The notes under the pieces were generated by a model. It did no database searches. It was not told the DNA's origin and was given only the letters and a program-made list of their open reading frames with translations. The translations under genes were made by a program, and so were the position numbers. Below are positions 1-64,000 of a stretch of DNA of 64,000 nt, in pieces (position 1 is the first letter of the stretch; every line of letters begins with the position of its first letter). The stretch is from a virus. The stretch lies in IMG/VR virus record IMGVR_UViG_3300020474_000007, positions 10,498 to 74,497 of that record; one strand, given 5' to 3'.

Positions 1-2
1 AT

Positions 3-149
3 TCTGCTTGGATCACTGTCTCTGCCGCAAACTCTCCACCCAATGGTAAGCCCGGACTATTTGTAGAGAGTCATGATCAAAATCAGCCTAATCCTTTAAT
101 TAGTTCATTTTCAAACGTGTTGTTGAATGATGACACTCAAAAACTATAA
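3..149 (+). CDS. 3' end of an upstream gene (partial, hypothetical)
   Basis: Frame open from the window edge (SAWITVSAANSPPNGKPGLF...) to TAA at 147-149, just before the AGGAG RBS of the next gene. Confidence 0.5.
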   Translation, partial: SAWITVSAANSPPNGKPGLFVESHDQNQPNPLISSFSNVLLNDDTQKL

Positions 150-166
150 TGTAGCAGGAGCATTTA

Positions 167-472
167 ATGACTATAAAAATTAAATCTGAAGAACGCCACG
201 TTAGTGATAATACCACTTTACAAAAAGGTGATATAGCGTATTCTTCTACTTTTCCACATAGCGTAAAGGTGGCATCTGAAAATAATCAAAGTTGGGCAAC
301 TATAGAGCCTATTAGACCAGTAACTCAGTTTACTCCCAACAGTGATAATCAGGGTGGATTAGTTGGAACAATGTGTTTTGACAATAACTTCCTGTATATT
401 AAAACTGCATCTGGATGGAAAAGATTAGCTCTATCAGATATGCCATTCACATCCCCTGCGGTCCCAACATAA
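167..472 (+). CDS. small virion-associated hypothetical protein
   Basis: AGGAG RBS. The C-terminal GTMCFDNNFLYIKTASGWKRLALS resembles a short module common in phage fibre/structural proteins. Confidence 0.65.
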   Translation: MTIKIKSEERHVSDNTTLQKGDIAYSSTFPHSVKVASENNQSWATIEPIRPVTQFTPNSDNQGGLVGTMCFDNNFLYIKTASGWKRLALSDMPFTSPAVPT

Positions 473-957
473 TGCCTATAAATGTACCACAATCTGTCTT
501 TGACAAATATTATGATGTAATAGATTCCACTTTTAATATATTTGGAGTCACCTGTCAACTTGTGTCTATAGAAAAGCGCGAAGTAATAGTGCATAATCCT
601 GACAACAATCTTCCAGACATCAATTCAATCAATGATCACAGGAGAGGCGGGGGTGATCGTAATCGTGGAACTAAAACCATTAAAGAAGTAGAAGTATTAA
701 CTGACATAAAATTAAAAGTTTATTGGGATTCTAAACAGTGGGTTGGAGCTACTGACACAATTAAAACAGCTGATGGGGCCATACAAACAATTGGGCTTAT
801 GACAGACTTGGCTACTGTATTAAATTCTAAACAATTAATAGTACACAAAGGCATAAAAGATAAAAAAGAGATGAGGTTTGAGAGAAGTGGAGAACATATT
901 CCAGTAGGGTTAAAGCAAGATAGATATTTTGCATGTTTCTGGAAAAGAGTACAATGA
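472..957 (+). CDS. putative head-completion/neck protein
   Basis: Start reassigned to ATG 472 (TAATG overlap with the previous stop). Function inferred from its position upstream of tail genes. Confidence 0.5.
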   Translation: MPINVPQSVFDKYYDVIDSTFNIFGVTCQLVSIEKREVIVHNPDNNLPDINSINDHRRGGGDRNRGTKTIKEVEVLTDIKLKVYWDSKQWVGATDTIKTADGAIQTIGLMTDLATVLNSKQLIVHKGIKDKKEMRFERSGEHIPVGLKQDRYFACFWKRVQ

Positions 958-1589
958 TAAGCATAGAGTTAAAGGAAAGCATTGGCGTAATAGGGAATAA
1001 AATAAAACAAGCTTTTGCAGAGGAGATTAATACCTTAGTTAAAAAGCGAGAAAAAAATATATTAAGTCAATGCAAAGATTTGGTATCTGCTTGGATAATA
1101 TCTCAACCAGAAGTACAATCTTTAAATGATCATTCTGTAGGGTCTTTAGCTGGACAGTTTGGTTTACACCCCGGTCAAGATTTAATAGCAACAAAAGAAA
1201 TTGTTGACGCTGTAGAAAGTTCTGTGCAAGTTAAGTTCATTCCTTTCGACAAGAAATTAAATGGAGGATTTTTCGTATATTTTCAACCTAGTAATTTTCA
1301 AAATTTATTATCACTCGGCTCAGGACATGTGGTAGATAGCTCGTCTGACTTACACTGGCTCGATTGGCTTTTAACTCAAGGGGATACTATTATTGTGGTT
1401 GGATATTCATACAACCCTGAATCTGGGATAGGTAGATCTGGTTTAGGAAGTATGACTGATGGTGGATCTTTTAGAATACCTCCCCAGTTTTCTGGAAATG
1501 TAGACAATAACTTTATTACTAGAGCCTTGATTGGCAGTATGCAAGAAGGTCAAATAGCAGATATTTTCAAGAAGGAATTAGGTATCTAA
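954..1589 (+). CDS. putative neck/tail-completion protein
   Basis: ATGA overlap at 954-957 gives the start MISIELK. Function from synteny only. Confidence 0.45.
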   Translation: MISIELKESIGVIGNKIKQAFAEEINTLVKKREKNILSQCKDLVSAWIISQPEVQSLNDHSVGSLAGQFGLHPGQDLIATKEIVDAVESSVQVKFIPFDKKLNGGFFVYFQPSNFQNLLSLGSGHVVDSSSDLHWLDWLLTQGDTIIVVGYSYNPESGIGRSGLGSMTDGGSFRIPPQFSGNVDNNFITRALIGSMQEGQIADIFKKELGI

Positions 1590-1590
1590 A

Positions 1591-2556
1591 ATGGCTGATA
1601 GTTTTAATCTCAAAGGCTTTGATAGTGTCTTCAGCTCATCTCTAAATAATGAGCTACAGGACAATTTGATCGAATTCTTCGATTGGGGTTTGCTTAAAAA
1701 AGGTAACTATTTTAATGTAGATCTTAATGAACAGTCTATGGACGGAGAAGACTACAGTAAATTAACCATGTCTACCAATCCTAACTTTTCTGCTGGTAAA
1801 GCTTGGCAGGGGTTTAGAAAGAATTGGATATGGCAAAGCGGCATAACAAGCTCTGCTGGAGATCCTGCTCCTCTGGTTGGAACCGACCCCCTTGTTCCGG
1901 GGATATCTGGAGTGTATGTGGACAGCACTTTTTATCCCTCAGATACCACTGGAGCCTATGCCCACAAAGTAGATTATTTTAACGGTAGAGTAGTGTTTGA
2001 CAACCCTATACCTACAGGAAGTCTAGTACAGGCAGAATTTAGTTATAAATATATAAATGTAGTATATGCTAATAATTTACCATTTATAAGAGAATTACAG
2101 TACAGGTCTCTAGAAGACGCTCAGCCCAATGAGGATCTCGTACCAGCGGAGATGAGGGTACAACTACCAGCTATAGCCATAGAAATCGTCCCCCGCAGAA
2201 CGTTCAAAGGATATGCTATCGGGGGTGGTCAATATGTGTATACAGATGTGTTGTTCCACTGTTTAGCAGAGAATGAGTTCACAAGGAACCAGCTGGTAGA
2301 CATAGTATCTTTTCAGAACGACAAGACAATATTCCTGTTTAATAGCAATAGTGTAGCCAAAAGTGGTGATTTTCCCCTAGATGGCTATGGATATCCAGTT
2401 CCTAGCGCTCTGAGATACCCTGATTTAGTGACAAAACATGCGGGGAACGTGGTGTTCCTCCAAAACAATATAGTAACTGGCATGAACACTATCAATAGCA
2501 ATTTTTACGCTGCGACAGTGAGAACCACTGCGGAACTCATTAAAGCAACTATATGA
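1591..2556 (+). CDS. putative tail terminator/completion protein
   Basis: 321 aa, directly upstream of the probable tail tube. The C-half QLPAIAIE...YVYTDVLFHCLAENEFTRNQLVDIV has the look of a tail-terminator fold. Confidence 0.5.
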   Translation: MADSFNLKGFDSVFSSSLNNELQDNLIEFFDWGLLKKGNYFNVDLNEQSMDGEDYSKLTMSTNPNFSAGKAWQGFRKNWIWQSGITSSAGDPAPLVGTDPLVPGISGVYVDSTFYPSDTTGAYAHKVDYFNGRVVFDNPIPTGSLVQAEFSYKYINVVYANNLPFIRELQYRSLEDAQPNEDLVPAEMRVQLPAIAIEIVPRRTFKGYAIGGGQYVYTDVLFHCLAENEFTRNQLVDIVSFQNDKTIFLFNSNSVAKSGDFPLDGYGYPVPSALRYPDLVTKHAGNVVFLQNNIVTGMNTINSNFYAATVRTTAELIKATI

Positions 2557-2564
2557 TAGTTTTT

Positions 2565-2572
2565 GTGTATAA
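2565..2572 (+). promoter_or_regulatory. putative late promoter motif GTGTATAA
   Basis: Intergenic, about 40 nt before the tail tube start. The motif recurs at 25437 and 36442. Confidence 0.5.
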
Positions 2573-2609
2573 ATAAATAGATTTTCTTACCACTGAAGGA
2601 GAGTTTATA

Positions 2610-3734
2610 ATGCCCAATCAAAGAATTTTCTACGCCTGCCAAGCAGTTGCGATTGAAGCCCCGCAAGCAGGCGGGACTGTAGAAGTCGCTCATGGTGTGC
2701 AGAGCGTTGGAGTTACCACTAATTTTAGCCTTGAACAAGCTTTTGAATTAGGTCAGATTCAAATTTATGAAAATATTGAAGGTGTGCCTGATATTGAGGT
2801 GACTTTAGAAAAAGTTCTCGATGGCTATCCACTGCTATTTTTCTTAGCCACAAGAGGCGCTGGCCTTTCTGCTACCCTTGTAGAACGATCAAAACTGCGA
2901 TGTAATGTTGGTTTGGGCATTTTCGATGACGGTGTAGACGTTGTTGGTACTGATGGAGCTGGTGGCACTCAAAATGCAAACGCAGAAGTTATTGCTTCTG
3001 GTATGTATATGAGTAGTGTTGCTTATAATATTAATACTGATGGCAATCACACTGAAAGTATCTCCTTGGTGGGAAATCAAAAAACTTGGAATTCCTCGCC
3101 TGTTCTTGTAACTCAAGCTAGAGTTCAAGCTGCCTTCCACGAAGGAGGCGGTCCTTCCAACGTTGGTGGTGATATACCTCATAATAATAAAGCTGGACAA
3201 CTTCACGGTGGTATTCAACGTAGAGAAAATGTAAACTGGGCAGCTTCAATTCTTCCTGCTAGTATTATCAGGGCTATTGATCCCCTTCATAAAGCCGTCA
3301 CGGACGTTGCTTATAATCCTGTTGTTAATAATAACACTGACACCGATGGGAAACCTATCGCTCATGTTCAGAGCATCTCCATCAGTACTGATTTTAGTAG
3401 AGAAGATATCAATGAACTTGGTCGTAAAGCCCCTTACTATCGTTCACCTAACTTCCCGATTGAGGTTACTTGTGATATTGAGGTTCTTTCTACAGATGGC
3501 GATTGGGTACAAGCTTTTGAAGAAGGTTATCTAACTGGCGTAAATGCTGGTAATAATACTCCAGAAGAAACAATTACAATTACTTTAGACGATGGAACCA
3601 AGTTTGAACTTGGAGCTAAGAACAGACTTTCTTCAGTTTCTTACGGCGGCGGCGATGCTGGTGGTGGAAATGCTACTATGACATTTAGTTATTCGACGTT
3701 TAATGACTTGACGGTAACTTCGCCTACTCAATAG
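2610..3734 (+). CDS. probable major tail tube protein
   Basis: Strong RBS (AAGGAG), own promoter motif, beta-rich. Two similar internal segments (AHGVQSVGVTTNFSLEQAFELG / AHVQSISISTDFSREDINELG). Lies upstream of chaperones and the tape measure gene. Confidence 0.65.
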   Translation: MPNQRIFYACQAVAIEAPQAGGTVEVAHGVQSVGVTTNFSLEQAFELGQIQIYENIEGVPDIEVTLEKVLDGYPLLFFLATRGAGLSATLVERSKLRCNVGLGIFDDGVDVVGTDGAGGTQNANAEVIASGMYMSSVAYNINTDGNHTESISLVGNQKTWNSSPVLVTQARVQAAFHEGGGPSNVGGDIPHNNKAGQLHGGIQRRENVNWAASILPASIIRAIDPLHKAVTDVAYNPVVNNNTDTDGKPIAHVQSISISTDFSREDINELGRKAPYYRSPNFPIEVTCDIEVLSTDGDWVQAFEEGYLTGVNAGNNTPEETITITLDDGTKFELGAKNRLSSVSYGGGDAGGGNATMTFSYSTFNDLTVTSPTQ

Positions 3735-3771
3735 TTATAAAAACTTTAACAAATTTTACAGGAGAATTAAT

Positions 3772-4110
3772 ATGGCATGGGCAGGCAACAGCGGAATCGC
3801 TGACAATTTGTTTACCGGAGCAACGATTAGCAACGGTGCAGTTACTATCCCCAGTGGCACAATTACTAGTTATATTCCTACAGACCTTGATGTAGCTAAC
3901 GACGCTGATGGTGGCGCATCTGAGTTTGTTTTTGGAATGTGCGAAACGCTAAGTACTAAGGTTGCAGCTGCTAGTCTAACTGATGTAACTGCTTCTACTA
4001 CATCGACGCTAGCTGGTAGCACACTTACTAAGACTTATTCATTTACTGTCAAACTAAACTTCAACGAGTCAGCTAATATTGGCAACTTGAACGTTCAAAG
4101 TAATACGTAA
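3772..4110 (+). CDS. hypothetical virion protein
   Basis: AGGAG RBS; Ser/Thr/Ala-rich, 112 aa. Confidence 0.6.
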   Translation: MAWAGNSGIADNLFTGATISNGAVTIPSGTITSYIPTDLDVANDADGGASEFVFGMCETLSTKVAAASLTDVTASTTSTLAGSTLTKTYSFTVKLNFNESANIGNLNVQSNT

Positions 4111-4176
4111 GCAAATAAGTTTTTTGGATTCAAAAGGACTAAAACAATGATTAACTCCCGCTAATGAGGTTTTGTA

Positions 4177-5202
4177 GTGAAACAGCATGAACGGGAGTTT
4201 TTTATTTCTAGTGTCAGATATGGTGTGGTAAGCGTAGAAGATCTAGAAATAATCCCATTGACGATAGATCAGTCATTTAAAGCTTCGCAAGTTTATGAGA
4301 AGGCTTACCATCAGGCTTTCTTGGATGAAGTTATGACTGAGGAAGAAATGTTGGACTTTATGATGGAAAAAGAAATATGGTCTTACGAAGATGATATAGC
4401 AATCAAAGGTCTTGAAAAGGATATTTCTAAATTAAAAGAACAAATATATTTACAAAGACATGATTCTAAAAAAGTGAGACATGCTAGGGCTTTTTTGAGA
4501 GCGGGAGAAAAACAAATAGATAATAAGCTAGCTATTAAACATACTCACTTTGTTCACACGGCAGAGGGTGTAGCGTCTGCTGAAAAAATGGCTTGGACTA
4601 TTACCAATACTACATACAAGGATGGTAAACTTTATGATTTTGATGAATTCTCTATAGATTATATATTGTCTGAATGGCAAAAGACTTTGATTCCAGAATA
4701 CAACATCAGAGATCTTGCTAGAAATGAACCTTGGAAATCATTGTGGGTTGTTAGAGAAAAAGCGGGATGTGATTTGTTTTATAAAAGAGATGGTCAAGAG
4801 CTTACAATCAATCAAAAAAATTTAATAATGTGGTCACAGATGTATGATAACATACAAGAGTCTGTAGATTGCCCATCAGATGATGTTATTGAAGATGACG
4901 ATATGTTAGACGGTTGGTTCATAGTGCAGAGGAAAAAGAGAGAAAAAGAAAAATTAGAACAAGAAGTGGATCAAATGAATCCCAAAATTGCAAATTCTGA
5001 CGAAGTATTTTTAGTAAACAATAAAGAGCCGGATGCAAGAGTCGCCACTTTGAATGATCGAAGAGCAAATGCGCGTAAAAGAGCCAGAATGAACGTATTA
5101 AAAGAAAAGGGGGAAGTACAGACAGGAGCTTTTCCAGATGAAATCATGGACATGAAGAACAGACAGAGTGAATCTTTTAAGGATAAATTTACAAGGAGTT
5201 AA
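4177..5202 (+). CDS. hypothetical protein, possible tail assembly chaperone
   Basis: GTG start, charged and helical, between the tube and tape measure genes. Confidence 0.5.
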   Translation: MKQHEREFFISSVRYGVVSVEDLEIIPLTIDQSFKASQVYEKAYHQAFLDEVMTEEEMLDFMMEKEIWSYEDDIAIKGLEKDISKLKEQIYLQRHDSKKVRHARAFLRAGEKQIDNKLAIKHTHFVHTAEGVASAEKMAWTITNTTYKDGKLYDFDEFSIDYILSEWQKTLIPEYNIRDLARNEPWKSLWVVREKAGCDLFYKRDGQELTINQKNLIMWSQMYDNIQESVDCPSDDVIEDDDMLDGWFIVQRKKREKEKLEQEVDQMNPKIANSDEVFLVNNKEPDARVATLNDRRANARKRARMNVLKEKGEVQTGAFPDEIMDMKNRQSESFKDKFTRS

Positions 5203-5204
5203 CG

Positions 5205-5603
5205 ATGGGTGATCTATCAGAGTTTGTAAATAATCGCGGTCAATACAAAAAAGCTAGAGAAGAAAAGTATAAATTGGACTCTAGAGACCGTCTTTCTAAA
5301 ATACTAAAAAAGAAAATTCAAACCACAATGATTGGTGCTTTGAGTAGTATAGAGCAACATCTCGGATTTTTGTGGACAAATCAGAATGGAGAATTGACAG
5401 AAGATCAAAAGAAGTTATTAGAATTATACAACATGGTTCGTTCTGAGATATTAGACAGGGGAAACAATCAAGCTAGAAACATTGATGCAGAGCTGTCTCA
5501 ATATGAAGTAGAATGGTTAAGATACACTATGATCATGCCAGTAGTAACAAAAATTGAAACTAAAACAGAGGAGGATCAAAATGATTCAGGACAAGGAAAC
5601 TAA
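5205..5603 (+). CDS. hypothetical protein
   Basis: AGGAG RBS; helical, 132 aa. Confidence 0.6.
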   Translation: MGDLSEFVNNRGQYKKAREEKYKLDSRDRLSKILKKKIQTTMIGALSSIEQHLGFLWTNQNGELTEDQKKLLELYNMVRSEILDRGNNQARNIDAELSQYEVEWLRYTMIMPVVTKIETKTEEDQNDSGQGN

Positions 5604-6438
5604 AGTAGACGTAAAAGTTGGTGACGAAACAGTTAAGATCGTCGTAAGAAAACCCACTGCGCCATTGATGTCAAAAGCTCAGGGCATAGCTGCTAAGGCT
5701 TGGTCTGTACACGCCAGAGAAGGAGTTATGACTAAAAAAGAACTAGAAAAGTTTATGAAAGAACATGGCATTTGGGATGAGACGAAGGATGAAGAAGAAG
5801 CAAAGAAGCAAAGAGAAATTGCAGATTATGAAAAACAATTGTACGTTAGAGGTAAAAATGGTAAACTAAAGACCTCTGAGGGGCGAGATATTGCAATTAA
5901 GATGAGAATCGCTAGAAATGAGCTTAGAGATCTTATTGCCGAACGAATTGCTTTAGAGCAAAATACAGCTGAATCACTGGCTGATAATGAAAGATTTGAC
6001 TTTTTAGTGGCAAATTGCACCTTTCGTGAAAGCGGAGAAAAGGTGTATAGTTCTTTAGAAGATTATACAAATGAGGCTGACGGAGAAGTTGCTTTTGCAG
6101 CTGCCAGCGCTTTGGCGCAATTACTGTACTCTGTAGATAAAAGCTTTGAATCTAATCTTCCAGAAAATAGATTTCTACAGATGTTTGACTTTGTAGATAA
6201 AGATTTAACTTTAGTAGACCACGATGGAAATTTAGTGGATACTAAAAACAGAAGAATAGACGAAGAAGGATATCTCCTAAATAAAGACGGTAAACGTACA
6301 GATTTAGAGGGCAATCTCTTAGACGATAATGGTCGTTATGTTCCTTCTGTTACATATACAGATGATAAAGGTCGTAAAATTAGCACTTCTAACGGACAGA
6401 AAAGCAAAGCTAAAGTACCAGCAGAGGATAGCGTGTAG
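5581..6438 (+). CDS. probable tail assembly chaperone
   Basis: Start reassigned to ATG 5581 (GAGGAGG RBS). Immediately upstream of the tape measure gene; charged and helical. Confidence 0.5.
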   Translation: MIQDKETKVDVKVGDETVKIVVRKPTAPLMSKAQGIAAKAWSVHAREGVMTKKELEKFMKEHGIWDETKDEEEAKKQREIADYEKQLYVRGKNGKLKTSEGRDIAIKMRIARNELRDLIAERIALEQNTAESLADNERFDFLVANCTFRESGEKVYSSLEDYTNEADGEVAFAAASALAQLLYSVDKSFESNLPENRFLQMFDFVDKDLTLVDHDGNLVDTKNRRIDEEGYLLNKDGKRTDLEGNLLDDNGRYVPSVTYTDDKGRKISTSNGQKSKAKVPAEDSV

Positions 6439-6459
6439 TCTTTAAAATGGAAATAAAAG

Positions 6460-9400
6460 ATGGCAAAATTTGTCCTGACTGCACAATTACAATTACAAGC
6501 ACCACGTAATGTCAATCAAGTCGTTAATCAGATACAGAATCAGCTACGGGGCGTAGCTGTTGATATAGATGTACGCAATGCTGCAAAGACTCAGAGAGAA
6601 ATCCAAAACTTAAGTCGGACTACCGATAAGGCTGCTGACTCTGCGAAACGGATGGGTAGCGCGTTTAATGTTTCTCTTAAGAGGTTTGCTGGATTAGCTC
6701 TTGCGACTAGGGCTGTATCTCTGTTTACTAATACCCTTGGCGGTGCTGTAAAAGAGGCTATATCTTTTGAGAGAGAGTTGATAAAGATTTCTCAGGTTAC
6801 TGGAAAGTCTATATCACAATTAAGAGACCTTACTAAGACTATTACTTCATTATCTACTAGTCTAGGTTCTTCTTCATCTGCATTATTAAATGTATCTAGG
6901 TCGTTATCTCAGGCGGGTTTTAGTGCCAAAGAAACTGAGATCGCTCTTTCTACTCTTGCTAGGACAACCTTAGCTCCTACTTTTGATGACATTACTAAGA
7001 CGGCTGAAGGTGCTATTGCTGTCTTTAATCAGTTTGGCAGAGGCGCAGAAGCCTTAGAGCAGCAGCTTGGTGCTATTAATGCTGTCGCTGGTAAGTTCGC
7101 TGTTGAAGCAGGCGACTTAATTTCTACTGTACGTAGAACGGGTGGTGTGTTTAAATCTGCTGGTGGTGATCTAAATGAACTTATTGCTTTGTTCACAAGT
7201 GTTAGATCAACTACGCGAGAAAGTGCGGAAAGTATTGCTACTGGTTTAAGAACTATTTTCACACGTATACAACGACCAAAAACTATTGACTTCATGAAAC
7301 AGTTTGGTGTTCAACTTACAGATTTAGAGGGTAAGTTTGTAGGACCGTTTGAAGCTACAATGAGACTTAGTAAAGCCTTAGCTGGCTTGGAACAGGGTGA
7401 TATTACTTTTGTTCGTATAGCAGAAGAGTTGGGTGGGTTTAGACAAATTGGCAAAGTCATTCCTCTTATTCAACAGGCTAGAGTTGCACAAGAAGCTTTA
7501 AATGTAGCCCAAAGGGGTGGTGACTCGTTAGCAGCAGATGCCGCTAAAGCACAACAAACATTAGCTGTACGTATCGTACAAACTCAAGAAAAATTCATTG
7601 CTTTAGTTAGAAGCATATCCGAAACTACAGCCTTCCAGTTGATGGCTAATAGTGTGCTTGCGCTGGCTGACGGTCTGGTAAAGGTTGGCGAAGCAATTAA
7701 ACCCGTATTGCCATTGATAGCTGCTCTTGGCGCTTCCAGAGGTATTGCTGCTCTTGGAGGGTTTGGTGGTAAAGCTTCTAAAATGGTTGGCATGAATAAA
7801 GGAGGCTCAGTACCCGGAACTGGAAATAGAGATACTGTTCCCGCCATGCTCACGCCGGGAGAGTTCGTAATAAGAAAAGAAAGCGTCAAAAGTTTAGGTG
7901 CTGAAAATTTACATAAAATGAACAAGTATGCTTCTGGAGGTATTGTTACGGCTGATAGGCATGGTTATGGAAAGTTTGGTGCTAATTCACCAGCCATGAA
8001 AGCAGCTAAAAGAGCAACAGAGCAGTCAGATGGTGTTACTGCGTGGAGAAACAAAAGTCAAAATGAAAGACAAGCGGAGGCAGCTAGGATTGATGCCGCT
8101 GGAAGGAAGAAGGGTTCAGAAAGAGTTGATCCTAAAAAAATTAAGAGTGCTACGTTAAGTGGTGAGTTTGGTGTTTCATTTTTGAGAGGAAATGCTGGAA
8201 GTAAAGGTCTAAACGCTACGATAGGTCAAGTACTAAAAGAGTCAAATAAAACGGGGGCTGACAGACTTAAATCATCTCTGTTGAAGAGAGCTGGATCAAA
8301 ATCATTAAAAGATATAAATTATAACAATGCTAGAATTACAGCTACAGGAGCTGTTCCAACTTACTTGCAAGGAGACGGTGGTAAAATATTCAGAGATGAG
8401 ATAGAAGCCGCAGTTCCGCAAATGTTTTCCAAGGCAACGGAATCTTTCACGGGAGAATTAAGACCTTCTGCCGCCTTGCCATTAAATAAATTAGTATCTA
8501 AATCAGCTATAGGTTCTATAGAAGGTCAATTTTTTGAAGCATTCATTAGATCTGTTACTAACAACACAATTAAAGATCCTAAGAAAGATGAAATATTCGA
8601 TTTCGCCGCACTAGCGGCCTCAAAGAGTGACCTTGAAAGATTATTTGGAGACAACCCTTTTGTTCTTCCTAATGAATTTAAGAATGATGCTAACAGTGCA
8701 GCTAATCGTGCTAGCGCGATTGGTAAGGCGATGTCTCTTCCCGGCACTCAATTGAGATTTTATAACAAGGGTGGTAATGTCAAAGACACAGTTCCTGCTA
8801 TGCTAACTCCGGGTGAGTTTGTGGTTAACAAAGCATCTGCACAAAAGATTGGTTACAATAATCTTAAACAAATGAATAAAGTTAAGGGTTACAACGCAGG
8901 CGGTGTTGTTACTGGTAATAGACATAATTATGGAGTAGAGTCTGCTGGCAATCCCTTAACTGATCTTCTATATGGTAAAGGTAAAACTGACGCAGGCGGT
9001 GACAAGAAACTTGCTGACGGTGCTGCAAAAGCTTCTAAGGGGATGGCTAAGTTGGCTGGCGCTGCCTTCGCCACAACAGCTGCTCTTTCTGCTATTATAC
9101 CAGCCGCTAAAGAAAATGAGAATGTTTATATCACTGGCGCTCGTTCTTTAAATCAATCTCTAATGACAATCATAGGTGGTGCTAGTACCGCTGGTTTTGC
9201 TCTACAGTCTTTTGGTAAAGACATAGACGTTGGCGCATTACTTAAGAATAAATTTGTTGGTCCCTTAGCTGCTGCTGGTACTGCTGCGTTTATAGTCTCT
9301 AAGACATTCCATTCTTTGGAAAATTCATCAGCAAGATTAAAGAAATCTATTGAAGATGGAAACAAAGCTCAAGCAGTTGCGCTCTCTACTCAGGCCAGTA

Positions 9401-12400
9401 CTTCTGGTGCTAGATCTGGCGTTTCTATGGGCGTTGGATTGGCTGCTGGCGCTGGCGTAGGACTTCTAACTGCTACCGCTGGTCTTCCAGTTGCTTTGAC
9501 TGCCGCAGCTCTTGCTGCTGGAGCGTTTGCTCTGGGTACAGAACTCAGTCTTTCTAGCATGACAGATGGATTCCAAGATTTCCTTTCTATGTTTGGCGCT
9601 TCTACTTCTGCGCAAATCAAGGCGCAAACAGCCCTGACTATTTCTAGTAATGATTTTGAAACAGCGTTGAAGAAATTAGGCACAGCTGCCAATACTGCTG
9701 CGGAAGCCATGAAACAAGGCAATGCTAACCTTGCAGGCAGTTTGGACATCCTAGCGGATACAATCCAAAAAGAAAGACAAGCTCTTATAACAGATACCAA
9801 TAATAAATTTAAAGTAGATCAAGATGAAAATGTAGGTAGCCTCCGTGGAAAAGTCTTAACTAATATGAGTAGCAATCTTGCTACCCAGCAAAAGCTTCGT
9901 AGTGGAGACCTTAAATCACAAAACATAACAAGAATGCCAGTAATGGGAGCAGATGTTTTTGAGGTTAATACAAAGGGTCTTATTAAAGAAATCACCGTTC
10001 TTTCTCAAACAATTGAACAGTTGAGGACTACGGGGGGAAGTCAGGAAGAAATAAATAAAAATGTTAGAAGAAGAGATTTGCTAGGCTCTGTAAATGTTCA
10101 GGGTGACTCTTTTTTCAGAAACTCAAAAACTGCTTCAGGCGTTCTTGGTAAGAATGAATCAATTTCACAAGAAGCAACAAAAGCTAGACAAGAAGCAAAC
10201 AAACGAATATTTGATCAATCTGCTCCAGTTCTCAATATAGAACGTAGACGTTTCTTAAGACAGCAGGCTGGCAATCAAGGCAGCACTGAGAATGTTAGTT
10301 TTGAAGATTTCCGCAAGAGTCTTAGCACAGCTGGTGAAAGCGGTAAACTTTTTGCAGAAATTTTGGGAGATCTTTCTGAAGCAGACTTAAAGGAAACAAG
10401 GCAGGCATTTGATAATGTTGCAAAAGAAGTTGATCGTGCCAGAAAAGCTTTCTTGGCTATCAACGTTGATCTGAGGTCTGTCACTTCATCTGCCACTGCT
10501 ACTACGGCTGGATTGAATTCTCTCATAACTGGGTTTACCACTGGTGCATCTCAACTTCAATCTGATTTTGCCACCATAACAGCTGCTATGGGTTCAGCTG
10601 GTGAAAATATGAGACCAGAAGATGTAGAAAAAGCTTTAGGTGGAGTCACACGTAAGCTTGCAGAGTTTGGAGCAGATGATGCAACTGTTAATAAAGTTAG
10701 CACAAATGTAAAAGCTTTTGCAAAAGTTCAACAACAATTCCCAGCTTTAGTTAAAGACGTAAAATCGCAACTTTCAGATGTATCAGGAAATCTTACTACT
10801 GGAAATCCACAAGATGTTAAAGACGCATTTAAAAAGGCTATTGAAAACAGTTTAGATGATAGTGTTGGAGAAGAAGCTCGTAAAAGAATTATCAATGCTT
10901 TTGATGCTGTTGAATTAAAACCAGACCAACAAGGTCGTTTATCACAACAACAATTTGATGTGTTCGGAGAAATAATACAAGGAATAAGCCAAGACCAATT
11001 GAAACAATTTGAGTCTTCTGTAGCTGCTGTTGTTGAAGCAGAAAATAAGATGTTGGTGATACTTAATAAAAAGATTGCTACAGAAAATGATCTGATAAAA
11101 GCTCAGCAGTCAGCTATAGACATTTTCAAGGAAGCTAGACAAATAGAAGCTGAGTTTGGTGGTAAAAGATTTACGCCAGCAGACAGAAAAGCATCACTCT
11201 CTTCTCGGGCTAATGTTTTAGGCAGAGGCGCTGGGCTAACTGATATTGATTCTAATTTATCTGTGGATTCTCTTAGGCAAAGAAACGCAGAGATTAAAAA
11301 CAGATTCCAAGGTAATCGCTCTGCTTTAGATGCTGGTGGAGCTGATGCTTCTACTAAGGCTGACATTCAAGAATCACAGAATAGACTTAAAGCAGCTCAG
11401 AAAGAACAAATTCAAACTATTAGAGAGTTGGTTTCAATTCAAAGAGACGAATTGAAAATTATACAAGAAAAAAATCGTTTGGAAAAAGATTCCATTGACT
11501 CTCTCCTTGGTGGTAATATAGAGAAGTTCTTTGATCAGCAAGCAGCTCAGGGTGCTATATCGGCAGCTTCTGGTGGTGATCAAAGGTTGATGGATGCTTT
11601 TGGTCCTCAAGCGATGAACGATGCTAGAGTTGAACTAGCAAGAATGAGAGATGCTGGTGTTCAAGATGTTAATGGCGTTAATCTGGATGGTAGAGGAGGA
11701 TTGCTAGAAACTGTTAGTATTGATGCAGCAAGGCAAAGAGGTCTTGGTTCCGCAGCATTGCAAGCTGGTAGGCTGGCGGCTGGAACAGACGACAAGAGTT
11801 TGGCAGCTAAACAAAATTTAAGAAATAGCGCTGGTCTTCTCGCAGAGACGGGAGATCTTGGAGCTGATATGGCTCAAATGGAAGTTGACTCTGTGAATGA
11901 AATGATGGTCAAAGCTCAGACAGTAGTTCTTGAAGCCAAAACTATTGGCGATACTAATCAAAGAATAAGAGATAATAGAGATGCAGACAGAGTGGTTCCT
12001 GTTGAGATAAAGAAAGAAAACGTTGGCAACACTCAGATTTCTAGAAAAGCAGCTGGTGATATGCACATGTTAAGGCGAGGAGGCGTTGTTTATGCCAACC
12101 AAGGAATGTTTGTTCCTAGAGGAACTGATACGGTTCCTGCAATGCTTACACCCGGAGAGTTTGTAGTAAGAAGAGAAGCTGTTCAAAGAGGTAATAATCT
12201 TGCTATATTAAAATCTATGAATAGTGTGCCACAACAAGCGGCTCCAGCTCCAGCTGCTGGTTATGCTAACGGTGGTGTCGTCTACAGGAGTCAAGGCTCT
12301 AATGGTCCAGAGGGCGGGATGGGAATTAGCATGGAAGCTATCAATAAACTATCTGAATCATTTAGAACATTCAATGAAGCTTTTGGTAAGAATATTAAAC

Positions 12401-12597
12401 AACTCGCTGACACCAAATTTAGTGTCTCACTTGATAATAATAATATAAATGTAAATCTAAATGGTGGCTCATTCTTGCAGTCGCTATCAGAGTCGCTCAA
12501 GAAGTCGTTGCTACAAGAAGTTGGCAACCAATTGGCTGGATTCAAACCGTCATCAACCGGACTAAAGGAAGGCAGATCAGTTCTGCCGGTCGCGTAA
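6460..12597 (+). CDS. tail tape measure protein
   Basis: 2045 aa, Ala/Gly/Ser/Leu-rich and helical. TP901-type N-terminal core (AISFERELIKISQVTG...), hydrophobic segments and three DTVPAMLTPGEFV motifs. Confidence 0.9.
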   Translation: MAKFVLTAQLQLQAPRNVNQVVNQIQNQLRGVAVDIDVRNAAKTQREIQNLSRTTDKAADSAKRMGSAFNVSLKRFAGLALATRAVSLFTNTLGGAVKEAISFERELIKISQVTGKSISQLRDLTKTITSLSTSLGSSSSALLNVSRSLSQAGFSAKETEIALSTLARTTLAPTFDDITKTAEGAIAVFNQFGRGAEALEQQLGAINAVAGKFAVEAGDLISTVRRTGGVFKSAGGDLNELIALFTSVRSTTRESAESIATGLRTIFTRIQRPKTIDFMKQFGVQLTDLEGKFVGPFEATMRLSKALAGLEQGDITFVRIAEELGGFRQIGKVIPLIQQARVAQEALNVAQRGGDSLAADAAKAQQTLAVRIVQTQEKFIALVRSISETTAFQLMANSVLALADGLVKVGEAIKPVLPLIAALGASRGIAALGGFGGKASKMVGMNKGGSVPGTGNRDTVPAMLTPGEFVIRKESVKSLGAENLHKMNKYASGGIVTADRHGYGKFGANSPAMKAAKRATEQSDGVTAWRNKSQNERQAEAARIDAAGRKKGSERVDPKKIKSATLSGEFGVSFLRGNAGSKGLNATIGQVLKESNKTGADRLKSSLLKRAGSKSLKDINYNNARITATGAVPTYLQGDGGKIFRDEIEAAVPQMFSKATESFTGELRPSAALPLNKLVSKSAIGSIEGQFFEAFIRSVTNNTIKDPKKDEIFDFAALAASKSDLERLFGDNPFVLPNEFKNDANSAANRASAIGKAMSLPGTQLRFYNKGGNVKDTVPAMLTPGEFVVNKASAQKIGYNNLKQMNKVKGYNAGGVVTGNRHNYGVESAGNPLTDLLYGKGKTDAGGDKKLADGAAKASKGMAKLAGAAFATTAALSAIIPAAKENENVYITGARSLNQSLMTIIGGASTAGFALQSFGKDIDVGALLKNKFVGPLAAAGTAAFIVSKTFHSLENSSARLKKSIEDGNKAQAVALSTQASTSGARSGVSMGVGLAAGAGVGLLTATAGLPVALTAAALAAGAFALGTELSLSSMTDGFQDFLSMFGASTSAQIKAQTALTISSNDFETALKKLGTAANTAAEAMKQGNANLAGSLDILADTIQKERQALITDTNNKFKVDQDENVGSLRGKVLTNMSSNLATQQKLRSGDLKSQNITRMPVMGADVFEVNTKGLIKEITVLSQTIEQLRTTGGSQEEINKNVRRRDLLGSVNVQGDSFFRNSKTASGVLGKNESISQEATKARQEANKRIFDQSAPVLNIERRRFLRQQAGNQGSTENVSFEDFRKSLSTAGESGKLFAEILGDLSEADLKETRQAFDNVAKEVDRARKAFLAINVDLRSVTSSATATTAGLNSLITGFTTGASQLQSDFATITAAMGSAGENMRPEDVEKALGGVTRKLAEFGADDATVNKVSTNVKAFAKVQQQFPALVKDVKSQLSDVSGNLTTGNPQDVKDAFKKAIENSLDDSVGEEARKRIINAFDAVELKPDQQGRLSQQQFDVFGEIIQGISQDQLKQFESSVAAVVEAENKMLVILNKKIATENDLIKAQQSAIDIFKEARQIEAEFGGKRFTPADRKASLSSRANVLGRGAGLTDIDSNLSVDSLRQRNAEIKNRFQGNRSALDAGGADASTKADIQESQNRLKAAQKEQIQTIRELVSIQRDELKIIQEKNRLEKDSIDSLLGGNIEKFFDQQAAQGAISAASGGDQRLMDAFGPQAMNDARVELARMRDAGVQDVNGVNLDGRGGLLETVSIDAARQRGLGSAALQAGRLAAGTDDKSLAAKQNLRNSAGLLAETGDLGADMAQMEVDSVNEMMVKAQTVVLEAKTIGDTNQRIRDNRDADRVVPVEIKKENVGNTQISRKAAGDMHMLRRGGVVYANQGMFVPRGTDTVPAMLTPGEFVVRREAVQRGNNLAILKSMNSVPQQAAPAPAAGYANGGVVYRSQGSNGPEGGMGISMEAINKLSESFRTFNEAFGKNIKQLADTKFSVSLDNNNINVNLNGGSFLQSLSESLKKSLLQEVGNQLAGFKPSSTGLKEGRSVLPVA
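7831..12165 (+). repeat. three dispersed copies of the peptide repeat DTVPAMLTPGEFV in the tape measure protein (7831, 8785, 12127)
   Basis: The identical 13-aa motif is encoded with different synonymous codons. Each copy is followed by MN...Y(A/N)xGG(I/V)V. Confidence 0.9.
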
Positions 12598-12611
12598 AAT
12601 AGGATTCATAA

Positions 12612-15600
12612 ATGGCTACATTTAATATAACAGTATTAAGTACTAGTAGTACCTCTAATGGTTATCGCTTCTCTGGAGTTGATAGAAACGGGGCTATAAG
12701 TGGTACTAATAATGAAACCATAAATGTAAATGCCAATGATGCTATTAATTTTACTTTCTACAATAGCAGTTCTCATCCCTTCTCTTTGGCTGGTACAAGT
12801 ATTTCTGGAAAGTCTGCTACTGGTGGATACTATAGCTATCCATCTTATGCTTCGCATACTTTTACGACGGGTGGCACTTATATCTACGATTGTGATGTTC
12901 ATGGGTCTTCCATGCAGGGAAACATAGTAGTAGCTGCTGGGACTACGACTACAACTACAACAACAACTAGCACCACGACAACAACCACCACCACGGCAGC
13001 GCCAACTACTACTACTACTACTACTACAACTACCACAGCAGCACCAACCACTACCACCACGACGACGACAGCAGCACCAACCACTACCACCACTACGACG
13101 GCAGCACCAACCACTACCACTACAACCGCTGCCCCAACGACCACAAGCACAACCACGACCGCTGCGCCAACCACGACCGCTGCGCCAACCACGACCGCTG
13201 CGCCAACCACCACAGCAGCGCCTTTCGATGACGGTACTTACAATATTACAAGTACTTTTCCTGATATGAATATGCTTCCGAGTCCATCGGTTCCGGCATC
13301 GGCTACATACGCAACAACTACGACGACAGCAGCTCCATCCGATCAATGCACACTATGTACTAAAGAGCATACTTTAGAATTGTCTGGTGACAGCGCATTA
13401 AAAGCTTCTGTTTTTGGAATGAGAACTCTGCGTTTAAAGATAAAAGGAACGAGTGCCATAAAAATAAATCCACAAGTAAGTGTTATTCGTAACACTCCCG
13501 TGGTGTTAAAATCTAATGGCAAAATAAGAGCTTCCGCTAATTCTATAATGAATCCTAGAAAGTTCATCAAAGTAAACAATGGTAACATTAAAGCCAATTT
13601 AGAATTTGCAGGCCCGCTGTCTGTGCGCACTAAGATTAAATTAGGAAGTATTTTCTCTAATACTCATGTTGATAAAGTGGTGGGACACTTCGCAACTCTT
13701 GGCAGCTTCTTACCTCAACAAAAGTTGTACCCGTCTGGTGACATTTCTTCTTCTTCTATGATTAACCAAGATGGAAGCACTGCTAACCTATACCAAAGTA
13801 TTGATGAAGGTGTGGCGATTGGTCAGTACATTAAACCTGACAGTCAAAGCTCTTTAGTCTCTGACGACTCTGGCACATTCATTCATCCATCTGCTATAAG
13901 ATCTGATGGAAGTTTTAGTTATAAATGCGCTGTCAGTCCAGCTATTATCAATACAGACCACAGCTTCTTGTTCATGCGGGCAGCTGCTCCACTTAGAAAC
14001 TATGGCTCTGACAATGCTCCTCAATATACTTTACAAAACATTAAATTAGAAGATCCATCTGGCAACCTTATAGTCCATTATAAAGATGTGGTTGTTAGGG
14101 GCGATGCTGACTATGACTCAGACGGGCCTTTAAGTAAAAACTATTTTACAATTATATCTGAACCTGCAATTAATTATGGTGGATTGGGAGCTTGGGAGAA
14201 AAATTATCCCTTCTTTGGCGCTCATCATGTTCGTGGATCTAACTCTTTTAGTCTTAGCCTAGATATAACCGCTAAGTGCTTAGATGATCCTTTTAGTCAA
14301 GGCTTTGACATTGGCTACGAAGAGAATGTTTGTGACATTCCTGAACTATCTGTGATTAATGATGAAGATGATTTTCAATCTATAGCAGGCTCTCCAATAT
14401 CTACTCAGGGTCAAGACATTTTTCTAAACCCCACAGACAGCTTTAGAATATCAGCTATTGAAATATGTAATAGTGGTGGTCCAAGATCAGATCTCGCCCT
14501 TGCTCCAGCTCATGATAACTATGTTACAGCTTTTGTGCAAGCCCAAGCCAAGGGTAAGTTAATCACAAAGCATATCTTTCCTTCTCAAGTTTTGACTCAT
14601 AATTTTGATACTAGCATTTGGCCCGATGTCAACTCTACGTGGTATCACTCTGGAGAGGCCGGTGTCTTAACTAATAATAATGTTCTTGTTTCTAGTGGAA
14701 AACTTTTGGCTGAACAAATTTCTGATAGGCAAGCTTCTACTCACATTAAATTAATTAATTCTTCTATTCAAGACTCTGGCAAATTGCTGCTTAAATTTGA
14801 GGATACAAAACAACTATTCACCACATTTACTAGTGATAACGACGTTGCTGGCGGTGACTTTAATGCTAACTTCAATATTAGACAAAGAAAAACTTTGCCT
14901 CTTCAAGATACTTTTTATGCTGACATTGAAAGTATAAATATTAAAGTTGTAGCGAGAAAAAGAACAAATTCGTCACCAGACTACGCCCTCGACGTTGTGG
15001 GATACAGTGACGATAAACTTCTTTTCGTAACTGAGCCATCTGGTGGATTTTTACAGAACATAGCTGGTGGAACTATTATCAACCAAAACGTCATGTCTTC
15101 TTCAATTGTTCCTCCGCAAGAACTGGCAATTGCTAAACATGCAATATCCGATAAGGATAATTCTACTGTATATAGCAATTCTATAGCAAACAGTGGTGGA
15201 GATCATCATGTTCTTACACAATCTCCACTCATTAACTCTATAGATTTTAAACAATATACTATACCTTTAAAAATTTACGATAAAGAGAATTTACTAGGCG
15301 CTCCAACCAAACATGACTCAAGCCCATATTTAGAGCATTTGTTCGTAGACATCTATCCCATACCTTCAGGGGCTGAAATTGCAGACATATTGCTCGAAGT
15401 AAAATACAGCCCGCAGAATGCGTTAAATCTTCGTACCATTGGAACACATAACAGTGACGATCCATTAGTGACAACCACAGTATCTCTGTCTCCAAACGGA
15501 AAAGTTACTAATATATCTAGTGCTAAATCTCTCCCTAGTGGTGAAAATATTCCTTACGCCTATGACCTTACGGCTTACGACAATAAACATGTTTATGATA

Positions 15601-18600
15601 ATTTTGCAAGACGGTGGAGGGGTGTCTCTGGCAAGGATGTTAACGAAGCTTTTGATGCATCATTTGATTTCTCGTTCGACAGAAGGGCAACCGCCCACCC
15701 ATTTAATTCTGGATATTTTGACTTTACAAAGTATAGATCTGATTGTGTTTTAGATTCAGAAGGCAGATCTTTCTCAGGTGTTTTCACGGGAGTCACCACA
15801 AGCGATATCTACAAACAGTTAGGCTGGAGATTCTCTAATGATTTAATTTATACTGGACTGTTAGATCCTGACGGTAACGCCATTGACAGAAGAACAATTA
15901 ATTGGTCTTGGAGTAATAGCACTTTCCCCAATCTTACAGACGCATTTGATAGTGCGGCTAGACTTAATGACTCTTCTAAATATATCAGTTTTGATTCAAC
16001 TTCTAGCAATGAGTTTTCTTTCTTGGTTAGATTCAGTCCAGACTACATAAGTAGTTCTGATGTTGCTAGCAATTTAGATATGTTTCATCATGGTTTAATA
16101 GCAGCCAAATATGCTGTTAATGATATTGGTGATAAAATTGTTGAGTTCGCATTGGCTTATGAGCAAGATAAGCTGTGCGCATTTTCTAGAGATACAACTG
16201 GAAATATAATTAGAATAGAAGACGACTTGCCTTATACAAGTTATGTATTCCCACTTACCGCTATGGTCACATATAACGCCTCCGATAATAAATTACGATT
16301 ATACGCAGATTCGGAAGCCAGCGGTACTTTTAACATTCTCAGAGCTGAGTCTTCCGCATTCACAAAAGTTAATACTGATCAAAAAGTTACCTTGGGTTAC
16401 TCAGCAGGGTCTGGTCTTGGATCAGAAGTGTTCATCACCGAATTTGGAATGTCTAGTAAATGTATAGATTTAGTTGGTAGTGGATATGTAGAACAAAGAA
16501 CTTCTCAGTCAGTTGGCTCTAGTGTAGATCATAAATTAACTGCTGGTGGAGTTACTGATATATTTGATTCAATAAGAAATCCTAATCACGTTTCTTCTAG
16601 AAACAAAATGTATTCTTACATTGACGATAAAATAAACAACGTCTGGAAGTTAAACGACTTTAGGCATTGTCAGTTCAATCAAAGTTTTAATAGACTTTCC
16701 TATCGTGGAGATAAAGACTTTGTAGAACACCATCTAGTCCATGATGGATTGCCCTACTCTTCAAGAACAAATTTGTCCCTGCCTTCTACATTACAGGCTA
16801 GTGGCTTGGCCTATCACACCCAGATAGAAAACGATTTCCTACGTTTTAATATCGGAAACGCCTCTAGTGTTCCTTCTTCTGGTAAATTTTACGCAGCTGC
16901 TCCCAGAATTACTAAATCTTTACCAAGAGGCTACCACTTTGCAGAAGAAGCAATTGCTGTAGACACTGTAATTGATTTTCATTCTGACAACACAATTGCT
17001 TGGGATGATGGCAAACTCGGTCCTAAATTAGTTGTTAGTCTTTACAGTCCATCCTTAATTCCTGACTACGATGGGGCAGACAAGTCTTTAGGTTTAGTCA
17101 ATCGTCGAATTCATTACTTAGAACCAAGCGGTTGTATTAGAAAAATTACTAGTGGCTTCAATAAAAATGATCTTTTTGATTCTTCAGAATCTTGGTCTGT
17201 ATTTAATACAGAATACGAACACGTTATTAAAGAGTTTGATCATCGACATTATGCAACCAATATAAATGATATGTTCTTGCAGTATGATGTCATATATCCT
17301 TCAGGTTCTTCGTTTGACTCAAAAGTTAAAATACACTCAGCTATGATCAGAATGGATCAAGCTTTAACTACTAAGCCAAAAGTCAACGATGATATGAATC
17401 TGTATACTAGTGGTGAATTTATATCTATAGTTGATTTGTCATTGTTCGTAGATGGTAAAAAATCTTTAGACAATTTGTTTGGCGCTCCATCTGGAATGTC
17501 TCTGTATGTGAGTGGCGTTGCTGTTTTTCCTTCTTCTGGAGATATGAATCTTTATTGCAGCGGAATTCCAACTGCAATAGACGAGGTAAACTTATACACA
17601 GCTGGTCATAGATCTGTCTCTAGCGATTTGGTTCATGGGTCTGATATGTTTGGAAGTCATAACGTGGGTGTTAATATCTATGTTAGCGGTCAAACAAGGT
17701 TGCTAGAAGAGATGAGTTTGTTCTCTTATAATAATCAAACTGTTCCTGCCGCTAGCGGATCTCTAAATCTTGTATTCCCAAGCCCAACATTAGTTGCATA
17801 CAATCAAAATACTTCAGTCAACCTCTTCGTGAAATCTCCAAAGTTTGCTGAAGTATCTAGAATTTTAAACGTCTCAATGCCTCTGTATTCATATGACAGA
17901 GACTTGTTTGATTTTAGCTCGTCAATGAATTTGGTTAATTACAATGAACCAATAATAAATTCTTCTAATGACTCTGTAAATTTATTCACAATTAATTACG
18001 CCGCTTATGATTCAAATCTTGTTGGTCAAGAGACTATATTGTGGAATGGTAGAAATGTAGGATCTACTGTTGTATCTTTAGACGAGCCTTACATTTCCGT
18101 AAGCCCAACGGATTCGCTTAGAACTCAATCAACCATATGCTATGGAGATTGTGGATATGGTGGCAATTGTAACTACGTAGACATTAATACTCATGGTGTA
18201 GATTGGTTTAAGTCTTACTGCACTGATGGCGGTATAGCTAGAGGGTTAGATATAGACTCAAATAATCAGTATTATGGTATCAGAAAATATACTGGTTTGA
18301 TTCCTCTGTATCCTTATACTATCTCCATGAGAGGTTTTTCAGGCAGCACAGAATATATAAATCTTCCAAAAGAAATAGAAACGGTTGAATATGGAAGTAA
18401 TAGTGAAGTTAATTTCTCTGGCATTAAATTATTCACTAATGATCCTTATGGACTTCACGCTAAATACGGTAAGAGTATTGTTGTTAAAGGTAATAGACTT
18501 TTAATTGGAGCGCCAGAATATGATCTCTATGAAGGATCTAAAAAATTAGATAAGTCTGGGGCTGTGTTTTTATATAAAAGGCTCGCAGCTCCTTCTGGAA

Positions 18601-21600
18601 CTGATTGGTCTAGCCAACCAGATAAAGGTGGTTGGCAGTTGGATAATATCCTAACCCTGCCTTCTGGATTCCAGAGAGATTATTACAAAGTAACAATGAA
18701 AGACGTTGATCCTACAAGCAACTCTTTTGTTGCTCCTCTTAGAAAGTGGGAGGTTGGACAGTATGGAAGCCAATTTGGACACTCTGTAGATATTGCTATA
18801 GACGAATCAGACCCAAGCAAAGATGTTATTGTTGTGGGCGCTCCAACTAGTAAATTTGATAGAGTGTTCACAGACCCAGATCCTACACCTGTAAGATCCT
18901 GTGTAATGGTATTTACTGATGAATTCACGGGTTTTGAATCGCGTGGAGGAGTTACCAACGTTGCAGGCTTAGTTCAACAAGTAAATGCAAGAAACCAATA
19001 TTACAATTTGTATGCTAGTCCTCAATTTAAATTAGAAGTTGATATATTAATCTTTGAGTGTACTAAAAATACAAATAGACCATTTAAAATTGATCAAGGC
19101 AGATTTAGAGAATCACTTAGTGTGGCTCATAGGTTCCAAATAAATAAGATAGTAAGAGGAGATGGAGTCCCTGAATATAATATAATAGCAGATCAAATTA
19201 GTCAAGCTTTCAGAGAAGTTTTTAATTATGATGTATCCAAAACAAATAATGGCTTGCCTGTTTCTTTGGGTTACTTTGTAGATAATAGTGCAAGTTTTGC
19301 GGAGACAGCCATACTCTCTGGCATCAAACCTTTCTTAAATTACTATGAGGAGTATACTTTTGCAAGTGGAGTTCAAACTTGGGATAATATTCCTGCTAGT
19401 GGCGCAATTATAAAAACTCCTTATACTGATCTTGTTGGCGAACAATGGGAAATGTTTGCGATGAGCGGATTAAACGATCTTTTAAGTGACTCAACAATTT
19501 CTACTAATCGTGAATTATTTACTTCTGGCTATGGAATACTTTATAATGAAGACAATATAAGATTCAATCAAATTCCTCCAAGTGGTGGTAGGGTTTATGT
19601 GTTTAAACAAGAAACAGCAAAATCTGGATTATTCTATAATCAAGATACTCCTATTTGGTCCGTGTCAGATATATTAAAGTTAGATGTTAATGATTTTGAA
19701 GATGAGGATGAAGATGTAATTAGTGACAAAAAATATGATAGTTTTGGTTACTCTGTTTCTATAAGTAATAATAAAGAAAATATTGCTGTAGGCTCTCCAT
19801 TTAATCGTAGCCGTGGCGTTACTGTGTTTGAACAAAAAGAAGGGTTTAGAGAAACTGAAACTCACAATCAAGTTGCACAATGGCTTGCCACCAAGGATGC
19901 TGAAGCAGTTCAGTTTGGAGACAACGCTTCTGTTTATAAAACTATGTATCAAAAATATCTAGAGTACGCCACTAGTTTTGGTTCTAATGGTGCTGGTGCA
20001 AAATTATTTGAGACATTAGATCCTAGTGGTAGATTTGATGCCAGAATACATGCTGATTCTTTTGTTGCTGGTAAAAAGACACACGAATATACCAAAGTGT
20101 TTGATTATCATAATACTTATAATTTCACGGGAAGTAAAACAGAAATTCCAACAGAATTTGCGGCCCATCCAAGAGTTGGTTTTTCTGTCTCTTTAAATGA
20201 AGATGCAACTATGTTAGCAGTGGGCTGTCCGACTGACAGCATGAATCAGTGGGACGATAGTAACGTTTGGTTTGATAGTAATAAAGAGTGCGATGAAGAA
20301 AGAAATTGGAGAGGTGAGGCTGGGCAAGATGGATATTTATCTACACCTCATGCTAGCGAAAATTATCTTAAAGGCTTTATACCAGCAACTTGGCCTTCTT
20401 ATGTAAATGCTGGAGCTGTACAAATATTTCAAACAAGAAAATATTATCCACACGATAAGTTTGTAGAGTATGGGATATATGGCAACAAACATGAATCTTT
20501 ACTAGAACCAGAAGCCGTAAAGTCTGGAATAAGATTGCCAGAATATAGCTATGTGTCAGGTATATATGACAATTTGAGTATACCATTTGTCAAGACTCCT
20601 TATCTTGAAAATACTGAAATTCCAGATGACGCAGGGGTTCTGATGATTGTTTGTCCCGAAGTTGATGCTTCTAGTCCAGCTGTTATACAAAATATTAAAG
20701 ATTTCCTTGCAAAAGGCGATAGGAACTTAGTGTTGGTTGGCAATGATCCAGAATTTGAAGCTGAAGGTGCTTATAGAGATTCCAACAGGATCATCAATAC
20801 CATTCTTGAAGAAGTCGGTTCTAGGGTCAGATTACATGCAGCTTCTACTGCAAGTAGAGCTTTAAATGATGACATACCACTCAACGCAGATACCAATGTT
20901 ATAGCGGCTAGTGTGCCAATTGGCAGTATAGATACTTATTTGGACGCTGGAAGTATGTTTGCTTCTGGCGTGGCAGACATTAGGTTACACGACCCAACTA
21001 TCAGCACTGTAAATCATCCGTGCGATGGCGCTCAGTGGGACGAGTACATTGCTGCTTTAAGACTCATATTGAACCCAAGCGAACAACATCTCGCGGATAA
21101 TCTGGCTAGACTAACATACGCAACTGCTAACATAGGGTGTAGCCCTTCAATTGCTCACAATGGGGACTTACGCGCACAGTGGTATGATTGGTGCAAAGAT
21201 TCCGCGAACAAAGATATTAGATTCCCTAAAAACATACCATCTGCTTACGGCAAAATACCCGGAATGACTGCTCCATTCTGTAATCCGGGTCTGGGATGTT
21301 ATGTAGATCCAGCTGATGACTGTGCGTGGAGAGCCACCAATGTTGATATGCCACCAAGACCAATTCTGGCAGCTGCTGAGACACCGCCTGCGTTCATCGT
21401 TACCAAGCCGGGAGTTCCAGCCTCAAGCGGACTTGTCCACAGTCACTATGTAGACATTTTGGTTGGTCAAGAAAGCACGACTTTGCTTGGTGCGCCGACT
21501 TTACCCGTTATGGATTGGTCTTCTGTGCTACCCTCGGCTGACGCTACAGTTACTCAATACAGTGGTAATTATACTGCGCTAGATTTAAATGTAGATAATT

Positions 21601-24600
21601 CAGCTGAACAACAACCATTCTTTAAGCCTCAAGATGTAGGGTCTAAAGGTTATCTTTTACAATCTAGAGCGCTTACTTTTGAAGAACCACTTTATGATCA
21701 TGAAAAAATAGAAGATTTTGCACATATATCAGCAGAAGAAGAGTATCCAAACAACACTACATCTTCTATAGTCTTAATTGCTACGTTAGCCTCTGAAGCT
21801 AGGGACAAATTAGAATCAGGAAATGATGAAGCTATTTATTTTTATAGAAATATGTTTTGCAGAAATGATCAAAAATTTACTGATGAAGATATGTATGATG
21901 ACAACCCAAACATATTCGACAACAAAAACTATAGAGTCAATGTTGCTCAATTAGGTGGTTGGACGCAGAGAACTTCATTTGTTGATGGGTATAAAGACTC
22001 GTACCTTTACACAGAAGACAATTTTACTGACAGCAACGGTGACATTCAAGTTAAGAAAGCTGGCCTAATACATGAAAACAGTAGATTGTATTATGACTCA
22101 GCAACTCCCGATCAAGGATTTATAGACAGAATAGACTTAAATGTGACTATGGATGAACTACTTAACGGTAAAGATGGTGAACAATATAATAAATACGATG
22201 GGCATCATTACCAAGTGTGCTGGATTGCAAATACTAAGTCTCTACCAAGCGATGATGATTTAAATAAACTTAAACTATGGTTACAGTCTGGTAATAAAAA
22301 GCTCGTCATAACCTACGGTCACGATAATGATCTTGAGGTAAACAGTTTCGGCACACGACACTTCCCAAGACTCGACGGTGTTGGAACGATAGGTGTAAAT
22401 AACGTAGAAGTTCCTTCTCAAGAAATAGCAGAAAACACTACTAAGTTATGTCAGAAGCTTGGCATAACAATGAAACCCCTCAAAACTAATGCAATAGATT
22501 ATTCTGCCCCCAACGAAAGACGAAATGAAAGCCTCTTACCTATAATAGAAAGATATGCTGAATGGGGCAGAGATGTTGCAAAGTTTAATTCTCTCACCCA
22601 GAGGGATGAAGCTTTGCCAGAATTTCCTCCTACTAGCAAGTACGCATTTGTTAGTGACAATAAGAGACTTAAAAGATTTGTATTTACAGACTTCTCTTCT
22701 GCTCCTAATTATGACTTATCTAAACAAGGTCAAAGCAAGACTAATGTAAATAGTCTCTTCATTCCTATTGATCTTAACGGTGGAAAACCAATAGCCAGAA
22801 TTATCTCTACTAATCATAACAGAAGATATTTACATTATAATCAAATTAGAAATACTAAATACAAAACAAATTTATCTTATTTTAATAATTCTGGTTTTAC
22901 CAAGGTTAGCTTTGCTACTCCTGCATATCAAACCTCTGGTTATTATTTAGATCTTAAATTTGAATCATTTTCAAACGAAAGCTTAAAATACGAAATAGGC
23001 GTGACCAATGCGGTTCATCAAGATCCTATAAAGGGTGGCCCCGGCGAATCAAGAAAACATACTCTTACACTATACAATGATAATAGGCAACAAGTTGGAC
23101 AAATTGAATACAATGGATTAAGAACTCATGCTAGTGGTCCAAACAAAACCCTTGGTCCTTTTTATGCTACTAGTTCTGGTATAGACATTTATTTTGGTGT
23201 TAACGAACGAAAATTGACAAATTTAGGGGATACTGATGCTCTCCCACTGTCAATGCGACTTGTTCACGTTTCGGGATACGCTGTCCCTACTTATGTAAAC
23301 ACAACCCCTGTTACCGTGCCATCCTCCGTGCAAGTCATGGAAGTGCGTCCCGCAGTTCCTCCCATAGATATAAACTATGCACCAGAATATAGACAAATTA
23401 GCTCTATTCACGAAATTTATTGCGATTCAGCCACATGCTCTAGCGAGTTTGATAAACCATTTAATTCTAGAGGCGGTCCTGTAACTGTAAACGACCCTAC
23501 CCATGATCACTTATCTGGTCAGAATATATATGCTGTAGATGGACCTGTTATAGCATCTCAAGAAATAGAAACTTTTAGTCCTTTTATAGCTGGAGTTAAC
23601 AGGTCTAGAATAACTGTTATCAGTGATCCAAGTATATTCCAAGGTCCAACAGTTTTAACAGATCAACAAACTATTAGAGAAGAGTTAGTTGAATTTATTC
23701 AAAGTCTATATCCCAACACTGTGTTCCCCGTGCAAACAAAGGGGAAACAATTTATTAATAGGACCAAGCTCGTAGCTCCCGAACGTGGAAGTCCTGCTAA
23801 ATGGTATGGCGCTCACGGCGGGTCTGGATTGATTATGAGGTTCTTACCAAGTGGAACCACCAGCGTAACTAGATCTAACATGAGTGCATTTACTGGTCAT
23901 GAGTCAAGTTATGATCCTACTTATGTACATCGCCCTAAATATTCTTTTGAATGCGAAGATGCTCCACCAGTAAAAGACAGAGAAAAAGCAATGCGTCTAC
24001 AAAAACGAGCATTCCTTTCTAGCGCCATTGCTCTTGGAATATTGCCACAATTTAGTGGAGAGTATAAAGGCAAAGTATATGCTGATAATTGCTCCATGTA
24101 TGCGGAAACTACTAAGGACTTCTTGGATCTTGAAGAGTTTCCATCTGGGTATCCCGGTGACTTATTTGGGTACACAGTCAAGGCGCTTGGAGATAAAGTT
24201 TATGTTGGATGTCCATTTGGAGCTTATTCTCAGGAGGATAAAATTGTAAGTTGGTCTGGAATTGCTGGTACTCCAAGTCAAACAATTCCGTCTGGAGTTG
24301 CTGTAAGTAATTATGGTGGGGCGGGTGCTGTCTATTCATTTGAAAGAAATCTGAAGGGGAAAAGCCCCATAAGAAACAAAGACTTTGCTTGGGAAATGGT
24401 TCGTAAATTCAGACCCAACTCAATTAATCCGGGCTTAGATTTGTCTAATACTCTGGAAGCTCAGTCAAGCCATATCTTGGGTACGCATACCTACACTCAA
24501 ACTTACCTAGAAAATAATAGCCAGTTTACCGATAAGTTTGGAATGGCTCTTGATTCTATGTCTGGTGTTCTTGTTATTGGTGCGCCGGGACATGACTTCC

Positions 24601-25625
24601 AAAATTTTGTTGAGTTAGACCCAAGAACTGGACTGTTTATCAATAAAGCTTTTGGACATTCCTTTGACATACGAACAAGAACTGTGCATGACTTAGGCAC
24701 TTCTGGTAATAGACATTTATATCCAAACAGCGGATTGGCAATACTAAATAATGGAGCAGCCTACTTATACAGTGAAGAATTTGATTTTTCTAAGAAACAA
24801 AATGGGTGGAAGTTTGTTGAGAAAATTTCCCCACAGGGGTACGGATCTCATGAACAATATCGTATAATTCCTCCGGGGTATCCAACTGAAGTTGCTGATT
24901 CTGGATCAGAGAATTCTAATTTTGGCAACGCTGTTTCTGTTGTTAGAAGACAAAGAACAGATGCCGACTACACCATAGCCATTGGAAGCAAGGGACACCC
25001 CTTCTCTGGCGTTGGTGGTCACAGCTTGAATCATGGGGCAGCGTATACTTATGATTTAATGTTAAGAAACAATGCGGCTGTAACTCAAAATTCAAGCACC
25101 AATATTAAGGCTAGACTATTCTCTCAGACAAGCGGAGAGCAGCCTGACTACCCAATAGTAAATATGAATATTACTAATAATAATCAAAATTACAAAGAGT
25201 ATTATGCTACTGGTATAATTAATAGCAATTCTTTTGGAGAAATATTCTTAGAGGTTTCTGGAGACGATCCTTCGCAATATGGATTCCCGGCACACAGACC
25301 ATATATAGAATCCGTCAATGGCAAAATGCTTGTTGGCACGAATATATGGAATGGAGCCTTAATGTTTGTTGAGGGTCAACCCAACTTAACCTCGGGTGTA
25401 TTAAACCTTTCTACTATAGTGCCTAGTTCTGAATTCGTGTATAATGATATAGGATTGTATTCTTTTGGTGTAGGTGGCCTTGTAAACGTTGGTGATTCGG
25501 GCTTATCTCTGTACAATCAATCTGAGACTCCAATAACCCTTGCGGAGTCTGGACTAACATTTTTTACGAGTGGTGTAAGGACTGACGCTGAGACGTTAAA
25601 CTTCCGTATCAGAGGATATAAATAA
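12612..25625 (+). CDS. giant (4337 aa) adhesin-like tail/virion protein: cupredoxin-like N-terminus, Thr-rich linker, LamG-like region, FG-GAP propeller
   Basis: H...CDVHGSSM copper motif, T-rich repeats, a LamG-like segment at about 15950-16460 and seven FG...GAP-type repeats. Follows the tape measure gene. Confidence 0.75.
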   Translation: MATFNITVLSTSSTSNGYRFSGVDRNGAISGTNNETINVNANDAINFTFYNSSSHPFSLAGTSISGKSATGGYYSYPSYASHTFTTGGTYIYDCDVHGSSMQGNIVVAAGTTTTTTTTTSTTTTTTTTAAPTTTTTTTTTTTAAPTTTTTTTTAAPTTTTTTTAAPTTTTTTAAPTTTSTTTTAAPTTTAAPTTTAAPTTTAAPFDDGTYNITSTFPDMNMLPSPSVPASATYATTTTTAAPSDQCTLCTKEHTLELSGDSALKASVFGMRTLRLKIKGTSAIKINPQVSVIRNTPVVLKSNGKIRASANSIMNPRKFIKVNNGNIKANLEFAGPLSVRTKIKLGSIFSNTHVDKVVGHFATLGSFLPQQKLYPSGDISSSSMINQDGSTANLYQSIDEGVAIGQYIKPDSQSSLVSDDSGTFIHPSAIRSDGSFSYKCAVSPAIINTDHSFLFMRAAAPLRNYGSDNAPQYTLQNIKLEDPSGNLIVHYKDVVVRGDADYDSDGPLSKNYFTIISEPAINYGGLGAWEKNYPFFGAHHVRGSNSFSLSLDITAKCLDDPFSQGFDIGYEENVCDIPELSVINDEDDFQSIAGSPISTQGQDIFLNPTDSFRISAIEICNSGGPRSDLALAPAHDNYVTAFVQAQAKGKLITKHIFPSQVLTHNFDTSIWPDVNSTWYHSGEAGVLTNNNVLVSSGKLLAEQISDRQASTHIKLINSSIQDSGKLLLKFEDTKQLFTTFTSDNDVAGGDFNANFNIRQRKTLPLQDTFYADIESINIKVVARKRTNSSPDYALDVVGYSDDKLLFVTEPSGGFLQNIAGGTIINQNVMSSSIVPPQELAIAKHAISDKDNSTVYSNSIANSGGDHHVLTQSPLINSIDFKQYTIPLKIYDKENLLGAPTKHDSSPYLEHLFVDIYPIPSGAEIADILLEVKYSPQNALNLRTIGTHNSDDPLVTTTVSLSPNGKVTNISSAKSLPSGENIPYAYDLTAYDNKHVYDNFARRWRGVSGKDVNEAFDASFDFSFDRRATAHPFNSGYFDFTKYRSDCVLDSEGRSFSGVFTGVTTSDIYKQLGWRFSNDLIYTGLLDPDGNAIDRRTINWSWSNSTFPNLTDAFDSAARLNDSSKYISFDSTSSNEFSFLVRFSPDYISSSDVASNLDMFHHGLIAAKYAVNDIGDKIVEFALAYEQDKLCAFSRDTTGNIIRIEDDLPYTSYVFPLTAMVTYNASDNKLRLYADSEASGTFNILRAESSAFTKVNTDQKVTLGYSAGSGLGSEVFITEFGMSSKCIDLVGSGYVEQRTSQSVGSSVDHKLTAGGVTDIFDSIRNPNHVSSRNKMYSYIDDKINNVWKLNDFRHCQFNQSFNRLSYRGDKDFVEHHLVHDGLPYSSRTNLSLPSTLQASGLAYHTQIENDFLRFNIGNASSVPSSGKFYAAAPRITKSLPRGYHFAEEAIAVDTVIDFHSDNTIAWDDGKLGPKLVVSLYSPSLIPDYDGADKSLGLVNRRIHYLEPSGCIRKITSGFNKNDLFDSSESWSVFNTEYEHVIKEFDHRHYATNINDMFLQYDVIYPSGSSFDSKVKIHSAMIRMDQALTTKPKVNDDMNLYTSGEFISIVDLSLFVDGKKSLDNLFGAPSGMSLYVSGVAVFPSSGDMNLYCSGIPTAIDEVNLYTAGHRSVSSDLVHGSDMFGSHNVGVNIYVSGQTRLLEEMSLFSYNNQTVPAASGSLNLVFPSPTLVAYNQNTSVNLFVKSPKFAEVSRILNVSMPLYSYDRDLFDFSSSMNLVNYNEPIINSSNDSVNLFTINYAAYDSNLVGQETILWNGRNVGSTVVSLDEPYISVSPTDSLRTQSTICYGDCGYGGNCNYVDINTHGVDWFKSYCTDGGIARGLDIDSNNQYYGIRKYTGLIPLYPYTISMRGFSGSTEYINLPKEIETVEYGSNSEVNFSGIKLFTNDPYGLHAKYGKSIVVKGNRLLIGAPEYDLYEGSKKLDKSGAVFLYKRLAAPSGTDWSSQPDKGGWQLDNILTLPSGFQRDYYKVTMKDVDPTSNSFVAPLRKWEVGQYGSQFGHSVDIAIDESDPSKDVIVVGAPTSKFDRVFTDPDPTPVRSCVMVFTDEFTGFESRGGVTNVAGLVQQVNARNQYYNLYASPQFKLEVDILIFECTKNTNRPFKIDQGRFRESLSVAHRFQINKIVRGDGVPEYNIIADQISQAFREVFNYDVSKTNNGLPVSLGYFVDNSASFAETAILSGIKPFLNYYEEYTFASGVQTWDNIPASGAIIKTPYTDLVGEQWEMFAMSGLNDLLSDSTISTNRELFTSGYGILYNEDNIRFNQIPPSGGRVYVFKQETAKSGLFYNQDTPIWSVSDILKLDVNDFEDEDEDVISDKKYDSFGYSVSISNNKENIAVGSPFNRSRGVTVFEQKEGFRETETHNQVAQWLATKDAEAVQFGDNASVYKTMYQKYLEYATSFGSNGAGAKLFETLDPSGRFDARIHADSFVAGKKTHEYTKVFDYHNTYNFTGSKTEIPTEFAAHPRVGFSVSLNEDATMLAVGCPTDSMNQWDDSNVWFDSNKECDEERNWRGEAGQDGYLSTPHASENYLKGFIPATWPSYVNAGAVQIFQTRKYYPHDKFVEYGIYGNKHESLLEPEAVKSGIRLPEYSYVSGIYDNLSIPFVKTPYLENTEIPDDAGVLMIVCPEVDASSPAVIQNIKDFLAKGDRNLVLVGNDPEFEAEGAYRDSNRIINTILEEVGSRVRLHAASTASRALNDDIPLNADTNVIAASVPIGSIDTYLDAGSMFASGVADIRLHDPTISTVNHPCDGAQWDEYIAALRLILNPSEQHLADNLARLTYATANIGCSPSIAHNGDLRAQWYDWCKDSANKDIRFPKNIPSAYGKIPGMTAPFCNPGLGCYVDPADDCAWRATNVDMPPRPILAAAETPPAFIVTKPGVPASSGLVHSHYVDILVGQESTTLLGAPTLPVMDWSSVLPSADATVTQYSGNYTALDLNVDNSAEQQPFFKPQDVGSKGYLLQSRALTFEEPLYDHEKIEDFAHISAEEEYPNNTTSSIVLIATLASEARDKLESGNDEAIYFYRNMFCRNDQKFTDEDMYDDNPNIFDNKNYRVNVAQLGGWTQRTSFVDGYKDSYLYTEDNFTDSNGDIQVKKAGLIHENSRLYYDSATPDQGFIDRIDLNVTMDELLNGKDGEQYNKYDGHHYQVCWIANTKSLPSDDDLNKLKLWLQSGNKKLVITYGHDNDLEVNSFGTRHFPRLDGVGTIGVNNVEVPSQEIAENTTKLCQKLGITMKPLKTNAIDYSAPNERRNESLLPIIERYAEWGRDVAKFNSLTQRDEALPEFPPTSKYAFVSDNKRLKRFVFTDFSSAPNYDLSKQGQSKTNVNSLFIPIDLNGGKPIARIISTNHNRRYLHYNQIRNTKYKTNLSYFNNSGFTKVSFATPAYQTSGYYLDLKFESFSNESLKYEIGVTNAVHQDPIKGGPGESRKHTLTLYNDNRQQVGQIEYNGLRTHASGPNKTLGPFYATSSGIDIYFGVNERKLTNLGDTDALPLSMRLVHVSGYAVPTYVNTTPVTVPSSVQVMEVRPAVPPIDINYAPEYRQISSIHEIYCDSATCSSEFDKPFNSRGGPVTVNDPTHDHLSGQNIYAVDGPVIASQEIETFSPFIAGVNRSRITVISDPSIFQGPTVLTDQQTIREELVEFIQSLYPNTVFPVQTKGKQFINRTKLVAPERGSPAKWYGAHGGSGLIMRFLPSGTTSVTRSNMSAFTGHESSYDPTYVHRPKYSFECEDAPPVKDREKAMRLQKRAFLSSAIALGILPQFSGEYKGKVYADNCSMYAETTKDFLDLEEFPSGYPGDLFGYTVKALGDKVYVGCPFGAYSQEDKIVSWSGIAGTPSQTIPSGVAVSNYGGAGAVYSFERNLKGKSPIRNKDFAWEMVRKFRPNSINPGLDLSNTLEAQSSHILGTHTYTQTYLENNSQFTDKFGMALDSMSGVLVIGAPGHDFQNFVELDPRTGLFINKAFGHSFDIRTRTVHDLGTSGNRHLYPNSGLAILNNGAAYLYSEEFDFSKKQNGWKFVEKISPQGYGSHEQYRIIPPGYPTEVADSGSENSNFGNAVSVVRRQRTDADYTIAIGSKGHPFSGVGGHSLNHGAAYTYDLMLRNNAAVTQNSSTNIKARLFSQTSGEQPDYPIVNMNITNNNQNYKEYYATGIINSNSFGEIFLEVSGDDPSQYGFPAHRPYIESVNGKMLVGTNIWNGALMFVEGQPNLTSGVLNLSTIVPSSEFVYNDIGLYSFGVGGLVNVGDSGLSLYNQSETPITLAESGLTFFTSGVRTDAETLNFRIRGYK
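12942..13223 (+). repeat. Thr-rich (T)nAAP mucin-like coding repeat, including 3 perfect 18-bp tandem copies ACCACGACCGCTGCGCCA (13152-13205)
   Basis: Read directly from the sequence. Confidence 0.95.
25437..25445 (+). promoter_or_regulatory. putative late promoter GTGTATAAT inside the 3' end of the giant gene
   Basis: AATTCGTGTATAAT is nearly identical to the intergenic AATTTCGTGTATAAT at 36436-36450. It lies about 180 nt upstream of the next gene. Confidence 0.4.
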
Positions 25626-27359
25626 ATGATTAATATATATTCACCCACAGTGAAGAATGGGACTCAACCCGTTGTTATTAGACCAACCCCATTTGTGTCT
25701 ATAGGTTCAACCCCCATACGTAATAGCATTGGAACTCTGGGTTCAACTTATAATATTACTTTAACTGGCACTATACTTCCGGGTCAAGGCTCACCTTTTA
25801 TAGACGGAACATTTCACGACACCGCCTCTAGTAGACCGGCTGATGAAGTTAATGTGTCTGGAGAATTACACCAACAGGTTTTTCGCAAACAAAACGCATT
25901 ACGAGAATTATTTGCAACTGATGGCGTTAAGATAGAAATTGTGAATCTAGAAGGCAGTGATGCTCCTAACGTAGTTTTCTACGCAAAGATGCAGTCTATT
26001 AACTTTGAGCCGGGAACATACATTGATTTATGTAGATATACTATAAATTTAACAACCAATTATATTCAAGATATAGACGGCGATGGTGTCATATGGGCAG
26101 ACGGGAGAATGCTCAACATAGAAGAAGATGAAAATAAAACTGGCGCAGATAGATTTTATGATACAACTGCTTATACTCCTGACGCACTGAGGGCAAAGTT
26201 CGGGGGTTTTGTTTCTAATTTTACTGAAAACTGGTCTTTAGAAGTTGACGAATCGTTAGGTGAGACCAGTGGTGTTCACGGTATTACTCCAAGGGCTTAT
26301 ATAGTAACAAGGAACACAAGCGCTACTGGTAGAACCGATTTTAGATTTGACTCTGGAACTGACTCAGAAAAACACGAAGCGTGGGATGAGGCTAAAAGAT
26401 TTTTAAGCACAAGTGTTTTAACCGATTTGCCGACAAAGTACCCCGGATATGCTGGCAGCACTGGTCAGGGTACTGGCGGGTTTGGAGCTATGACGCTCGG
26501 GCTAGTATCTCAGTTTAACGGGTGCAATCATTCAAGAACGGAAAATATTGATAAAACAGCAGGCGTTGTTAGTATTACTGACAGATGGTTAATGTGTAGA
26601 GACATTGCTTTTGAAAGTTATGATGCGTCAATTAGTTCGGAAACTACTGGTCCTTTTGTTTCTGTTAATATTAATGGAACTATTGCAGGCGTTAGCACCA
26701 AGCCTGCTGGTGCAGTAAGATATGGTGGTCAAACTAGTTCTTCTACTGCCAACAAGGTAGAGAACGCTTTAGCCAAATGGAACCTTGTTAGCGGTAGTGG
26801 TACTTATGATATGAGTTCTCATATATTTAAACGGGCAAATGCATTAGTTGCGCCCCACTTAAACCCACAGCCATTATCTGTGTCTCTAAGTAGAAATGAT
26901 TTTACAGGAGAATTAAGCTATGCAATTACTTATGATAATAGACCTTTGAATATTGTAACTGAAGCTATGTCAGAGACCATATCTATTAATGATACATATC
27001 CCGGCGATTTATATGCTATGATCCCCGTTATAGGCAGGGTTACTGGGCCAGTTTTACAGTATATAGGAGGTAGGACAGAATACCAAAGAAATGTTTCGTT
27101 AGAATTAATTTTTGATTATACAGATATAGATTATTCTGTTACAAGTACCAATGATGCAAAAAGAACATCTTTGTTACTTTCCAAGCCATCAGTACAAGAA
27201 CCCGCTAGAACTCAGATAGCAAATTTATTAAAATCCGTAAGCCCTTTAAAAGAGCCGGGAATCAGGAAATGTTTCTTACAAGCGCCTCAAGAAAGTTGGT
27301 CTCCAAGAGATGGTCGATACAGTTTAAATGTTTCATGGGTATATGAATTGGATCAATAA
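25626..27359 (+). CDS. putative distal tail / tail-tip protein
   Basis: Beta-rich, 577 aa, with repeated tube-like segments. Synteny in the tail module. Confidence 0.5.
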   Translation: MINIYSPTVKNGTQPVVIRPTPFVSIGSTPIRNSIGTLGSTYNITLTGTILPGQGSPFIDGTFHDTASSRPADEVNVSGELHQQVFRKQNALRELFATDGVKIEIVNLEGSDAPNVVFYAKMQSINFEPGTYIDLCRYTINLTTNYIQDIDGDGVIWADGRMLNIEEDENKTGADRFYDTTAYTPDALRAKFGGFVSNFTENWSLEVDESLGETSGVHGITPRAYIVTRNTSATGRTDFRFDSGTDSEKHEAWDEAKRFLSTSVLTDLPTKYPGYAGSTGQGTGGFGAMTLGLVSQFNGCNHSRTENIDKTAGVVSITDRWLMCRDIAFESYDASISSETTGPFVSVNINGTIAGVSTKPAGAVRYGGQTSSSTANKVENALAKWNLVSGSGTYDMSSHIFKRANALVAPHLNPQPLSVSLSRNDFTGELSYAITYDNRPLNIVTEAMSETISINDTYPGDLYAMIPVIGRVTGPVLQYIGGRTEYQRNVSLELIFDYTDIDYSVTSTNDAKRTSLLLSKPSVQEPARTQIANLLKSVSPLKEPGIRKCFLQAPQESWSPRDGRYSLNVSWVYELDQ

Positions 27360-27361
27360 TC

Positions 27362-27916
27362 ATGTATGATCGTGTTAATAAAAATTTAACTACTACATCA
27401 GCCCCGTCTTTTGACAGGTCTGCCTTTCCTATTGTAGACTCTGGTGGTTTTTTACACGTAAACAAACAAGCTCCTATCACTGAGGGAACTTCTTTATTTC
27501 CTCCCACTTCTGGGGCCATGTGGCCTTCTGGTGAGGCCAATTTTCAAACATTTGATGAAAGTAAGACTCCTCTTGCGTATCCTGCATCCCTTAGCGGTTT
27601 AATGTCTTCAGGAACTTTAGTAAATGCTCCTAGTGGTAATTTATTACTAAATAGCGGAATTAGAGATGGGTTGAGCAATGCTGCGGCTACAAAAGTTGAA
27701 GCTGATAAAAGAAATATTGTAGATGTTTTTAATCCGTATATTCACTATATTGCAAAAGATGGAGCTAGTGCTACTCAAGGTGCTATTGGTAGATCATCCC
27801 CTACGTCGCTTCCTTTTTATGTAAGGTATAATGACAAGTATGAATCTCCACGTTTATTATTTGATAAATATAAAAACATATATGTAGAGCTAGATGCTAG
27901 CGGGGTGCAGTCATGA
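27362..27916 (+). CDS. hypothetical virion protein, Ser-Gly rich
   Basis: 184 aa with 8 SG dipeptides; ATGA overlap with the next gene. Confidence 0.6.
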   Translation: MYDRVNKNLTTTSAPSFDRSAFPIVDSGGFLHVNKQAPITEGTSLFPPTSGAMWPSGEANFQTFDESKTPLAYPASLSGLMSSGTLVNAPSGNLLLNSGIRDGLSNAAATKVEADKRNIVDVFNPYIHYIAKDGASATQGAIGRSSPTSLPFYVRYNDKYESPRLLFDKYKNIYVELDASGVQS

Positions 27917-30900
27917 CAAATAGTATAGCAAGATCTTCCCACTACTACGGAGATGGCTGGCCCTCGTCTGGACTTGTCATACCTCAAGGTTTATCTACTG
28001 GTGGCTGGACGAGACAATCCAGAGGTTATCCGCAACAAACATTTCTTGGCGCTAGTATACGTAGTTTCAATATGCAGGCGGGTTTTGGAGATACCAGTTC
28101 AACTCTTACCGTAGATATGGTTGTTGACGAGTTTAATAAATCTGACGGAACTAAACTTGGACTTGGTGATGATGTATACCATAGCGGTGAGCATGATTCT
28201 TTTATGGCTCCTTTTGTCGGATCTCCAGTATTCTTTAAATTTGGTCGTGATTTTGCGACCGTAACAGATGCTTTTCAAACCGCTTATGATGTTGCGTTTA
28301 GTGTGTCTGGGATAACTAACTCTGGAATTACTTGGACAGAAGGAGGCAATGCTTACGACTCTATTGACCAAATTACTTCTTTGTCAAGCGGTGAATTTTT
28401 TAATTTAGAAACTAGCGGAATAGACACAGTAGTAATAGATGAAAATATAGGAAGACTTCATACTACTTTTGGAGGCATATTGCAATCTTACATTCAAAAT
28501 AAAAGCCCCAATGGTGAACCTGTTTATACTGTTCAAGTGGTTGACCCCAGAGAAATACTTTCTAATGTAAAACTTATTTTAAATAACTATGCTGGCACTA
28601 CTTTTGAATCTGATAATATCTACAATGTTTTTGGATTTCTTGAACATAATCTAACTAGAACACAGACTTCGGAAATGGTTTCAACTTTCGGCCCAGCATC
28701 AAAACTGGAAAGACTCGTTGATACTAGTGGAAATGTATCTTTTTCTGGCACAGATACTTTTACTGGTGATGGAGAAAATGGACTTATTTCTACGAATCCA
28801 GATCCTAGTGGTAGTCAACAAAGTGATTTTTTTGGACCAGATAAATTTCCAATGACGGGTACGGGATTTTCTAGAAGGTCAGATCAAGGTATGCCATATT
28901 ACAGAATAAATCAAGCGATAAGAGCTTTGATGGAAAGAGATGTGGACTTACCCAAGGTTTTCAAAACTACAAAATACGGCGATAAAATAAACTTTAGGGG
29001 ATTTAAATATGTAGTTGATTTAGAAGGTTTGCCTAAATTGCCAGCATTTTATTATATTGATTACGATGAAATGAATCTGATGGATCTCTGTTTGGAGATA
29101 TGTGAGGCTACTAATCATGATCTTTTTGTTAACTTGCTTCCTATAATTGATAGGCCAGAGGTTCAAAAGACATACGATGACAACATTCAAGCTATGAATG
29201 ATACAGTGACAGTTGTTGGCGACGATGAAGAAGAGGAGAAAGAATTAGTTGCGGGACTTATCAAAGTTACTGCTATAGACAGAAGTAAGCCGCCTGATAT
29301 TGGTGCTGTGCAAAAATATTTAAATGATTTAGATGTTCAAGGAATTGTTGTAGAACAAAAAGACTTGGGATATGAACTGTCTAATGTTACTACTGAAAAA
29401 TTTATACTTGGTGGTCAAGAAACAAATATGCATTTATTTAGCACTCAGGCTGATCGCGGAATGTATGCGAGAAATCAAAGGGGAGAGGGTGATGGAGCTG
29501 AACCACTTGGAACACAGTGGGATTTATTAAACTCTTTAAAACAGCAATTAGTACCATACTATGGCACTCTTAGCGATGGAGTGGTATCAATTCCAAAGGG
29601 ATATGGCTCATACCAGCAAATACTTTTAGATACAACGTCTTTGTTTGCTAATGGCGTTGGGGATTACTACGTTGCTACAGAGATGGAGCTAAGATGCGCT
29701 TTGATATCTTACGAAAAATGGGTTCAGTTTTTAATGGAGTACAACGATAAATATCTAGAGTCCGTGGAGGAAGATGATCTGATAGAGGGCAACGCCGTAG
29801 AAGGAACAGCTCCTAGCGATTTGCCTGATGGTCTAGGGGACAAAGATTTGGTTATCTCCAATAATTATGCGGTTACTGTTCCTAGATGTGTTTGGCCTAC
29901 ATATAGCTCTTCTGGAGTTAGTAAATTTGGAGAAGATGACCTTCCAACTAGCGCTTGTCATCCTCCATATGGATATCCTCTTTATTATAAAAGAGCAACC
30001 AAGCTAGGCATACCTCAAGCTGGTTTAGCGAAATTGTCATACACTTGGAATTCCCAGATTCTTCCGAAGATAACTAAGTTAAAAGCTAATAAAGACGGAG
30101 AAAATTACCAGACATTACTTTCAGATGGCTGGACAGATTTCAAGAAAGATATTTTCCAAGATTCTAATGGAAATACTGATCCATTGCTTTCTTCCTTCCT
30201 TGGTTATGTTGAAAACGCCGTTTCTGGATATGCTACGGATGTTGCGATAAATATTATAGAAGACAGAGTTTCAGATATCAATAAAGCCGCAGCTTCTTTC
30301 CCCTCAATGTCTAGAAAAGCTACTGCTAATGCAAAAAAAGTTCATTCGCATTTAAAAAATATAGCTTCGGAATGTTTGGGTAAAAAGTTTCTTGTTAAGC
30401 TACCTCACAAAACATCTAAATATTTTAATTACAATATTGAAAATGACGGCGGTATGCATATGAGCGGGCCTTATGGATTTAACAGAGTTACGCCTTCTGG
30501 AAGAGATTATCAAAACAATCAACAAGACGCAGGAGCTGGTAAAAAAAACTCCGCTTGGATGCAAGACTTTTTAGAACCAGTTCGCGCTGCTGGTAATTCT
30601 GGGGTAGATGTTAATCACAAGTCTAATTATAATGGAGCTGCTAATTCTAATTATGATTCTATAGACGACACTATACGATTCAACTACCTCCCATCTGCTC
30701 AGGGTGGATTTTTTAATCACAATCTGATGGAAGAAATCATGCCTCTGACTTTAGTTAATTCTGGACTACCATCTGGAATGAAACAATTACTGATACCCAA
30801 TGATCTAAAACATTTTGTTAACGACAACGGAAGAATTTCCTGCTATGTCAGATTTGATAATAGTCAGGATTTGTCTTTTGCAGGAATTAATCCTAGTCAT

Positions 30901-32613
30901 TTTAGTCAACAGGTTATATCTGATTTGCCAGAAGGATCTGAGATTGTAGATGTCACACCAGATATTGCTGAGCAACTAGACAACCTAGAAGAAAGTAGCA
31001 CAAATTTTACTCGTTTAGAATCTAGTCTTCCTGAACAATATAAAAACGAATCTGCCGCCAAAGATAATACAAAAAAATCTGTAGCATTTGTTAGGGCTAA
31101 TATAGATGAAAAACTGTATTTGGTTCCACGGGCTGTTAATGCGCCGACCGTTGTATTTGCACAACAGGTTATAGAAGAAGATGCGTGGACAAAACCCAAG
31201 CCTGTGTTAAACTCTGCTGGAGAAGTAGAGCTGACTTTGCCTTTAAAGCATTCAATTTTTATACCTGCTTCCGGTGAGGGGGAAACCATTAGTATTTTCG
31301 ATTGGAAGAGGAATTACAATTACATCACATCTTCTTGGCTGATAGACACGGACAAGTCCGCATTAGATTATACGTCTATCTACGCTTTAATTACCTTGCC
31401 GGGAAGAATACAGCCTACAAAAGATTCTAGATTTAGAGATGGTCCTTATCAACTTTTTAAACCAGACACATTTAAACATTTCTTAACTATGGACGTTGTT
31501 AAAGGAGTTCAAGGTTTTGATAAACCAGCGTATCAAAATGGTCCCCCTACTAACTTAATTAATTGCTTTAGTGAAAACAGACAAAAGGCAGCTAAAAGCC
31601 TTCACGAAAAAGCTTTGTCTCAACTTTCATACGCTTTTCCACAGCGTATAGACTTGATGAGTCCCTCTCCTGTTTTTCCAGATTTTATTAGTCTACCATT
31701 AATGTCTAAAGAAAGATGCTACGGACCTTGGGTGGCTACTCAATTGTATGAGACAAGTAGCGGAACTACTGTAAGCAGGAAATATAAAGATCTTGGCGGT
31801 TCCGTAGAAGTCATTAAGGATGAATTTTTGGCTCCTTGGAATTTTGCTGGATATCCCAACATGAATGAGATGGGCAAGCAAAAGGCTAAGTTCTCAAATA
31901 GTTTATTATTATTGTCTGAGCGCGGAGGATTCGTTGTTCCTTCGGCTCCCAGTGGAGTTACCTTAGCCAATGAGTTGAGAAGTACAGGACCATTAGTTAC
32001 TAATATAGGAGTTGATATATCTACTAATGGAATAAAAACAACTTATCAGTTAGATTTGTACACCAATAGTTTTGGGAAATTACAAAAACAAAAAGAACAA
32101 CAGCTATCAAGAGCTAGTAGAGATAGACAAAAATCTTTAGATGAAAAGAACGGTTTAATTAGAAGAAGTGCTGGAAAAAATCAAGTAGATTTAAATTATG
32201 AAATATTAAGACAAGAAATAGACACTAAGATGAAAGAGCTGTCACAACTTATTGGAGCTACAGATCACACTATGACATCTAGGACAGATCTTGTTGCCAG
32301 TGTAAAGTCTACCACGGTGGAGATGTTTAACGCTTCTACAAACCAAAAAGAGCAAGTTAAAAGAACTGGTGTTGACATTTCTACACAAGCTCCAGACACG
32401 GCTCAAAAAGTAGGATCTATGTTTCCAACTCAACAAGCAAACCAAAAAGCTTACTACAATGCTGCCGGGGGATCTATGTCAGAGATGTATACTCCAGTTT
32501 CTATGGAGCCATATCATCCTAATATGCCTTCAAAACCAGCAACAAAAGCTACAGACGCAGAGAGATTTCATGAAAGAACAGCAGAAAAAACTATAACTAT
32601 TTACGAGGACTAA
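27913..32613 (+). CDS. putative tail hub / central tail-tip protein
   Basis: 1566 aa. The N-terminal FLGASIRSFNMQAGFGDTSSTLTVDMV and C-terminal LVTNIGVDISTNGIKTTYQLD resemble hub-type beta-barrel ends; a coiled coil follows. Confidence 0.5.
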   Translation: MTNSIARSSHYYGDGWPSSGLVIPQGLSTGGWTRQSRGYPQQTFLGASIRSFNMQAGFGDTSSTLTVDMVVDEFNKSDGTKLGLGDDVYHSGEHDSFMAPFVGSPVFFKFGRDFATVTDAFQTAYDVAFSVSGITNSGITWTEGGNAYDSIDQITSLSSGEFFNLETSGIDTVVIDENIGRLHTTFGGILQSYIQNKSPNGEPVYTVQVVDPREILSNVKLILNNYAGTTFESDNIYNVFGFLEHNLTRTQTSEMVSTFGPASKLERLVDTSGNVSFSGTDTFTGDGENGLISTNPDPSGSQQSDFFGPDKFPMTGTGFSRRSDQGMPYYRINQAIRALMERDVDLPKVFKTTKYGDKINFRGFKYVVDLEGLPKLPAFYYIDYDEMNLMDLCLEICEATNHDLFVNLLPIIDRPEVQKTYDDNIQAMNDTVTVVGDDEEEEKELVAGLIKVTAIDRSKPPDIGAVQKYLNDLDVQGIVVEQKDLGYELSNVTTEKFILGGQETNMHLFSTQADRGMYARNQRGEGDGAEPLGTQWDLLNSLKQQLVPYYGTLSDGVVSIPKGYGSYQQILLDTTSLFANGVGDYYVATEMELRCALISYEKWVQFLMEYNDKYLESVEEDDLIEGNAVEGTAPSDLPDGLGDKDLVISNNYAVTVPRCVWPTYSSSGVSKFGEDDLPTSACHPPYGYPLYYKRATKLGIPQAGLAKLSYTWNSQILPKITKLKANKDGENYQTLLSDGWTDFKKDIFQDSNGNTDPLLSSFLGYVENAVSGYATDVAINIIEDRVSDINKAAASFPSMSRKATANAKKVHSHLKNIASECLGKKFLVKLPHKTSKYFNYNIENDGGMHMSGPYGFNRVTPSGRDYQNNQQDAGAGKKNSAWMQDFLEPVRAAGNSGVDVNHKSNYNGAANSNYDSIDDTIRFNYLPSAQGGFFNHNLMEEIMPLTLVNSGLPSGMKQLLIPNDLKHFVNDNGRISCYVRFDNSQDLSFAGINPSHFSQQVISDLPEGSEIVDVTPDIAEQLDNLEESSTNFTRLESSLPEQYKNESAAKDNTKKSVAFVRANIDEKLYLVPRAVNAPTVVFAQQVIEEDAWTKPKPVLNSAGEVELTLPLKHSIFIPASGEGETISIFDWKRNYNYITSSWLIDTDKSALDYTSIYALITLPGRIQPTKDSRFRDGPYQLFKPDTFKHFLTMDVVKGVQGFDKPAYQNGPPTNLINCFSENRQKAAKSLHEKALSQLSYAFPQRIDLMSPSPVFPDFISLPLMSKERCYGPWVATQLYETSSGTTVSRKYKDLGGSVEVIKDEFLAPWNFAGYPNMNEMGKQKAKFSNSLLLLSERGGFVVPSAPSGVTLANELRSTGPLVTNIGVDISTNGIKTTYQLDLYTNSFGKLQKQKEQQLSRASRDRQKSLDEKNGLIRRSAGKNQVDLNYEILRQEIDTKMKELSQLIGATDHTMTSRTDLVASVKSTTVEMFNASTNQKEQVKRTGVDISTQAPDTAQKVGSMFPTQQANQKAYYNAAGGSMSEMYTPVSMEPYHPNMPSKPATKATDAERFHERTAEKTITIYED

Positions 32614-32615
32614 GC

Positions 32616-35600
32616 ATGGCTTATAAAGGAAATTTAAATATACCAATTGAAGAAAATCATTTAATTGTTATAGATGATCCAGATTTAATAGAATTAGGCA
32701 TACCCGCGTTTTCTAAAAAGGGTTTAGATCAACTAGTAAATGATCCGTCTACATATAAAGGTCTTGAACAGTTTCTTTTAAAAAAGAAGGGTAATGATGC
32801 TTGCGCTAGTGGAGAACTAGATCCACAAGAAATAAAAGATCTATTTTTAGGTAAATCTTTTCAGCCTATTTATGGAAAATTTAATTTAGGAGATAAAAAA
32901 TACGAAGCTTCTCCAATTCCTGTTAGTGTTGCCGATGGAGATAGTACAATATCAGACTTGATTGATCAACACGAAAGTGTTATCAATAATATTGGTAATT
33001 TCGCCGCTGTTTCAGATAGCGATTTTGCCCAAGTCATTCAAGATATAAATAACAGTCCATCTGGATGTTTAAATTTTACAACAGACTATGGAATTGCTGG
33101 GAGGGTTTATTTCCAAAGCCCTAAAAACAAAGATTCACGAAGGCTGGTGGTTTCTGCTGGAGATCCAATTTTAGCCACTTCTCCGAGACGAGCCACAGGG
33201 GGTAAATACACATTTTCTAGCACAGAGAAAAAACAATTGAATGATAGTGCAGAAGATGGTTTTGGACAAATCGGCTGTTTTGATCCATACAATGATAAAC
33301 TTCCTAAAGCTGACACGGATGTAGTTGGGAGGATGCGACTAAATTACAACAAAGCTCTTGGGTATTTTGAGTCTGGTTCTCAAACTATTTTGGCTAGACT
33401 AACAGACGATCTTGATCCTGTGGACGCTAGAGAATTAGATATGGATGCTGTAGATGTATTAAAACCCAAAGATTTATATGATAAAGAGTCACCAAGTTTT
33501 ATATCTGCATTCACTTCTTCTTTTGCTATGCCTTTATCTGCACATAATGGTAATCCTCACACTCATGGTCCTAATATTGTTAATTCGACTACGTATGAAA
33601 AAGAATATATTAGAGTTGTTAATAGGGCTGGAAGAGGCTGGAAGAAGGGCGAATTGGTGTTATGCACACTGATTGACAATGAGTGGATTGTTCATGATTT
33701 TGGACCCGCACAATTAAGTCAAGGAAAAGTACAATTAGGCAAGTGGCAATTTGTTAAAATGCTTGCAGATACTGACGCTTATTTTGCAGACGATAGACGA
33801 TTTTGGCTAAACGCAATCTTTTATGAAAATGGAGCAAACCCATACGATAGGGCTATTAAGGGTACAGAATATCCCATACGTATGAGAGCTAGATTTTATG
33901 AATCAATAAACAGTTACGATAGCGCCACTTTGAAATTAGATGGTCTAAACAACACATTTGCTATATGCTCAGAAAACGTAAGTGTTATCAATTCTCTTGA
34001 TAAAATGTCAAAAACAGCACAGATGCCCGATAATGTTGCCGATTTGACAGATTTCCAGCCTAGTACTAGATATGTTCAAACTAGTGCATTTGACTTACTA
34101 GGCAAACACATGGGCGGTAATAATGATTTAGGAAATATCATCGGAAGGACAAATAATCAAGTTAGTCCAGACCCCTTGGCTCAAGATCAAAGAGCAGAGT
34201 TCGCCCAAGATGTTCCATTCTGGTTTGGGCCGATACTTCCAGACGGTTACGCATCAGCCACAACATTACGCTTATTGTCTAGCGGTATTAACGCAATTGC
34301 TATGGGTTCAGGAATTGTTACTGGCGGGCTATTAGATGTTACTAACAATAGTTGTGATAATAATATGTTATCAAGAATGTCTGCTGATGCGCCTCCTGAC
34401 GACGACGATGATGACGGCGATGATGACGGCGATGATGACGATGGCAGTGATGATGATGACAACGATAATGCCACAGAAATTCCTCCCGTCTTTGGTGCAG
34501 ACGATGACGATACTGTTTGTCTTGAGGAATTATTCATGTTTGCCAATCGATTCGATTACTCGTTAGCCCAACTACCAGCAGAGTACGCTCTTAATGCTTC
34601 ACCAAGCGGCTTGTTTGGTTATCCTGTAGAACACATATCTCAACTTGTGTACCACGAAAGATCGTCAACAAACGCAGGATCTCCTATAGCCAAAGCCTAT
34701 AATACTTTTTTGCGTTCTGATTCAAATAGATTTCATTATCTTGCAACACCAGACGGAGCTAGTGAATTTTTAGATCTACAGCCAATTAATAAAACCAATA
34801 TACAATTCTCTCCATTGCAATATGTTTTTGCAGGACACGCTGATAAGAGTCTTTCAAAAGAGATTTTAGAAATGGGCGATACTCATGCGGGGCAAAGAAT
34901 AATTCAAGATTATGGTAATACTTGGGATATGGCTAGAGAGTTATTAGCCAAGGTGAGGAGTCAAAGCAGTTTTTGGGGAAATATGCTTACAAGAGAAGAG
35001 GCTCTTACTAGTCATAGTTTTTCGGCTGATAGTACTGGCTTTATACCTAAAGGACATACTAATATAGTTTGGGATAAATATATTTTTAGAAAACCTAGAA
35101 ATCACGTTATATCACCTTATGCCTTTTATCAAACTGATCCAAGAGGAGATCAATATGATGGAGCGAATTTAATGCATATAACATACGCCAAAAATACTGC
35201 TAGAATTGGCTCAGCGGGTGTTGTTCAATTAAATTGCACTTTTGATTATGGACTTCCTTACAGGTCTAGGAGTATGGGGGGCCAAGTAACACCTATTAGC
35301 GCCTTGCCAATTATGGGTATGCCTGTATTTGGTGGAGGTACAAATCCAATCAGATCTTATACTAATCCTCAGTGGGGTAACGAAGGTTCTACTTTACAAG
35401 AATATTCTGGAGGATTGACTTTATACGCATCGCTGTTTGACCACTGGCCTGAAGAAGACACAATATGTGATCCGCGATATGATTGTCCTTTGCATTTTCT
35501 TCCGGGCAAATTGCATGTAGATGACGTTGTTATGAAAACTCAAACGGAAGACGTTGGTAAAGTCTACGAAGGGGATTGGGTTCCAGCTCATCCATCAGGA

Positions 35601-36437
35601 TTATATACTACAGCAAAGTTGGCTCAGGCAGACTATGAAAGAACTATAGATGTTCCAGAAACTACTGTTGATTTTAGAGTTCCCACGTATGGACACCCAT
35701 TTGAACCTGATGTAGACAACACTATTGTCCCAGAGGGGCAACTTATTAATAGAGTTGGCGTTGCAACAGGGTCAGAATACACAGAGACCGTTGGGATACT
35801 TAGGCCCAAAGGAGAATGGAGAATTAATCCAATTTGTAGGGGCATGATGGTTACTAGTTCTCACGGCTTTAGGTACTGGCAAAGAGTCATTGGTCTAAAT
35901 CCTGATGACTATACTGTAGTTACTAGGGGAGCAGGAATGTTGCCTTTGCAAAAAGTGGAAGACAGTACTAATAATTTTGTATTAGAGGTTAATAGTGACG
36001 ACACAGGGGATGGAACTAGTTTTACATTTACTGATAAAGGAGAAGGATTCTCGCCTTCTAGCTTTGATAGGATGCATACTAGGGCTGACGAGAATGGCGA
36101 TGAACAGATATATCATGGCGTTTTGGTAACAATACCGGGAGTTGGTGAAGACACTGAAATCGTATTTCACACTGGTCTTGTGTGGGACAAACCGCGAGAA
36201 ACTATCTACCCAAAATTCCACGGAAAAGTTCTCTGTACAGAGCCAGATGCAGCAGAGGAAGAAGGGTACAAAACAGGGTCAAAAAGCACCAGTATAGGCA
36301 TATTGGAGAGGAGTCCTGACGGGTTATATGACATTTTCTTACATTTTGCCCACGATGTAACGTTTGTGGATTGGTCTCGCGGAGCTGACACTATAGGGCT
36401 TTTGCAGCAAGTAAATTTAAATATAGGCGCTGCTTAA
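32616..36437 (+). CDS. large hypothetical tail protein with a poly-Asp segment
   Basis: 1273-aa ORF in the tail module. Confidence 0.6.
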   Translation: MAYKGNLNIPIEENHLIVIDDPDLIELGIPAFSKKGLDQLVNDPSTYKGLEQFLLKKKGNDACASGELDPQEIKDLFLGKSFQPIYGKFNLGDKKYEASPIPVSVADGDSTISDLIDQHESVINNIGNFAAVSDSDFAQVIQDINNSPSGCLNFTTDYGIAGRVYFQSPKNKDSRRLVVSAGDPILATSPRRATGGKYTFSSTEKKQLNDSAEDGFGQIGCFDPYNDKLPKADTDVVGRMRLNYNKALGYFESGSQTILARLTDDLDPVDARELDMDAVDVLKPKDLYDKESPSFISAFTSSFAMPLSAHNGNPHTHGPNIVNSTTYEKEYIRVVNRAGRGWKKGELVLCTLIDNEWIVHDFGPAQLSQGKVQLGKWQFVKMLADTDAYFADDRRFWLNAIFYENGANPYDRAIKGTEYPIRMRARFYESINSYDSATLKLDGLNNTFAICSENVSVINSLDKMSKTAQMPDNVADLTDFQPSTRYVQTSAFDLLGKHMGGNNDLGNIIGRTNNQVSPDPLAQDQRAEFAQDVPFWFGPILPDGYASATTLRLLSSGINAIAMGSGIVTGGLLDVTNNSCDNNMLSRMSADAPPDDDDDDGDDDGDDDDGSDDDDNDNATEIPPVFGADDDDTVCLEELFMFANRFDYSLAQLPAEYALNASPSGLFGYPVEHISQLVYHERSSTNAGSPIAKAYNTFLRSDSNRFHYLATPDGASEFLDLQPINKTNIQFSPLQYVFAGHADKSLSKEILEMGDTHAGQRIIQDYGNTWDMARELLAKVRSQSSFWGNMLTREEALTSHSFSADSTGFIPKGHTNIVWDKYIFRKPRNHVISPYAFYQTDPRGDQYDGANLMHITYAKNTARIGSAGVVQLNCTFDYGLPYRSRSMGGQVTPISALPIMGMPVFGGGTNPIRSYTNPQWGNEGSTLQEYSGGLTLYASLFDHWPEEDTICDPRYDCPLHFLPGKLHVDDVVMKTQTEDVGKVYEGDWVPAHPSGLYTTAKLAQADYERTIDVPETTVDFRVPTYGHPFEPDVDNTIVPEGQLINRVGVATGSEYTETVGILRPKGEWRINPICRGMMVTSSHGFRYWQRVIGLNPDDYTVVTRGAGMLPLQKVEDSTNNFVLEVNSDDTGDGTSFTFTDKGEGFSPSSFDRMHTRADENGDEQIYHGVLVTIPGVGEDTEIVFHTGLVWDKPRETIYPKFHGKVLCTEPDAAEEEGYKTGSKSTSIGILERSPDGLYDIFLHFAHDVTFVDWSRGADTIGLLQQVNLNIGAA
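34398..34470 (+). repeat. GAT/GAC poly-Asp low-complexity repeat
   Basis: Encodes DDDDDDGDDDGDDDDGSDDDDNDN and contains tandem GATGATGACGGC. Confidence 0.9.
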
Positions 36438-36441
36438 TTTC

Positions 36442-36450
36442 GTGTATAAT
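36442..36450 (+). promoter_or_regulatory. putative late promoter GTGTATAAT
   Basis: Intergenic, about 35 nt before ATG 36486; same motif as at 2565. Confidence 0.5.
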
Positions 36451-36485
36451 ATTCTAGACAATTGTTCTATTTCAAGGAGAATCCA

Positions 36486-37268
36486 ATGGCAGCAGAGATT
36501 AAATTTTACGGAAATATTTTGAATCTAGCAGATAATTCGGCTCCAGATGGCAGGCTGATTGCTCATGGAGCAGGATCTGGTCTAGGCTTTTATGGGCCGG
36601 GATTTCAGGTTTCTGTGCCAGTAGGAAGCTACCAAGACAAAACATATATTACAGACGAAAACGGAGCAGCTGAAGGTTCAGAGCTTTCAAACACAATGCC
36701 CGGAGTTGTTGGCGCGGTTTCTGAAGGCGTTGTAACACAAGGTGGTACAGTCAAAACTGGTGGTGGTGGATCTGCTGCAACTGCTATTGCTTTAGATCAA
36801 CTGCCTAACTATCAATGTCCTCTTAATATTAGATTTACAAACGATGTGGCTGTAAAAACACAAAATTGTAAATTAAGAGTATTTAATAGAGCTAATAAAG
36901 ATTACAAAGCAAAAGAAGTTACCACATACGTTTATGAAGCTCGTCACCCTTCAGTCACTCCTGCTGATGGTCAATTAGCCCATCGAGCGAACGCCCATAA
37001 TGTTTGGACTACTTTTCAAGGGCGAGCTGCTAGCGATCCGCTTTTAGGCAATGTGCCTACAGATATGAATTTGACCCCTTCTCCCGGTCAGTATGGCAAG
37101 AACGGAAATTCCAGCGACACTGTTGCAGCTAAAGGCTGGAGTTCTCAGGAGGGTGCGCCTCACTTAGCGACAAGGCACGATTGGTATTTAGCCATTGCTT
37201 CTTCGCCTGATACAATTGGTAGCAAAAAAGACTATGGACTATATTATACTCTAGAATATTTAGAGTAA
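36486..37268 (+). CDS. hypothetical virion protein
   Basis: Start reassigned to ATG 36486 (AAGGAG RBS). Gly/Ala-rich; last gene of the + arm. Confidence 0.65.
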   Translation: MAAEIKFYGNILNLADNSAPDGRLIAHGAGSGLGFYGPGFQVSVPVGSYQDKTYITDENGAAEGSELSNTMPGVVGAVSEGVVTQGGTVKTGGGGSAATAIALDQLPNYQCPLNIRFTNDVAVKTQNCKLRVFNRANKDYKAKEVTTYVYEARHPSVTPADGQLAHRANAHNVWTTFQGRAASDPLLGNVPTDMNLTPSPGQYGKNGNSSDTVAAKGWSSQEGAPHLATRHDWYLAIASSPDTIGSKKDYGLYYTLEYLE

Positions 37269-37270
37269 AT

Positions 37271-37305
37271 AAAAAGGGGGCATTTCTGCCCCCCTCATAT
37301 TTTTT
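37271..37305. terminator. bidirectional rho-independent terminator between the convergent arms
   Basis: A-tract, then GGGGGCA-TTTC-TGCCCCC stem-loop, then a T-rich tract. Sits between the stops at 37268 (+) and 37304 (-). Confidence 0.8.
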
Positions 37306-37636
37306 ATTCTGCCTGTTTAGTCTTTGGATTCCATTTAGTCCAACCGCCGTCTGGTAGCCAATTGTCACCATCCTTGCGCTTGGGGAATAGACCTCCACCC
37401 TTTTTCATTGATCCAAACGCTAGCTTGGCTCCACAGTCTAAACATCGTAGCTCGAAATATTCATTCTCATCTACAGTTCTAACAACGAATCTGAGATTTT
37501 CAGATCCACATTTGCCACACTTTGTTTCCTCAAACACCTCTTGAAATCTTGAGATTTGAGTAAATAATTCTCTATGCGTATCCGCATCAAATTCTGCTGT
37601 AATTCTATTGTTTGCTGTCGTATATGAAAGCTTCAT
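37304..37636 (-). CDS. Zn-ribbon hypothetical protein
   Basis: CGKC...CLDC. Confidence 0.7.
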   Translation of the reverse strand: MKLSYTTANNRITAEFDADTHRELFTQISRFQEVFEETKCGKCGSENLRFVVRTVDENEYFELRCLDCGAKLAFGSMKKGGGLFPKRKDGDNWLPDGGWTKWNPKTKQAE

Positions 37637-38413
37637 TTAGTTTCTCCATTCTTCGTTATATCCTACGAACTCTGTAGGAATTGTACTTTTGTCCCGCTGA
37701 TAATCATTTAATACATCAATAATATCACTAGCTACTTTCTTAGAAATCTTGCGATTATTATCTACTTTGAACTTATTCTTGAATAACTTACCTCCATTTA
37801 CATTTAGTTGCTTACACTTAATATCAATAAAATTGTATTGAGCATCGCTCATCCGTGCGGAGTCATTATAGTCTCCACCACTACTATTATTCTGCTTTGA
37901 AAGATCACGAACAATCTTTGCTGTGTCTTTCTTTGTCAGTTCTTCTGCCGCAACGCCCTTGATCTTTAGAACCTTTCGTAAAGCTCTGGCCTCTGCGCGA
38001 GTGCTAGCAATCGCTACGGCAAAAGCGCAGAACATGTCGTCAGTATTTCCCTCCCAAGAGTCTGCCACCTCTGAGCATCGCAGGCCACTAGCAAATTCTA
38101 TAGTGAATATGACTGTTGCTCTGCCGTGGTGATCATCACGATCTGTTGGTTTAACCCAAGTTGGTCCACTAAAAGACATTGGGCCTAATACTATTTCAGA
38201 GACTCTTCTAAGCCCAGTTACAAGTGGATGACCGTTCATCAACTCATCTTCTTGAAACAGCGTCATAGCGTAATCATGCCACTCTGGAGATAGCATAGAT
38301 GGAGCATCTGACGGCGTTATATCTTTTACTGACGTATCAGTGTTTGACGGTGTACTCAATTCTTCTACTCCTTCAAATAGGTTTTCTTCTAGTTGCATTT
38401 CTTTACCTTTCAT
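37637..38413 (-). CDS. putative Rad52/Sak-like ssDNA annealing protein
   Basis: Beta-hairpin ATVIFTIEF...SEVADS followed by the helix AIASTRAEARALRKVL, and a C-terminal MSDAQ..FI helical module. Confidence 0.55.
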   Translation of the reverse strand: MKGKEMQLEENLFEGVEELSTPSNTDTSVKDITPSDAPSMLSPEWHDYAMTLFQEDELMNGHPLVTGLRRVSEIVLGPMSFSGPTWVKPTDRDDHHGRATVIFTIEFASGLRCSEVADSWEGNTDDMFCAFAVAIASTRAEARALRKVLKIKGVAAEELTKKDTAKIVRDLSKQNNSSGGDYNDSARMSDAQYNFIDIKCKQLNVNGGKLFKNKFKVDNNRKISKKVASDIIDVLNDYQRDKSTIPTEFVGYNEEWRN

Positions 38414-39183
38414 AATTCAATTTCAATGTATCTGTCTTTCTTCTTCATTTTACCATAATCGGCTACATTATTCAAGATCTTTACAAGTAATTTTTCTAAC
38501 TCATTTTTCAAGAACTCTCTTCTAGCTAAAGACAGGTGATCAGACAAATGCTTGATTCTAATCATAGTAAATCCTTTGGCAAGTATTATACCAGATTTTT
38601 TAGTATCACTAGCTATTTGCTGCTTTAGCTTTGTTTCTCCCCAGATAGGCGCAAAATGAGAAAGACCATCTACTTCTATTATAGTCTTTAGTTCTGGTAA
38701 AAACAAGTCTACTTCTAACTCTGTGCTAGGCAATTTATAATGATATTGTACATCATAATCTGAGATTAAAAATTCTCTGATAAATTTCTCAAGTTTTGAC
38801 CCCTCTACGCTAGCTATTCTAATTTGTTTAATAGCAAGCTCTTTCATCTTTTCTTTGTCTTCTAGGCTTTTATTTTTCCAATTTTCCTTGCCTCTTGTTA
38901 CATATTCCTGATACTCTTCTTCGCTTATGTTCTTCCATCTCTCCGTTAGTCCGTTACTTATTTTTAGTTTTTCTTGCATTGTTCTTTTCTTGCCCAGTGT
39001 TGGTATCTTGGCCTTACCCTGTTTCAATGCATTTTTTTGAGCATCACTCTTGTTTTTCATCTCTACGTTATTACGTATTAAAACACGCCTTATCTTATTA
39101 GGATAAGTTTTAAAAATTTGCGCTATTTCATACGTGCTTTTGCACTCATTCACGTATAGATCAACTATTTGTTCTTCATTCAT
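38410..39183 (-). CDS. HTH + Vsr/DUF559-like endonuclease (homing-endonuclease-like)
   Basis: N-terminal HTH (STYEIAQIFKTYPNKIRR), a basic linker, and EVDLFLPELKTIIEVDGLSH. Confidence 0.65.
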   Translation of the reverse strand: MNEEQIVDLYVNECKSTYEIAQIFKTYPNKIRRVLIRNNVEMKNKSDAQKNALKQGKAKIPTLGKKRTMQEKLKISNGLTERWKNISEEEYQEYVTRGKENWKNKSLEDKEKMKELAIKQIRIASVEGSKLEKFIREFLISDYDVQYHYKLPSTELEVDLFLPELKTIIEVDGLSHFAPIWGETKLKQQIASDTKKSGIILAKGFTMIRIKHLSDHLSLARREFLKNELEKLLVKILNNVADYGKMKKKDRYIEIEL

Positions 39184-39617
39184 GATATTATATCTATAAT
39201 CTCTTTATAATTATTAGATACTCCCAGAGGTTTTTTACCACTAATACGATATACTTCATTAGCAGTTTGATCATCGTCACATATGATTCCATTTATTTTA
39301 TCGCAGTTCTTCAAAAACAATAGTATATTATCTTTAAATTTGATATCACAATACTCATATATCTTAAATTTATTTACTATTTCTATTGCTGAAGATGTAT
39401 TGTCCATCCCTCTCGTGACTAAATTTCCTTCAAAAGCCCATAAATCTACAGAATTATAAGCTCCACATAAAAAAGGTTTTGGATACGGTCCAACATCATT
39501 ATAAAAGATACTTGCATCTTCTAAGTTTTTAGAACTGGAATATCTAGCCACTTCTGTAAATATACAATCTAAGTCTCTACCCTGAGATAGTGAAGAAATA
39601 TAAAATCCTACATTCAT
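39180..39617 (-). CDS. hypothetical protein in the glycosylation cluster
   Basis: 145-aa ORF coupled to its neighbours. Confidence 0.6.
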   Translation of the reverse strand: MNVGFYISSLSQGRDLDCIFTEVARYSSSKNLEDASIFYNDVGPYPKPFLCGAYNSVDLWAFEGNLVTRGMDNTSSAIEIVNKFKIYEYCDIKFKDNILLFLKNCDKINGIICDDDQTANEVYRISGKKPLGVSNNYKEIIDIIS

Positions 39618-39618
39618 T

Positions 39619-40506
39619 TTAGTTCACTTTGTTAAAGGTTTGTTGATTTATCGAAAGTTGAGAGAGCAGCGTTTTAATCCTATTTGCAGGAAGATGCTTC
39701 TCGTTGATTTTAGCTCTTACAGCATTGAAATCTATATTGTCTTTATTATCGTAGCTAAGAACTTGACCAAATACAGTTTTTGATAATTTGTCTATAGATT
39801 CATTAGATTTTTTATAGAATACTTTATTGCCAAAATACAAGGCATCAAAGAAAGACTGATTAAAACTATCTATTTTGTTTAGAAAAACTATTTGTTCATA
39901 GTTATTATACAATGACATTAAATCTTTTTCATGCAAACTTATTTCTGCTGATTTTGCATCGTAATTGGATATAAAATGATGCGGCTCTGAATCTTCTATT
40001 CTTTTTGTTTCTGCATCTACAAAATATGCTGTAGGTATTTTAAAGTTGACATCGAATGATTTTTTAAGAAAACTATCTGCACAATGATTCAGCTTAATAT
40101 ACTTGATACTTTTCCTTTTTATCAAAGATTTTGGAATGTTAGAGTTGACTATATACACATGACCCTTGTTGTACATTTCTCCCGATTCATTCAAAGCTTT
40201 AAACATTTCTGCTACAGATTCTACATCCCACATCTCTGAATCTAAAACAAAATGAAAATTTTCATCTCGTAGTTGACTAAGATAATACATAATATCATAA
40301 CACAATTTACCATTAGTCCTGCTAAGAACAGAACTTGCGTGTGTATAAAATATATTTGGTCGCACAGTATCTAGTATGTCAAATAAACTTTGATTTTTAT
40401 CCTGCCACTGAAAACATTCTATACCATCTACTTCTTGAAGACCTCTGTGGAGATACCATAATCTAGTATCCCCAGATGTACTTTGAGTGTCAACTAATAC
40501 TCTCAT
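39619..40506 (-). CDS. divergent glycosyltransferase-like protein
   Basis: Rossmann-like start (MRVLVD) and a C-terminal EKHLPANRIKTLL similar to CgeB-type GT-B C-termini. Confidence 0.4.
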   Translation of the reverse strand: MRVLVDTQSTSGDTRLWYLHRGLQEVDGIECFQWQDKNQSLFDILDTVRPNIFYTHASSVLSRTNGKLCYDIMYYLSQLRDENFHFVLDSEMWDVESVAEMFKALNESGEMYNKGHVYIVNSNIPKSLIKRKSIKYIKLNHCADSFLKKSFDVNFKIPTAYFVDAETKRIEDSEPHHFISNYDAKSAEISLHEKDLMSLYNNYEQIVFLNKIDSFNQSFFDALYFGNKVFYKKSNESIDKLSKTVFGQVLSYDNKDNIDFNAVRAKINEKHLPANRIKTLLSQLSINQQTFNKVN

Positions 40507-41279
40507 TTGTTGTTCCTTATTTCATGATATATTTTAATGTTATTAATTTTTTTTACTGCGTATTTGTTATTGATGCCTTTTATGTCAAATTTTAATTTTA
40601 TTAGTTCGTTCAACGCTTCAAATATAAACTTCTTTTTGTAACTTTCTCCTGATACTATATTCCAAAGGCTCTGTATTATTTCTTCATTGTGCAAAAAAAT
40701 TATTTCAGACCAACATTTAGAAGCTCCAAAAGAAAAGTATTCCACGCATATGTCTTCATTTACATTTGCTCCTATGTCTAACTGCTCGTTTTGATCTTCT
40801 ATGAAAATGCACGAATGTTGCATATTATCATTTCTTAAAGTTTTATAGTCAAATAATAAATTTCCATTCATTAAGAATAATTTTTTGTTATTGATGTTGT
40901 TCAAACAAAGTCTTAAAGCTTCACACGAATTTGTTTCTGAGAATAATTGATTTTCTACAATTCTAATATCTAAATTTTTATATTTTGATTTAATATATCT
41001 TGTTATTTTATCTGCTTCAAATCCCACACACAAAACTATTTCTGCCTGTGAAAATACTTTGTTTATAGACGATATCTGTACATCTATTAATCTGTACCTT
41101 GCTGTTATGGGAAGTAATGCTGCTGGACCATAAGATTTCATTCTATAGCCCGGAGTGTCAGATATCAAGGCTATAGAAACTGGATCTTCTATTATTTTAG
41201 TTTTGGTTTTTGATTTTTGCTTGTTTCTTGCTGTAGTTACACAACGAGTCTTCATAGATTTATTCCTAAAGTTCCACAA
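40503..41279 (-). CDS. nucleotidyltransferase-like protein (NTP_transferase/LicC-like)
   Basis: PGYRMKSYGPAALLPI...LIDVQI...IVLCVGF...IVEN..F..TN...L.L.... Confidence 0.7.
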   Translation of the reverse strand: MWNFRNKSMKTRCVTTARNKQKSKTKTKIIEDPVSIALISDTPGYRMKSYGPAALLPITARYRLIDVQISSINKVFSQAEIVLCVGFEADKITRYIKSKYKNLDIRIVENQLFSETNSCEALRLCLNNINNKKLFLMNGNLLFDYKTLRNDNMQHSCIFIEDQNEQLDIGANVNEDICVEYFSFGASKCWSEIIFLHNEEIIQSLWNIVSGESYKKKFIFEALNELIKLKFDIKGINNKYAVKKINNIKIYHEIRNNK

Positions 41280-41985
41280 TAGTGTTTTTTTCTTTGAAAT
41301 AACTCAGTACATCTTCAACATTATGTTCATGACTGATACATCCGTTCCTATTACCTATGGTGGTATAAGCAAGGTTAGAAACATACCATGTGTTCTTGTA
41401 TTTAAAACATCCTGATTGTATACAGTCTGTATTGTAAGCATCGTTGATTTTTTGCATGTCTAATTCTTGATCAGAGTTTTCTATCTCTGCTATAAAAGAG
41501 TATTTGCCCTTTACTGCTTTCTTGAATTTTTCTATACTCTTTATATCACTAACAGTTACAAGTGGGTTTTTATCCTTCATTGTTGGTGATTCATAAACTT
41601 TTTTTGCGTAATTTAAATTTTTTGGAGATGCAAAAATATGAGTTGTAACTTTCTCTGGAAAATCATATTCCCAATTAATTTTCTCTACGTCTTCCTTCGT
41701 CATTTTATCTAAGTCTACAATAACGTAAAAAGATAAAGCAACTTCTTGTTGGATATTAGATGGATCGTATTCAACCCCGTCTGCGTTTTTTTTATGCCTG
41801 ATATAATTACATAAACCATTAATTACAAAAAAAGATTTATCATCGTCATATGCGTCAAAATGGTCAAGTTTTTCTAACCTGTCAAACTTGCAACCAATTT
41901 GCACATCTTCTTGGTAAACTGCAAATATACATTCCTTGCAGCTTGTTTTAATAGGGTTATTATTGTCTGACTGCTGAGATTTCAT
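41266..41985 (-). CDS. hypothetical protein with N-terminal Cys cluster
   Basis: TSCKECIFA...GC...GLC. Confidence 0.6.
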   Translation of the reverse strand: MKSQQSDNNNPIKTSCKECIFAVYQEDVQIGCKFDRLEKLDHFDAYDDDKSFFVINGLCNYIRHKKNADGVEYDPSNIQQEVALSFYVIVDLDKMTKEDVEKINWEYDFPEKVTTHIFASPKNLNYAKKVYESPTMKDKNPLVTVSDIKSIEKFKKAVKGKYSFIAEIENSDQELDMQKINDAYNTDCIQSGCFKYKNTWYVSNLAYTTIGNRNGCISHEHNVEDVLSYFKEKNTIVEL

Positions 41986-42373
41986 ACTGGATACCTTTAA
42001 CCTGTACTGATGTAATGATCATTCCTTTATTAGACAATTTTTTTCTTACAGAAGAGAGAGATCTTGTGTTCTTAAATTTAGTGACAAAATCTGAAAATTC
42101 TTCATCATTTACTTGTTTGGATAAATAGTGTTGACACAAAGCATCTAAATCTACACCTATTAGGTTGATCTGTCCTCCTTTTCGGATGAGGTTGCTAACG
42201 TCTTCTACAACGTCTACATCTGGATTGCAACTTTCAATAGCGTGGTCACAAACAAGGTGCGAGCATGAATTATTGGGGAGTTCTGCTAGCCTGTATGTTC
42301 CCTGTATAATAGGGATGGCAGTGTATCCTTCGATTCCTTTTTCTAAATTTGAAGTCATTATCGCCTTAATCAT
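41960..42373 (-). CDS. short SAM-methyltransferase-like protein
   Basis: NSCSHLVCDHAIE...LIRKGGQINLIGVD resembles the C-terminal half of a class I methyltransferase. Confidence 0.5.
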   Translation of the reverse strand: MIKAIMTSNLEKGIEGYTAIPIIQGTYRLAELPNNSCSHLVCDHAIESCNPDVDVVEDVSNLIRKGGQINLIGVDLDALCQHYLSKQVNDEEFSDFVTKFKNTRSLSSVRKKLSNKGMIITSVQVKGIQYEISAVRQ

Positions 42374-42810
42374 CTGTTCACCTCATAAGTAGTTTCTATA
42401 ATTCCACGCCAGTAAGCCACAAAGTCTTCATCGAAACTCTTTAGATCGTCAGCTAAGACTATATACTGATTACCTTGATCTGATATTTCATTGTTTGTGT
42501 TTAGTTGTATAATTGGGGTGTCTACTGCTTTATGTACATCCTGAACAATATCTTGAGGAAAGGCTGTACTTCCGACAATCATCAAGTCATAATCGACTTC
42601 TGGAGACACATAGTGTAGAGGTAGAATGTATAAATTTTCTGGCCTGTTTTCGTACACTCCCGATTCTTCAAGTTTAAACTTGTAAAAATTGTGTTCAGTT
42701 TTACAAAGAGCTAGATCTAATTCTTTATCTACAGAAAGTAAAAGCACGTTAAGAGTTTGCTTTCTCTCAGAATTAGCTTGTTTTATATATTTACAAACCA
42801 CATTATTCAT
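42370..42810 (-). CDS. short hypothetical protein, possibly a reduced GT-B protein
   Basis: VDYDLMIV and a terminal FDEDFVAYWRGII resemble GT4 segments, but the protein is only 146 aa. Confidence 0.4.
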   Translation of the reverse strand: MNNVVCKYIKQANSERKQTLNVLLLSVDKELDLALCKTEHNFYKFKLEESGVYENRPENLYILPLHYVSPEVDYDLMIVGSTAFPQDIVQDVHKAVDTPIIQLNTNNEISDQGNQYIVLADDLKSFDEDFVAYWRGIIETTYEVNR

Positions 42811-43930
42811 TGATATACCTCGCCATCAAGTTTCCAATTTCTTTAAAATCGTTTATTTTTGCTCTTTCGTATCCTTTTTTCTTGTCTACTTTTCCTCTTG
42901 CGTTGTAATATTGTCTCATAGCTTTTTTAATTTCAGATTCGCTTGGGTGAAACCATTCTTCTCTACCAGTAGATAGCTCTGCAAACGCTGGATCTGAATG
43001 ATTACACACATCATACACCCCATTTATTAATGTCCCAGTGTTGTTATCTTCAGGATCTATAAAATCTCTTGGACCGCCCTCATTGCTACATATTGGAGTA
43101 TTTCCATAAATCATTGCTTCAAAAGATGGTATCGAGAATCCCTCTCCGTGAGAAGGTAATACAAAGCAATCTAGAGAAATGTGCAGTTTTTGTATGTCTT
43201 CAGATGGTATGAAATCTGATATAATAATTTCTTTTCTATAATCACTTAAACTAGGATACATCCTCATAGCTTTTTTGATTTCATTGCACTTGTGTTCTAC
43301 TATGTGTCCACAGGATTGAGGATTGATACCTGTTTTATGAACTTTTAAAACCAGTTCTACGTCCTCACCATTTTTAAACTCGCTGTGAAAACATCTTACA
43401 ACAGCGTCGAGATTTTTTCTATCGTTTAAATCTCCTATATAATAGAATTTAAAACTGCTAGGAGAACCCATACTCAATGATAACTGTGAATCTACATCGT
43501 ATGAAGAAATATCAAATGGGTGCGGTACTACTTTTACTGCCGGATCAGGTGCATTAAAACCATCGTTTAGCAGGCTGTCTTGATTACATCTAGATGGAAC
43601 CCAAACTTCATCGACAAGTTTCAGGTTGTTATACCAGCTCAAATGTTTAATTGTATTTGACTCAGTTGCAAAGTATGCTATATTCTTTTTAAATTTATCT
43701 GTGCCAACTATAAAGTGTGGCAAAACATGCTGTATGCAAACGTCTACATTATTAGATTTATGCATAGACATATCTACAATTTTTTGCGGAACTTCATGAT
43801 TAGTATCTGTTAATTTAACATTCCTACAGACAACATCAATACCTACACTGTTGAGTGCTAATACGTTATTTATTGCAGCTGTAGACCATCCAGAACCTTC
43901 TATAAAATGAGCTATATAGAGTACTTTCAT
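42803..43930 (-). CDS. glycosyltransferase family 4 (GT-B)
   Basis: FYYIGDLNDRKN...DCFVLPSHGEGFSIPSFEAM (E-x7-E). Confidence 0.9.
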   Translation of the reverse strand: MKVLYIAHFIEGSGWSTAAINNVLALNSVGIDVVCRNVKLTDTNHEVPQKIVDMSMHKSNNVDVCIQHVLPHFIVGTDKFKKNIAYFATESNTIKHLSWYNNLKLVDEVWVPSRCNQDSLLNDGFNAPDPAVKVVPHPFDISSYDVDSQLSLSMGSPSSFKFYYIGDLNDRKNLDAVVRCFHSEFKNGEDVELVLKVHKTGINPQSCGHIVEHKCNEIKKAMRMYPSLSDYRKEIIISDFIPSEDIQKLHISLDCFVLPSHGEGFSIPSFEAMIYGNTPICSNEGGPRDFIDPEDNNTGTLINGVYDVCNHSDPAFAELSTGREEWFHPSESEIKKAMRQYYNARGKVDKKKGYERAKINDFKEIGNLMARYINE

Positions 43931-45588
43931 TTTAGATTTTTCTCCACTCTTATGTTTTCCCAGTGATTGTGCCTATTGCATAACTGTACGAAATGATTAT
44001 AAGCAGAATTAAAATCAAAATTGTTTCTTATATTTGCTCCATCGTATGCAGCAGAACTTTCATTAAAGTACATTCCAGCAACAGAAGATGTTGTTGTTCT
44101 GTATAATAAATCTCTTGTTAATCTTGCTTCCATGTGAGTGTTCAGTTGTGATGGATCGCATAAAACTTCAGATATCAAAAATTTAGCTAATTGGCTATGA
44201 CTAACATTTTTAATTTTTTCTAAATCTGGCTTTGGTTGTGGCTTTCTAAATCTTGGAGGGGATCTCCACGTTGACTCCAAAGGTCTTACCTCTACGCTAT
44301 CGAAATAGTCTTCCCATTTTTTTCCCGACTTATCCCACTGAAAATGTTCTAAAAACTTTTGCCTAGTGTTAAATCCCATCTGCATTCTAATTGCCTGTGG
44401 TTTATCAAAGAATTCTTTGAGTTTTTCAGCTGTTAAATCATTATCTGGAACTGCTCTCATGCAACCCGTTTCCAATTCTTTATATAGAGCTTTTGGTTTT
44501 AAAGGTATCCCTTCTAATTTTCGTATAACAGTTTCCATAGCAGAATAATCAGTTCCCATCACAGGAACTCCGCAAGCAGCGGCTTCTACTTGTGGAAGAC
44601 CAAAACCTTCTGAGTTTGCATATTGAATATATATGTCGAATAGATTTATGATTCTTGATAGTTCTTCATACTTTGCGCCCTTTTTTACGTTACTCAGCGT
44701 GGCAGAAAACTTACCACTAAATGGAGACTCTGCTATAGCGCCTTTAAACAATGACGGGAAAGGTCTACCTGTATCATTGCACATATAGGTAAACAATATG
44801 TTGGATGAAAGTTTGTTTTGATGTATTAATTCTGGTATGTCCCAGCCCATATCTGGATAACTAGTGTGGCAGTACAGAAAATAATTTCTAGGATCTTCTA
44901 CAGAATCTAATAATTTTCTAAACGATTGAAATAAGTCTGGATAAAGTTTTCTTCTTTGATTTCTCATTACTGTGCCAATAATTTTAGCATCAACTGGTAT
45001 ACCACAAGCTTTTCTTAATTCGTCCCTGCTATCTATTGGCTGATACGCTGAGTGTGCAGACGGAGGCGAACTTCCCAGATAATTTATTTTATCCCCAGCC
45101 TGATTTTTCAAGACTTGCCCAGCCCAATCAGAATATGTTAAACACGCATCAGCAGAACTATATGTAGCTATCCACTGTCTAGCTTGAGGCATTGCGTCTA
45201 CGGTTGGCATGATACACCATTTAAAGAAATCTCTGAAAGGAGATCTTTGTTGATACTCTAGCATCCAAAAATCTCTAATGTCACAGACAATATCTGGCTC
45301 AAAATCTAGACAAGTTTCTTCAAATCTAAATTCTCCAAACTGATTTTGTGGAGTCTGATTATATTGGTCTTGAATATTTTTTGGATCTGATTCGTGGGGC
45401 ATGACTCCATAAAATTTCCAAGGAATGTCTTTAGCTCTGGGATCATTAGGCACTCCATAGCTCCCAAGTTCAGCTATTTCATATTTGCCAGTAGAATGCA
45501 AGTAATTCAATATCTCTCGCGTGTAGGTGGCATACCCAGTGTTAAGAAACGTAGACTCACTGCAAAATAAAATTCTTTTCTTTCGCAT
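43927..45588 (-). CDS. glycosyltransferase family 4 (GT-B)
   Basis: IGTVMRNQRRK...SEGFGLPQVEAAACGVP (E-x7-E). Confidence 0.9.
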   Translation of the reverse strand: MRKKRILFCSESTFLNTGYATYTREILNYLHSTGKYEIAELGSYGVPNDPRAKDIPWKFYGVMPHESDPKNIQDQYNQTPQNQFGEFRFEETCLDFEPDIVCDIRDFWMLEYQQRSPFRDFFKWCIMPTVDAMPQARQWIATYSSADACLTYSDWAGQVLKNQAGDKINYLGSSPPSAHSAYQPIDSRDELRKACGIPVDAKIIGTVMRNQRRKLYPDLFQSFRKLLDSVEDPRNYFLYCHTSYPDMGWDIPELIHQNKLSSNILFTYMCNDTGRPFPSLFKGAIAESPFSGKFSATLSNVKKGAKYEELSRIINLFDIYIQYANSEGFGLPQVEAAACGVPVMGTDYSAMETVIRKLEGIPLKPKALYKELETGCMRAVPDNDLTAEKLKEFFDKPQAIRMQMGFNTRQKFLEHFQWDKSGKKWEDYFDSVEVRPLESTWRSPPRFRKPQPKPDLEKIKNVSHSQLAKFLISEVLCDPSQLNTHMEARLTRDLLYRTTTSSVAGMYFNESSAAYDGANIRNNFDFNSAYNHFVQLCNRHNHWENIRVEKNLK

Positions 45589-45590
45589 CT

Positions 45591-45905
45591 TTAATCCTCA
45601 AATTCTGGATGACATAGATCAAACTCATTTATTCTAAATATCATCTGTGTATTTTCTTTTGACACATTCTTAGCTGTAGCTTGAAAAGTAATTTTAGTTC
45701 CCTCTACTGCGAACCTCTCTATAATTTCTGCTCCAGTGTGCCAAGCTTCGCACTTTAAATATACTGGTGTCCTGCTTTTATCCTTGCTATTTCTTACTTT
45801 TCTATAGTTGTAAATTACCACCACCAAATCTGCTTTCAGGACTTTATCAACCATGTATACATCTGGATTATTGACTAAATATCCAGTGAAGCAACAATTA
45901 TTCAT
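45591..45905 (-). CDS. ssb: single-stranded DNA-binding protein (OB fold, short)
   Basis: MN...TGYLVNNP...LKCEAW..GAE.I......GTKI matches the SSB pattern; AGGAG RBS. Confidence 0.7.
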   Translation of the reverse strand: MNNCCFTGYLVNNPDVYMVDKVLKADLVVVIYNYRKVRNSKDKSRTPVYLKCEAWHTGAEIIERFAVEGTKITFQATAKNVSKENTQMIFRINEFDLCHPEFED

Positions 45906-45953
45906 ATTCTCTCCTATCTTAGTATATTAGCTTGTACAAAACAAAAAAACAAT

Positions 45954-47519
45954 TTATATCTCATAAATTTTATCTATAATAAACGCATTATCTTTACCAG
46001 ATATTACTCCGCAGAATATAAGGTTATTACCTTCGTATAATATATACTTATATTTCTGTCTGACACTAGGAAACGCTATGACGCTATCTAGTACGCAAGT
46101 TTCATCTTCTATTGTAAGAAATGCCATAATTTTACCTTTAGAATCGCCCTTGGCTATAGTATAATCCGAGAGTCTTTGAAGGTTAGCAGCTACGCAAAGA
46201 CTTTTCCCCTTCTTTCCATTCACTATTTCCTTACATGTTGTGTTGGCGGCAGATTTATCGGATGTGTCAATTTTGTTCAGACTTATAGGACATCCAAGGC
46301 ATCTTGCCTCTTGATCTACTATCCAGTTAGGATCATCCTCAAGGTCGTATGGAGGGTCAACCAAAAGCTGTATTTCGTTTTCTACAGCTTGCTGTCTAGC
46401 AACTTTGCTAGTGCCTCCACCATTCTTCTTTGTAGGAGCTAGATCTTTAAGACATTCTGTAAAACTATTCCATCCTTTTAATTTATAGTTTGTTTGTATC
46501 CATTTTTGCTCTGCTTTAGTTAAAGTTCTAAATATGTCATATTCATATATAGCTCTATTTCTTGAAATACGTCCAACAAAATCCCTGAAAAAGCCAACAG
46601 ATGCTAAAGCTTTAAAAGCTGTAGAGCTAATTTTTGGAGCAAAGAATAATAATATTTCTAGCCAAGTAAATTTAACCATTGGTTTAGAAAGTTCTGACTC
46701 TGCCTCTTTTATTCCTTCCAATACCTTGTCACCTGTTTTTCCCGTGAGAGACTTAATATCCTTAATCCCAAAGTATATTTTCCCATCCTTTGTGTTAAAT
46801 TTTATATCAAAATTAGCCAAACTAGGAGTCCTTGCCTCAATATCAAATAGTTTAGCCTCAGAAATTAATTCGTATATTTCTTGGTGTGGGTCTTGTTTTT
46901 CATTAGCATAGTACAAGTAAGATAAAAAGAATTCTTCAGGATTATGCGCCTTTTGATAAGCGCTCCAGTAAGAACACACGGCGTATGAAATACTGTGAGA
47001 TTTGTTAAATGCATATCGGGAAGATGCTTGAATCCAGCCAAAGATTTCCTCTGCTTCTTCTTTGTTTACTGTGCCAATTTTCTTTGCGCCAGTAATGAAT
47101 TTTTTCTTAACCTTTGCCATAAGGTCTGCTTTTTTCTTGCCAATTGCTTTACGTAGCTCGTCCGCTTCTTCAAGATTAAATCCAGCAATCTTTTGAGCAA
47201 TACGCATAGATTGCTCTTGATAGACCAACACTCCATATGTAGGTAGTAGAATTTCTTCTAGCGCTTCGTGTAAGTACGTAACCTCTTCACGACCGTGTTT
47301 GCGATCAATAAAGTGTTGCGTCATAGATTTACCATCTACGAACGCTTTCAAACATCCGGGGCGAATAATAGCAATTAGTGCAGAAAGTTCTTCAATATTA
47401 TTTGGCGCTAGTTTTTTAGACCAAGATTTTCCAAGATTGCTTTCTAACTGAAAGACACCCTTGGTTTTTCCTTCTGAAAACAATCTCCAAGTTGCCTTAT
47501 CTCCATACTCATTTGACAT
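45954..47519 (-). CDS. dnaE: DNA polymerase III alpha, C-terminal part (fingers, HhH, OB)
   Basis: TKGVFQLES, AIIRPG, TYGVLVYQEQ, YAFNKSH, MAFLTIED. Likely start ATG 47519 (MSNEYGD). Confidence 0.92.
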   Translation of the reverse strand: MSNEYGDKATWRLFSEGKTKGVFQLESNLGKSWSKKLAPNNIEELSALIAIIRPGCLKAFVDGKSMTQHFIDRKHGREEVTYLHEALEEILLPTYGVLVYQEQSMRIAQKIAGFNLEEADELRKAIGKKKADLMAKVKKKFITGAKKIGTVNKEEAEEIFGWIQASSRYAFNKSHSISYAVCSYWSAYQKAHNPEEFFLSYLYYANEKQDPHQEIYELISEAKLFDIEARTPSLANFDIKFNTKDGKIYFGIKDIKSLTGKTGDKVLEGIKEAESELSKPMVKFTWLEILLFFAPKISSTAFKALASVGFFRDFVGRISRNRAIYEYDIFRTLTKAEQKWIQTNYKLKGWNSFTECLKDLAPTKKNGGGTSKVARQQAVENEIQLLVDPPYDLEDDPNWIVDQEARCLGCPISLNKIDTSDKSAANTTCKEIVNGKKGKSLCVAANLQRLSDYTIAKGDSKGKIMAFLTIEDETCVLDSVIAFPSVRQKYKYILYEGNNLIFCGVISGKDNAFIIDKIYEI

Positions 47520-48189
47520 ACAGGTTCCCATCGGCAAATGCTTTGTCAAGTTCAATGTTTTGATAGACTGCTCTATGAGTCTTCAATAATTTTATAAATA
47601 TATTAGCAGTATCTTTAACGTCTTGTAGTGCATCGTGGGCATTCTCTGTGCTTAATCCCATTCTTTCCCTGAGAGTGTCCATGCTGATTGATCTAATGCT
47701 AGGATCTCCCTCAGTCCACATATGCATATTATCCATAACGTCACATTTATGAATCTTGCTAAAGATTTTTTGTTGCTGTCTCGCATCGTCAAATGGTCCG
47801 TATTCTTTGCACAGCCTATTAATAATAACCATGTCAAAACCTATGATGTTAAATCCCACTGGAATTGGGTTAAAGAAAGGATCTTTTTTCCAGTTGTATT
47901 GGTCTACGAATGAGCAAAACTTTTTCCATACTGATTTTAAAGCTGGAGCCTTGGATAAAGCTTCTCTCGTTTTATTTGTAACCTTTAGAGCGCCATCCTC
48001 GATTGGGTCAAGACCAGCAGCAATAGCTTTGTCATCGTCGAGAATGGGTTTAATCTCGCTGTTAAAAGAACCTTTCATAGCTAGATTGCGACCATCTAGT
48101 GCAATTGCAGCAATTTGTGTAGGTTGTGTCGTAAGTGGATTTCGACTTCCTGTTTCAAAGTCAAATACAATAAAGTCTCTATTTGCCAT
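47509..48189 (-). CDS. DEDDh 3'-5' exonuclease (DnaQ/epsilon-like)
   Basis: ExoI VFDFETG, ExoII GFNIIGFD, ExoIII HDALQD. Confidence 0.9.
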   Translation of the reverse strand: MANRDFIVFDFETGSRNPLTTQPTQIAAIALDGRNLAMKGSFNSEIKPILDDDKAIAAGLDPIEDGALKVTNKTREALSKAPALKSVWKKFCSFVDQYNWKKDPFFNPIPVGFNIIGFDMVIINRLCKEYGPFDDARQQQKIFSKIHKCDVMDNMHMWTEGDPSIRSISMDTLRERMGLSTENAHDALQDVKDTANIFIKLLKTHRAVYQNIELDKAFADGNLYVK

Positions 48190-49753
48190 TAGTTAATTCC
48201 TTAATTTTCATTAGTTTGTCTAGAAGATTAATTCCTAGAACGTCAAATTTTACATGACCTAGTGCCTCTAGATCAGACATTTCTAATCCTGCTATTTTTT
48301 CTGTAGAACCTTTCTGTACTACCATTGGGCATACGTTTTTCAGTTTGTCTTTGGAAATGACAACTCCGGCAGCGTGTTTTCCCTGAGTTTTAAATGTGCC
48401 TTCAATTTCAATTGCTTGTTGAAAATACTCTGCATAATCACCATCGAGTTTACCATCATCAGTAATGTGGCAGAAGTCTCGCAGCTCATCTGCACGGTTT
48501 AGCAAAGACCATCTTATGATTGACCTGTCTTCACCGTCCATCTCTGCAAGTTGATCTGATATGTCTGCTTCATTTGGAACACTCTTAGTTATAGCATTCA
48601 TTTCACTAAAAGAACAAGCCTCATTAATCCGAAGAACTTCTTTTATTGCGCTTCGCCCTTGTAGTCTTCCAAAAGTAATCATCTGGCTGACATGTTCGTT
48701 TCCATATGTTTTTTTTAGATAGTCTATAACATCGTCGCGCTTTTTGCCCGGAACGTCCATGTCAATATCTGGTAGTGACACATGACCTCCAGTATTTCTA
48801 CCAGCGTTATAAAATCTTTCAAACAAAAGATCATGTTCTACTGGGTCAATCTTTGTTATACCAACTAAGTAGGAAATTAAGCAACCTGCGGCAGACCCTC
48901 TTCCCGGCCCAGCCAGCCAACCCATATCTTGTTCTACGTGGCGTATGATGTCTTGTACAATCAAGAAGTATCCAAACAAATCAGCGTCTTTGATGACCTG
49001 AAGTTCTTTTCTAAATCTGTCTCCATAAACTTGTTGTTTATCTTTGTCTTTTCCCACCTTTTGTTTTAAAAGTTTAGTATAGCCCTCTCTTGCCATGTTT
49101 GTTAAATAATCTTCTTGCGATAGATTGTTGGGACATACAAATTTTGGAAGCATGGGTGGATTAAGTATCTCGTATTCCTCACAAGAGTCGTATATGTATT
49201 CTAATTCTTTAGTTGTTTTCCCTTTGGTAATACACTTATCATCTTTAGAAAAATACTCTAGAATTTCTGTAGGCAAATCATTTTTTCTGATTTTAGTTTG
49301 TATTTTAGGCAAAGTGGTTTTAAGAGCAGAACATAATAACACCCTATGCAATACAGCTTGCTCTTTTTTGACATAATACGAAGGCTTAATATTGTCCTTT
49401 GATTGCTGTAGTGCTATTAAGTTGTTCCTGCTAATTATGTCTTTAGCTATATCTTTCGGTATATTGCCATTTTCACCTGTCATAGAAACCATTTGAATTA
49501 GGTCATGCCATCCATCTTTATTCTTAGCATACACAGTAGTGCTATCAAACGAGCAACCAATAATCGGCTTGATGCCAACATCTTTACAGGCTTGATGAAA
49601 AGATACTGCGCCAGATATAGATTTGTAATCTGTAATTCCACAGGCAGGATAATCGTTATCAGCGCACATCTTTGCAAGCTCGTTTGGCTTTGAGAATCCT
49701 CTAAGCAAACTGTAATGTGTAAAATTCTTCAATGGAAACCAATTCAAAATCAA
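48179..49753 (-). CDS. dnaE: DNA polymerase III alpha, N-terminal part (reduced PHP, palm, thumb)
   Basis: THYSLL, GITD, GPGRGSAAG, LLFERF, PDIDMD, GKHAAGVVI, KFDVLG. Confidence 0.92.
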   Translation of the reverse strand: MILNWFPLKNFTHYSLLRGFSKPNELAKMCADNDYPACGITDYKSISGAVSFHQACKDVGIKPIIGCSFDSTTVYAKNKDGWHDLIQMVSMTGENGNIPKDIAKDIISRNNLIALQQSKDNIKPSYYVKKEQAVLHRVLLCSALKTTLPKIQTKIRKNDLPTEILEYFSKDDKCITKGKTTKELEYIYDSCEEYEILNPPMLPKFVCPNNLSQEDYLTNMAREGYTKLLKQKVGKDKDKQQVYGDRFRKELQVIKDADLFGYFLIVQDIIRHVEQDMGWLAGPGRGSAAGCLISYLVGITKIDPVEHDLLFERFYNAGRNTGGHVSLPDIDMDVPGKKRDDVIDYLKKTYGNEHVSQMITFGRLQGRSAIKEVLRINEACSFSEMNAITKSVPNEADISDQLAEMDGEDRSIIRWSLLNRADELRDFCHITDDGKLDGDYAEYFQQAIEIEGTFKTQGKHAAGVVISKDKLKNVCPMVVQKGSTEKIAGLEMSDLEALGHVKFDVLGINLLDKLMKIKELTNGK

Positions 49754-50283
49754 ATCCTCTTTCTAAAAACTGCTAAGCCTTGTCCTTCTACAACCTTATC
49801 TATTACTTGATAGTGTTCTTCGACAACTCTGTAAGCACTTCTACATTCAGGCCAGTAATCGTGCATAAACATATAGCCATCGTCCGTGATATAATCTTTT
49901 ATAAACTTAGCACACTCAGGTCTAGCTCTTCCGTCAATTAAAACAGCATTAAATTTGGTCTTAAAAAATTGTGGATATTCAATGTAAGTTTTAAAATCTT
50001 TTGCTCTAGATGATGTATCTAATTCTTGCCAAGTGGTAGCTTTTATTCTATTTATATCAGGAGTCGCGTAATCCCTAGATACATGAGTTATATTTACATT
50101 CTGACCACAATTATTCTTAACCTTATTAAACCATTTCTCATCATGCTCTAATGAGTAATATTCGTTAACGTAGTTTGGAAAAAGTAACGTACTTCCTCCA
50201 CTTCCGTATTCTAACATAGAATAATAGGATTTCAAATATTTTAATATAGTCTGTATTTCTGTACTACTCATCCACGGTTGCAT
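49750..50283 (-). CDS. class I SAM-dependent methyltransferase
   Basis: MLEYGSGGST, YSLEHD, VLIDGRAR, MHDY. Start reassigned to ATG 50283 (GGAG RBS). Confidence 0.8.
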   Translation of the reverse strand: MQPWMSSTEIQTILKYLKSYYSMLEYGSGGSTLLFPNYVNEYYSLEHDEKWFNKVKNNCGQNVNITHVSRDYATPDINRIKATTWQELDTSSRAKDFKTYIEYPQFFKTKFNAVLIDGRARPECAKFIKDYITDDGYMFMHDYWPECRSAYRVVEEHYQVIDKVVEGQGLAVFRKRI

Positions 50284-50890
50284 AGCTGTCTCCATCATAC
50301 CTGAACTTACTGTCATGCGCACCGTCAGCTGGTATTCTTACCCACTTGTTTTTATGTAAGACCTCAAATGTGTATGCCAGTTGATCTTTGTCCGCTAAAG
50401 AGTTTGTTTCAAAATTTACAGTATTTATTTTTATCTTTTTATTTCTAACTAATTCTACCACCTGCAAAACTATATCACAGTCATACCCCTCTGTATCAAT
50501 CTTTAAACTTACAATCTCGTTAATTCCAAATTTATCTACCAAGTCTTTCATGGTGATACATTCAACGTCTTCTGATTTTACTAACTCTTCATAGTTTAGA
50601 TTTAGTCTGTCGCATTCCCTTTTAATTGTTGGGTGTATTCCATACATTTGATTGCATCCTCGTAACCAATCTGGAAGTCTTTTGCTCGATATGGTCTCAA
50701 GCGGGAGGTAGTATATTTTTTCTGTTCCAGATCTTTTACATACCGCTGCATGAACTTTATGCGTGTTGGGATATTCTGGTATAGAATCAATGTATCTTTT
50801 AACTGGTTCTACATATACGCCCCTTTGATTGTTTGTAGGAACTGTGTACCTGAAGTCTGAAGTTCCTATGTCAATAAAGTCAACCTTCAT
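50264..50890 (-). CDS. FkbM-family methyltransferase
   Basis: FIDIG, GVYVEP, VECIT, LKIDTEGYD. Confidence 0.85.
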   Translation of the reverse strand: MKVDFIDIGTSDFRYTVPTNNQRGVYVEPVKRYIDSIPEYPNTHKVHAAVCKRSGTEKIYYLPLETISSKRLPDWLRGCNQMYGIHPTIKRECDRLNLNYEELVKSEDVECITMKDLVDKFGINEIVSLKIDTEGYDCDIVLQVVELVRNKKIKINTVNFETNSLADKDQLAYTFEVLHKNKWVRIPADGAHDSKFRYDGDSYATVDE

Positions 50891-50892
50891 AA

Positions 50893-51567
50893 TTATATTC
50901 CTTCGTAATTTTTGTCAAAATAGAGATATTCTTCAATCTCTGGATATAGTTCAATGTATTCCTTTGTTTTGCCAAGTGGAACATTAACAGGTTGTGGCTC
51001 TACATAGATAGGTATCTTTTTTTGATGCTTTAAAACTTCTGGCACAAAATGTTTTCCTAGAAACCATTCGTCAGCACCAAACACTGTCTTATCGTCTTTA
51101 TATTCTTTCATCAATTCTTCCATCTTGAATGGTAGTTGTTTTGCACCTACGCACCCAGCCATGTAATATCTAGCTGTTTTACTTGTTTTTCGCGCATGAG
51201 CAACCCAAATAAAGTGAGCAATTGACGGTGTGCTAGCGAAGTGCTGCATAGATAAAATATCGTTTCCTTGCATTTTCCAATCTAAGTCCCTACATATCGC
51301 TATGTCACAATCATCGAAAGCTAGAAATCTCCAGAAGCAACCTTCTCTTCCATTGCTAGGTGGCATTTCTATCAGTTCAACATTACTCATAGTAGATAAA
51401 GTAATTAATATTTGTTTGTTTACAGTGTTGTCATGATATACTCTAAATTTCCAATTAGGTAAATATTGCTGACAAAATCTGGCAGACACAGGAGCATTCA
51501 TAGCATACAACCTGTAGGATCTAGGAGAAGATCCAAATAGACATGTAGACACAGCTGCTTTTATCAC
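50893..51567 (-). CDS. GT-A-like glycosyltransferase-related protein
   Basis: CLFG, PNWKFRVY, FWRFLAFDD..IAICRDLD (DxD), FGADEWFL. Confidence 0.6.
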   Translation of the reverse strand: MIKAAVSTCLFGSSPRSYRLYAMNAPVSARFCQQYLPNWKFRVYHDNTVNKQILITLSTMSNVELIEMPPSNGREGCFWRFLAFDDCDIAICRDLDWKMQGNDILSMQHFASTPSIAHFIWVAHARKTSKTARYYMAGCVGAKQLPFKMEELMKEYKDDKTVFGADEWFLGKHFVPEVLKHQKKIPIYVEPQPVNVPLGKTKEYIELYPEIEEYLYFDKNYEGI

Positions 51568-51569
51568 AA

Positions 51570-51665
51570 TTATTTATCTTCTTTCAAGGGAGGCAATGGC
51601 CTTTTCTCAGGCTCTTTTGTCGTAGGGCTGTCTGTCAAGGGTATTTTTGTTGGCTCTTTCGTCAT
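51570..51665 (-). CDS. putative 31-aa microprotein MTKEPTKIPLTDSPTTKEPEKRPLPPLKEDK
   Basis: Not in the ORF track. It overlaps the 3' end of the PAP2 gene, spans the gap and stops 2 nt before the next GTG. AAAGG lies upstream. Confidence 0.45.
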   Translation of the reverse strand: MTKEPTKIPLTDSPTTKEPEKRPLPPLKEDK

Positions 51666-52323
51666 TTTCAAAACCTTTCTTCATCGCAATATAGAGAGAT
51701 TTACAAGCTAATTTACTAGCGTCGTTGTCTGATGGATAATGAACGCCTTGTAGTATTCTAGCAAGACCACAGTATTCTGACAACCTAAAAAAGTCTTTAG
51801 TATAATGTGGGTACAAGTCAGATAGAGTATGAGCAGCCAATTCCGAATACATTACATGACCGCTAGGGTATGATGGTGTGTGGTGAGTATCTGTTGCCAG
51901 AACTTTTATTTCTATGTCATGGTGTGGAGCAATTTGAGCTGGCCTAGCTCTATTAAAATAATATTTTAAAACATAAGTGTAATGTTCAAGAATATTATAA
52001 TTTCTGTGGAAAACATCTGTTGGAAATTTCAAGTCTCTCTCAAGCAAAAACTGGTAATATAGCTCTAGCGGATCTTGGTCTACCACATGGATGAGATTAA
52101 GTTCTGCATTGCTTCTATTTTGAGTAAGTTTACTTACTTGCTTAAGCTCACTGATTGTTTTTGAACTGCTATTTTTAGAGGGGTTGTTTAAAAGTTTTTT
52201 CCAATCCACTCCTTTTATAGTATTCAAATCAGACTCATATTCAATAGGATTTTTAAAATACCCTATATCATCTAAGTCAATATTATTGCTAATGATAGCG
52301 TCTACTTTATTTATCAGTGACAT
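51607..52323 (-). CDS. PAP2-superfamily phosphatase / haloperoxidase-like protein
   Basis: KYYFNRARP, PSYPSGH, ARILQGVHYPSD. Confidence 0.88.
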   Translation of the reverse strand: MSLINKVDAIISNNIDLDDIGYFKNPIEYESDLNTIKGVDWKKLLNNPSKNSSSKTISELKQVSKLTQNRSNAELNLIHVVDQDPLELYYQFLLERDLKFPTDVFHRNYNILEHYTYVLKYYFNRARPAQIAPHHDIEIKVLATDTHHTPSYPSGHVMYSELAAHTLSDLYPHYTKDFFRLSEYCGLARILQGVHYPSDNDASKLACKSLYIAMKKGFENDERANKNTLDRQPYDKRA

Positions 52324-52534
52324 TGTTTTTATGCTCTATAAAGTCTTTGTCTAATCTATGAACTAATCTTTCTCCAGCCCTACGTCTAAAACATGGCAAA
52401 ACACCATGTATACACAAATATACACCAGCTTTGATGCAACACAATCCATGACCTACGGCAAACTTTAAATGCTGCCAATAGGTCATGTTATTGTGATTTA
52501 AATGATCTTTCCACTTTTTTACCAAGCCTTGCAT
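52307..52534 (-). CDS. small hypothetical protein (DUF6356-like)
   Basis: HLNHNNMTYWQHLKFA...CIHGVLP pattern; the start is uncertain. Confidence 0.55.
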   Translation of the reverse strand: MQGLVKKWKDHLNHNNMTYWQHLKFAVGHGLCCIKAGVYLCIHGVLPCFRRRAGERLVHRLDKDFIEHKNNVTDK

Positions 52535-53154
52535 GACCAGTATCTGGCTTTCCATCTAGGACCGGGATTTGCGCAGTTGTGTCTAGCTCTGAAGCTTTTG
52601 CGTCTATCGGGATCGTTTTTCTTAATCTTCATATTAGGATCGCCAAAGTTGACCTTAACTACGTTACCCTTATCGTTCTTTACATAAACACTTCTTTTCT
52701 TTGGTCCGTCTGGAGTTAGAAATGGCTTTCCAAGCTTTACTTTCCTGCCTTGATATTCAGCAGCTTTTCCTTTATACACAAGGGTGGTATTGTCTTTTCT
52801 GTAGACTCCCTTTCTCCTGTATATAAACTCTTCTCCAGTTTTTGGATTCTCATATTTGTATGAACTTTTACCCTTGCTCGGAGTTGATTGAGCTTTTTTC
52901 CAAGCCTCTGGATCTGGCCTGTCTTTATCGCCTTTTTTAGCTGGTTTATAATCCTTGCCTTCTCGCTCTTTTTTCTTGCGAATATTTTCCCACAACCCCG
53001 GCTTTGCCTCCGAAATATCCCATTCTTCTACCTCTTCGCCAAAGTCTTCATATTCTGCTTCGGCAGGTACATAAAAATTGTCCTCTGTAATTTCTTCAGT
53101 AAATCCATATGCTTGTTTATTATATTCGTCGTCTAAAGAGTCCATGAAAGACAT
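52519..53154 (-). CDS. conserved phage protein, acidic N-terminus and basic C-terminal domains
   Basis: PGLWENIRKKK and AEYQGRKV...NFGDPNM...RRKSFRARHNC...KARYWSC are motifs recalled from large aquatic phages. Confidence 0.65.
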   Translation of the reverse strand: MSFMDSLDDEYNKQAYGFTEEITEDNFYVPAEAEYEDFGEEVEEWDISEAKPGLWENIRKKKEREGKDYKPAKKGDKDRPDPEAWKKAQSTPSKGKSSYKYENPKTGEEFIYRRKGVYRKDNTTLVYKGKAAEYQGRKVKLGKPFLTPDGPKKRSVYVKNDKGNVVKVNFGDPNMKIKKNDPDRRKSFRARHNCANPGPRWKARYWSCKAW

Positions 53155-53155
53155 A

Positions 53156-54025
53156 TCATTCTCCTTTTTTAAATGTGATTTTCTTAGCTTTTGCTAGCAA
53201 TGCATCTAAACTATATACTGGCACTCGCTCCTTAAAATGATTATATATATCTTGTATCATTTGGTGGTCTGGATCTTGCGTTATTTCCATCCATCCAATG
53301 AAATAGTTCCAAATTCTGTCCTCTAATATTAGCCTATATTTAACACCGTTTGGTCTTCCAAATCTATGATTCCATCCTACGGTTGGTACGCAAATATTCT
53401 TGCCACCATTTCTCCTAAACTTTTCTGAAATGTACCCTTCTTCCCCTCCAAAACCAATAAAGTGACTACTTATTCCGGGCCAATGTTTTTTTTCAAAAGA
53501 ACATAAGCCCATCCCATTCATAGGTATTTCAAAAGGTTTTCCTAGTTTGTAACTTTCTAAATTGGTGGCCCATATACCGTACATATCTCCGCGCCACTGT
53601 GGATCAAAATGTGTTGATACATTTTTTAGATCATCATACAGCAACGGTCCTTGAACTAAGTCCTTACAGTCTGGTTTTTGCCAATAATAGTTAAGTAAAT
53701 TATCTATAGCGTTGTGCTTTAATAATACATGACAGTCTAAAATTAATATATATTTTCCACTAGCATGTTTAACTACATCATATTTATTGAACGAACTCGG
53801 GATTTTATTGTCTTGAGGTATATATTTGCCTAGACTCCCCAAACTTTCGTCCATGAATTTTTTTACAGCCTTACCGTGTTCTCCACTGGGATTAGTGTCT
53901 ATAACAATAAATTCTACAGCATCAGTATTACATATACGATGATACATTCTTAATGACTGTATGGTAAAAAACACACCGTCATAGTCATCGTAAGTAGCCA
54001 TTCCTATGCTTAATTTTTTTTCCAT
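53156..54025 (-). CDS. glycosyltransferase family 2 (GT-A)
   Basis: LSIGMATYD, EFIVID, YILILDCH, GFGGEE. Confidence 0.85.
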   Translation of the reverse strand: MEKKLSIGMATYDDYDGVFFTIQSLRMYHRICNTDAVEFIVIDTNPSGEHGKAVKKFMDESLGSLGKYIPQDNKIPSSFNKYDVVKHASGKYILILDCHVLLKHNAIDNLLNYYWQKPDCKDLVQGPLLYDDLKNVSTHFDPQWRGDMYGIWATNLESYKLGKPFEIPMNGMGLCSFEKKHWPGISSHFIGFGGEEGYISEKFRRNGGKNICVPTVGWNHRFGRPNGVKYRLILEDRIWNYFIGWMEITQDPDHQMIQDIYNHFKERVPVYSLDALLAKAKKITFKKGE

Positions 54026-55050
54026 TAGCCGGGAGCCTCATAAAATCCAATGTCAAAACCTTTTCTAGTACAGTTTTTTAAGGTGTCTTCCATGCCGTGA
54101 TCTTTGAGGTGCTGCTGTATATACATACACATACTTTGGTCTGTACCCTCCCAATCATTTTTACAATAATGGCACAATTTCGTGCATTTCCAGTTGCTTC
54201 TGTCGTGAGAAATGGGTGTTGGCGTGTTATTTTGCTGTATTTCCTGAAAGCGGTTTTTAAGCATATTCAAGAACTTATCGTGATCTTCTCTATCAAAACA
54301 CATTGAAAAAGGACCGCCATCCTTAATATAGAATATAGTCATAATAGCCTGTTTATAGTCAGGGAATAACTTAGATATTGCATAATTATACAGTAATAGC
54401 TGGGGGTCTGACAGTAGCTTTTCGTATGTCTTTTCCTCCCCAGTAGCCCAATCTAGTCGTCTTCCAGTTTTCCAATCTATAACTTCTATGGTGTCATCAT
54501 TAGTCTGTGTGACGAGATCAATCGTACCTTTAATTGCTAGCTGTCCTTCTACCTCTTTCCCGTTTGGCATTTTATACTTAAATTTAGCCCAATCTTCTTC
54601 TATCGGTATATCAAAGTGTGGTTCTGGTGCTACTACATTTCTATTACGTGGGTCAAATTGTCCATCATTCCAATCTAACGCCTGCCAAGTCCATTTTCTG
54701 CACTCATTTTCATCCTTTTTGTGCCAATCGTGATGACTTTCTTGTGTGGTGTAAGCCTCATAGCTTTTGTCTACAAGGTCATTCACCAAGTCTATAGATC
54801 CTAATTCTGTCTTCAGGCATTTAAATTTTCCAATAGCGTCATCGTCTACTTTAAGGAACTTAACCTTGGGCTTATCTTGTTCAAACTTTTTGAGTCCAGC
54901 CAAAACTTCTAAAACTTTGTGAACAACAGTCCCTTGTACAGCCTTTTTGCCACTAAGGGTTTGATGTCCTAGAACGTAGGTTATAAAATATTGCATCTGG
55001 CAGTATGCATAATTATTATAACTAGAAGACCTGATATATGTAACTAGCAT
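54025..55050 (-). CDS. PD-(D/E)XK nuclease, RecB/AddB/Cas4-like, probable Fe-S cluster
   Basis: SSYNNYAYC, GTVVHKVLE, GTIDLV...IDWKTG, QLLLY, CTKLCHYC. Confidence 0.85.
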   Translation of the reverse strand: MLVTYIRSSSYNNYAYCQMQYFITYVLGHQTLSGKKAVQGTVVHKVLEVLAGLKKFEQDKPKVKFLKVDDDAIGKFKCLKTELGSIDLVNDLVDKSYEAYTTQESHHDWHKKDENECRKWTWQALDWNDGQFDPRNRNVVAPEPHFDIPIEEDWAKFKYKMPNGKEVEGQLAIKGTIDLVTQTNDDTIEVIDWKTGRRLDWATGEEKTYEKLLSDPQLLLYNYAISKLFPDYKQAIMTIFYIKDGGPFSMCFDREDHDKFLNMLKNRFQEIQQNNTPTPISHDRSNWKCTKLCHYCKNDWEGTDQSMCMYIQQHLKDHGMEDTLKNCTRKGFDIGFYEAPG

Positions 55051-55052
55051 AA

Positions 55053-55775
55053 TTATCTCCAGAGTGATTGAATATTTTTAATTTCGTTCCTTAAGTCATT
55101 TAAACTTTTTCCGTCATTGTTAATCACATGATCAAACTCATCCCAATCAAATACATTTCTATCTAAAGCGCATTCGCACGGATGATTGTCTGAAAATATA
55201 TCTCTATCTAATCTAATGACAACCCCTCCAGCAGCTTGTATTGCATTAACCTCGTTTGGAAATCTTACATCAGGTATAATAGATAGCTCGCTTTGCTCTT
55301 GGAGTATTTGCTTGATTGTGTAATCTACCCACACCTTGTCTTTAATCTCCCTCATAACGTCTGTTCCAAAATATTGTAAGAACTCTCTAGCTGTCATTGG
55401 ATGCTTCCATCCATTCTGTGAGTATGGTGTACTTGTATTTTTTTGATCGTCAGTTCCATAAACTTGCTCAGGAGTCAAATCAAATAGGCTGACACACAAC
55501 TGCTTTAAACAATCAGCAAAGTGATACACTTTGGTAAAAGGCCAAAGCTCTTGCTCGGCATATGCCGTAAATGCTTCATCTTTTCTGGTGATATCAAATA
55601 TTCCCCAACCTTTATCTCCAGACTCGTTGGAAGTTTCTATCATTAAACGACCTTGATCGTCTATGTCGGAGTTATATACCATCTTCTTGTTCTTAATAAT
55701 CTCTCCAGTTACAATGTTAGCAACGGTATTTTTACCAGACTGCTTCCTTCCAGAAATTCCTAAAATTTTTGTCAT
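55053..55775 (-). CDS. deoxynucleoside monophosphate kinase
   Basis: GISGRKQSGKNT, FADCLK, REFLQYFGTD, IPDVRFPNE. Confidence 0.88.
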   Translation of the reverse strand: MTKILGISGRKQSGKNTVANIVTGEIIKNKKMVYNSDIDDQGRLMIETSNESGDKGWGIFDITRKDEAFTAYAEQELWPFTKVYHFADCLKQLCVSLFDLTPEQVYGTDDQKNTSTPYSQNGWKHPMTAREFLQYFGTDVMREIKDKVWVDYTIKQILQEQSELSIIPDVRFPNEVNAIQAAGGVVIRLDRDIFSDNHPCECALDRNVFDWDEFDHVINNDGKSLNDLRNEIKNIQSLWR

Positions 55776-56797
55776 TAGTAAGTACCTTTCAGTTTTGCTA
55801 GAATATTATTTTTTATATCTTTGGTAGTCATGTCGCCAATATCTTTCTGAGTTAATTTGGGAAATGTGAGCCTAAACATTCTCCCTAATTGTCTTTTAAT
55901 CTGTACTTTGGATTCTCTGCCAGCCTGATCGTTATCTGTTAATATAATTAAATTAGTAATTGGAAGAGATAAAAGTCTTTCCTGCTGTTGCTGTGTTATA
56001 GTTTTTCCAAGTATGCTGACGGCATTGCTAACTCCGGCTTCATACATTCTCCACACATCGCCTTGTCCCTCCATTATGTATAAGCAAGATGTTTCAATTG
56101 CTTTTTTAATTGCTCTATGATAATTATAGAAGTAGAATCTTTTGTCAAAGCCCTTTGGGTGAAATAAAAACTTAGGAGTCTTATATTCTTTTACCGATCT
56201 TCCTATCAATCCGACAATATGTTTTCCATTTTCATTGTGAATGGGTATAACAGCCCTTTCTTTCATAGAACAGGGTTCGTAACAATCTCCGATGCCAAAA
56301 TATTTCATAGTCTTTTTGTTGAAACCTCTATTTACAAAATATTCTGAGGGACAACTCAATGTGCAATCAATTGATATTGGCTTTACTGTATTTTCACTCT
56401 TGTTTGGTGACTTAATAATTTTGACTAAATCTACAAAGTCATCTTCGTATTCAGAATCTATAGTGCTAGATGGAGAGTAAGTGTGTTGTACGTTTAAAAG
56501 ATCACAAGACCACTTAAGGACTTCTTTAAAACTAACTTCTCTCCCTTCCGTTTTAGATAATGCACCCTGAATCAGACCAAATATATCGTTACTGTATTCA
56601 TTTTGACAGTCTCTAGTCCAACATTTCCAAATACCTTTTTGTACAGAAAATGAGAAAGCAGTCTTGTTGTCGCTACCGTCGTGTACTGGGCATGTACAAT
56701 ACACATTGTCTGACATGACTTCGTAGTTCATGTCTAGTGCGCTAAAAACCTTTTCATGGTTCTCGTTCAATTTATCTTTAATTGTCTTCAAGTTCAT
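55775..56797 (-). CDS. dnaG: DnaG-type DNA primase
   Basis: Zn finger CPVH...CWTRDC; Toprim EGQGD and DNDQAG. Confidence 0.9.
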   Translation of the reverse strand: MNLKTIKDKLNENHEKVFSALDMNYEVMSDNVYCTCPVHDGSDNKTAFSFSVQKGIWKCWTRDCQNEYSNDIFGLIQGALSKTEGREVSFKEVLKWSCDLLNVQHTYSPSSTIDSEYEDDFVDLVKIIKSPNKSENTVKPISIDCTLSCPSEYFVNRGFNKKTMKYFGIGDCYEPCSMKERAVIPIHNENGKHIVGLIGRSVKEYKTPKFLFHPKGFDKRFYFYNYHRAIKKAIETSCLYIMEGQGDVWRMYEAGVSNAVSILGKTITQQQQERLLSLPITNLIILTDNDQAGRESKVQIKRQLGRMFRLTFPKLTQKDIGDMTTKDIKNNILAKLKGTY

Positions 56798-58238
56798 TTT
56801 TAATTTTTTCTAAAGATTCGTTACTAGCCATACCAGTATCGCCAACTGGTTGATTTTTTGCTTCATTCCTAGTTTGTAATTCAATTAATTTTGCGTGTGA
56901 TCCCATCATATTCATATTAATATAATCTCCATCGTCTAGCCCTCCACCATGTCTAGAGACTATGGGTACGAGTTTTCTATTTCCTAAGTTGGGGCCGTCT
57001 TCTGCTAATTCTTCTGGAGACTTAGATTTAAATATTGTAAATGAAGTACAAAGCCATATCAACCTATCAGAGCCACTCACAGCGTCTGTACTCTCCTTTG
57101 TGATTCCATCTCTATTTAATTGAACGAAAGACAAACAGGCTATATCTAGCTTAACGCAAAGATTGTGCAGTGCTGTTATTTGAAATCCTAACGCTTGGTA
57201 TTCCTGTATATTATTTGTTATAGATGTTGAAGACATAAGTTTTAGGTAATCGTATATAATTACGCAATCATTTGTTTTACCAGATTCATCAGTCTTTACT
57301 TCTTGGACAATCCATCTTTTAATCACATTTACGATCTGCTCAAAGGGTTGACCAGCCACACTAACATAGTTGTATGGAATAGATTCTAACAACTCACTTG
57401 CTTTTTTTACTTTTTCATATTTGTCGGGATCATCTACAAATTTACCCGTAGAAACTTCATGAATTGAGACACCACTAATGTTCGCTAGAAGGCGATTAAG
57501 ATGATCTTCTTTTGACATTTCTGTATCTAATACTAATACCGGAACTCCCGTTTTCGACACATTGAGAGCGACGTTATCAGCAAAAACTGATTTGCCAACT
57601 TTTGGTCTAGCCGAAACTAAGTCTACGCATTTCCTGCGTAACCCACCACCAATGGCTTCATCAAACCTAGAAAATCCAGTTGGTATACCTATTATGTCGC
57701 ATTTATTTTCAGATAGAAAATCTACATACTCTTCTATACCTTCCCCTATCCTTTCAGGATTTTCTCCACCATCATCTTCTCGTAAAAAGTCTGTTACTGG
57801 ATTCTCTAGTATTTGTATAATCTCATTGATACTTTCCGTACCATTGACGTTTTCAATGTCTTTGTGTATTTTGCCTGTAAGTGTTTTAATCTTCCTCGCA
57901 AATTCAAATTTCTTTGCTTGTAATCCAAACTTAAAAATATTATCTCTATGTACAGGAAACTCAGCTAAAGAATTTATATATGTTAATTCTTGTTTAGTAT
58001 TTACCGTCTCAGATAGATTAAGCTGCTCTGCCGCAGATAATATAGAAGGTATGTCTACCGTCTGGTCATTTAGAACTACGTGTTCAATGCATCTAAATAT
58101 AACCTTGTTATTTATGTTTCCAAAAGATTCTTCATTAACTATATCGGATATAGCCACATAGCCATCTATTCCGTGCTGCAACAATCCTGCAAGTATGGCT
58201 CTCTCTGATCCAACATCAATTAATTTTTCGCTACTCAT
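56778..58238 (-). CDS. dnaB: DnaB-like replicative helicase
   Basis: Walker A ARPKVGKS, DTEM, IIYDYL, QLNR, SRHG. Confidence 0.92.
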   Translation of the reverse strand: MSSEKLIDVGSERAILAGLLQHGIDGYVAISDIVNEESFGNINNKVIFRCIEHVVLNDQTVDIPSILSAAEQLNLSETVNTKQELTYINSLAEFPVHRDNIFKFGLQAKKFEFARKIKTLTGKIHKDIENVNGTESINEIIQILENPVTDFLREDDGGENPERIGEGIEEYVDFLSENKCDIIGIPTGFSRFDEAIGGGLRRKCVDLVSARPKVGKSVFADNVALNVSKTGVPVLVLDTEMSKEDHLNRLLANISGVSIHEVSTGKFVDDPDKYEKVKKASELLESIPYNYVSVAGQPFEQIVNVIKRWIVQEVKTDESGKTNDCVIIYDYLKLMSSTSITNNIQEYQALGFQITALHNLCVKLDIACLSFVQLNRDGITKESTDAVSGSDRLIWLCTSFTIFKSKSPEELAEDGPNLGNRKLVPIVSRHGGGLDDGDYINMNMMGSHAKLIELQTRNEAKNQPVGDTGMASNESLEKIKNELEDN

Positions 58239-58242
58239 AAAA

Positions 58243-58617
58243 TTATCCTACGCAGTTATCACATCTATAAAATTCACCATAGTTGTACCTACTGTCTATA
58301 GCAAAGCTTTTACCACACGCATGACATTTTACTTCTTTCTTTTTGGCGGCTGGTCTATTTCTAGGAGTTTTATTAATTTTTGGAGTAACAACGTCTCTGT
58401 GTTCACCCGTATCTACAAAAGTGTTTTTACCACCCGTCACTGGTCTTCTTCTTGAGTCAGATTTGACGTTGGTTTTTTCTTTCGACATTGTAAAGTTTTC
58501 GTCTGACCCCGTATCATTCACGGTCTTCTCTTCTTCAAAAGTTCCTCCAGACAGCGCTTTTAACAGAGCGTCTTTTTGTTCTTTCGATAGAGTTTTGATA
58601 AACTCTTCCATACTCAT
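58243..58617 (-). CDS. hypothetical protein with C-terminal Zn ribbon
   Basis: CHAC...CDNC. Confidence 0.65.
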   Translation of the reverse strand: MSMEEFIKTLSKEQKDALLKALSGGTFEEEKTVNDTGSDENFTMSKEKTNVKSDSRRRPVTGGKNTFVDTGEHRDVVTPKINKTPRNRPAAKKKEVKCHACGKSFAIDSRYNYGEFYRCDNCVG

Positions 58618-59099
58618 GACCTTTTCCCTTTCTCTAATAGTATATCTGCTTTTCGTCTTAGATCTTTTGCTTTGCAGTCTAATGATTGTACTCTTGAGAG
58701 TGCTATCTCTCTGTAGTGATCTACGACTCTAGCATATTCGTCATTTATAACAATTGTATTTCTTTTAGTTTCATATTTCATGTAGGTATCAAATTGATGA
58801 TAATTTTTGGCTACCATTTTGTCCAGCTTATCATTGCACCAATCTAGAGCAATCTTTTGCATATTTAATTCATCTTGTATATGTGAAGCGTAAGCATATA
58901 GTAGATATGCAAATTCAAAAGTCTCATCCTTACTCAAAGATGATAGAAGTCCAGAGTCAGCATCAGCAGCCGTTGTCCACTCTTCATTAAATTTCTTATG
59001 AAATCTCGCATGGCTAGCGTTTAAGAAGTCGTCTATCATTGCTCTTAAATCAGCCAGTTGCTCATTCGCCGTTTTCAATTTGATCTCTCCATTGCTCAT
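58614..59099 (-). CDS. helical hypothetical protein (possibly a UvsY-like mediator)
   Basis: Long amphipathic helices, located between recA and dnaB; function speculative. Confidence 0.5.
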   Translation of the reverse strand: MSNGEIKLKTANEQLADLRAMIDDFLNASHARFHKKFNEEWTTAADADSGLLSSLSKDETFEFAYLLYAYASHIQDELNMQKIALDWCNDKLDKMVAKNYHQFDTYMKYETKRNTIVINDEYARVVDHYREIALSRVQSLDCKAKDLRRKADILLEKGKRS

Positions 59100-59487
59100 C
59101 TGTGTCAGAGTACTTCAATACTATTATATCAATTTTGTTCAATTCGCACCACTCTATTTTATCTTCATCCTTGGCTTTTGCAGTAGCAAAGTCTGCTTTA
59201 TTTTTGTGAAAGAATGGAGTATATTTATAATGCTGTTGACCATGTACCTCTACAGCCAGCATAATCTGTGGTATATAAAAATCCAAATACAGTACGCCTT
59301 TTCTGTGCGATGGCGTACTTCCCGGCAATTTTACTTCTTCAAGTATTCTATAACTATGGTAAATAGTCTTCAAGAGATTTCTTGCGCGAACGTGGAACTT
59401 TGATCTCTTCCGCTTGTCGTTTGCGTCTACTGAATAGCTTGTTAAATTCCAAGCGTACTCTCTCCCATTTATACCAATAACTTTCAT
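59062..59487 (-). CDS. Vsr/DUF559-like PD-(D/E)XK endonuclease
   Basis: ILEEV, LYLDFYIP...AVEVHGQQHY, D..K.EWC. Confidence 0.75.
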   Translation of the reverse strand: MKVIGINGREYAWNLTSYSVDANDKRKRSKFHVRARNLLKTIYHSYRILEEVKLPGSTPSHRKGVLYLDFYIPQIMLAVEVHGQQHYKYTPFFHKNKADFATAKAKDEDKIEWCELNKIDIIVLKYSDTDEQWRDQIENGE

Positions 59488-59557
59488 TCAATGTTCCTAT
59501 CACAAGTTTAGCCAGAATAACTCCAGCAGCAATTTCAAATATACTAATTATATTCAT
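59354..59557 (-). CDS. small putative membrane protein overlapping the downstream nuclease gene
   Basis: Hydrophobic N-terminus IISIFEIAAGVILAKLVIG and a basic tail; ATGA-coupled to the upstream remnant frame. Confidence 0.4.
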   Translation of the reverse strand: MNIISIFEIAAGVILAKLVIGTLNESYWYKWERVRLEFNKLFSRRKRQAEEIKVPRSRKKSLEDYLP

Positions 59558-59631
59558 TTTTTAACTTCCGTGCTGCCCCTAGTGTTTTTAGGCACATAGG
59601 GGCAGTTCTTAAATCCACCATCACAATAGAG
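59554..59631 (-). pseudogene. start-less remnant of a small Cys-rich gene (LYCDGGFKNCPYVPKNTRGSTEVKK*)
   Basis: Resembles, from memory, the CCxxGCxxCPY (DUF5522-type) C-terminus. An in-frame stop lies 3 codons upstream and there is no start. Ends in an ATGA overlap. Confidence 0.45.
59573..59605. other. GC-rich stem-loop downstream of the DUF1559 gene
   Basis: CTGCCCCT (59573-59580) pairs with AGGGGCAG (59598-59605), with further inner pairing. There is no U-tract on the - strand. Confidence 0.55.
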
Positions 59632-59633
59632 GT

Positions 59634-60593
59634 TTAGTCAATGGTTCCTACTTCTCCACCAGCACGGGTAATAGCACCAGCGAAAACTCTCAAGTCTACG
59701 TTATCATTCACAGTTCTAGTAGAACCATCTGCATATACCGTATTCATAACACCCGGATGCATACTGTATGCTTCGCCATCATTAATAACGTTAAATGGTA
59801 CATTTCCAGCACAGCTTTTGCACTTGTCGCCATTGGCATCAACGCCGTGTAGTTTAAATGGCCCAAGACTGTCAGCCCATCCAATACACTGGTTAGTATC
59901 ACCTGTTGGAGACCTACCATTACTAGACTTATAAACATCAGGTCTACTTGCACACTCTACAATCATAAGAGTATTAGAAAAACCATCTCTAATATGTCCA
60001 TCTCTAGTAACAGCATCTTTTACAAGACAACCTTTAGTATGTTCACCCTTTGTTGCATAGGGATCAGGTGCAGGAAAGATCTTATCCTTAACACCAGTAA
60101 ATACTTCATAATCTGTATATCCAAGATTATTAGGATTTAAACTTGGTGCAGCACTGTCATCATCCCTACTAGGCCCATCAACATTAGCATAACCACCAGC
60201 AGGAGGAACTGCTGTTGGGCATATAAATACAGATGCATTTAAAGTAATAGCTTGAGTATTCTCCCACCAGTTTTTATTAAAGTCATAACCAGTGTTACCT
60301 TGTTCTAGATTAGAAAGAACAAACGCTCTCCAACTATGCTCTGTACCAGAACGATTGCCAGTGGTAGATTTTCCAGCAGAATCTATAGTCCATGCAGCAG
60401 CAGGGAAGTATCTCTGTGCATCCATATAGGTATGCATAGCAAGACCTTGTTGCTTTAAATTATTCGCACACGACATTCTTCTAGCAGCTTCTCTAGCTTG
60501 CTGTACAGCGGGAAGTAAAAGACCAACGAGAACGCCAATAATGGCAATGACCACAAGCAGTTCGATAAGTGTAAAACCTTTGCGTTTAAACAT
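59634..60593 (-). CDS. DUF1559 family prepilin-type N-terminal cleavage/methylation protein with H-X9-DG motif
   Basis: KG|FTLIELLVVIAIIGVLVGLLLPAVQQAREAARRMSCANNLKQ and C-terminal SMHPGVMNTVYADGS. Start ATG 60593 with AAAGGA RBS. Confidence 0.95.
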   Translation of the reverse strand: MFKRKGFTLIELLVVIAIIGVLVGLLLPAVQQAREAARRMSCANNLKQQGLAMHTYMDAQRYFPAAAWTIDSAGKSTTGNRSGTEHSWRAFVLSNLEQGNTGYDFNKNWWENTQAITLNASVFICPTAVPPAGGYANVDGPSRDDDSAAPSLNPNNLGYTDYEVFTGVKDKIFPAPDPYATKGEHTKGCLVKDAVTRDGHIRDGFSNTLMIVECASRPDVYKSSNGRSPTGDTNQCIGWADSLGPFKLHGVDANGDKCKSCAGNVPFNVINDGEAYSMHPGVMNTVYADGSTRTVNDNVDLRVFAGAITRAGGEVGTID

Positions 60594-60659
60594 ATCGTGA
60601 TTCCTTTTCAATAGGTAGGATATTTAAGGTGGGGACACACTATGTGCCTTTAATACCTT

Positions 60660-60669
60660 ATTATACCCC
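60660..60669 (-). promoter_or_regulatory. putative promoter GGGGTATAAT for the DUF1559 gene
   Basis: Lies in the largest intergenic gap of the - arm; one mismatch to GTGTATAAT. Confidence 0.4.
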
Positions 60670-60700
60670 TTGTCCATTTATAAACAGTGTTAGGATTATA

Positions 60701-61813
60701 TTAAAATAACTCTTTAATTTTATCGTATACAAATGCTGCTATATCAGGGTTATTATTCAAAAACTCAGCTAAGTTGTTAGCACCTTGAAATTTAAAGAAT
60801 CTCTCAATATCCTCTTCTTTGCTTGATATCTCATTTTTCTTTAAGATATCTTGTACAATCTTATTGTCTAGATCGTCAATTGCGCATTGCACTGTGTACC
60901 AAGCTCCAGCTGTTTTTATAAGCCTAAACTCACACGCAATTTGTACTACTTCTTGAACTTCATCTAGCCCAATACCGTAACGAATCCAGCTTTCTGCTGT
61001 GCTATTAGGTGTACCTCCAGCACACGATGTCTTTATATTCCAGTTAGCTATTTGCCCAACGTGTGGACCAGTATCTTTTGGCACTTGCCATCTTCCGCGA
61101 TGGGTGATTACCATGTTAGTTCCCGCTTGATACTGAAGCATGTTGCCACAATCAGCCATTTTAGATGGAGCGTATGGAGAGCCTCCAGTGTTTGCAATAT
61201 TATGAGTGATGCAAACAAGGATGGTTTTATTCTTCATCAACGTGCCACTAATTCTTTTAAAGAACATAGAGAGTAGTCTTGGTAAAGCGTTACGCACACC
61301 AGTTCTTACCTCTCCATCTAGTTCTACTTGGGGGACCATATTTGATAAAGAGTCTGTGATTATTAAAGCGCCCGGATCATTATTAATATAGTATTCTACA
61401 ATATTTAAAAAATCTTCTGCCGATAGGATCTTATCATCCGTAGATTGTACAATTAAGATACCTTCAGGATCTAGACCTTTGATGCCATCAAAGTTTTGTT
61501 TCGATAGTCTACCTTCTGTGTTTAGATAAATAACACGCTTACCCTTAGCTTGACACTTAGCAGCAAAATGCAAAGCCGTAGTCGTTTTACCAGACTTAGG
61601 ATCTCCTGTCATGACAACTACAGATCCCTCACGCAAGCCACCCCCAAGTGCAATATCTAATGCTGGTGATATGCCAACAACTTCTAACTGGTTTATATTT
61701 TCTAGCACTTCAGTCCCAGTGCTTACAACGTCACCATATTTACCAACAACAGAATTACTTACAACATCTGTGTCGAACTTGTTAGATACTTTTCTCTTCT
61801 TAACTTTACTCAT
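60701..61813 (-). CDS. recA: RecA/UvsX-like recombinase
   Basis: SPALDIALGGG, Walker A GDPKSGKTT, Walker B IITDSL, AGAWY. Confidence 0.9.
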   Translation of the reverse strand: MSKVKKRKVSNKFDTDVVSNSVVGKYGDVVSTGTEVLENINQLEVVGISPALDIALGGGLREGSVVVMTGDPKSGKTTTALHFAAKCQAKGKRVIYLNTEGRLSKQNFDGIKGLDPEGILIVQSTDDKILSAEDFLNIVEYYINNDPGALIITDSLSNMVPQVELDGEVRTGVRNALPRLLSMFFKRISGTLMKNKTILVCITHNIANTGGSPYAPSKMADCGNMLQYQAGTNMVITHRGRWQVPKDTGPHVGQIANWNIKTSCAGGTPNSTAESWIRYGIGLDEVQEVVQIACEFRLIKTAGAWYTVQCAIDDLDNKIVQDILKKNEISSKEEDIERFFKFQGANNLAEFLNNNPDIAAFVYDKIKELF

Positions 61814-62307
61814 AAATCCCTCAACTTATTTAGTGTACTTTTTTTATTTCCGTATTGCTTTGATCTTGCTTTTAATGGTTTTTGTTTAACTTCTTCAACT
61901 GGCTGACTCTCCTGTTTTGCTGTTGCTTCGGACGCTTTCACAATAGCTTTGAACTCTTTATCATACCTCTTTATCGCTTCAATTGCAAGTGGATTATATT
62001 TCCACCCTCTAGGTCCGTAACATTTTAGACCTACATGATAAATCTTATTAAAGTGTTTAGATCTAATTGCTGCGAATATGGTCGCGTCATCATACTTTTT
62101 TCTGAGAGACTTTGCTGCTCGCATATTTCTCTCGTACATTTCTTGATACTTACCGGGGATTTTCCAAAATTCATTTGGAGGTTTATCCATTTTGAATTCA
62201 TCAGTCCAACGGATAATTAACCACTCTGCAATGTAATCTTCAAATGTGCAATAACCTTCAGCAGTTATTCTTTTATAAGTGTTCTTCTTCGTTCGTTTCT
62301 TTGTCAT
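61810..62307 (-). CDS. basic hypothetical protein
   Basis: 165-aa ORF with ATGA coupling to recA. Confidence 0.65.
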   Translation of the reverse strand: MTKKRTKKNTYKRITAEGYCTFEDYIAEWLIIRWTDEFKMDKPPNEFWKIPGKYQEMYERNMRAAKSLRKKYDDATIFAAIRSKHFNKIYHVGLKCYGPRGWKYNPLAIEAIKRYDKEFKAIVKASEATAKQESQPVEEVKQKPLKARSKQYGNKKSTLNKLRDL

Positions 62308-62728
62308 TATAAATTAGCGCCTCTTCAAAACAATTTTCAACAGGATCTTTATCGGAATATACTTCAATTAAATCTGGCGTAGAAAAAGATGTTTTATGGA
62401 CAAAACCATTAACTAGACTACCCAATATTATACAATAAGTTGTGTCTGACGCAAGAGATCCTTTAACACCTTTAACTATGTAAATAGCTTCAGAATCTTT
62501 CGTGTCTATAGAAATTTCATGAGACCTGAATCTAACAGCAACATCTTTAATATAAAGTTTGTTTCTTGTGCAAAACTTTTTAATTTCTTTAACATCCCCA
62601 TCCTGCCTAAAATAGATCTTAGTCCCATTAGACATAGTGCAAACCACAACGGTAATATTTCCGTATTGACCAAAATCTTCGTTACACAATTTTCTCCACT
62701 GTTCTTCGCCAACGATAATACTAGTCAT
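62273..62728 (-). CDS. hypothetical protein
   Basis: 151-aa ORF with overlapping operon junctions. Confidence 0.65.
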   Translation of the reverse strand: MTSIIVGEEQWRKLCNEDFGQYGNITVVVCTMSNGTKIYFRQDGDVKEIKKFCTRNKLYIKDVAVRFRSHEISIDTKDSEAIYIVKGVKGSLASDTTYCIILGSLVNGFVHKTSFSTPDLIEVYSDKDPVENCFEEALIYNDKETNEEEHL

Positions 62729-63017
62729 GTTTAATTTTTCTTACACAAGACGGGTTCAATGTAGGTCTTCTTCTTTTTGCATCAGATATTGTCGATGCAT
62801 TTTCTGTCATTACGGTAGATCCTTTTTTGCTGATAAATTGTTCACCAGCTGTAATCGCAGTACTAGAACTTTTCTTCAAGAATGTTTTTTTGATATAAGC
62901 TTCTAGAGACTTCTGCGTTCTATCTAAATCTGCTGCAAGTTCTTCAATGTCTAATTCTTGCCAATGATGTTCAATGTAAAATCTTTCTGCTTTACTGAAT
63001 GGTCCTTTTTTAGCCAT
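62721..63017 (-). CDS. small HTH-like protein
   Basis: FSKAERFYI...DIEELAADLDRTQKSLEAYI. Confidence 0.6.
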   Translation of the reverse strand: MAKKGPFSKAERFYIEHHWQELDIEELAADLDRTQKSLEAYIKKTFLKKSSSTAITAGEQFISKKGSTVMTENASTISDAKRRRPTLNPSCVRKIKHD

Positions 63018-63366
63018 TTAAGTGGTTCCTTTGTGCTTGAGTATAGTATATCTTATTTCCTGTTTCAAGATACTTAATGTAGTTCTCAAATGTTTTCTTA
63101 CTAGCGTTGGAAAGGCGTAGATCAATCCTGTTTTCCCTATGACTGTCTGCACCTTTTTGGTCGTATATAATATTGTTATAAGTCAATATCTTATATTTGT
63201 ATTGCTTGTTGCCATGCCCCAAATTTATTACAGTGTTTTCTGCAAAAGCTTTATCATCTTCTGACAATGTTACTAGACCCTTTTTGTTATACTGTGTAGT
63301 AACAGAAGTTTTCTGTTGATCCTCTCCTGTTTGCCTTATAAACACGGAGTTAGTTTCATCATTCAT
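63010..63366 (-). CDS. hypothetical protein
   Basis: 118-aa ORF in the operon. Confidence 0.6.
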   Translation of the reverse strand: MNDETNSVFIRQTGEDQQKTSVTTQYNKKGLVTLSEDDKAFAENTVINLGHGNKQYKYKILTYNNIIYDQKGADSHRENRIDLRLSNASKKTFENYIKYLETGNKIYYTQAQRNHLNG

Positions 63367-63704
63367 TTCTTTCCCTCCATTATGTATTTCGTTTTTTGTT
63401 CTGTAGACATGTTATTAATTTGACTCCTCATTGACTGCTTCTCTTTTGCGGCTTTTTTGTCTCTGCTTTTATGTTCTATTTCTGATCTTTCATAATTTCC
63501 CATCTTAGACCAGTTACTATCCGCTTGACTTCCAACTGTACCTGAACTGTTCTTCATAAAAGAACCAAGCCCACCACATGGTATTCTTTCTAAAGAATGT
63601 TTACCACATGATGGGCATTTAGTCAATGCTTCATCGTGAATAGATTGTTTAACATCCTTTAGAGTCTTACCACAACTGTGGCATCCATAGTCGTATAACA
63701 TCAA
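63363..63704 (-). CDS. FmdB-family Zn-ribbon protein
   Basis: YDYGCHSCG...QSIHDEALTKCPSCG...LERI. Confidence 0.8.
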   Translation of the reverse strand: MMLYDYGCHSCGKTLKDVKQSIHDEALTKCPSCGKHSLERIPCGGLGSFMKNSSGTVGSQADSNWSKMGNYERSEIEHKSRDKKAAKEKQSMRSQINNMSTEQKTKYIMEGKK

Positions 63705-64000
63705 CTCTCCAGTGCGTACAATACTGCTCCTATAATTCCATTCCTCTGTATATCATGATACTCTAATTTTGAAATTCCGACACCAGAAACATCAGATAAT
63801 CTCTCAATACAGAAATCCAATCCGCTATCTCTATATATATCTGTCTGTTTATTATCCCCATTAATTAACGCTTTGGAGTGTTTACCCATTCTAGTTACGA
63901 ACATTTTTATTTGTTCTAGTGTACAATTTTGAGCCTCATCAAGTATCATGTATGCGTCATGAAAAGTAGAACCTCTCATAGTTTCTAAAGGTTCAAATCT
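63701..64000 (-). CDS. phoH: PhoH-like ATPase (C-terminal part; runs off the window)
   Basis: PLETMRGSTF, ILDEAQN, TRMG, GDNKQTD, DIQRN. The frame is open to position 64000. Confidence 0.92.
   Translation of the reverse strand, partial: RFEPLETMRGSTFHDAYMILDEAQNCTLEQIKMFVTRMGKHSKALINGDNKQTDIYRDSGLDFCIERLSDVSGVGISKLEYHDIQRNGIIGAVLYALES

Follow-up and report, generated by a model that had tools for sequence, protein, structure and literature searches.

Why would a tailed phage carry a gene from the largest paralogous family of planctomycetes? DUF1559 genes are reported at 68-91 copies per planctomycete genome; P. limnophila has 68 paralogues, two of them essential (PMC10632474), and in Tuwongella the N_methyl plus SBP_bac_10 proteins are recovered in membrane fractions, and signal-peptide genes often flank the genes that encode them (PMC8567305). 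Our literature search found no paper connecting DUF1559 with phages. We addressed the question in a window of 64,000 nucleotides, the whole stretch analysed here, which belongs to a 74.5 kb viral record and for which an initial annotation had marked a pilin-like DUF1559 protein. Our answer, to which we give an even chance, is that the gene is a phage-borne, host-derived stand-in for one DUF1559 envelope protein of marine Pirellulales-type planctomycetes.

Profile matches confirmed the predicted product as a full-length, phage-encoded DUF1559/SBP_bac_10 protein with a prepilin signal (Table 1). PF07596 aligned over profile positions 1-267 of 268 at 135.6 bits (Pfam cut-off 23.3), a match reproduced on the whole record, and TIGR04294 covers residues 281-302 above its NCBIfam cut-off of 19. 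PF07963 N_methyl (E 1.4e-8, 34.4 bits, Pfam cut-off 21.2) and TIGR02532 prepilin cleavage/methylation (32.2 bits, NCBIfam cut-off 16.3) mark the N-terminus, MFKRKG followed by FTLIELLVVIAIIGVLVGLLL, where Gly(-1) closes the leader at the predicted prepilin peptidase cleavage site and F(+1)TLIE, with Glu(+5), comes next. All elements of a class III signal are found: a basic leader, Gly or Ala at -1, Phe at +1, Glu at +5 and ~20 hydrophobic residues. The motifs listed by the initial annotation, KG/FTLIE (the slash marking cleavage), LLLPAVQQAREAARR..C.NNLKQ and H285-X9-D295-G296, were all found in the translation. H285 and D295 are invariant across 103 orthologues, and the same holds for F13, E17 and the hydrophobic stretch across 103 sequences.

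The ATG at 60593-60591 is a likelier start than the TTG because it follows an AAGGA ribosome-binding site, most public gene calls in the 90% cluster give 319 aa, and the Atlas entry for the protein begins at residue 7 of the 325-aa frame. AAGGA/AGGAG-type sites precede the start in other phage copies and in host copies as well. The span first assigned, which ran to 60669, does hold the gene, but its end coordinate also takes in the leader and a -10-like box, which are non-coding. The codons had been called AT-rich and phage-like, and the figures agree: gene GC is 40.6% and GC3 23.6%, against 37.5% GC for the window, and by its GC3 value the gene has adapted to phage composition. A generic promoter/terminator scan called no terminator 3' of the gene, and the window holds no tRNA genes.

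Table 1. Coordinates of the DUF1559 gene, its upstream elements and its neighbours within the window.
Feature	Position	Strand	Details or evidence
DUF1559 prepilin-type CDS	59634..60593	-	ATG at 60593; 319 aa
Open frame including TTG at 60611	59634..60611	-	325 aa (ORF list)
Stop codon of the DUF1559 gene	59634..59636	-	
Shine-Dalgarno AAGGA	60602..60606	-	8 nt 5' of ATG; sequence
Leader peptide MFKRKG, short, basic	60576..60593	-	translation; TIGR02532 and PF07963 matches
Hydrophobic N-terminal half, pilin alpha-1 helix	60504..60575	-	mature residues 1 to ~24
DUF1559 (SBP_bac_10) globular domain, residues 37-307	59691..60503	-	PF07596, E 4.3e-39
H-X9-DG C-terminal motif, H285 to G296	59724..59759	-	TIGR04294, 26.9 bits
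-10-like box GGGTATAAT	60660..60668	-	sole copy in the 64 kb window
Stem-loop GGCACA-uag-UGUGUC	60634..60648	-	11-25 nt past the -10-like box
Tandem pentamers TAATA-N6-TAACA, 11-bp period	60688..60703	-	candidate operator
UvsX/RecA-like recombinase, upstream neighbour	60701..61813	-	PF00154, E 4e-22; phrog_97, E 1e-33; outside the cassette
Homing endonuclease, 141 aa, downstream neighbour	59062..59487	-	phrog_9084, E 4e-14

AlphaFold modelled the protein with pLDDT 91 and pTM 0.87, as a helix at residues 15-66 plus sheets. With VIA-align, 21 of the 23 matches were type IV pilins or pseudopilins, EpsG and PulG among the fold matches, at Z no higher than 4.6 throughout (best match: Z 4.6, 116 residues aligned, rmsd 3.5); the pilin matches from Foldseek were weak. 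From these comparisons the DUF1559 domain is predicted to adopt an alpha/beta fold of pilin type that carries large insertions. Matches to PDB sequences (pilins, GspG, geopilin) were confined to the N-terminal helix region, whose first ~24 mature residues are predicted to form a membrane anchor, the segment of polymerisation in pilins. We considered GspG as an identity and rejected it. The N-terminal 90 residues do align, and TIGR01710 matched with E 1.2e-9 over residues 11-105 only, but its 38.3 bits fall far below the cut-off of 88.85, the globular domain is different and the phage protein is 2.4 times longer. The BFVD viral structures gave no match to the protein, GenBank phages gave no tblastn match to the gene, and the ESM Atlas minus PF07596 members returned noise only (0.85, glycine-radical fragments).

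Genes for a tape measure, a tail fibre, DnaB, a primase, a DNA polymerase and UvsX identify the source of the record as a tailed phage; the genome of this lineage is estimated at 165 kb and its tape measure protein has 2045 aa. As an uncultured contig from a metagenome the record is rated 45% complete by CheckV, and bacterial MAG bins, one of them Rubritalea, contain related short contigs; both points would suit a chimeric assembly or a mislabelled cellular fragment with a gene that is really bacterial. The initial annotation had named a chimera as one outcome that would overturn its reading. We instead found the same junctions between uvsX, the DUF1559 gene and the endonuclease in many independently assembled contigs from different samples, and the gene is present in four complete viral genomes. 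The contig itself also holds tail and replication genes, and GC3 matches the phage and not the host loci, which have 45-49% GC. The gene is phage-borne, and the artefact reading is for practical purposes refuted, its residual probability being negligible. Rubritalea (Verrucomicrobiota) was also rejected as a donor, for one of its two short contigs shares an identical protein with a planctomycete MAG.

The window's gene order is common to at least 13 other viral contigs (group A), whose identity to the window is 76-97% for DUF1559, 76-80% for DnaB, 82-91% for UvsX and 56-65% for primase. A second lineage includes the four complete genomes, of 157-171 kb, with DUF1559 proteins 67-91% identical to that of the window in a conserved position of their own beside rIIA/rIIB. 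UvsX of this lineage is 36-38% identical to UvsX of the window, and nucleotide similarity between the two lineages runs from 6 nt past the ATG to the stop codon. We withheld the label T4-like from the second lineage because a Gp23 capsid search matched neither the phages nor the control genomes. Contigs from RNA libraries (four runs of two studies) also cover the gene, some of them without any difference; several phage lineages share the gene, and DNA carry-over is a possible source of the coverage. These contigs, from runs that were selected by this gene, give weak evidence of transcription; they cover the DUF1559 gene more than its neighbours, but this does not rank its expression.

The closest cellular relatives form a narrow group. 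At E<=1e-60, 27 of the 151 genomes from one Pirellulales-type family each have exactly one match, an orthologue with 43-67% identity, and the same threshold retrieved it from 1 of 301 genomes in a phylum-wide sample. Other DUF1559 paralogues in the same genomes are only ~30-38% identical. The donor family includes marine MAGs listed at NCBI under the names Planctomycetaceae and Pirellulales. A planctomycete host had been proposed from the protein family; the part that stands firmly is the donor, and the phage host is probably a planctomycete of this same family, an assignment that follows the logic of gene transfer and not CRISPR, tRNA or linkage evidence. When window positions 44001-64000 were compared with the 151 host-family genomes for spacer-like or other DNA matches, all of those scored (two candidates per genome) lay inside the DUF1559 gene. 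No host evidence pointed outside the PVC group, the second outcome that the initial annotation had named against its reading.

We built the phylogeny that the initial annotation had proposed, and it contains a phage clade of 21 rows (support 100/100). This main clade is nested among low-GC host clades, and one more phage clade, together with two isolated phage rows, groups with other host clades. A tree with every phage row in one clade was rejected by an AU test (delta lnL 231, p 3e-65); phages captured the orthologue at least three separate times. The phage clades lie inside the host orthologue group, which has conserved synteny of its own, the pattern of a host-derived gene. Phage copies show dN/dS of 0.05-0.22 with dS reaching values above 1, and retain 77 of the 85 columns conserved in at least 90% of host orthologues. 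We read them as conservative copies of one host orthologue that probably preserve its function, a pattern closer to an auxiliary gene than to a surface decoy in an arms race.

Could the gene simply be a passenger with no phage role, spread by recombination or by the homing endonuclease next door? The endonuclease lies directly downstream and is 91-99% identical among contigs whose primases are as diverged as given above for group A, and may drive local gene conversion in the window lineage; the gene tree also shows the phage lineages mixed with one another. Yet the gene is intact in every full-length phage copy seen and under the selection just described, the second lineage holds it in a conserved position with no homing endonuclease nearby, the same orthologue was captured repeatedly, and compensatory changes accompany the conservation of the control region. 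Selection and recurrence together largely refute the passenger reading, which we regard as very improbable.

A more active possibility is that the phage copy is dominant-negative, titrating the prepilin peptidase or assembly platform and shutting down host pili or secretion. The phage supplies a subunit only: neither a prepilin peptidase (PF01478) nor a T2SS/T4P ATPase (PF00437) was found, which extends the initial annotation's observation from the window to the 74.5 kb record and the four complete related phages, and no partner enzyme accompanies the gene. Several copies carry Ala in place of Gly at -1, and Ala at this position slows cleavage of a Pseudomonas pilin. The phage clade also lacks Cys73, which 23 of 25 host orthologues have and which is Ala in 19 of 25 phage copies, and it has acquired Cys195. 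Against interference, the Ala(-1) variant, frequent as it is among phage copies, also occurs in some ordinary host paralogues; purifying selection has kept nearly all host-conserved positions of the globular domain, which a mere blocker would not need; and truncated PilA-like phage proteins already exist for such a role. We consider interference quite unlikely.

The region upstream of the gene adds a different line of evidence. The gene had been credited with its own promoter candidate. A generic sigma-70 scan of the 60612-60700 gap gave nothing above chance; what survives of the claim is the unique and conserved GGGTATAAT box. Phage groups A, B and L008 and the independently captured 55% clade have the form GGTATWAT conserved upstream of the gene. 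Beyond the box lies a stem-loop, which the transcript probably carries at its 5' end, predicted near 60650. Among 17 aligned phage copies, its 5 pairs are 91% paired with compensatory changes in all five, and covariation is 0.50, compared with 0.31 in shuffled alignments (0/500) and 0.09-0.24 in slid controls; the single-sequence fold of the leader RNA gave z -0.45, not significant alone. The first of the tandem pentamers overlaps the uvsX stop codon. Across 730 kb of phage loci we counted 21 copies of TAAYA-N6-TAACA; 17 of them, spread over 17 of 28 loci, are placed 108-162 nt ahead of the cleavage-site codon. The composite CTAACA-N15-35-GGTATWAT is found once in the window (0.03 expected) and, in three complete genomes, solely upstream of the DUF1559 gene.

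Host genes have a comparable arrangement. A triple CTCAY-N6 motif gave ~108 hits in 101 genomes, against ~12 for the reversed control, and 14 of 30 sampled sites precede prepilin-type genes, the others including other exported-protein genes. The phage layout of repeat, -10-like box and hairpin is like that of the host genes' upstream regions, and the phage pentamer CTAAC is one base apart from host CTCAY; we infer that the two repeats are equivalent. The phage copy seems to keep control signals resembling those of the host and therefore points to the host. We did not adopt a Pho-box reading of the motif: it precedes DUF1559 genes and a few other exported-protein genes, and the partner of the DUF1559 protein is by fold a generic beta-propeller. 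Planctomycetota DUF1559 proteins also share with the phage copy the full domain, the N_methyl signal and the H-X9-DG tail, and in marine Pirellulales-type MAGs the single-copy orthologue group is 60-67% identical to it. In contrast to them, the phage copy resides in lytic-looking large phages, has GC3 of 24% and a leader of 6 residues (hosts, ~25-30), is ~14 residues shorter than the host orthologues and is without a phytase-like neighbour.

That neighbour offers a hint of function. Cellular loci of the orthologue also contain a sulfatase, a DUF72 gene and a PF13449 phytase-like gene, the last being the only neighbour conserved across host clades and lying directly downstream of the orthologue in 22 of 29 cellular loci. 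Its product is a secreted beta-propeller. The phytase-like gene is absent from the phages, and the argument from pairing therefore draws on host genomes only. The fold of the partner is a generic beta-propeller whose matches include PhoX, though WD40 proteins match it just as well, which makes a role in nutrient scavenging speculative; the partner profile gave no match against PDB sequences.

On the stand-in reading, host RNA polymerase would transcribe the gene in the infected cell, perhaps through the regulator of host DUF1559 genes, and the class III signal would insert the pre-protein into the cytoplasmic membrane. The host prepilin peptidase would then remove the MFKRKG leader, because the phages lack a peptidase of their own and all five candidate host genomes checked encode Peptidase_A24. 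The mature protein could replace or supplement the host orthologue and keep a DUF1559/phytase-like envelope module running as host gene expression declines, in an auxiliary role in the manner of cyanophage pstS. The module may serve to export or anchor the beta-propeller enzyme, or to scavenge nutrients. A precedent exists in host-derived pstS and in phage genes that the host PhoBR system controls, in which the phage gene likewise encodes a host-derived envelope or periplasmic protein (PMC10976474). Marine auxiliary genes resemble the DUF1559 gene further in being under purifying selection, in their patchy but recurrent occurrence among large marine phages, and in upstream direct repeats with an 11-bp period, of the type bound by response regulators. 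Unlike the pstS and PhoBR-regulated genes, the DUF1559 gene has an upstream repeat that is a candidate operator with no Pho box assigned, and its pairing with a phytase-like gene is suggestive only.

The purpose may be to sustain this envelope module or to exclude superinfecting phages. Under exclusion or receptor masking, both among the roles that the initial annotation had put forward, a phage subunit replacing the host one in a host pilus, pseudopilus or crateriform fibre would block the adsorption of rivals or of the phage's own progeny. The class III signal is intact, with the pilin assembly residues F(+1) and E(+5), and the predicted fold is pilin-like. Unrelated phages repeatedly took the same orthologue, as expected of a shared-receptor component. 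The second-lineage gene adjoins rIIA/rIIB, a region whose genes are early in T4, and high conservation would also suit a protein that fits host machinery while blocking a rival phage. There is precedent in P-FimU, which enters the pilus and blocks tip-binding phages, and in PilA-like genes of virulent phages (PMC12952977). Like the DUF1559 protein, P-FimU and phage PilA-like proteins are pilin-like subunits that depend on host peptidase and assembly machinery, with copies in unrelated phage types, virulent phages included (PMC12952977).

These Pseudomonas prophage minor pilins nevertheless belong to a different protein family and host phylum, and P-FimU is described as highly diverse through phage-versus-phage competition, whereas the DUF1559 gene is conservative in its dN/dS and retained columns. 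Surface fibres or a receptor role for DUF1559 proteins are hypothetical, and the host-like upstream layout suggests expression tied to host physiology and not to a fixed early programme. Weighing both sides, we hold exclusion to be possible but rather unlikely. Another comparison is the archaeal provirus SNJ2, which also encodes type IV pilins that use host secretion and assembly machinery (PMC12426801). SNJ2 is archaeal and temperate, and its pilins are the dominant surface filaments and the receptor for a second virus. Known virus-encoded pilin-like proteins act in exclusion or as receptors, and the present gene adds a conservative, possibly host-regulated case to that short list.

The stand-in reading has consequences beyond this locus. 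Several marine phage lineages, whose members are large, abundant and uncultured, are tied by the gene to one marine planctomycete family, a group for which our literature search found no characterised phage, and the repeated choice of one orthologue by phages offers a handle on the DUF1559 family. The fixed partner gene and the shared upstream tandem repeat define a gene pair and a cis element to test. More tentatively, as a rather unlikely possibility, we propose that phages capture the orthologue together with its operator and stem-loop, that the copy is thereby wired into a host DUF1559 regulon, that the DUF1559/beta-propeller module decides infection success and that CTCAY/CTAAC binds a regulator. 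If so, the envelope module would be a nutrient-scavenging or export device or a shared entry port, and the repeats would be the site of the regulator controlling the phylum's largest paralogous family. The survey of viral contigs that the initial annotation had suggested found DUF1559 to be common, with 303 stretches in IMG/VR.

The open frame of the DUF1559 gene begins at a TTG, and the ATG at 60593, which gives 319 residues, is the likelier start because an AAGGA (60602-60606) precedes it, most public gene calls in the protein's 90% cluster have this length, and its Atlas entry begins at the same residue. The protein matches the whole DUF1559/SBP_bac_10 Pfam profile (E 4.3e-39) and the N_methyl prepilin motif, and it scores above the cut-offs of both the prepilin cleavage/methylation and the H-X9-DG models of NCBIfam. 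The NCBIfam GspG model aligns with only its N-terminal 90 residues, far below cut-off. All of the motifs quoted in the initial annotation, including the prepilin cleavage site, are present in the translation. The gene has a GC3 of 23.6%, and window GC is 37.5%.

Features of the phage and host loci (window positions unless a locus is named)
Feature	Position	Strand	Details
DUF1559 open frame	59634-60611	-	325 codons from TTG
Homing endonuclease, flank of DUF1559 gene	59062-59487	-	141 aa; phrog_9084, E 4e-14
uvsX, other flank of DUF1559 gene	60701-61813		
DNA polymerase ORF	45954-47555	-	
DNA polymerase ORF	48179-49753	-	
ORF between the polymerase ORFs	47509-48189		226 aa
Run of very large ORFs	6460-36437	+	2045, 4337, 577, 184, 1566, 1273 aa
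Upstream element 1			two TAACA-type pentamers, 11 bp apart
Upstream element 2			GGGTATWAT box
Upstream element 3			short stem-loop 10-17 nt past the box; sequence varies, pairing kept
Second DUF1559 gene of G454 (complete 171 kb phage)	L079:1417-2490 = G454:C1 about 90723-91796	-	357 aa; leader MNKKA/FTLIE (cleavage at slash); PF07596, E 1e-46
Choice-of-anchor I region, host locus	L084:4396-6111	-	NF038117, E 6e-141; equivalents in L089 and L090

The 74.5 kb IMG/VR record (CheckV completeness 45%) encodes tape measure, tail fibre and collar proteins and, on the opposite strand, DnaB helicase, primase, a two-part DNA polymerase, exonuclease, dNMP kinase and a UvsX-like recombinase. The gene order of the window recurs in 13 other viral contigs. 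Identity of the DUF1559 gene in these contigs is 76-97%, a level similar to that of DnaB and UvsX and far higher than the 56-65% of primase. The common order and the phage genes on the record exclude a chimeric assembly, the concern raised earlier about this locus. The homing endonuclease is 91-99% identical across related contigs, where primase and dNMP kinase reach only 55-71%; this is probably a mobile gene whose spread is recent, and co-conversion may make the neighbouring DUF1559 and uvsX genes more alike. The two polymerase ORFs correspond to consecutive stretches of phrog_405 (positions 244-615 and 628-1054). Among the very large ORFs, the 2045-aa one encodes a tape measure protein (phrog_28, E 1e-27), implying a tail of unusual length; no PHROG matches the 1566- and 1273-aa ORFs.

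Among species-representative genomes, the best matches (63-67% identity) lie in MAGs named Planctomycetaceae (a Tara Oceans bin) and Pirellulales, whose other DUF1559 paralogues are only about 30-38% identical. The Planctomycetaceae locus is plainly cellular, with a sulfatase, DUF72 and a phytase-like gene (a secreted PF13449 protein). Matches at E<=1e-60 occur in 1 of 301 genomes sampled evenly across the phylum, that same MAG, and in 27 of 151 genomes of its family, exactly one in each (43-67% identity). The closest host loci have a GC of 45-49%. Two short contigs of a verrucomicrobial MAG named Rubritalea sp. (G003; L039/L040) also match. One of them, 1.7 kb long, holds part of a phytase-like gene and a DUF1559 orthologue whose protein is identical to the one encoded by a planctomycete MAG (L050, G305); binning contamination is therefore likely.

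We built a quick tree (75 rows) and a careful one (59 rows, LG+G4) against host copies, the phylogeny proposed by the initial annotation for finding a phage-specific clade. In both trees, one orthologue group with support 100 contains every one of the 25 host rows, and the phage rows fall within it at several separate positions. There is indeed a main phage clade (21 rows, 100/100), nested next to low-GC host clades. A phage clade of five contigs (about 55% identity, support 100/100) has a different host clade as its sister (93/85), and two single phage rows at about 48% identity sit inside a third (97/91 and 97/90). When all 29 phage rows, a group named after the tree was seen, are constrained to a single clade, the log-likelihood drops by 231 units (AU p 3e-65). 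These separate placements and the rejection of a single clade indicate no fewer than three captures of this one orthologue by phages. In the low-GC clade of hosts nearest to the phage genes, a D-lactate dehydrogenase precedes the DUF1559/phytase-like pair, and a small ORF (151-175 aa) and then a 'choice-of-anchor I' protein follow it; neighbours differ in other host clades.

The best-supported explanation, on which our judgement is evenly poised, is that the phage gene may act as a working stand-in for the host orthologue, much like the host-derived auxiliary genes of cyanophages (PMC10976474). The main rival is superinfection exclusion by a pilin mimic, as demonstrated for prophage FimU-like proteins (PMC12952977); that unrelated phages have repeatedly taken the same orthologue would be consistent, too, with a receptor that they share. 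We regard exclusion as less likely than the stand-in role, although the two roles are not mutually exclusive. FimU-like proteins are reported to be diverse (PMC12952977), whereas the phage DUF1559 copies are highly conserved. Pairwise dN/dS among them lies between 0.05 and 0.22, while dS reaches 1 and more, and of 85 columns conserved in at least 90% of host orthologues, 77 have an unchanged residue in 90% or more of the main phage clade. The remaining columns mostly show conservative changes, the exception being a host cysteine lost at position 73 and a phage-specific one gained at 195. Several phage copies, like some ordinary host paralogues, have Ala instead of Gly before the cleavage site (-1). 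AlphaFold, given 103 sequences, models a 50-residue N-terminal helix on an alpha/beta body (pLDDT 91, pTM 0.87). No solved structure covers the protein's body by sequence, and the hits of an exhaustive fold search, all with a low Z of no more than 4.6, are nearly all type IV pilins or pseudopilins.

The DUF1559 gene is also present, at 67-91% identity, in 18 more viral loci, where its flanks are unrelated to those of the window. Most share their own gene order, with sugar epimerases and a sulfotransferase around the gene and rIIA, rIIB and clamp loader after it. Four of these second-lineage contigs are complete genomes (157-171 kb), in which UvsX shares only 36-38% identity with that of the window. 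We withhold the label 'T4-like' because a Gp23 search was uninformative. Nucleotide similarity between the lineages starts 6 nt past the ATG and ends at the stop codon, and the two are intermixed in the gene tree; the gene therefore moved between phages as a unit. Each phage genome has one such gene. The second DUF1559 gene of G454 belongs to a different paralogue group and is flanked by a PD-(D/E)XK nuclease and a dNMP kinase.

Both lineages and the independently captured 55% clade share one upstream layout (upstream elements 1-3 in the table). Phage loci totalling 730 kb contain 21 copies of the pentamer pair, 17 of them 108-162 nt before the cleavage-site codon. The composite motif is found once in the window versus 0.03 expected and, in three complete genomes, only upstream of the DUF1559 gene. 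Five pairs of the stem-loop are 91% paired, all five with compensatory changes, scoring above all 500 shuffles and all slid controls. Host orthologues are preceded by three or four pentamers of the form CTCAT/CTCAC, which repeat with the same 11-bp period, and after these by a hairpin and then AAGGAG. Across 101 family genomes the triple CTCAY motif occurs about 108 times, versus about 12 for a reversed control; prepilin-type genes follow 14 of 30 sampled sites and exported proteins follow others. Winged-helix response regulators typically bind direct repeats that are spaced by one helical turn. The tandem CTCAY repeats are a candidate regulon operator, and we infer that the same factor may bind phage and host repeats. 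CTCAY pentamers also lie 140-300 nt upstream of many DUF1559-family genes of the Pirellulales-type host family (L037, L084-L090, L176-L208; G001 family), and the repeats precede a signal-peptide protein and, in four genomes, a TAT-signal amidohydrolase-like protein.

As a stand-in, the phage protein would be expressed from this host-like control region, then inserted and cleaved by host machinery. Prepilin peptidase and T2SS/T4P ATPase are absent from the phages, in line with the initial report of no peptidase or pilus genes, and prepilin peptidase is present in all five candidate host genomes tested. The phages also lack the phytase-like partner, which in 22 of 29 cellular loci lies directly downstream on the same strand (most exceptions are cut by contig ends). 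Across seven extended loci it is the only neighbour kept among host clades, and homologues of the pair share contigs in a large protein collection. The partner (465-494 aa, signal peptide, PF13449 E 1.7e-40) is modelled as a beta-propeller with generic fold matches only, PhoX among them and no better than others. Planctomycete paralogues are numerous: P. limnophila has 68, two of them essential (PMC10632474), and R. baltica 74, some stress-responsive. Tuwongella SBP_bac_10 proteins fractionate with membranes, and signal-peptide genes often flank their genes (PMC8567305). Within the DUF1559 literature we found no work tying the family to phages.

The stretch is present in marine metagenomes of 13 studies. 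Four RNA libraries from two studies contain contigs that cover the gene, some of them with no mismatch at all. They give only a weak hint of expression, because the runs were found with this gene, several lineages share it and DNA carry-over is possible. Several contigs from three RNA-library runs (X15, X17, X18) match to exactly 59634, the end of the stop codon, and continue into unrelated sequence; they come from other phage lineages with the gene in a different context.

The survey of viral contigs proposed by the initial annotation found prepilin/DUF1559 relatives encoded in 303 IMG/VR stretches. Of the best 80, nearly all are on low-GC contigs and none adjoins a phytase-like gene. The scan also revealed further phage DUF1559 genes at 30-39% identity, on low-GC contigs of up to 172 kb.
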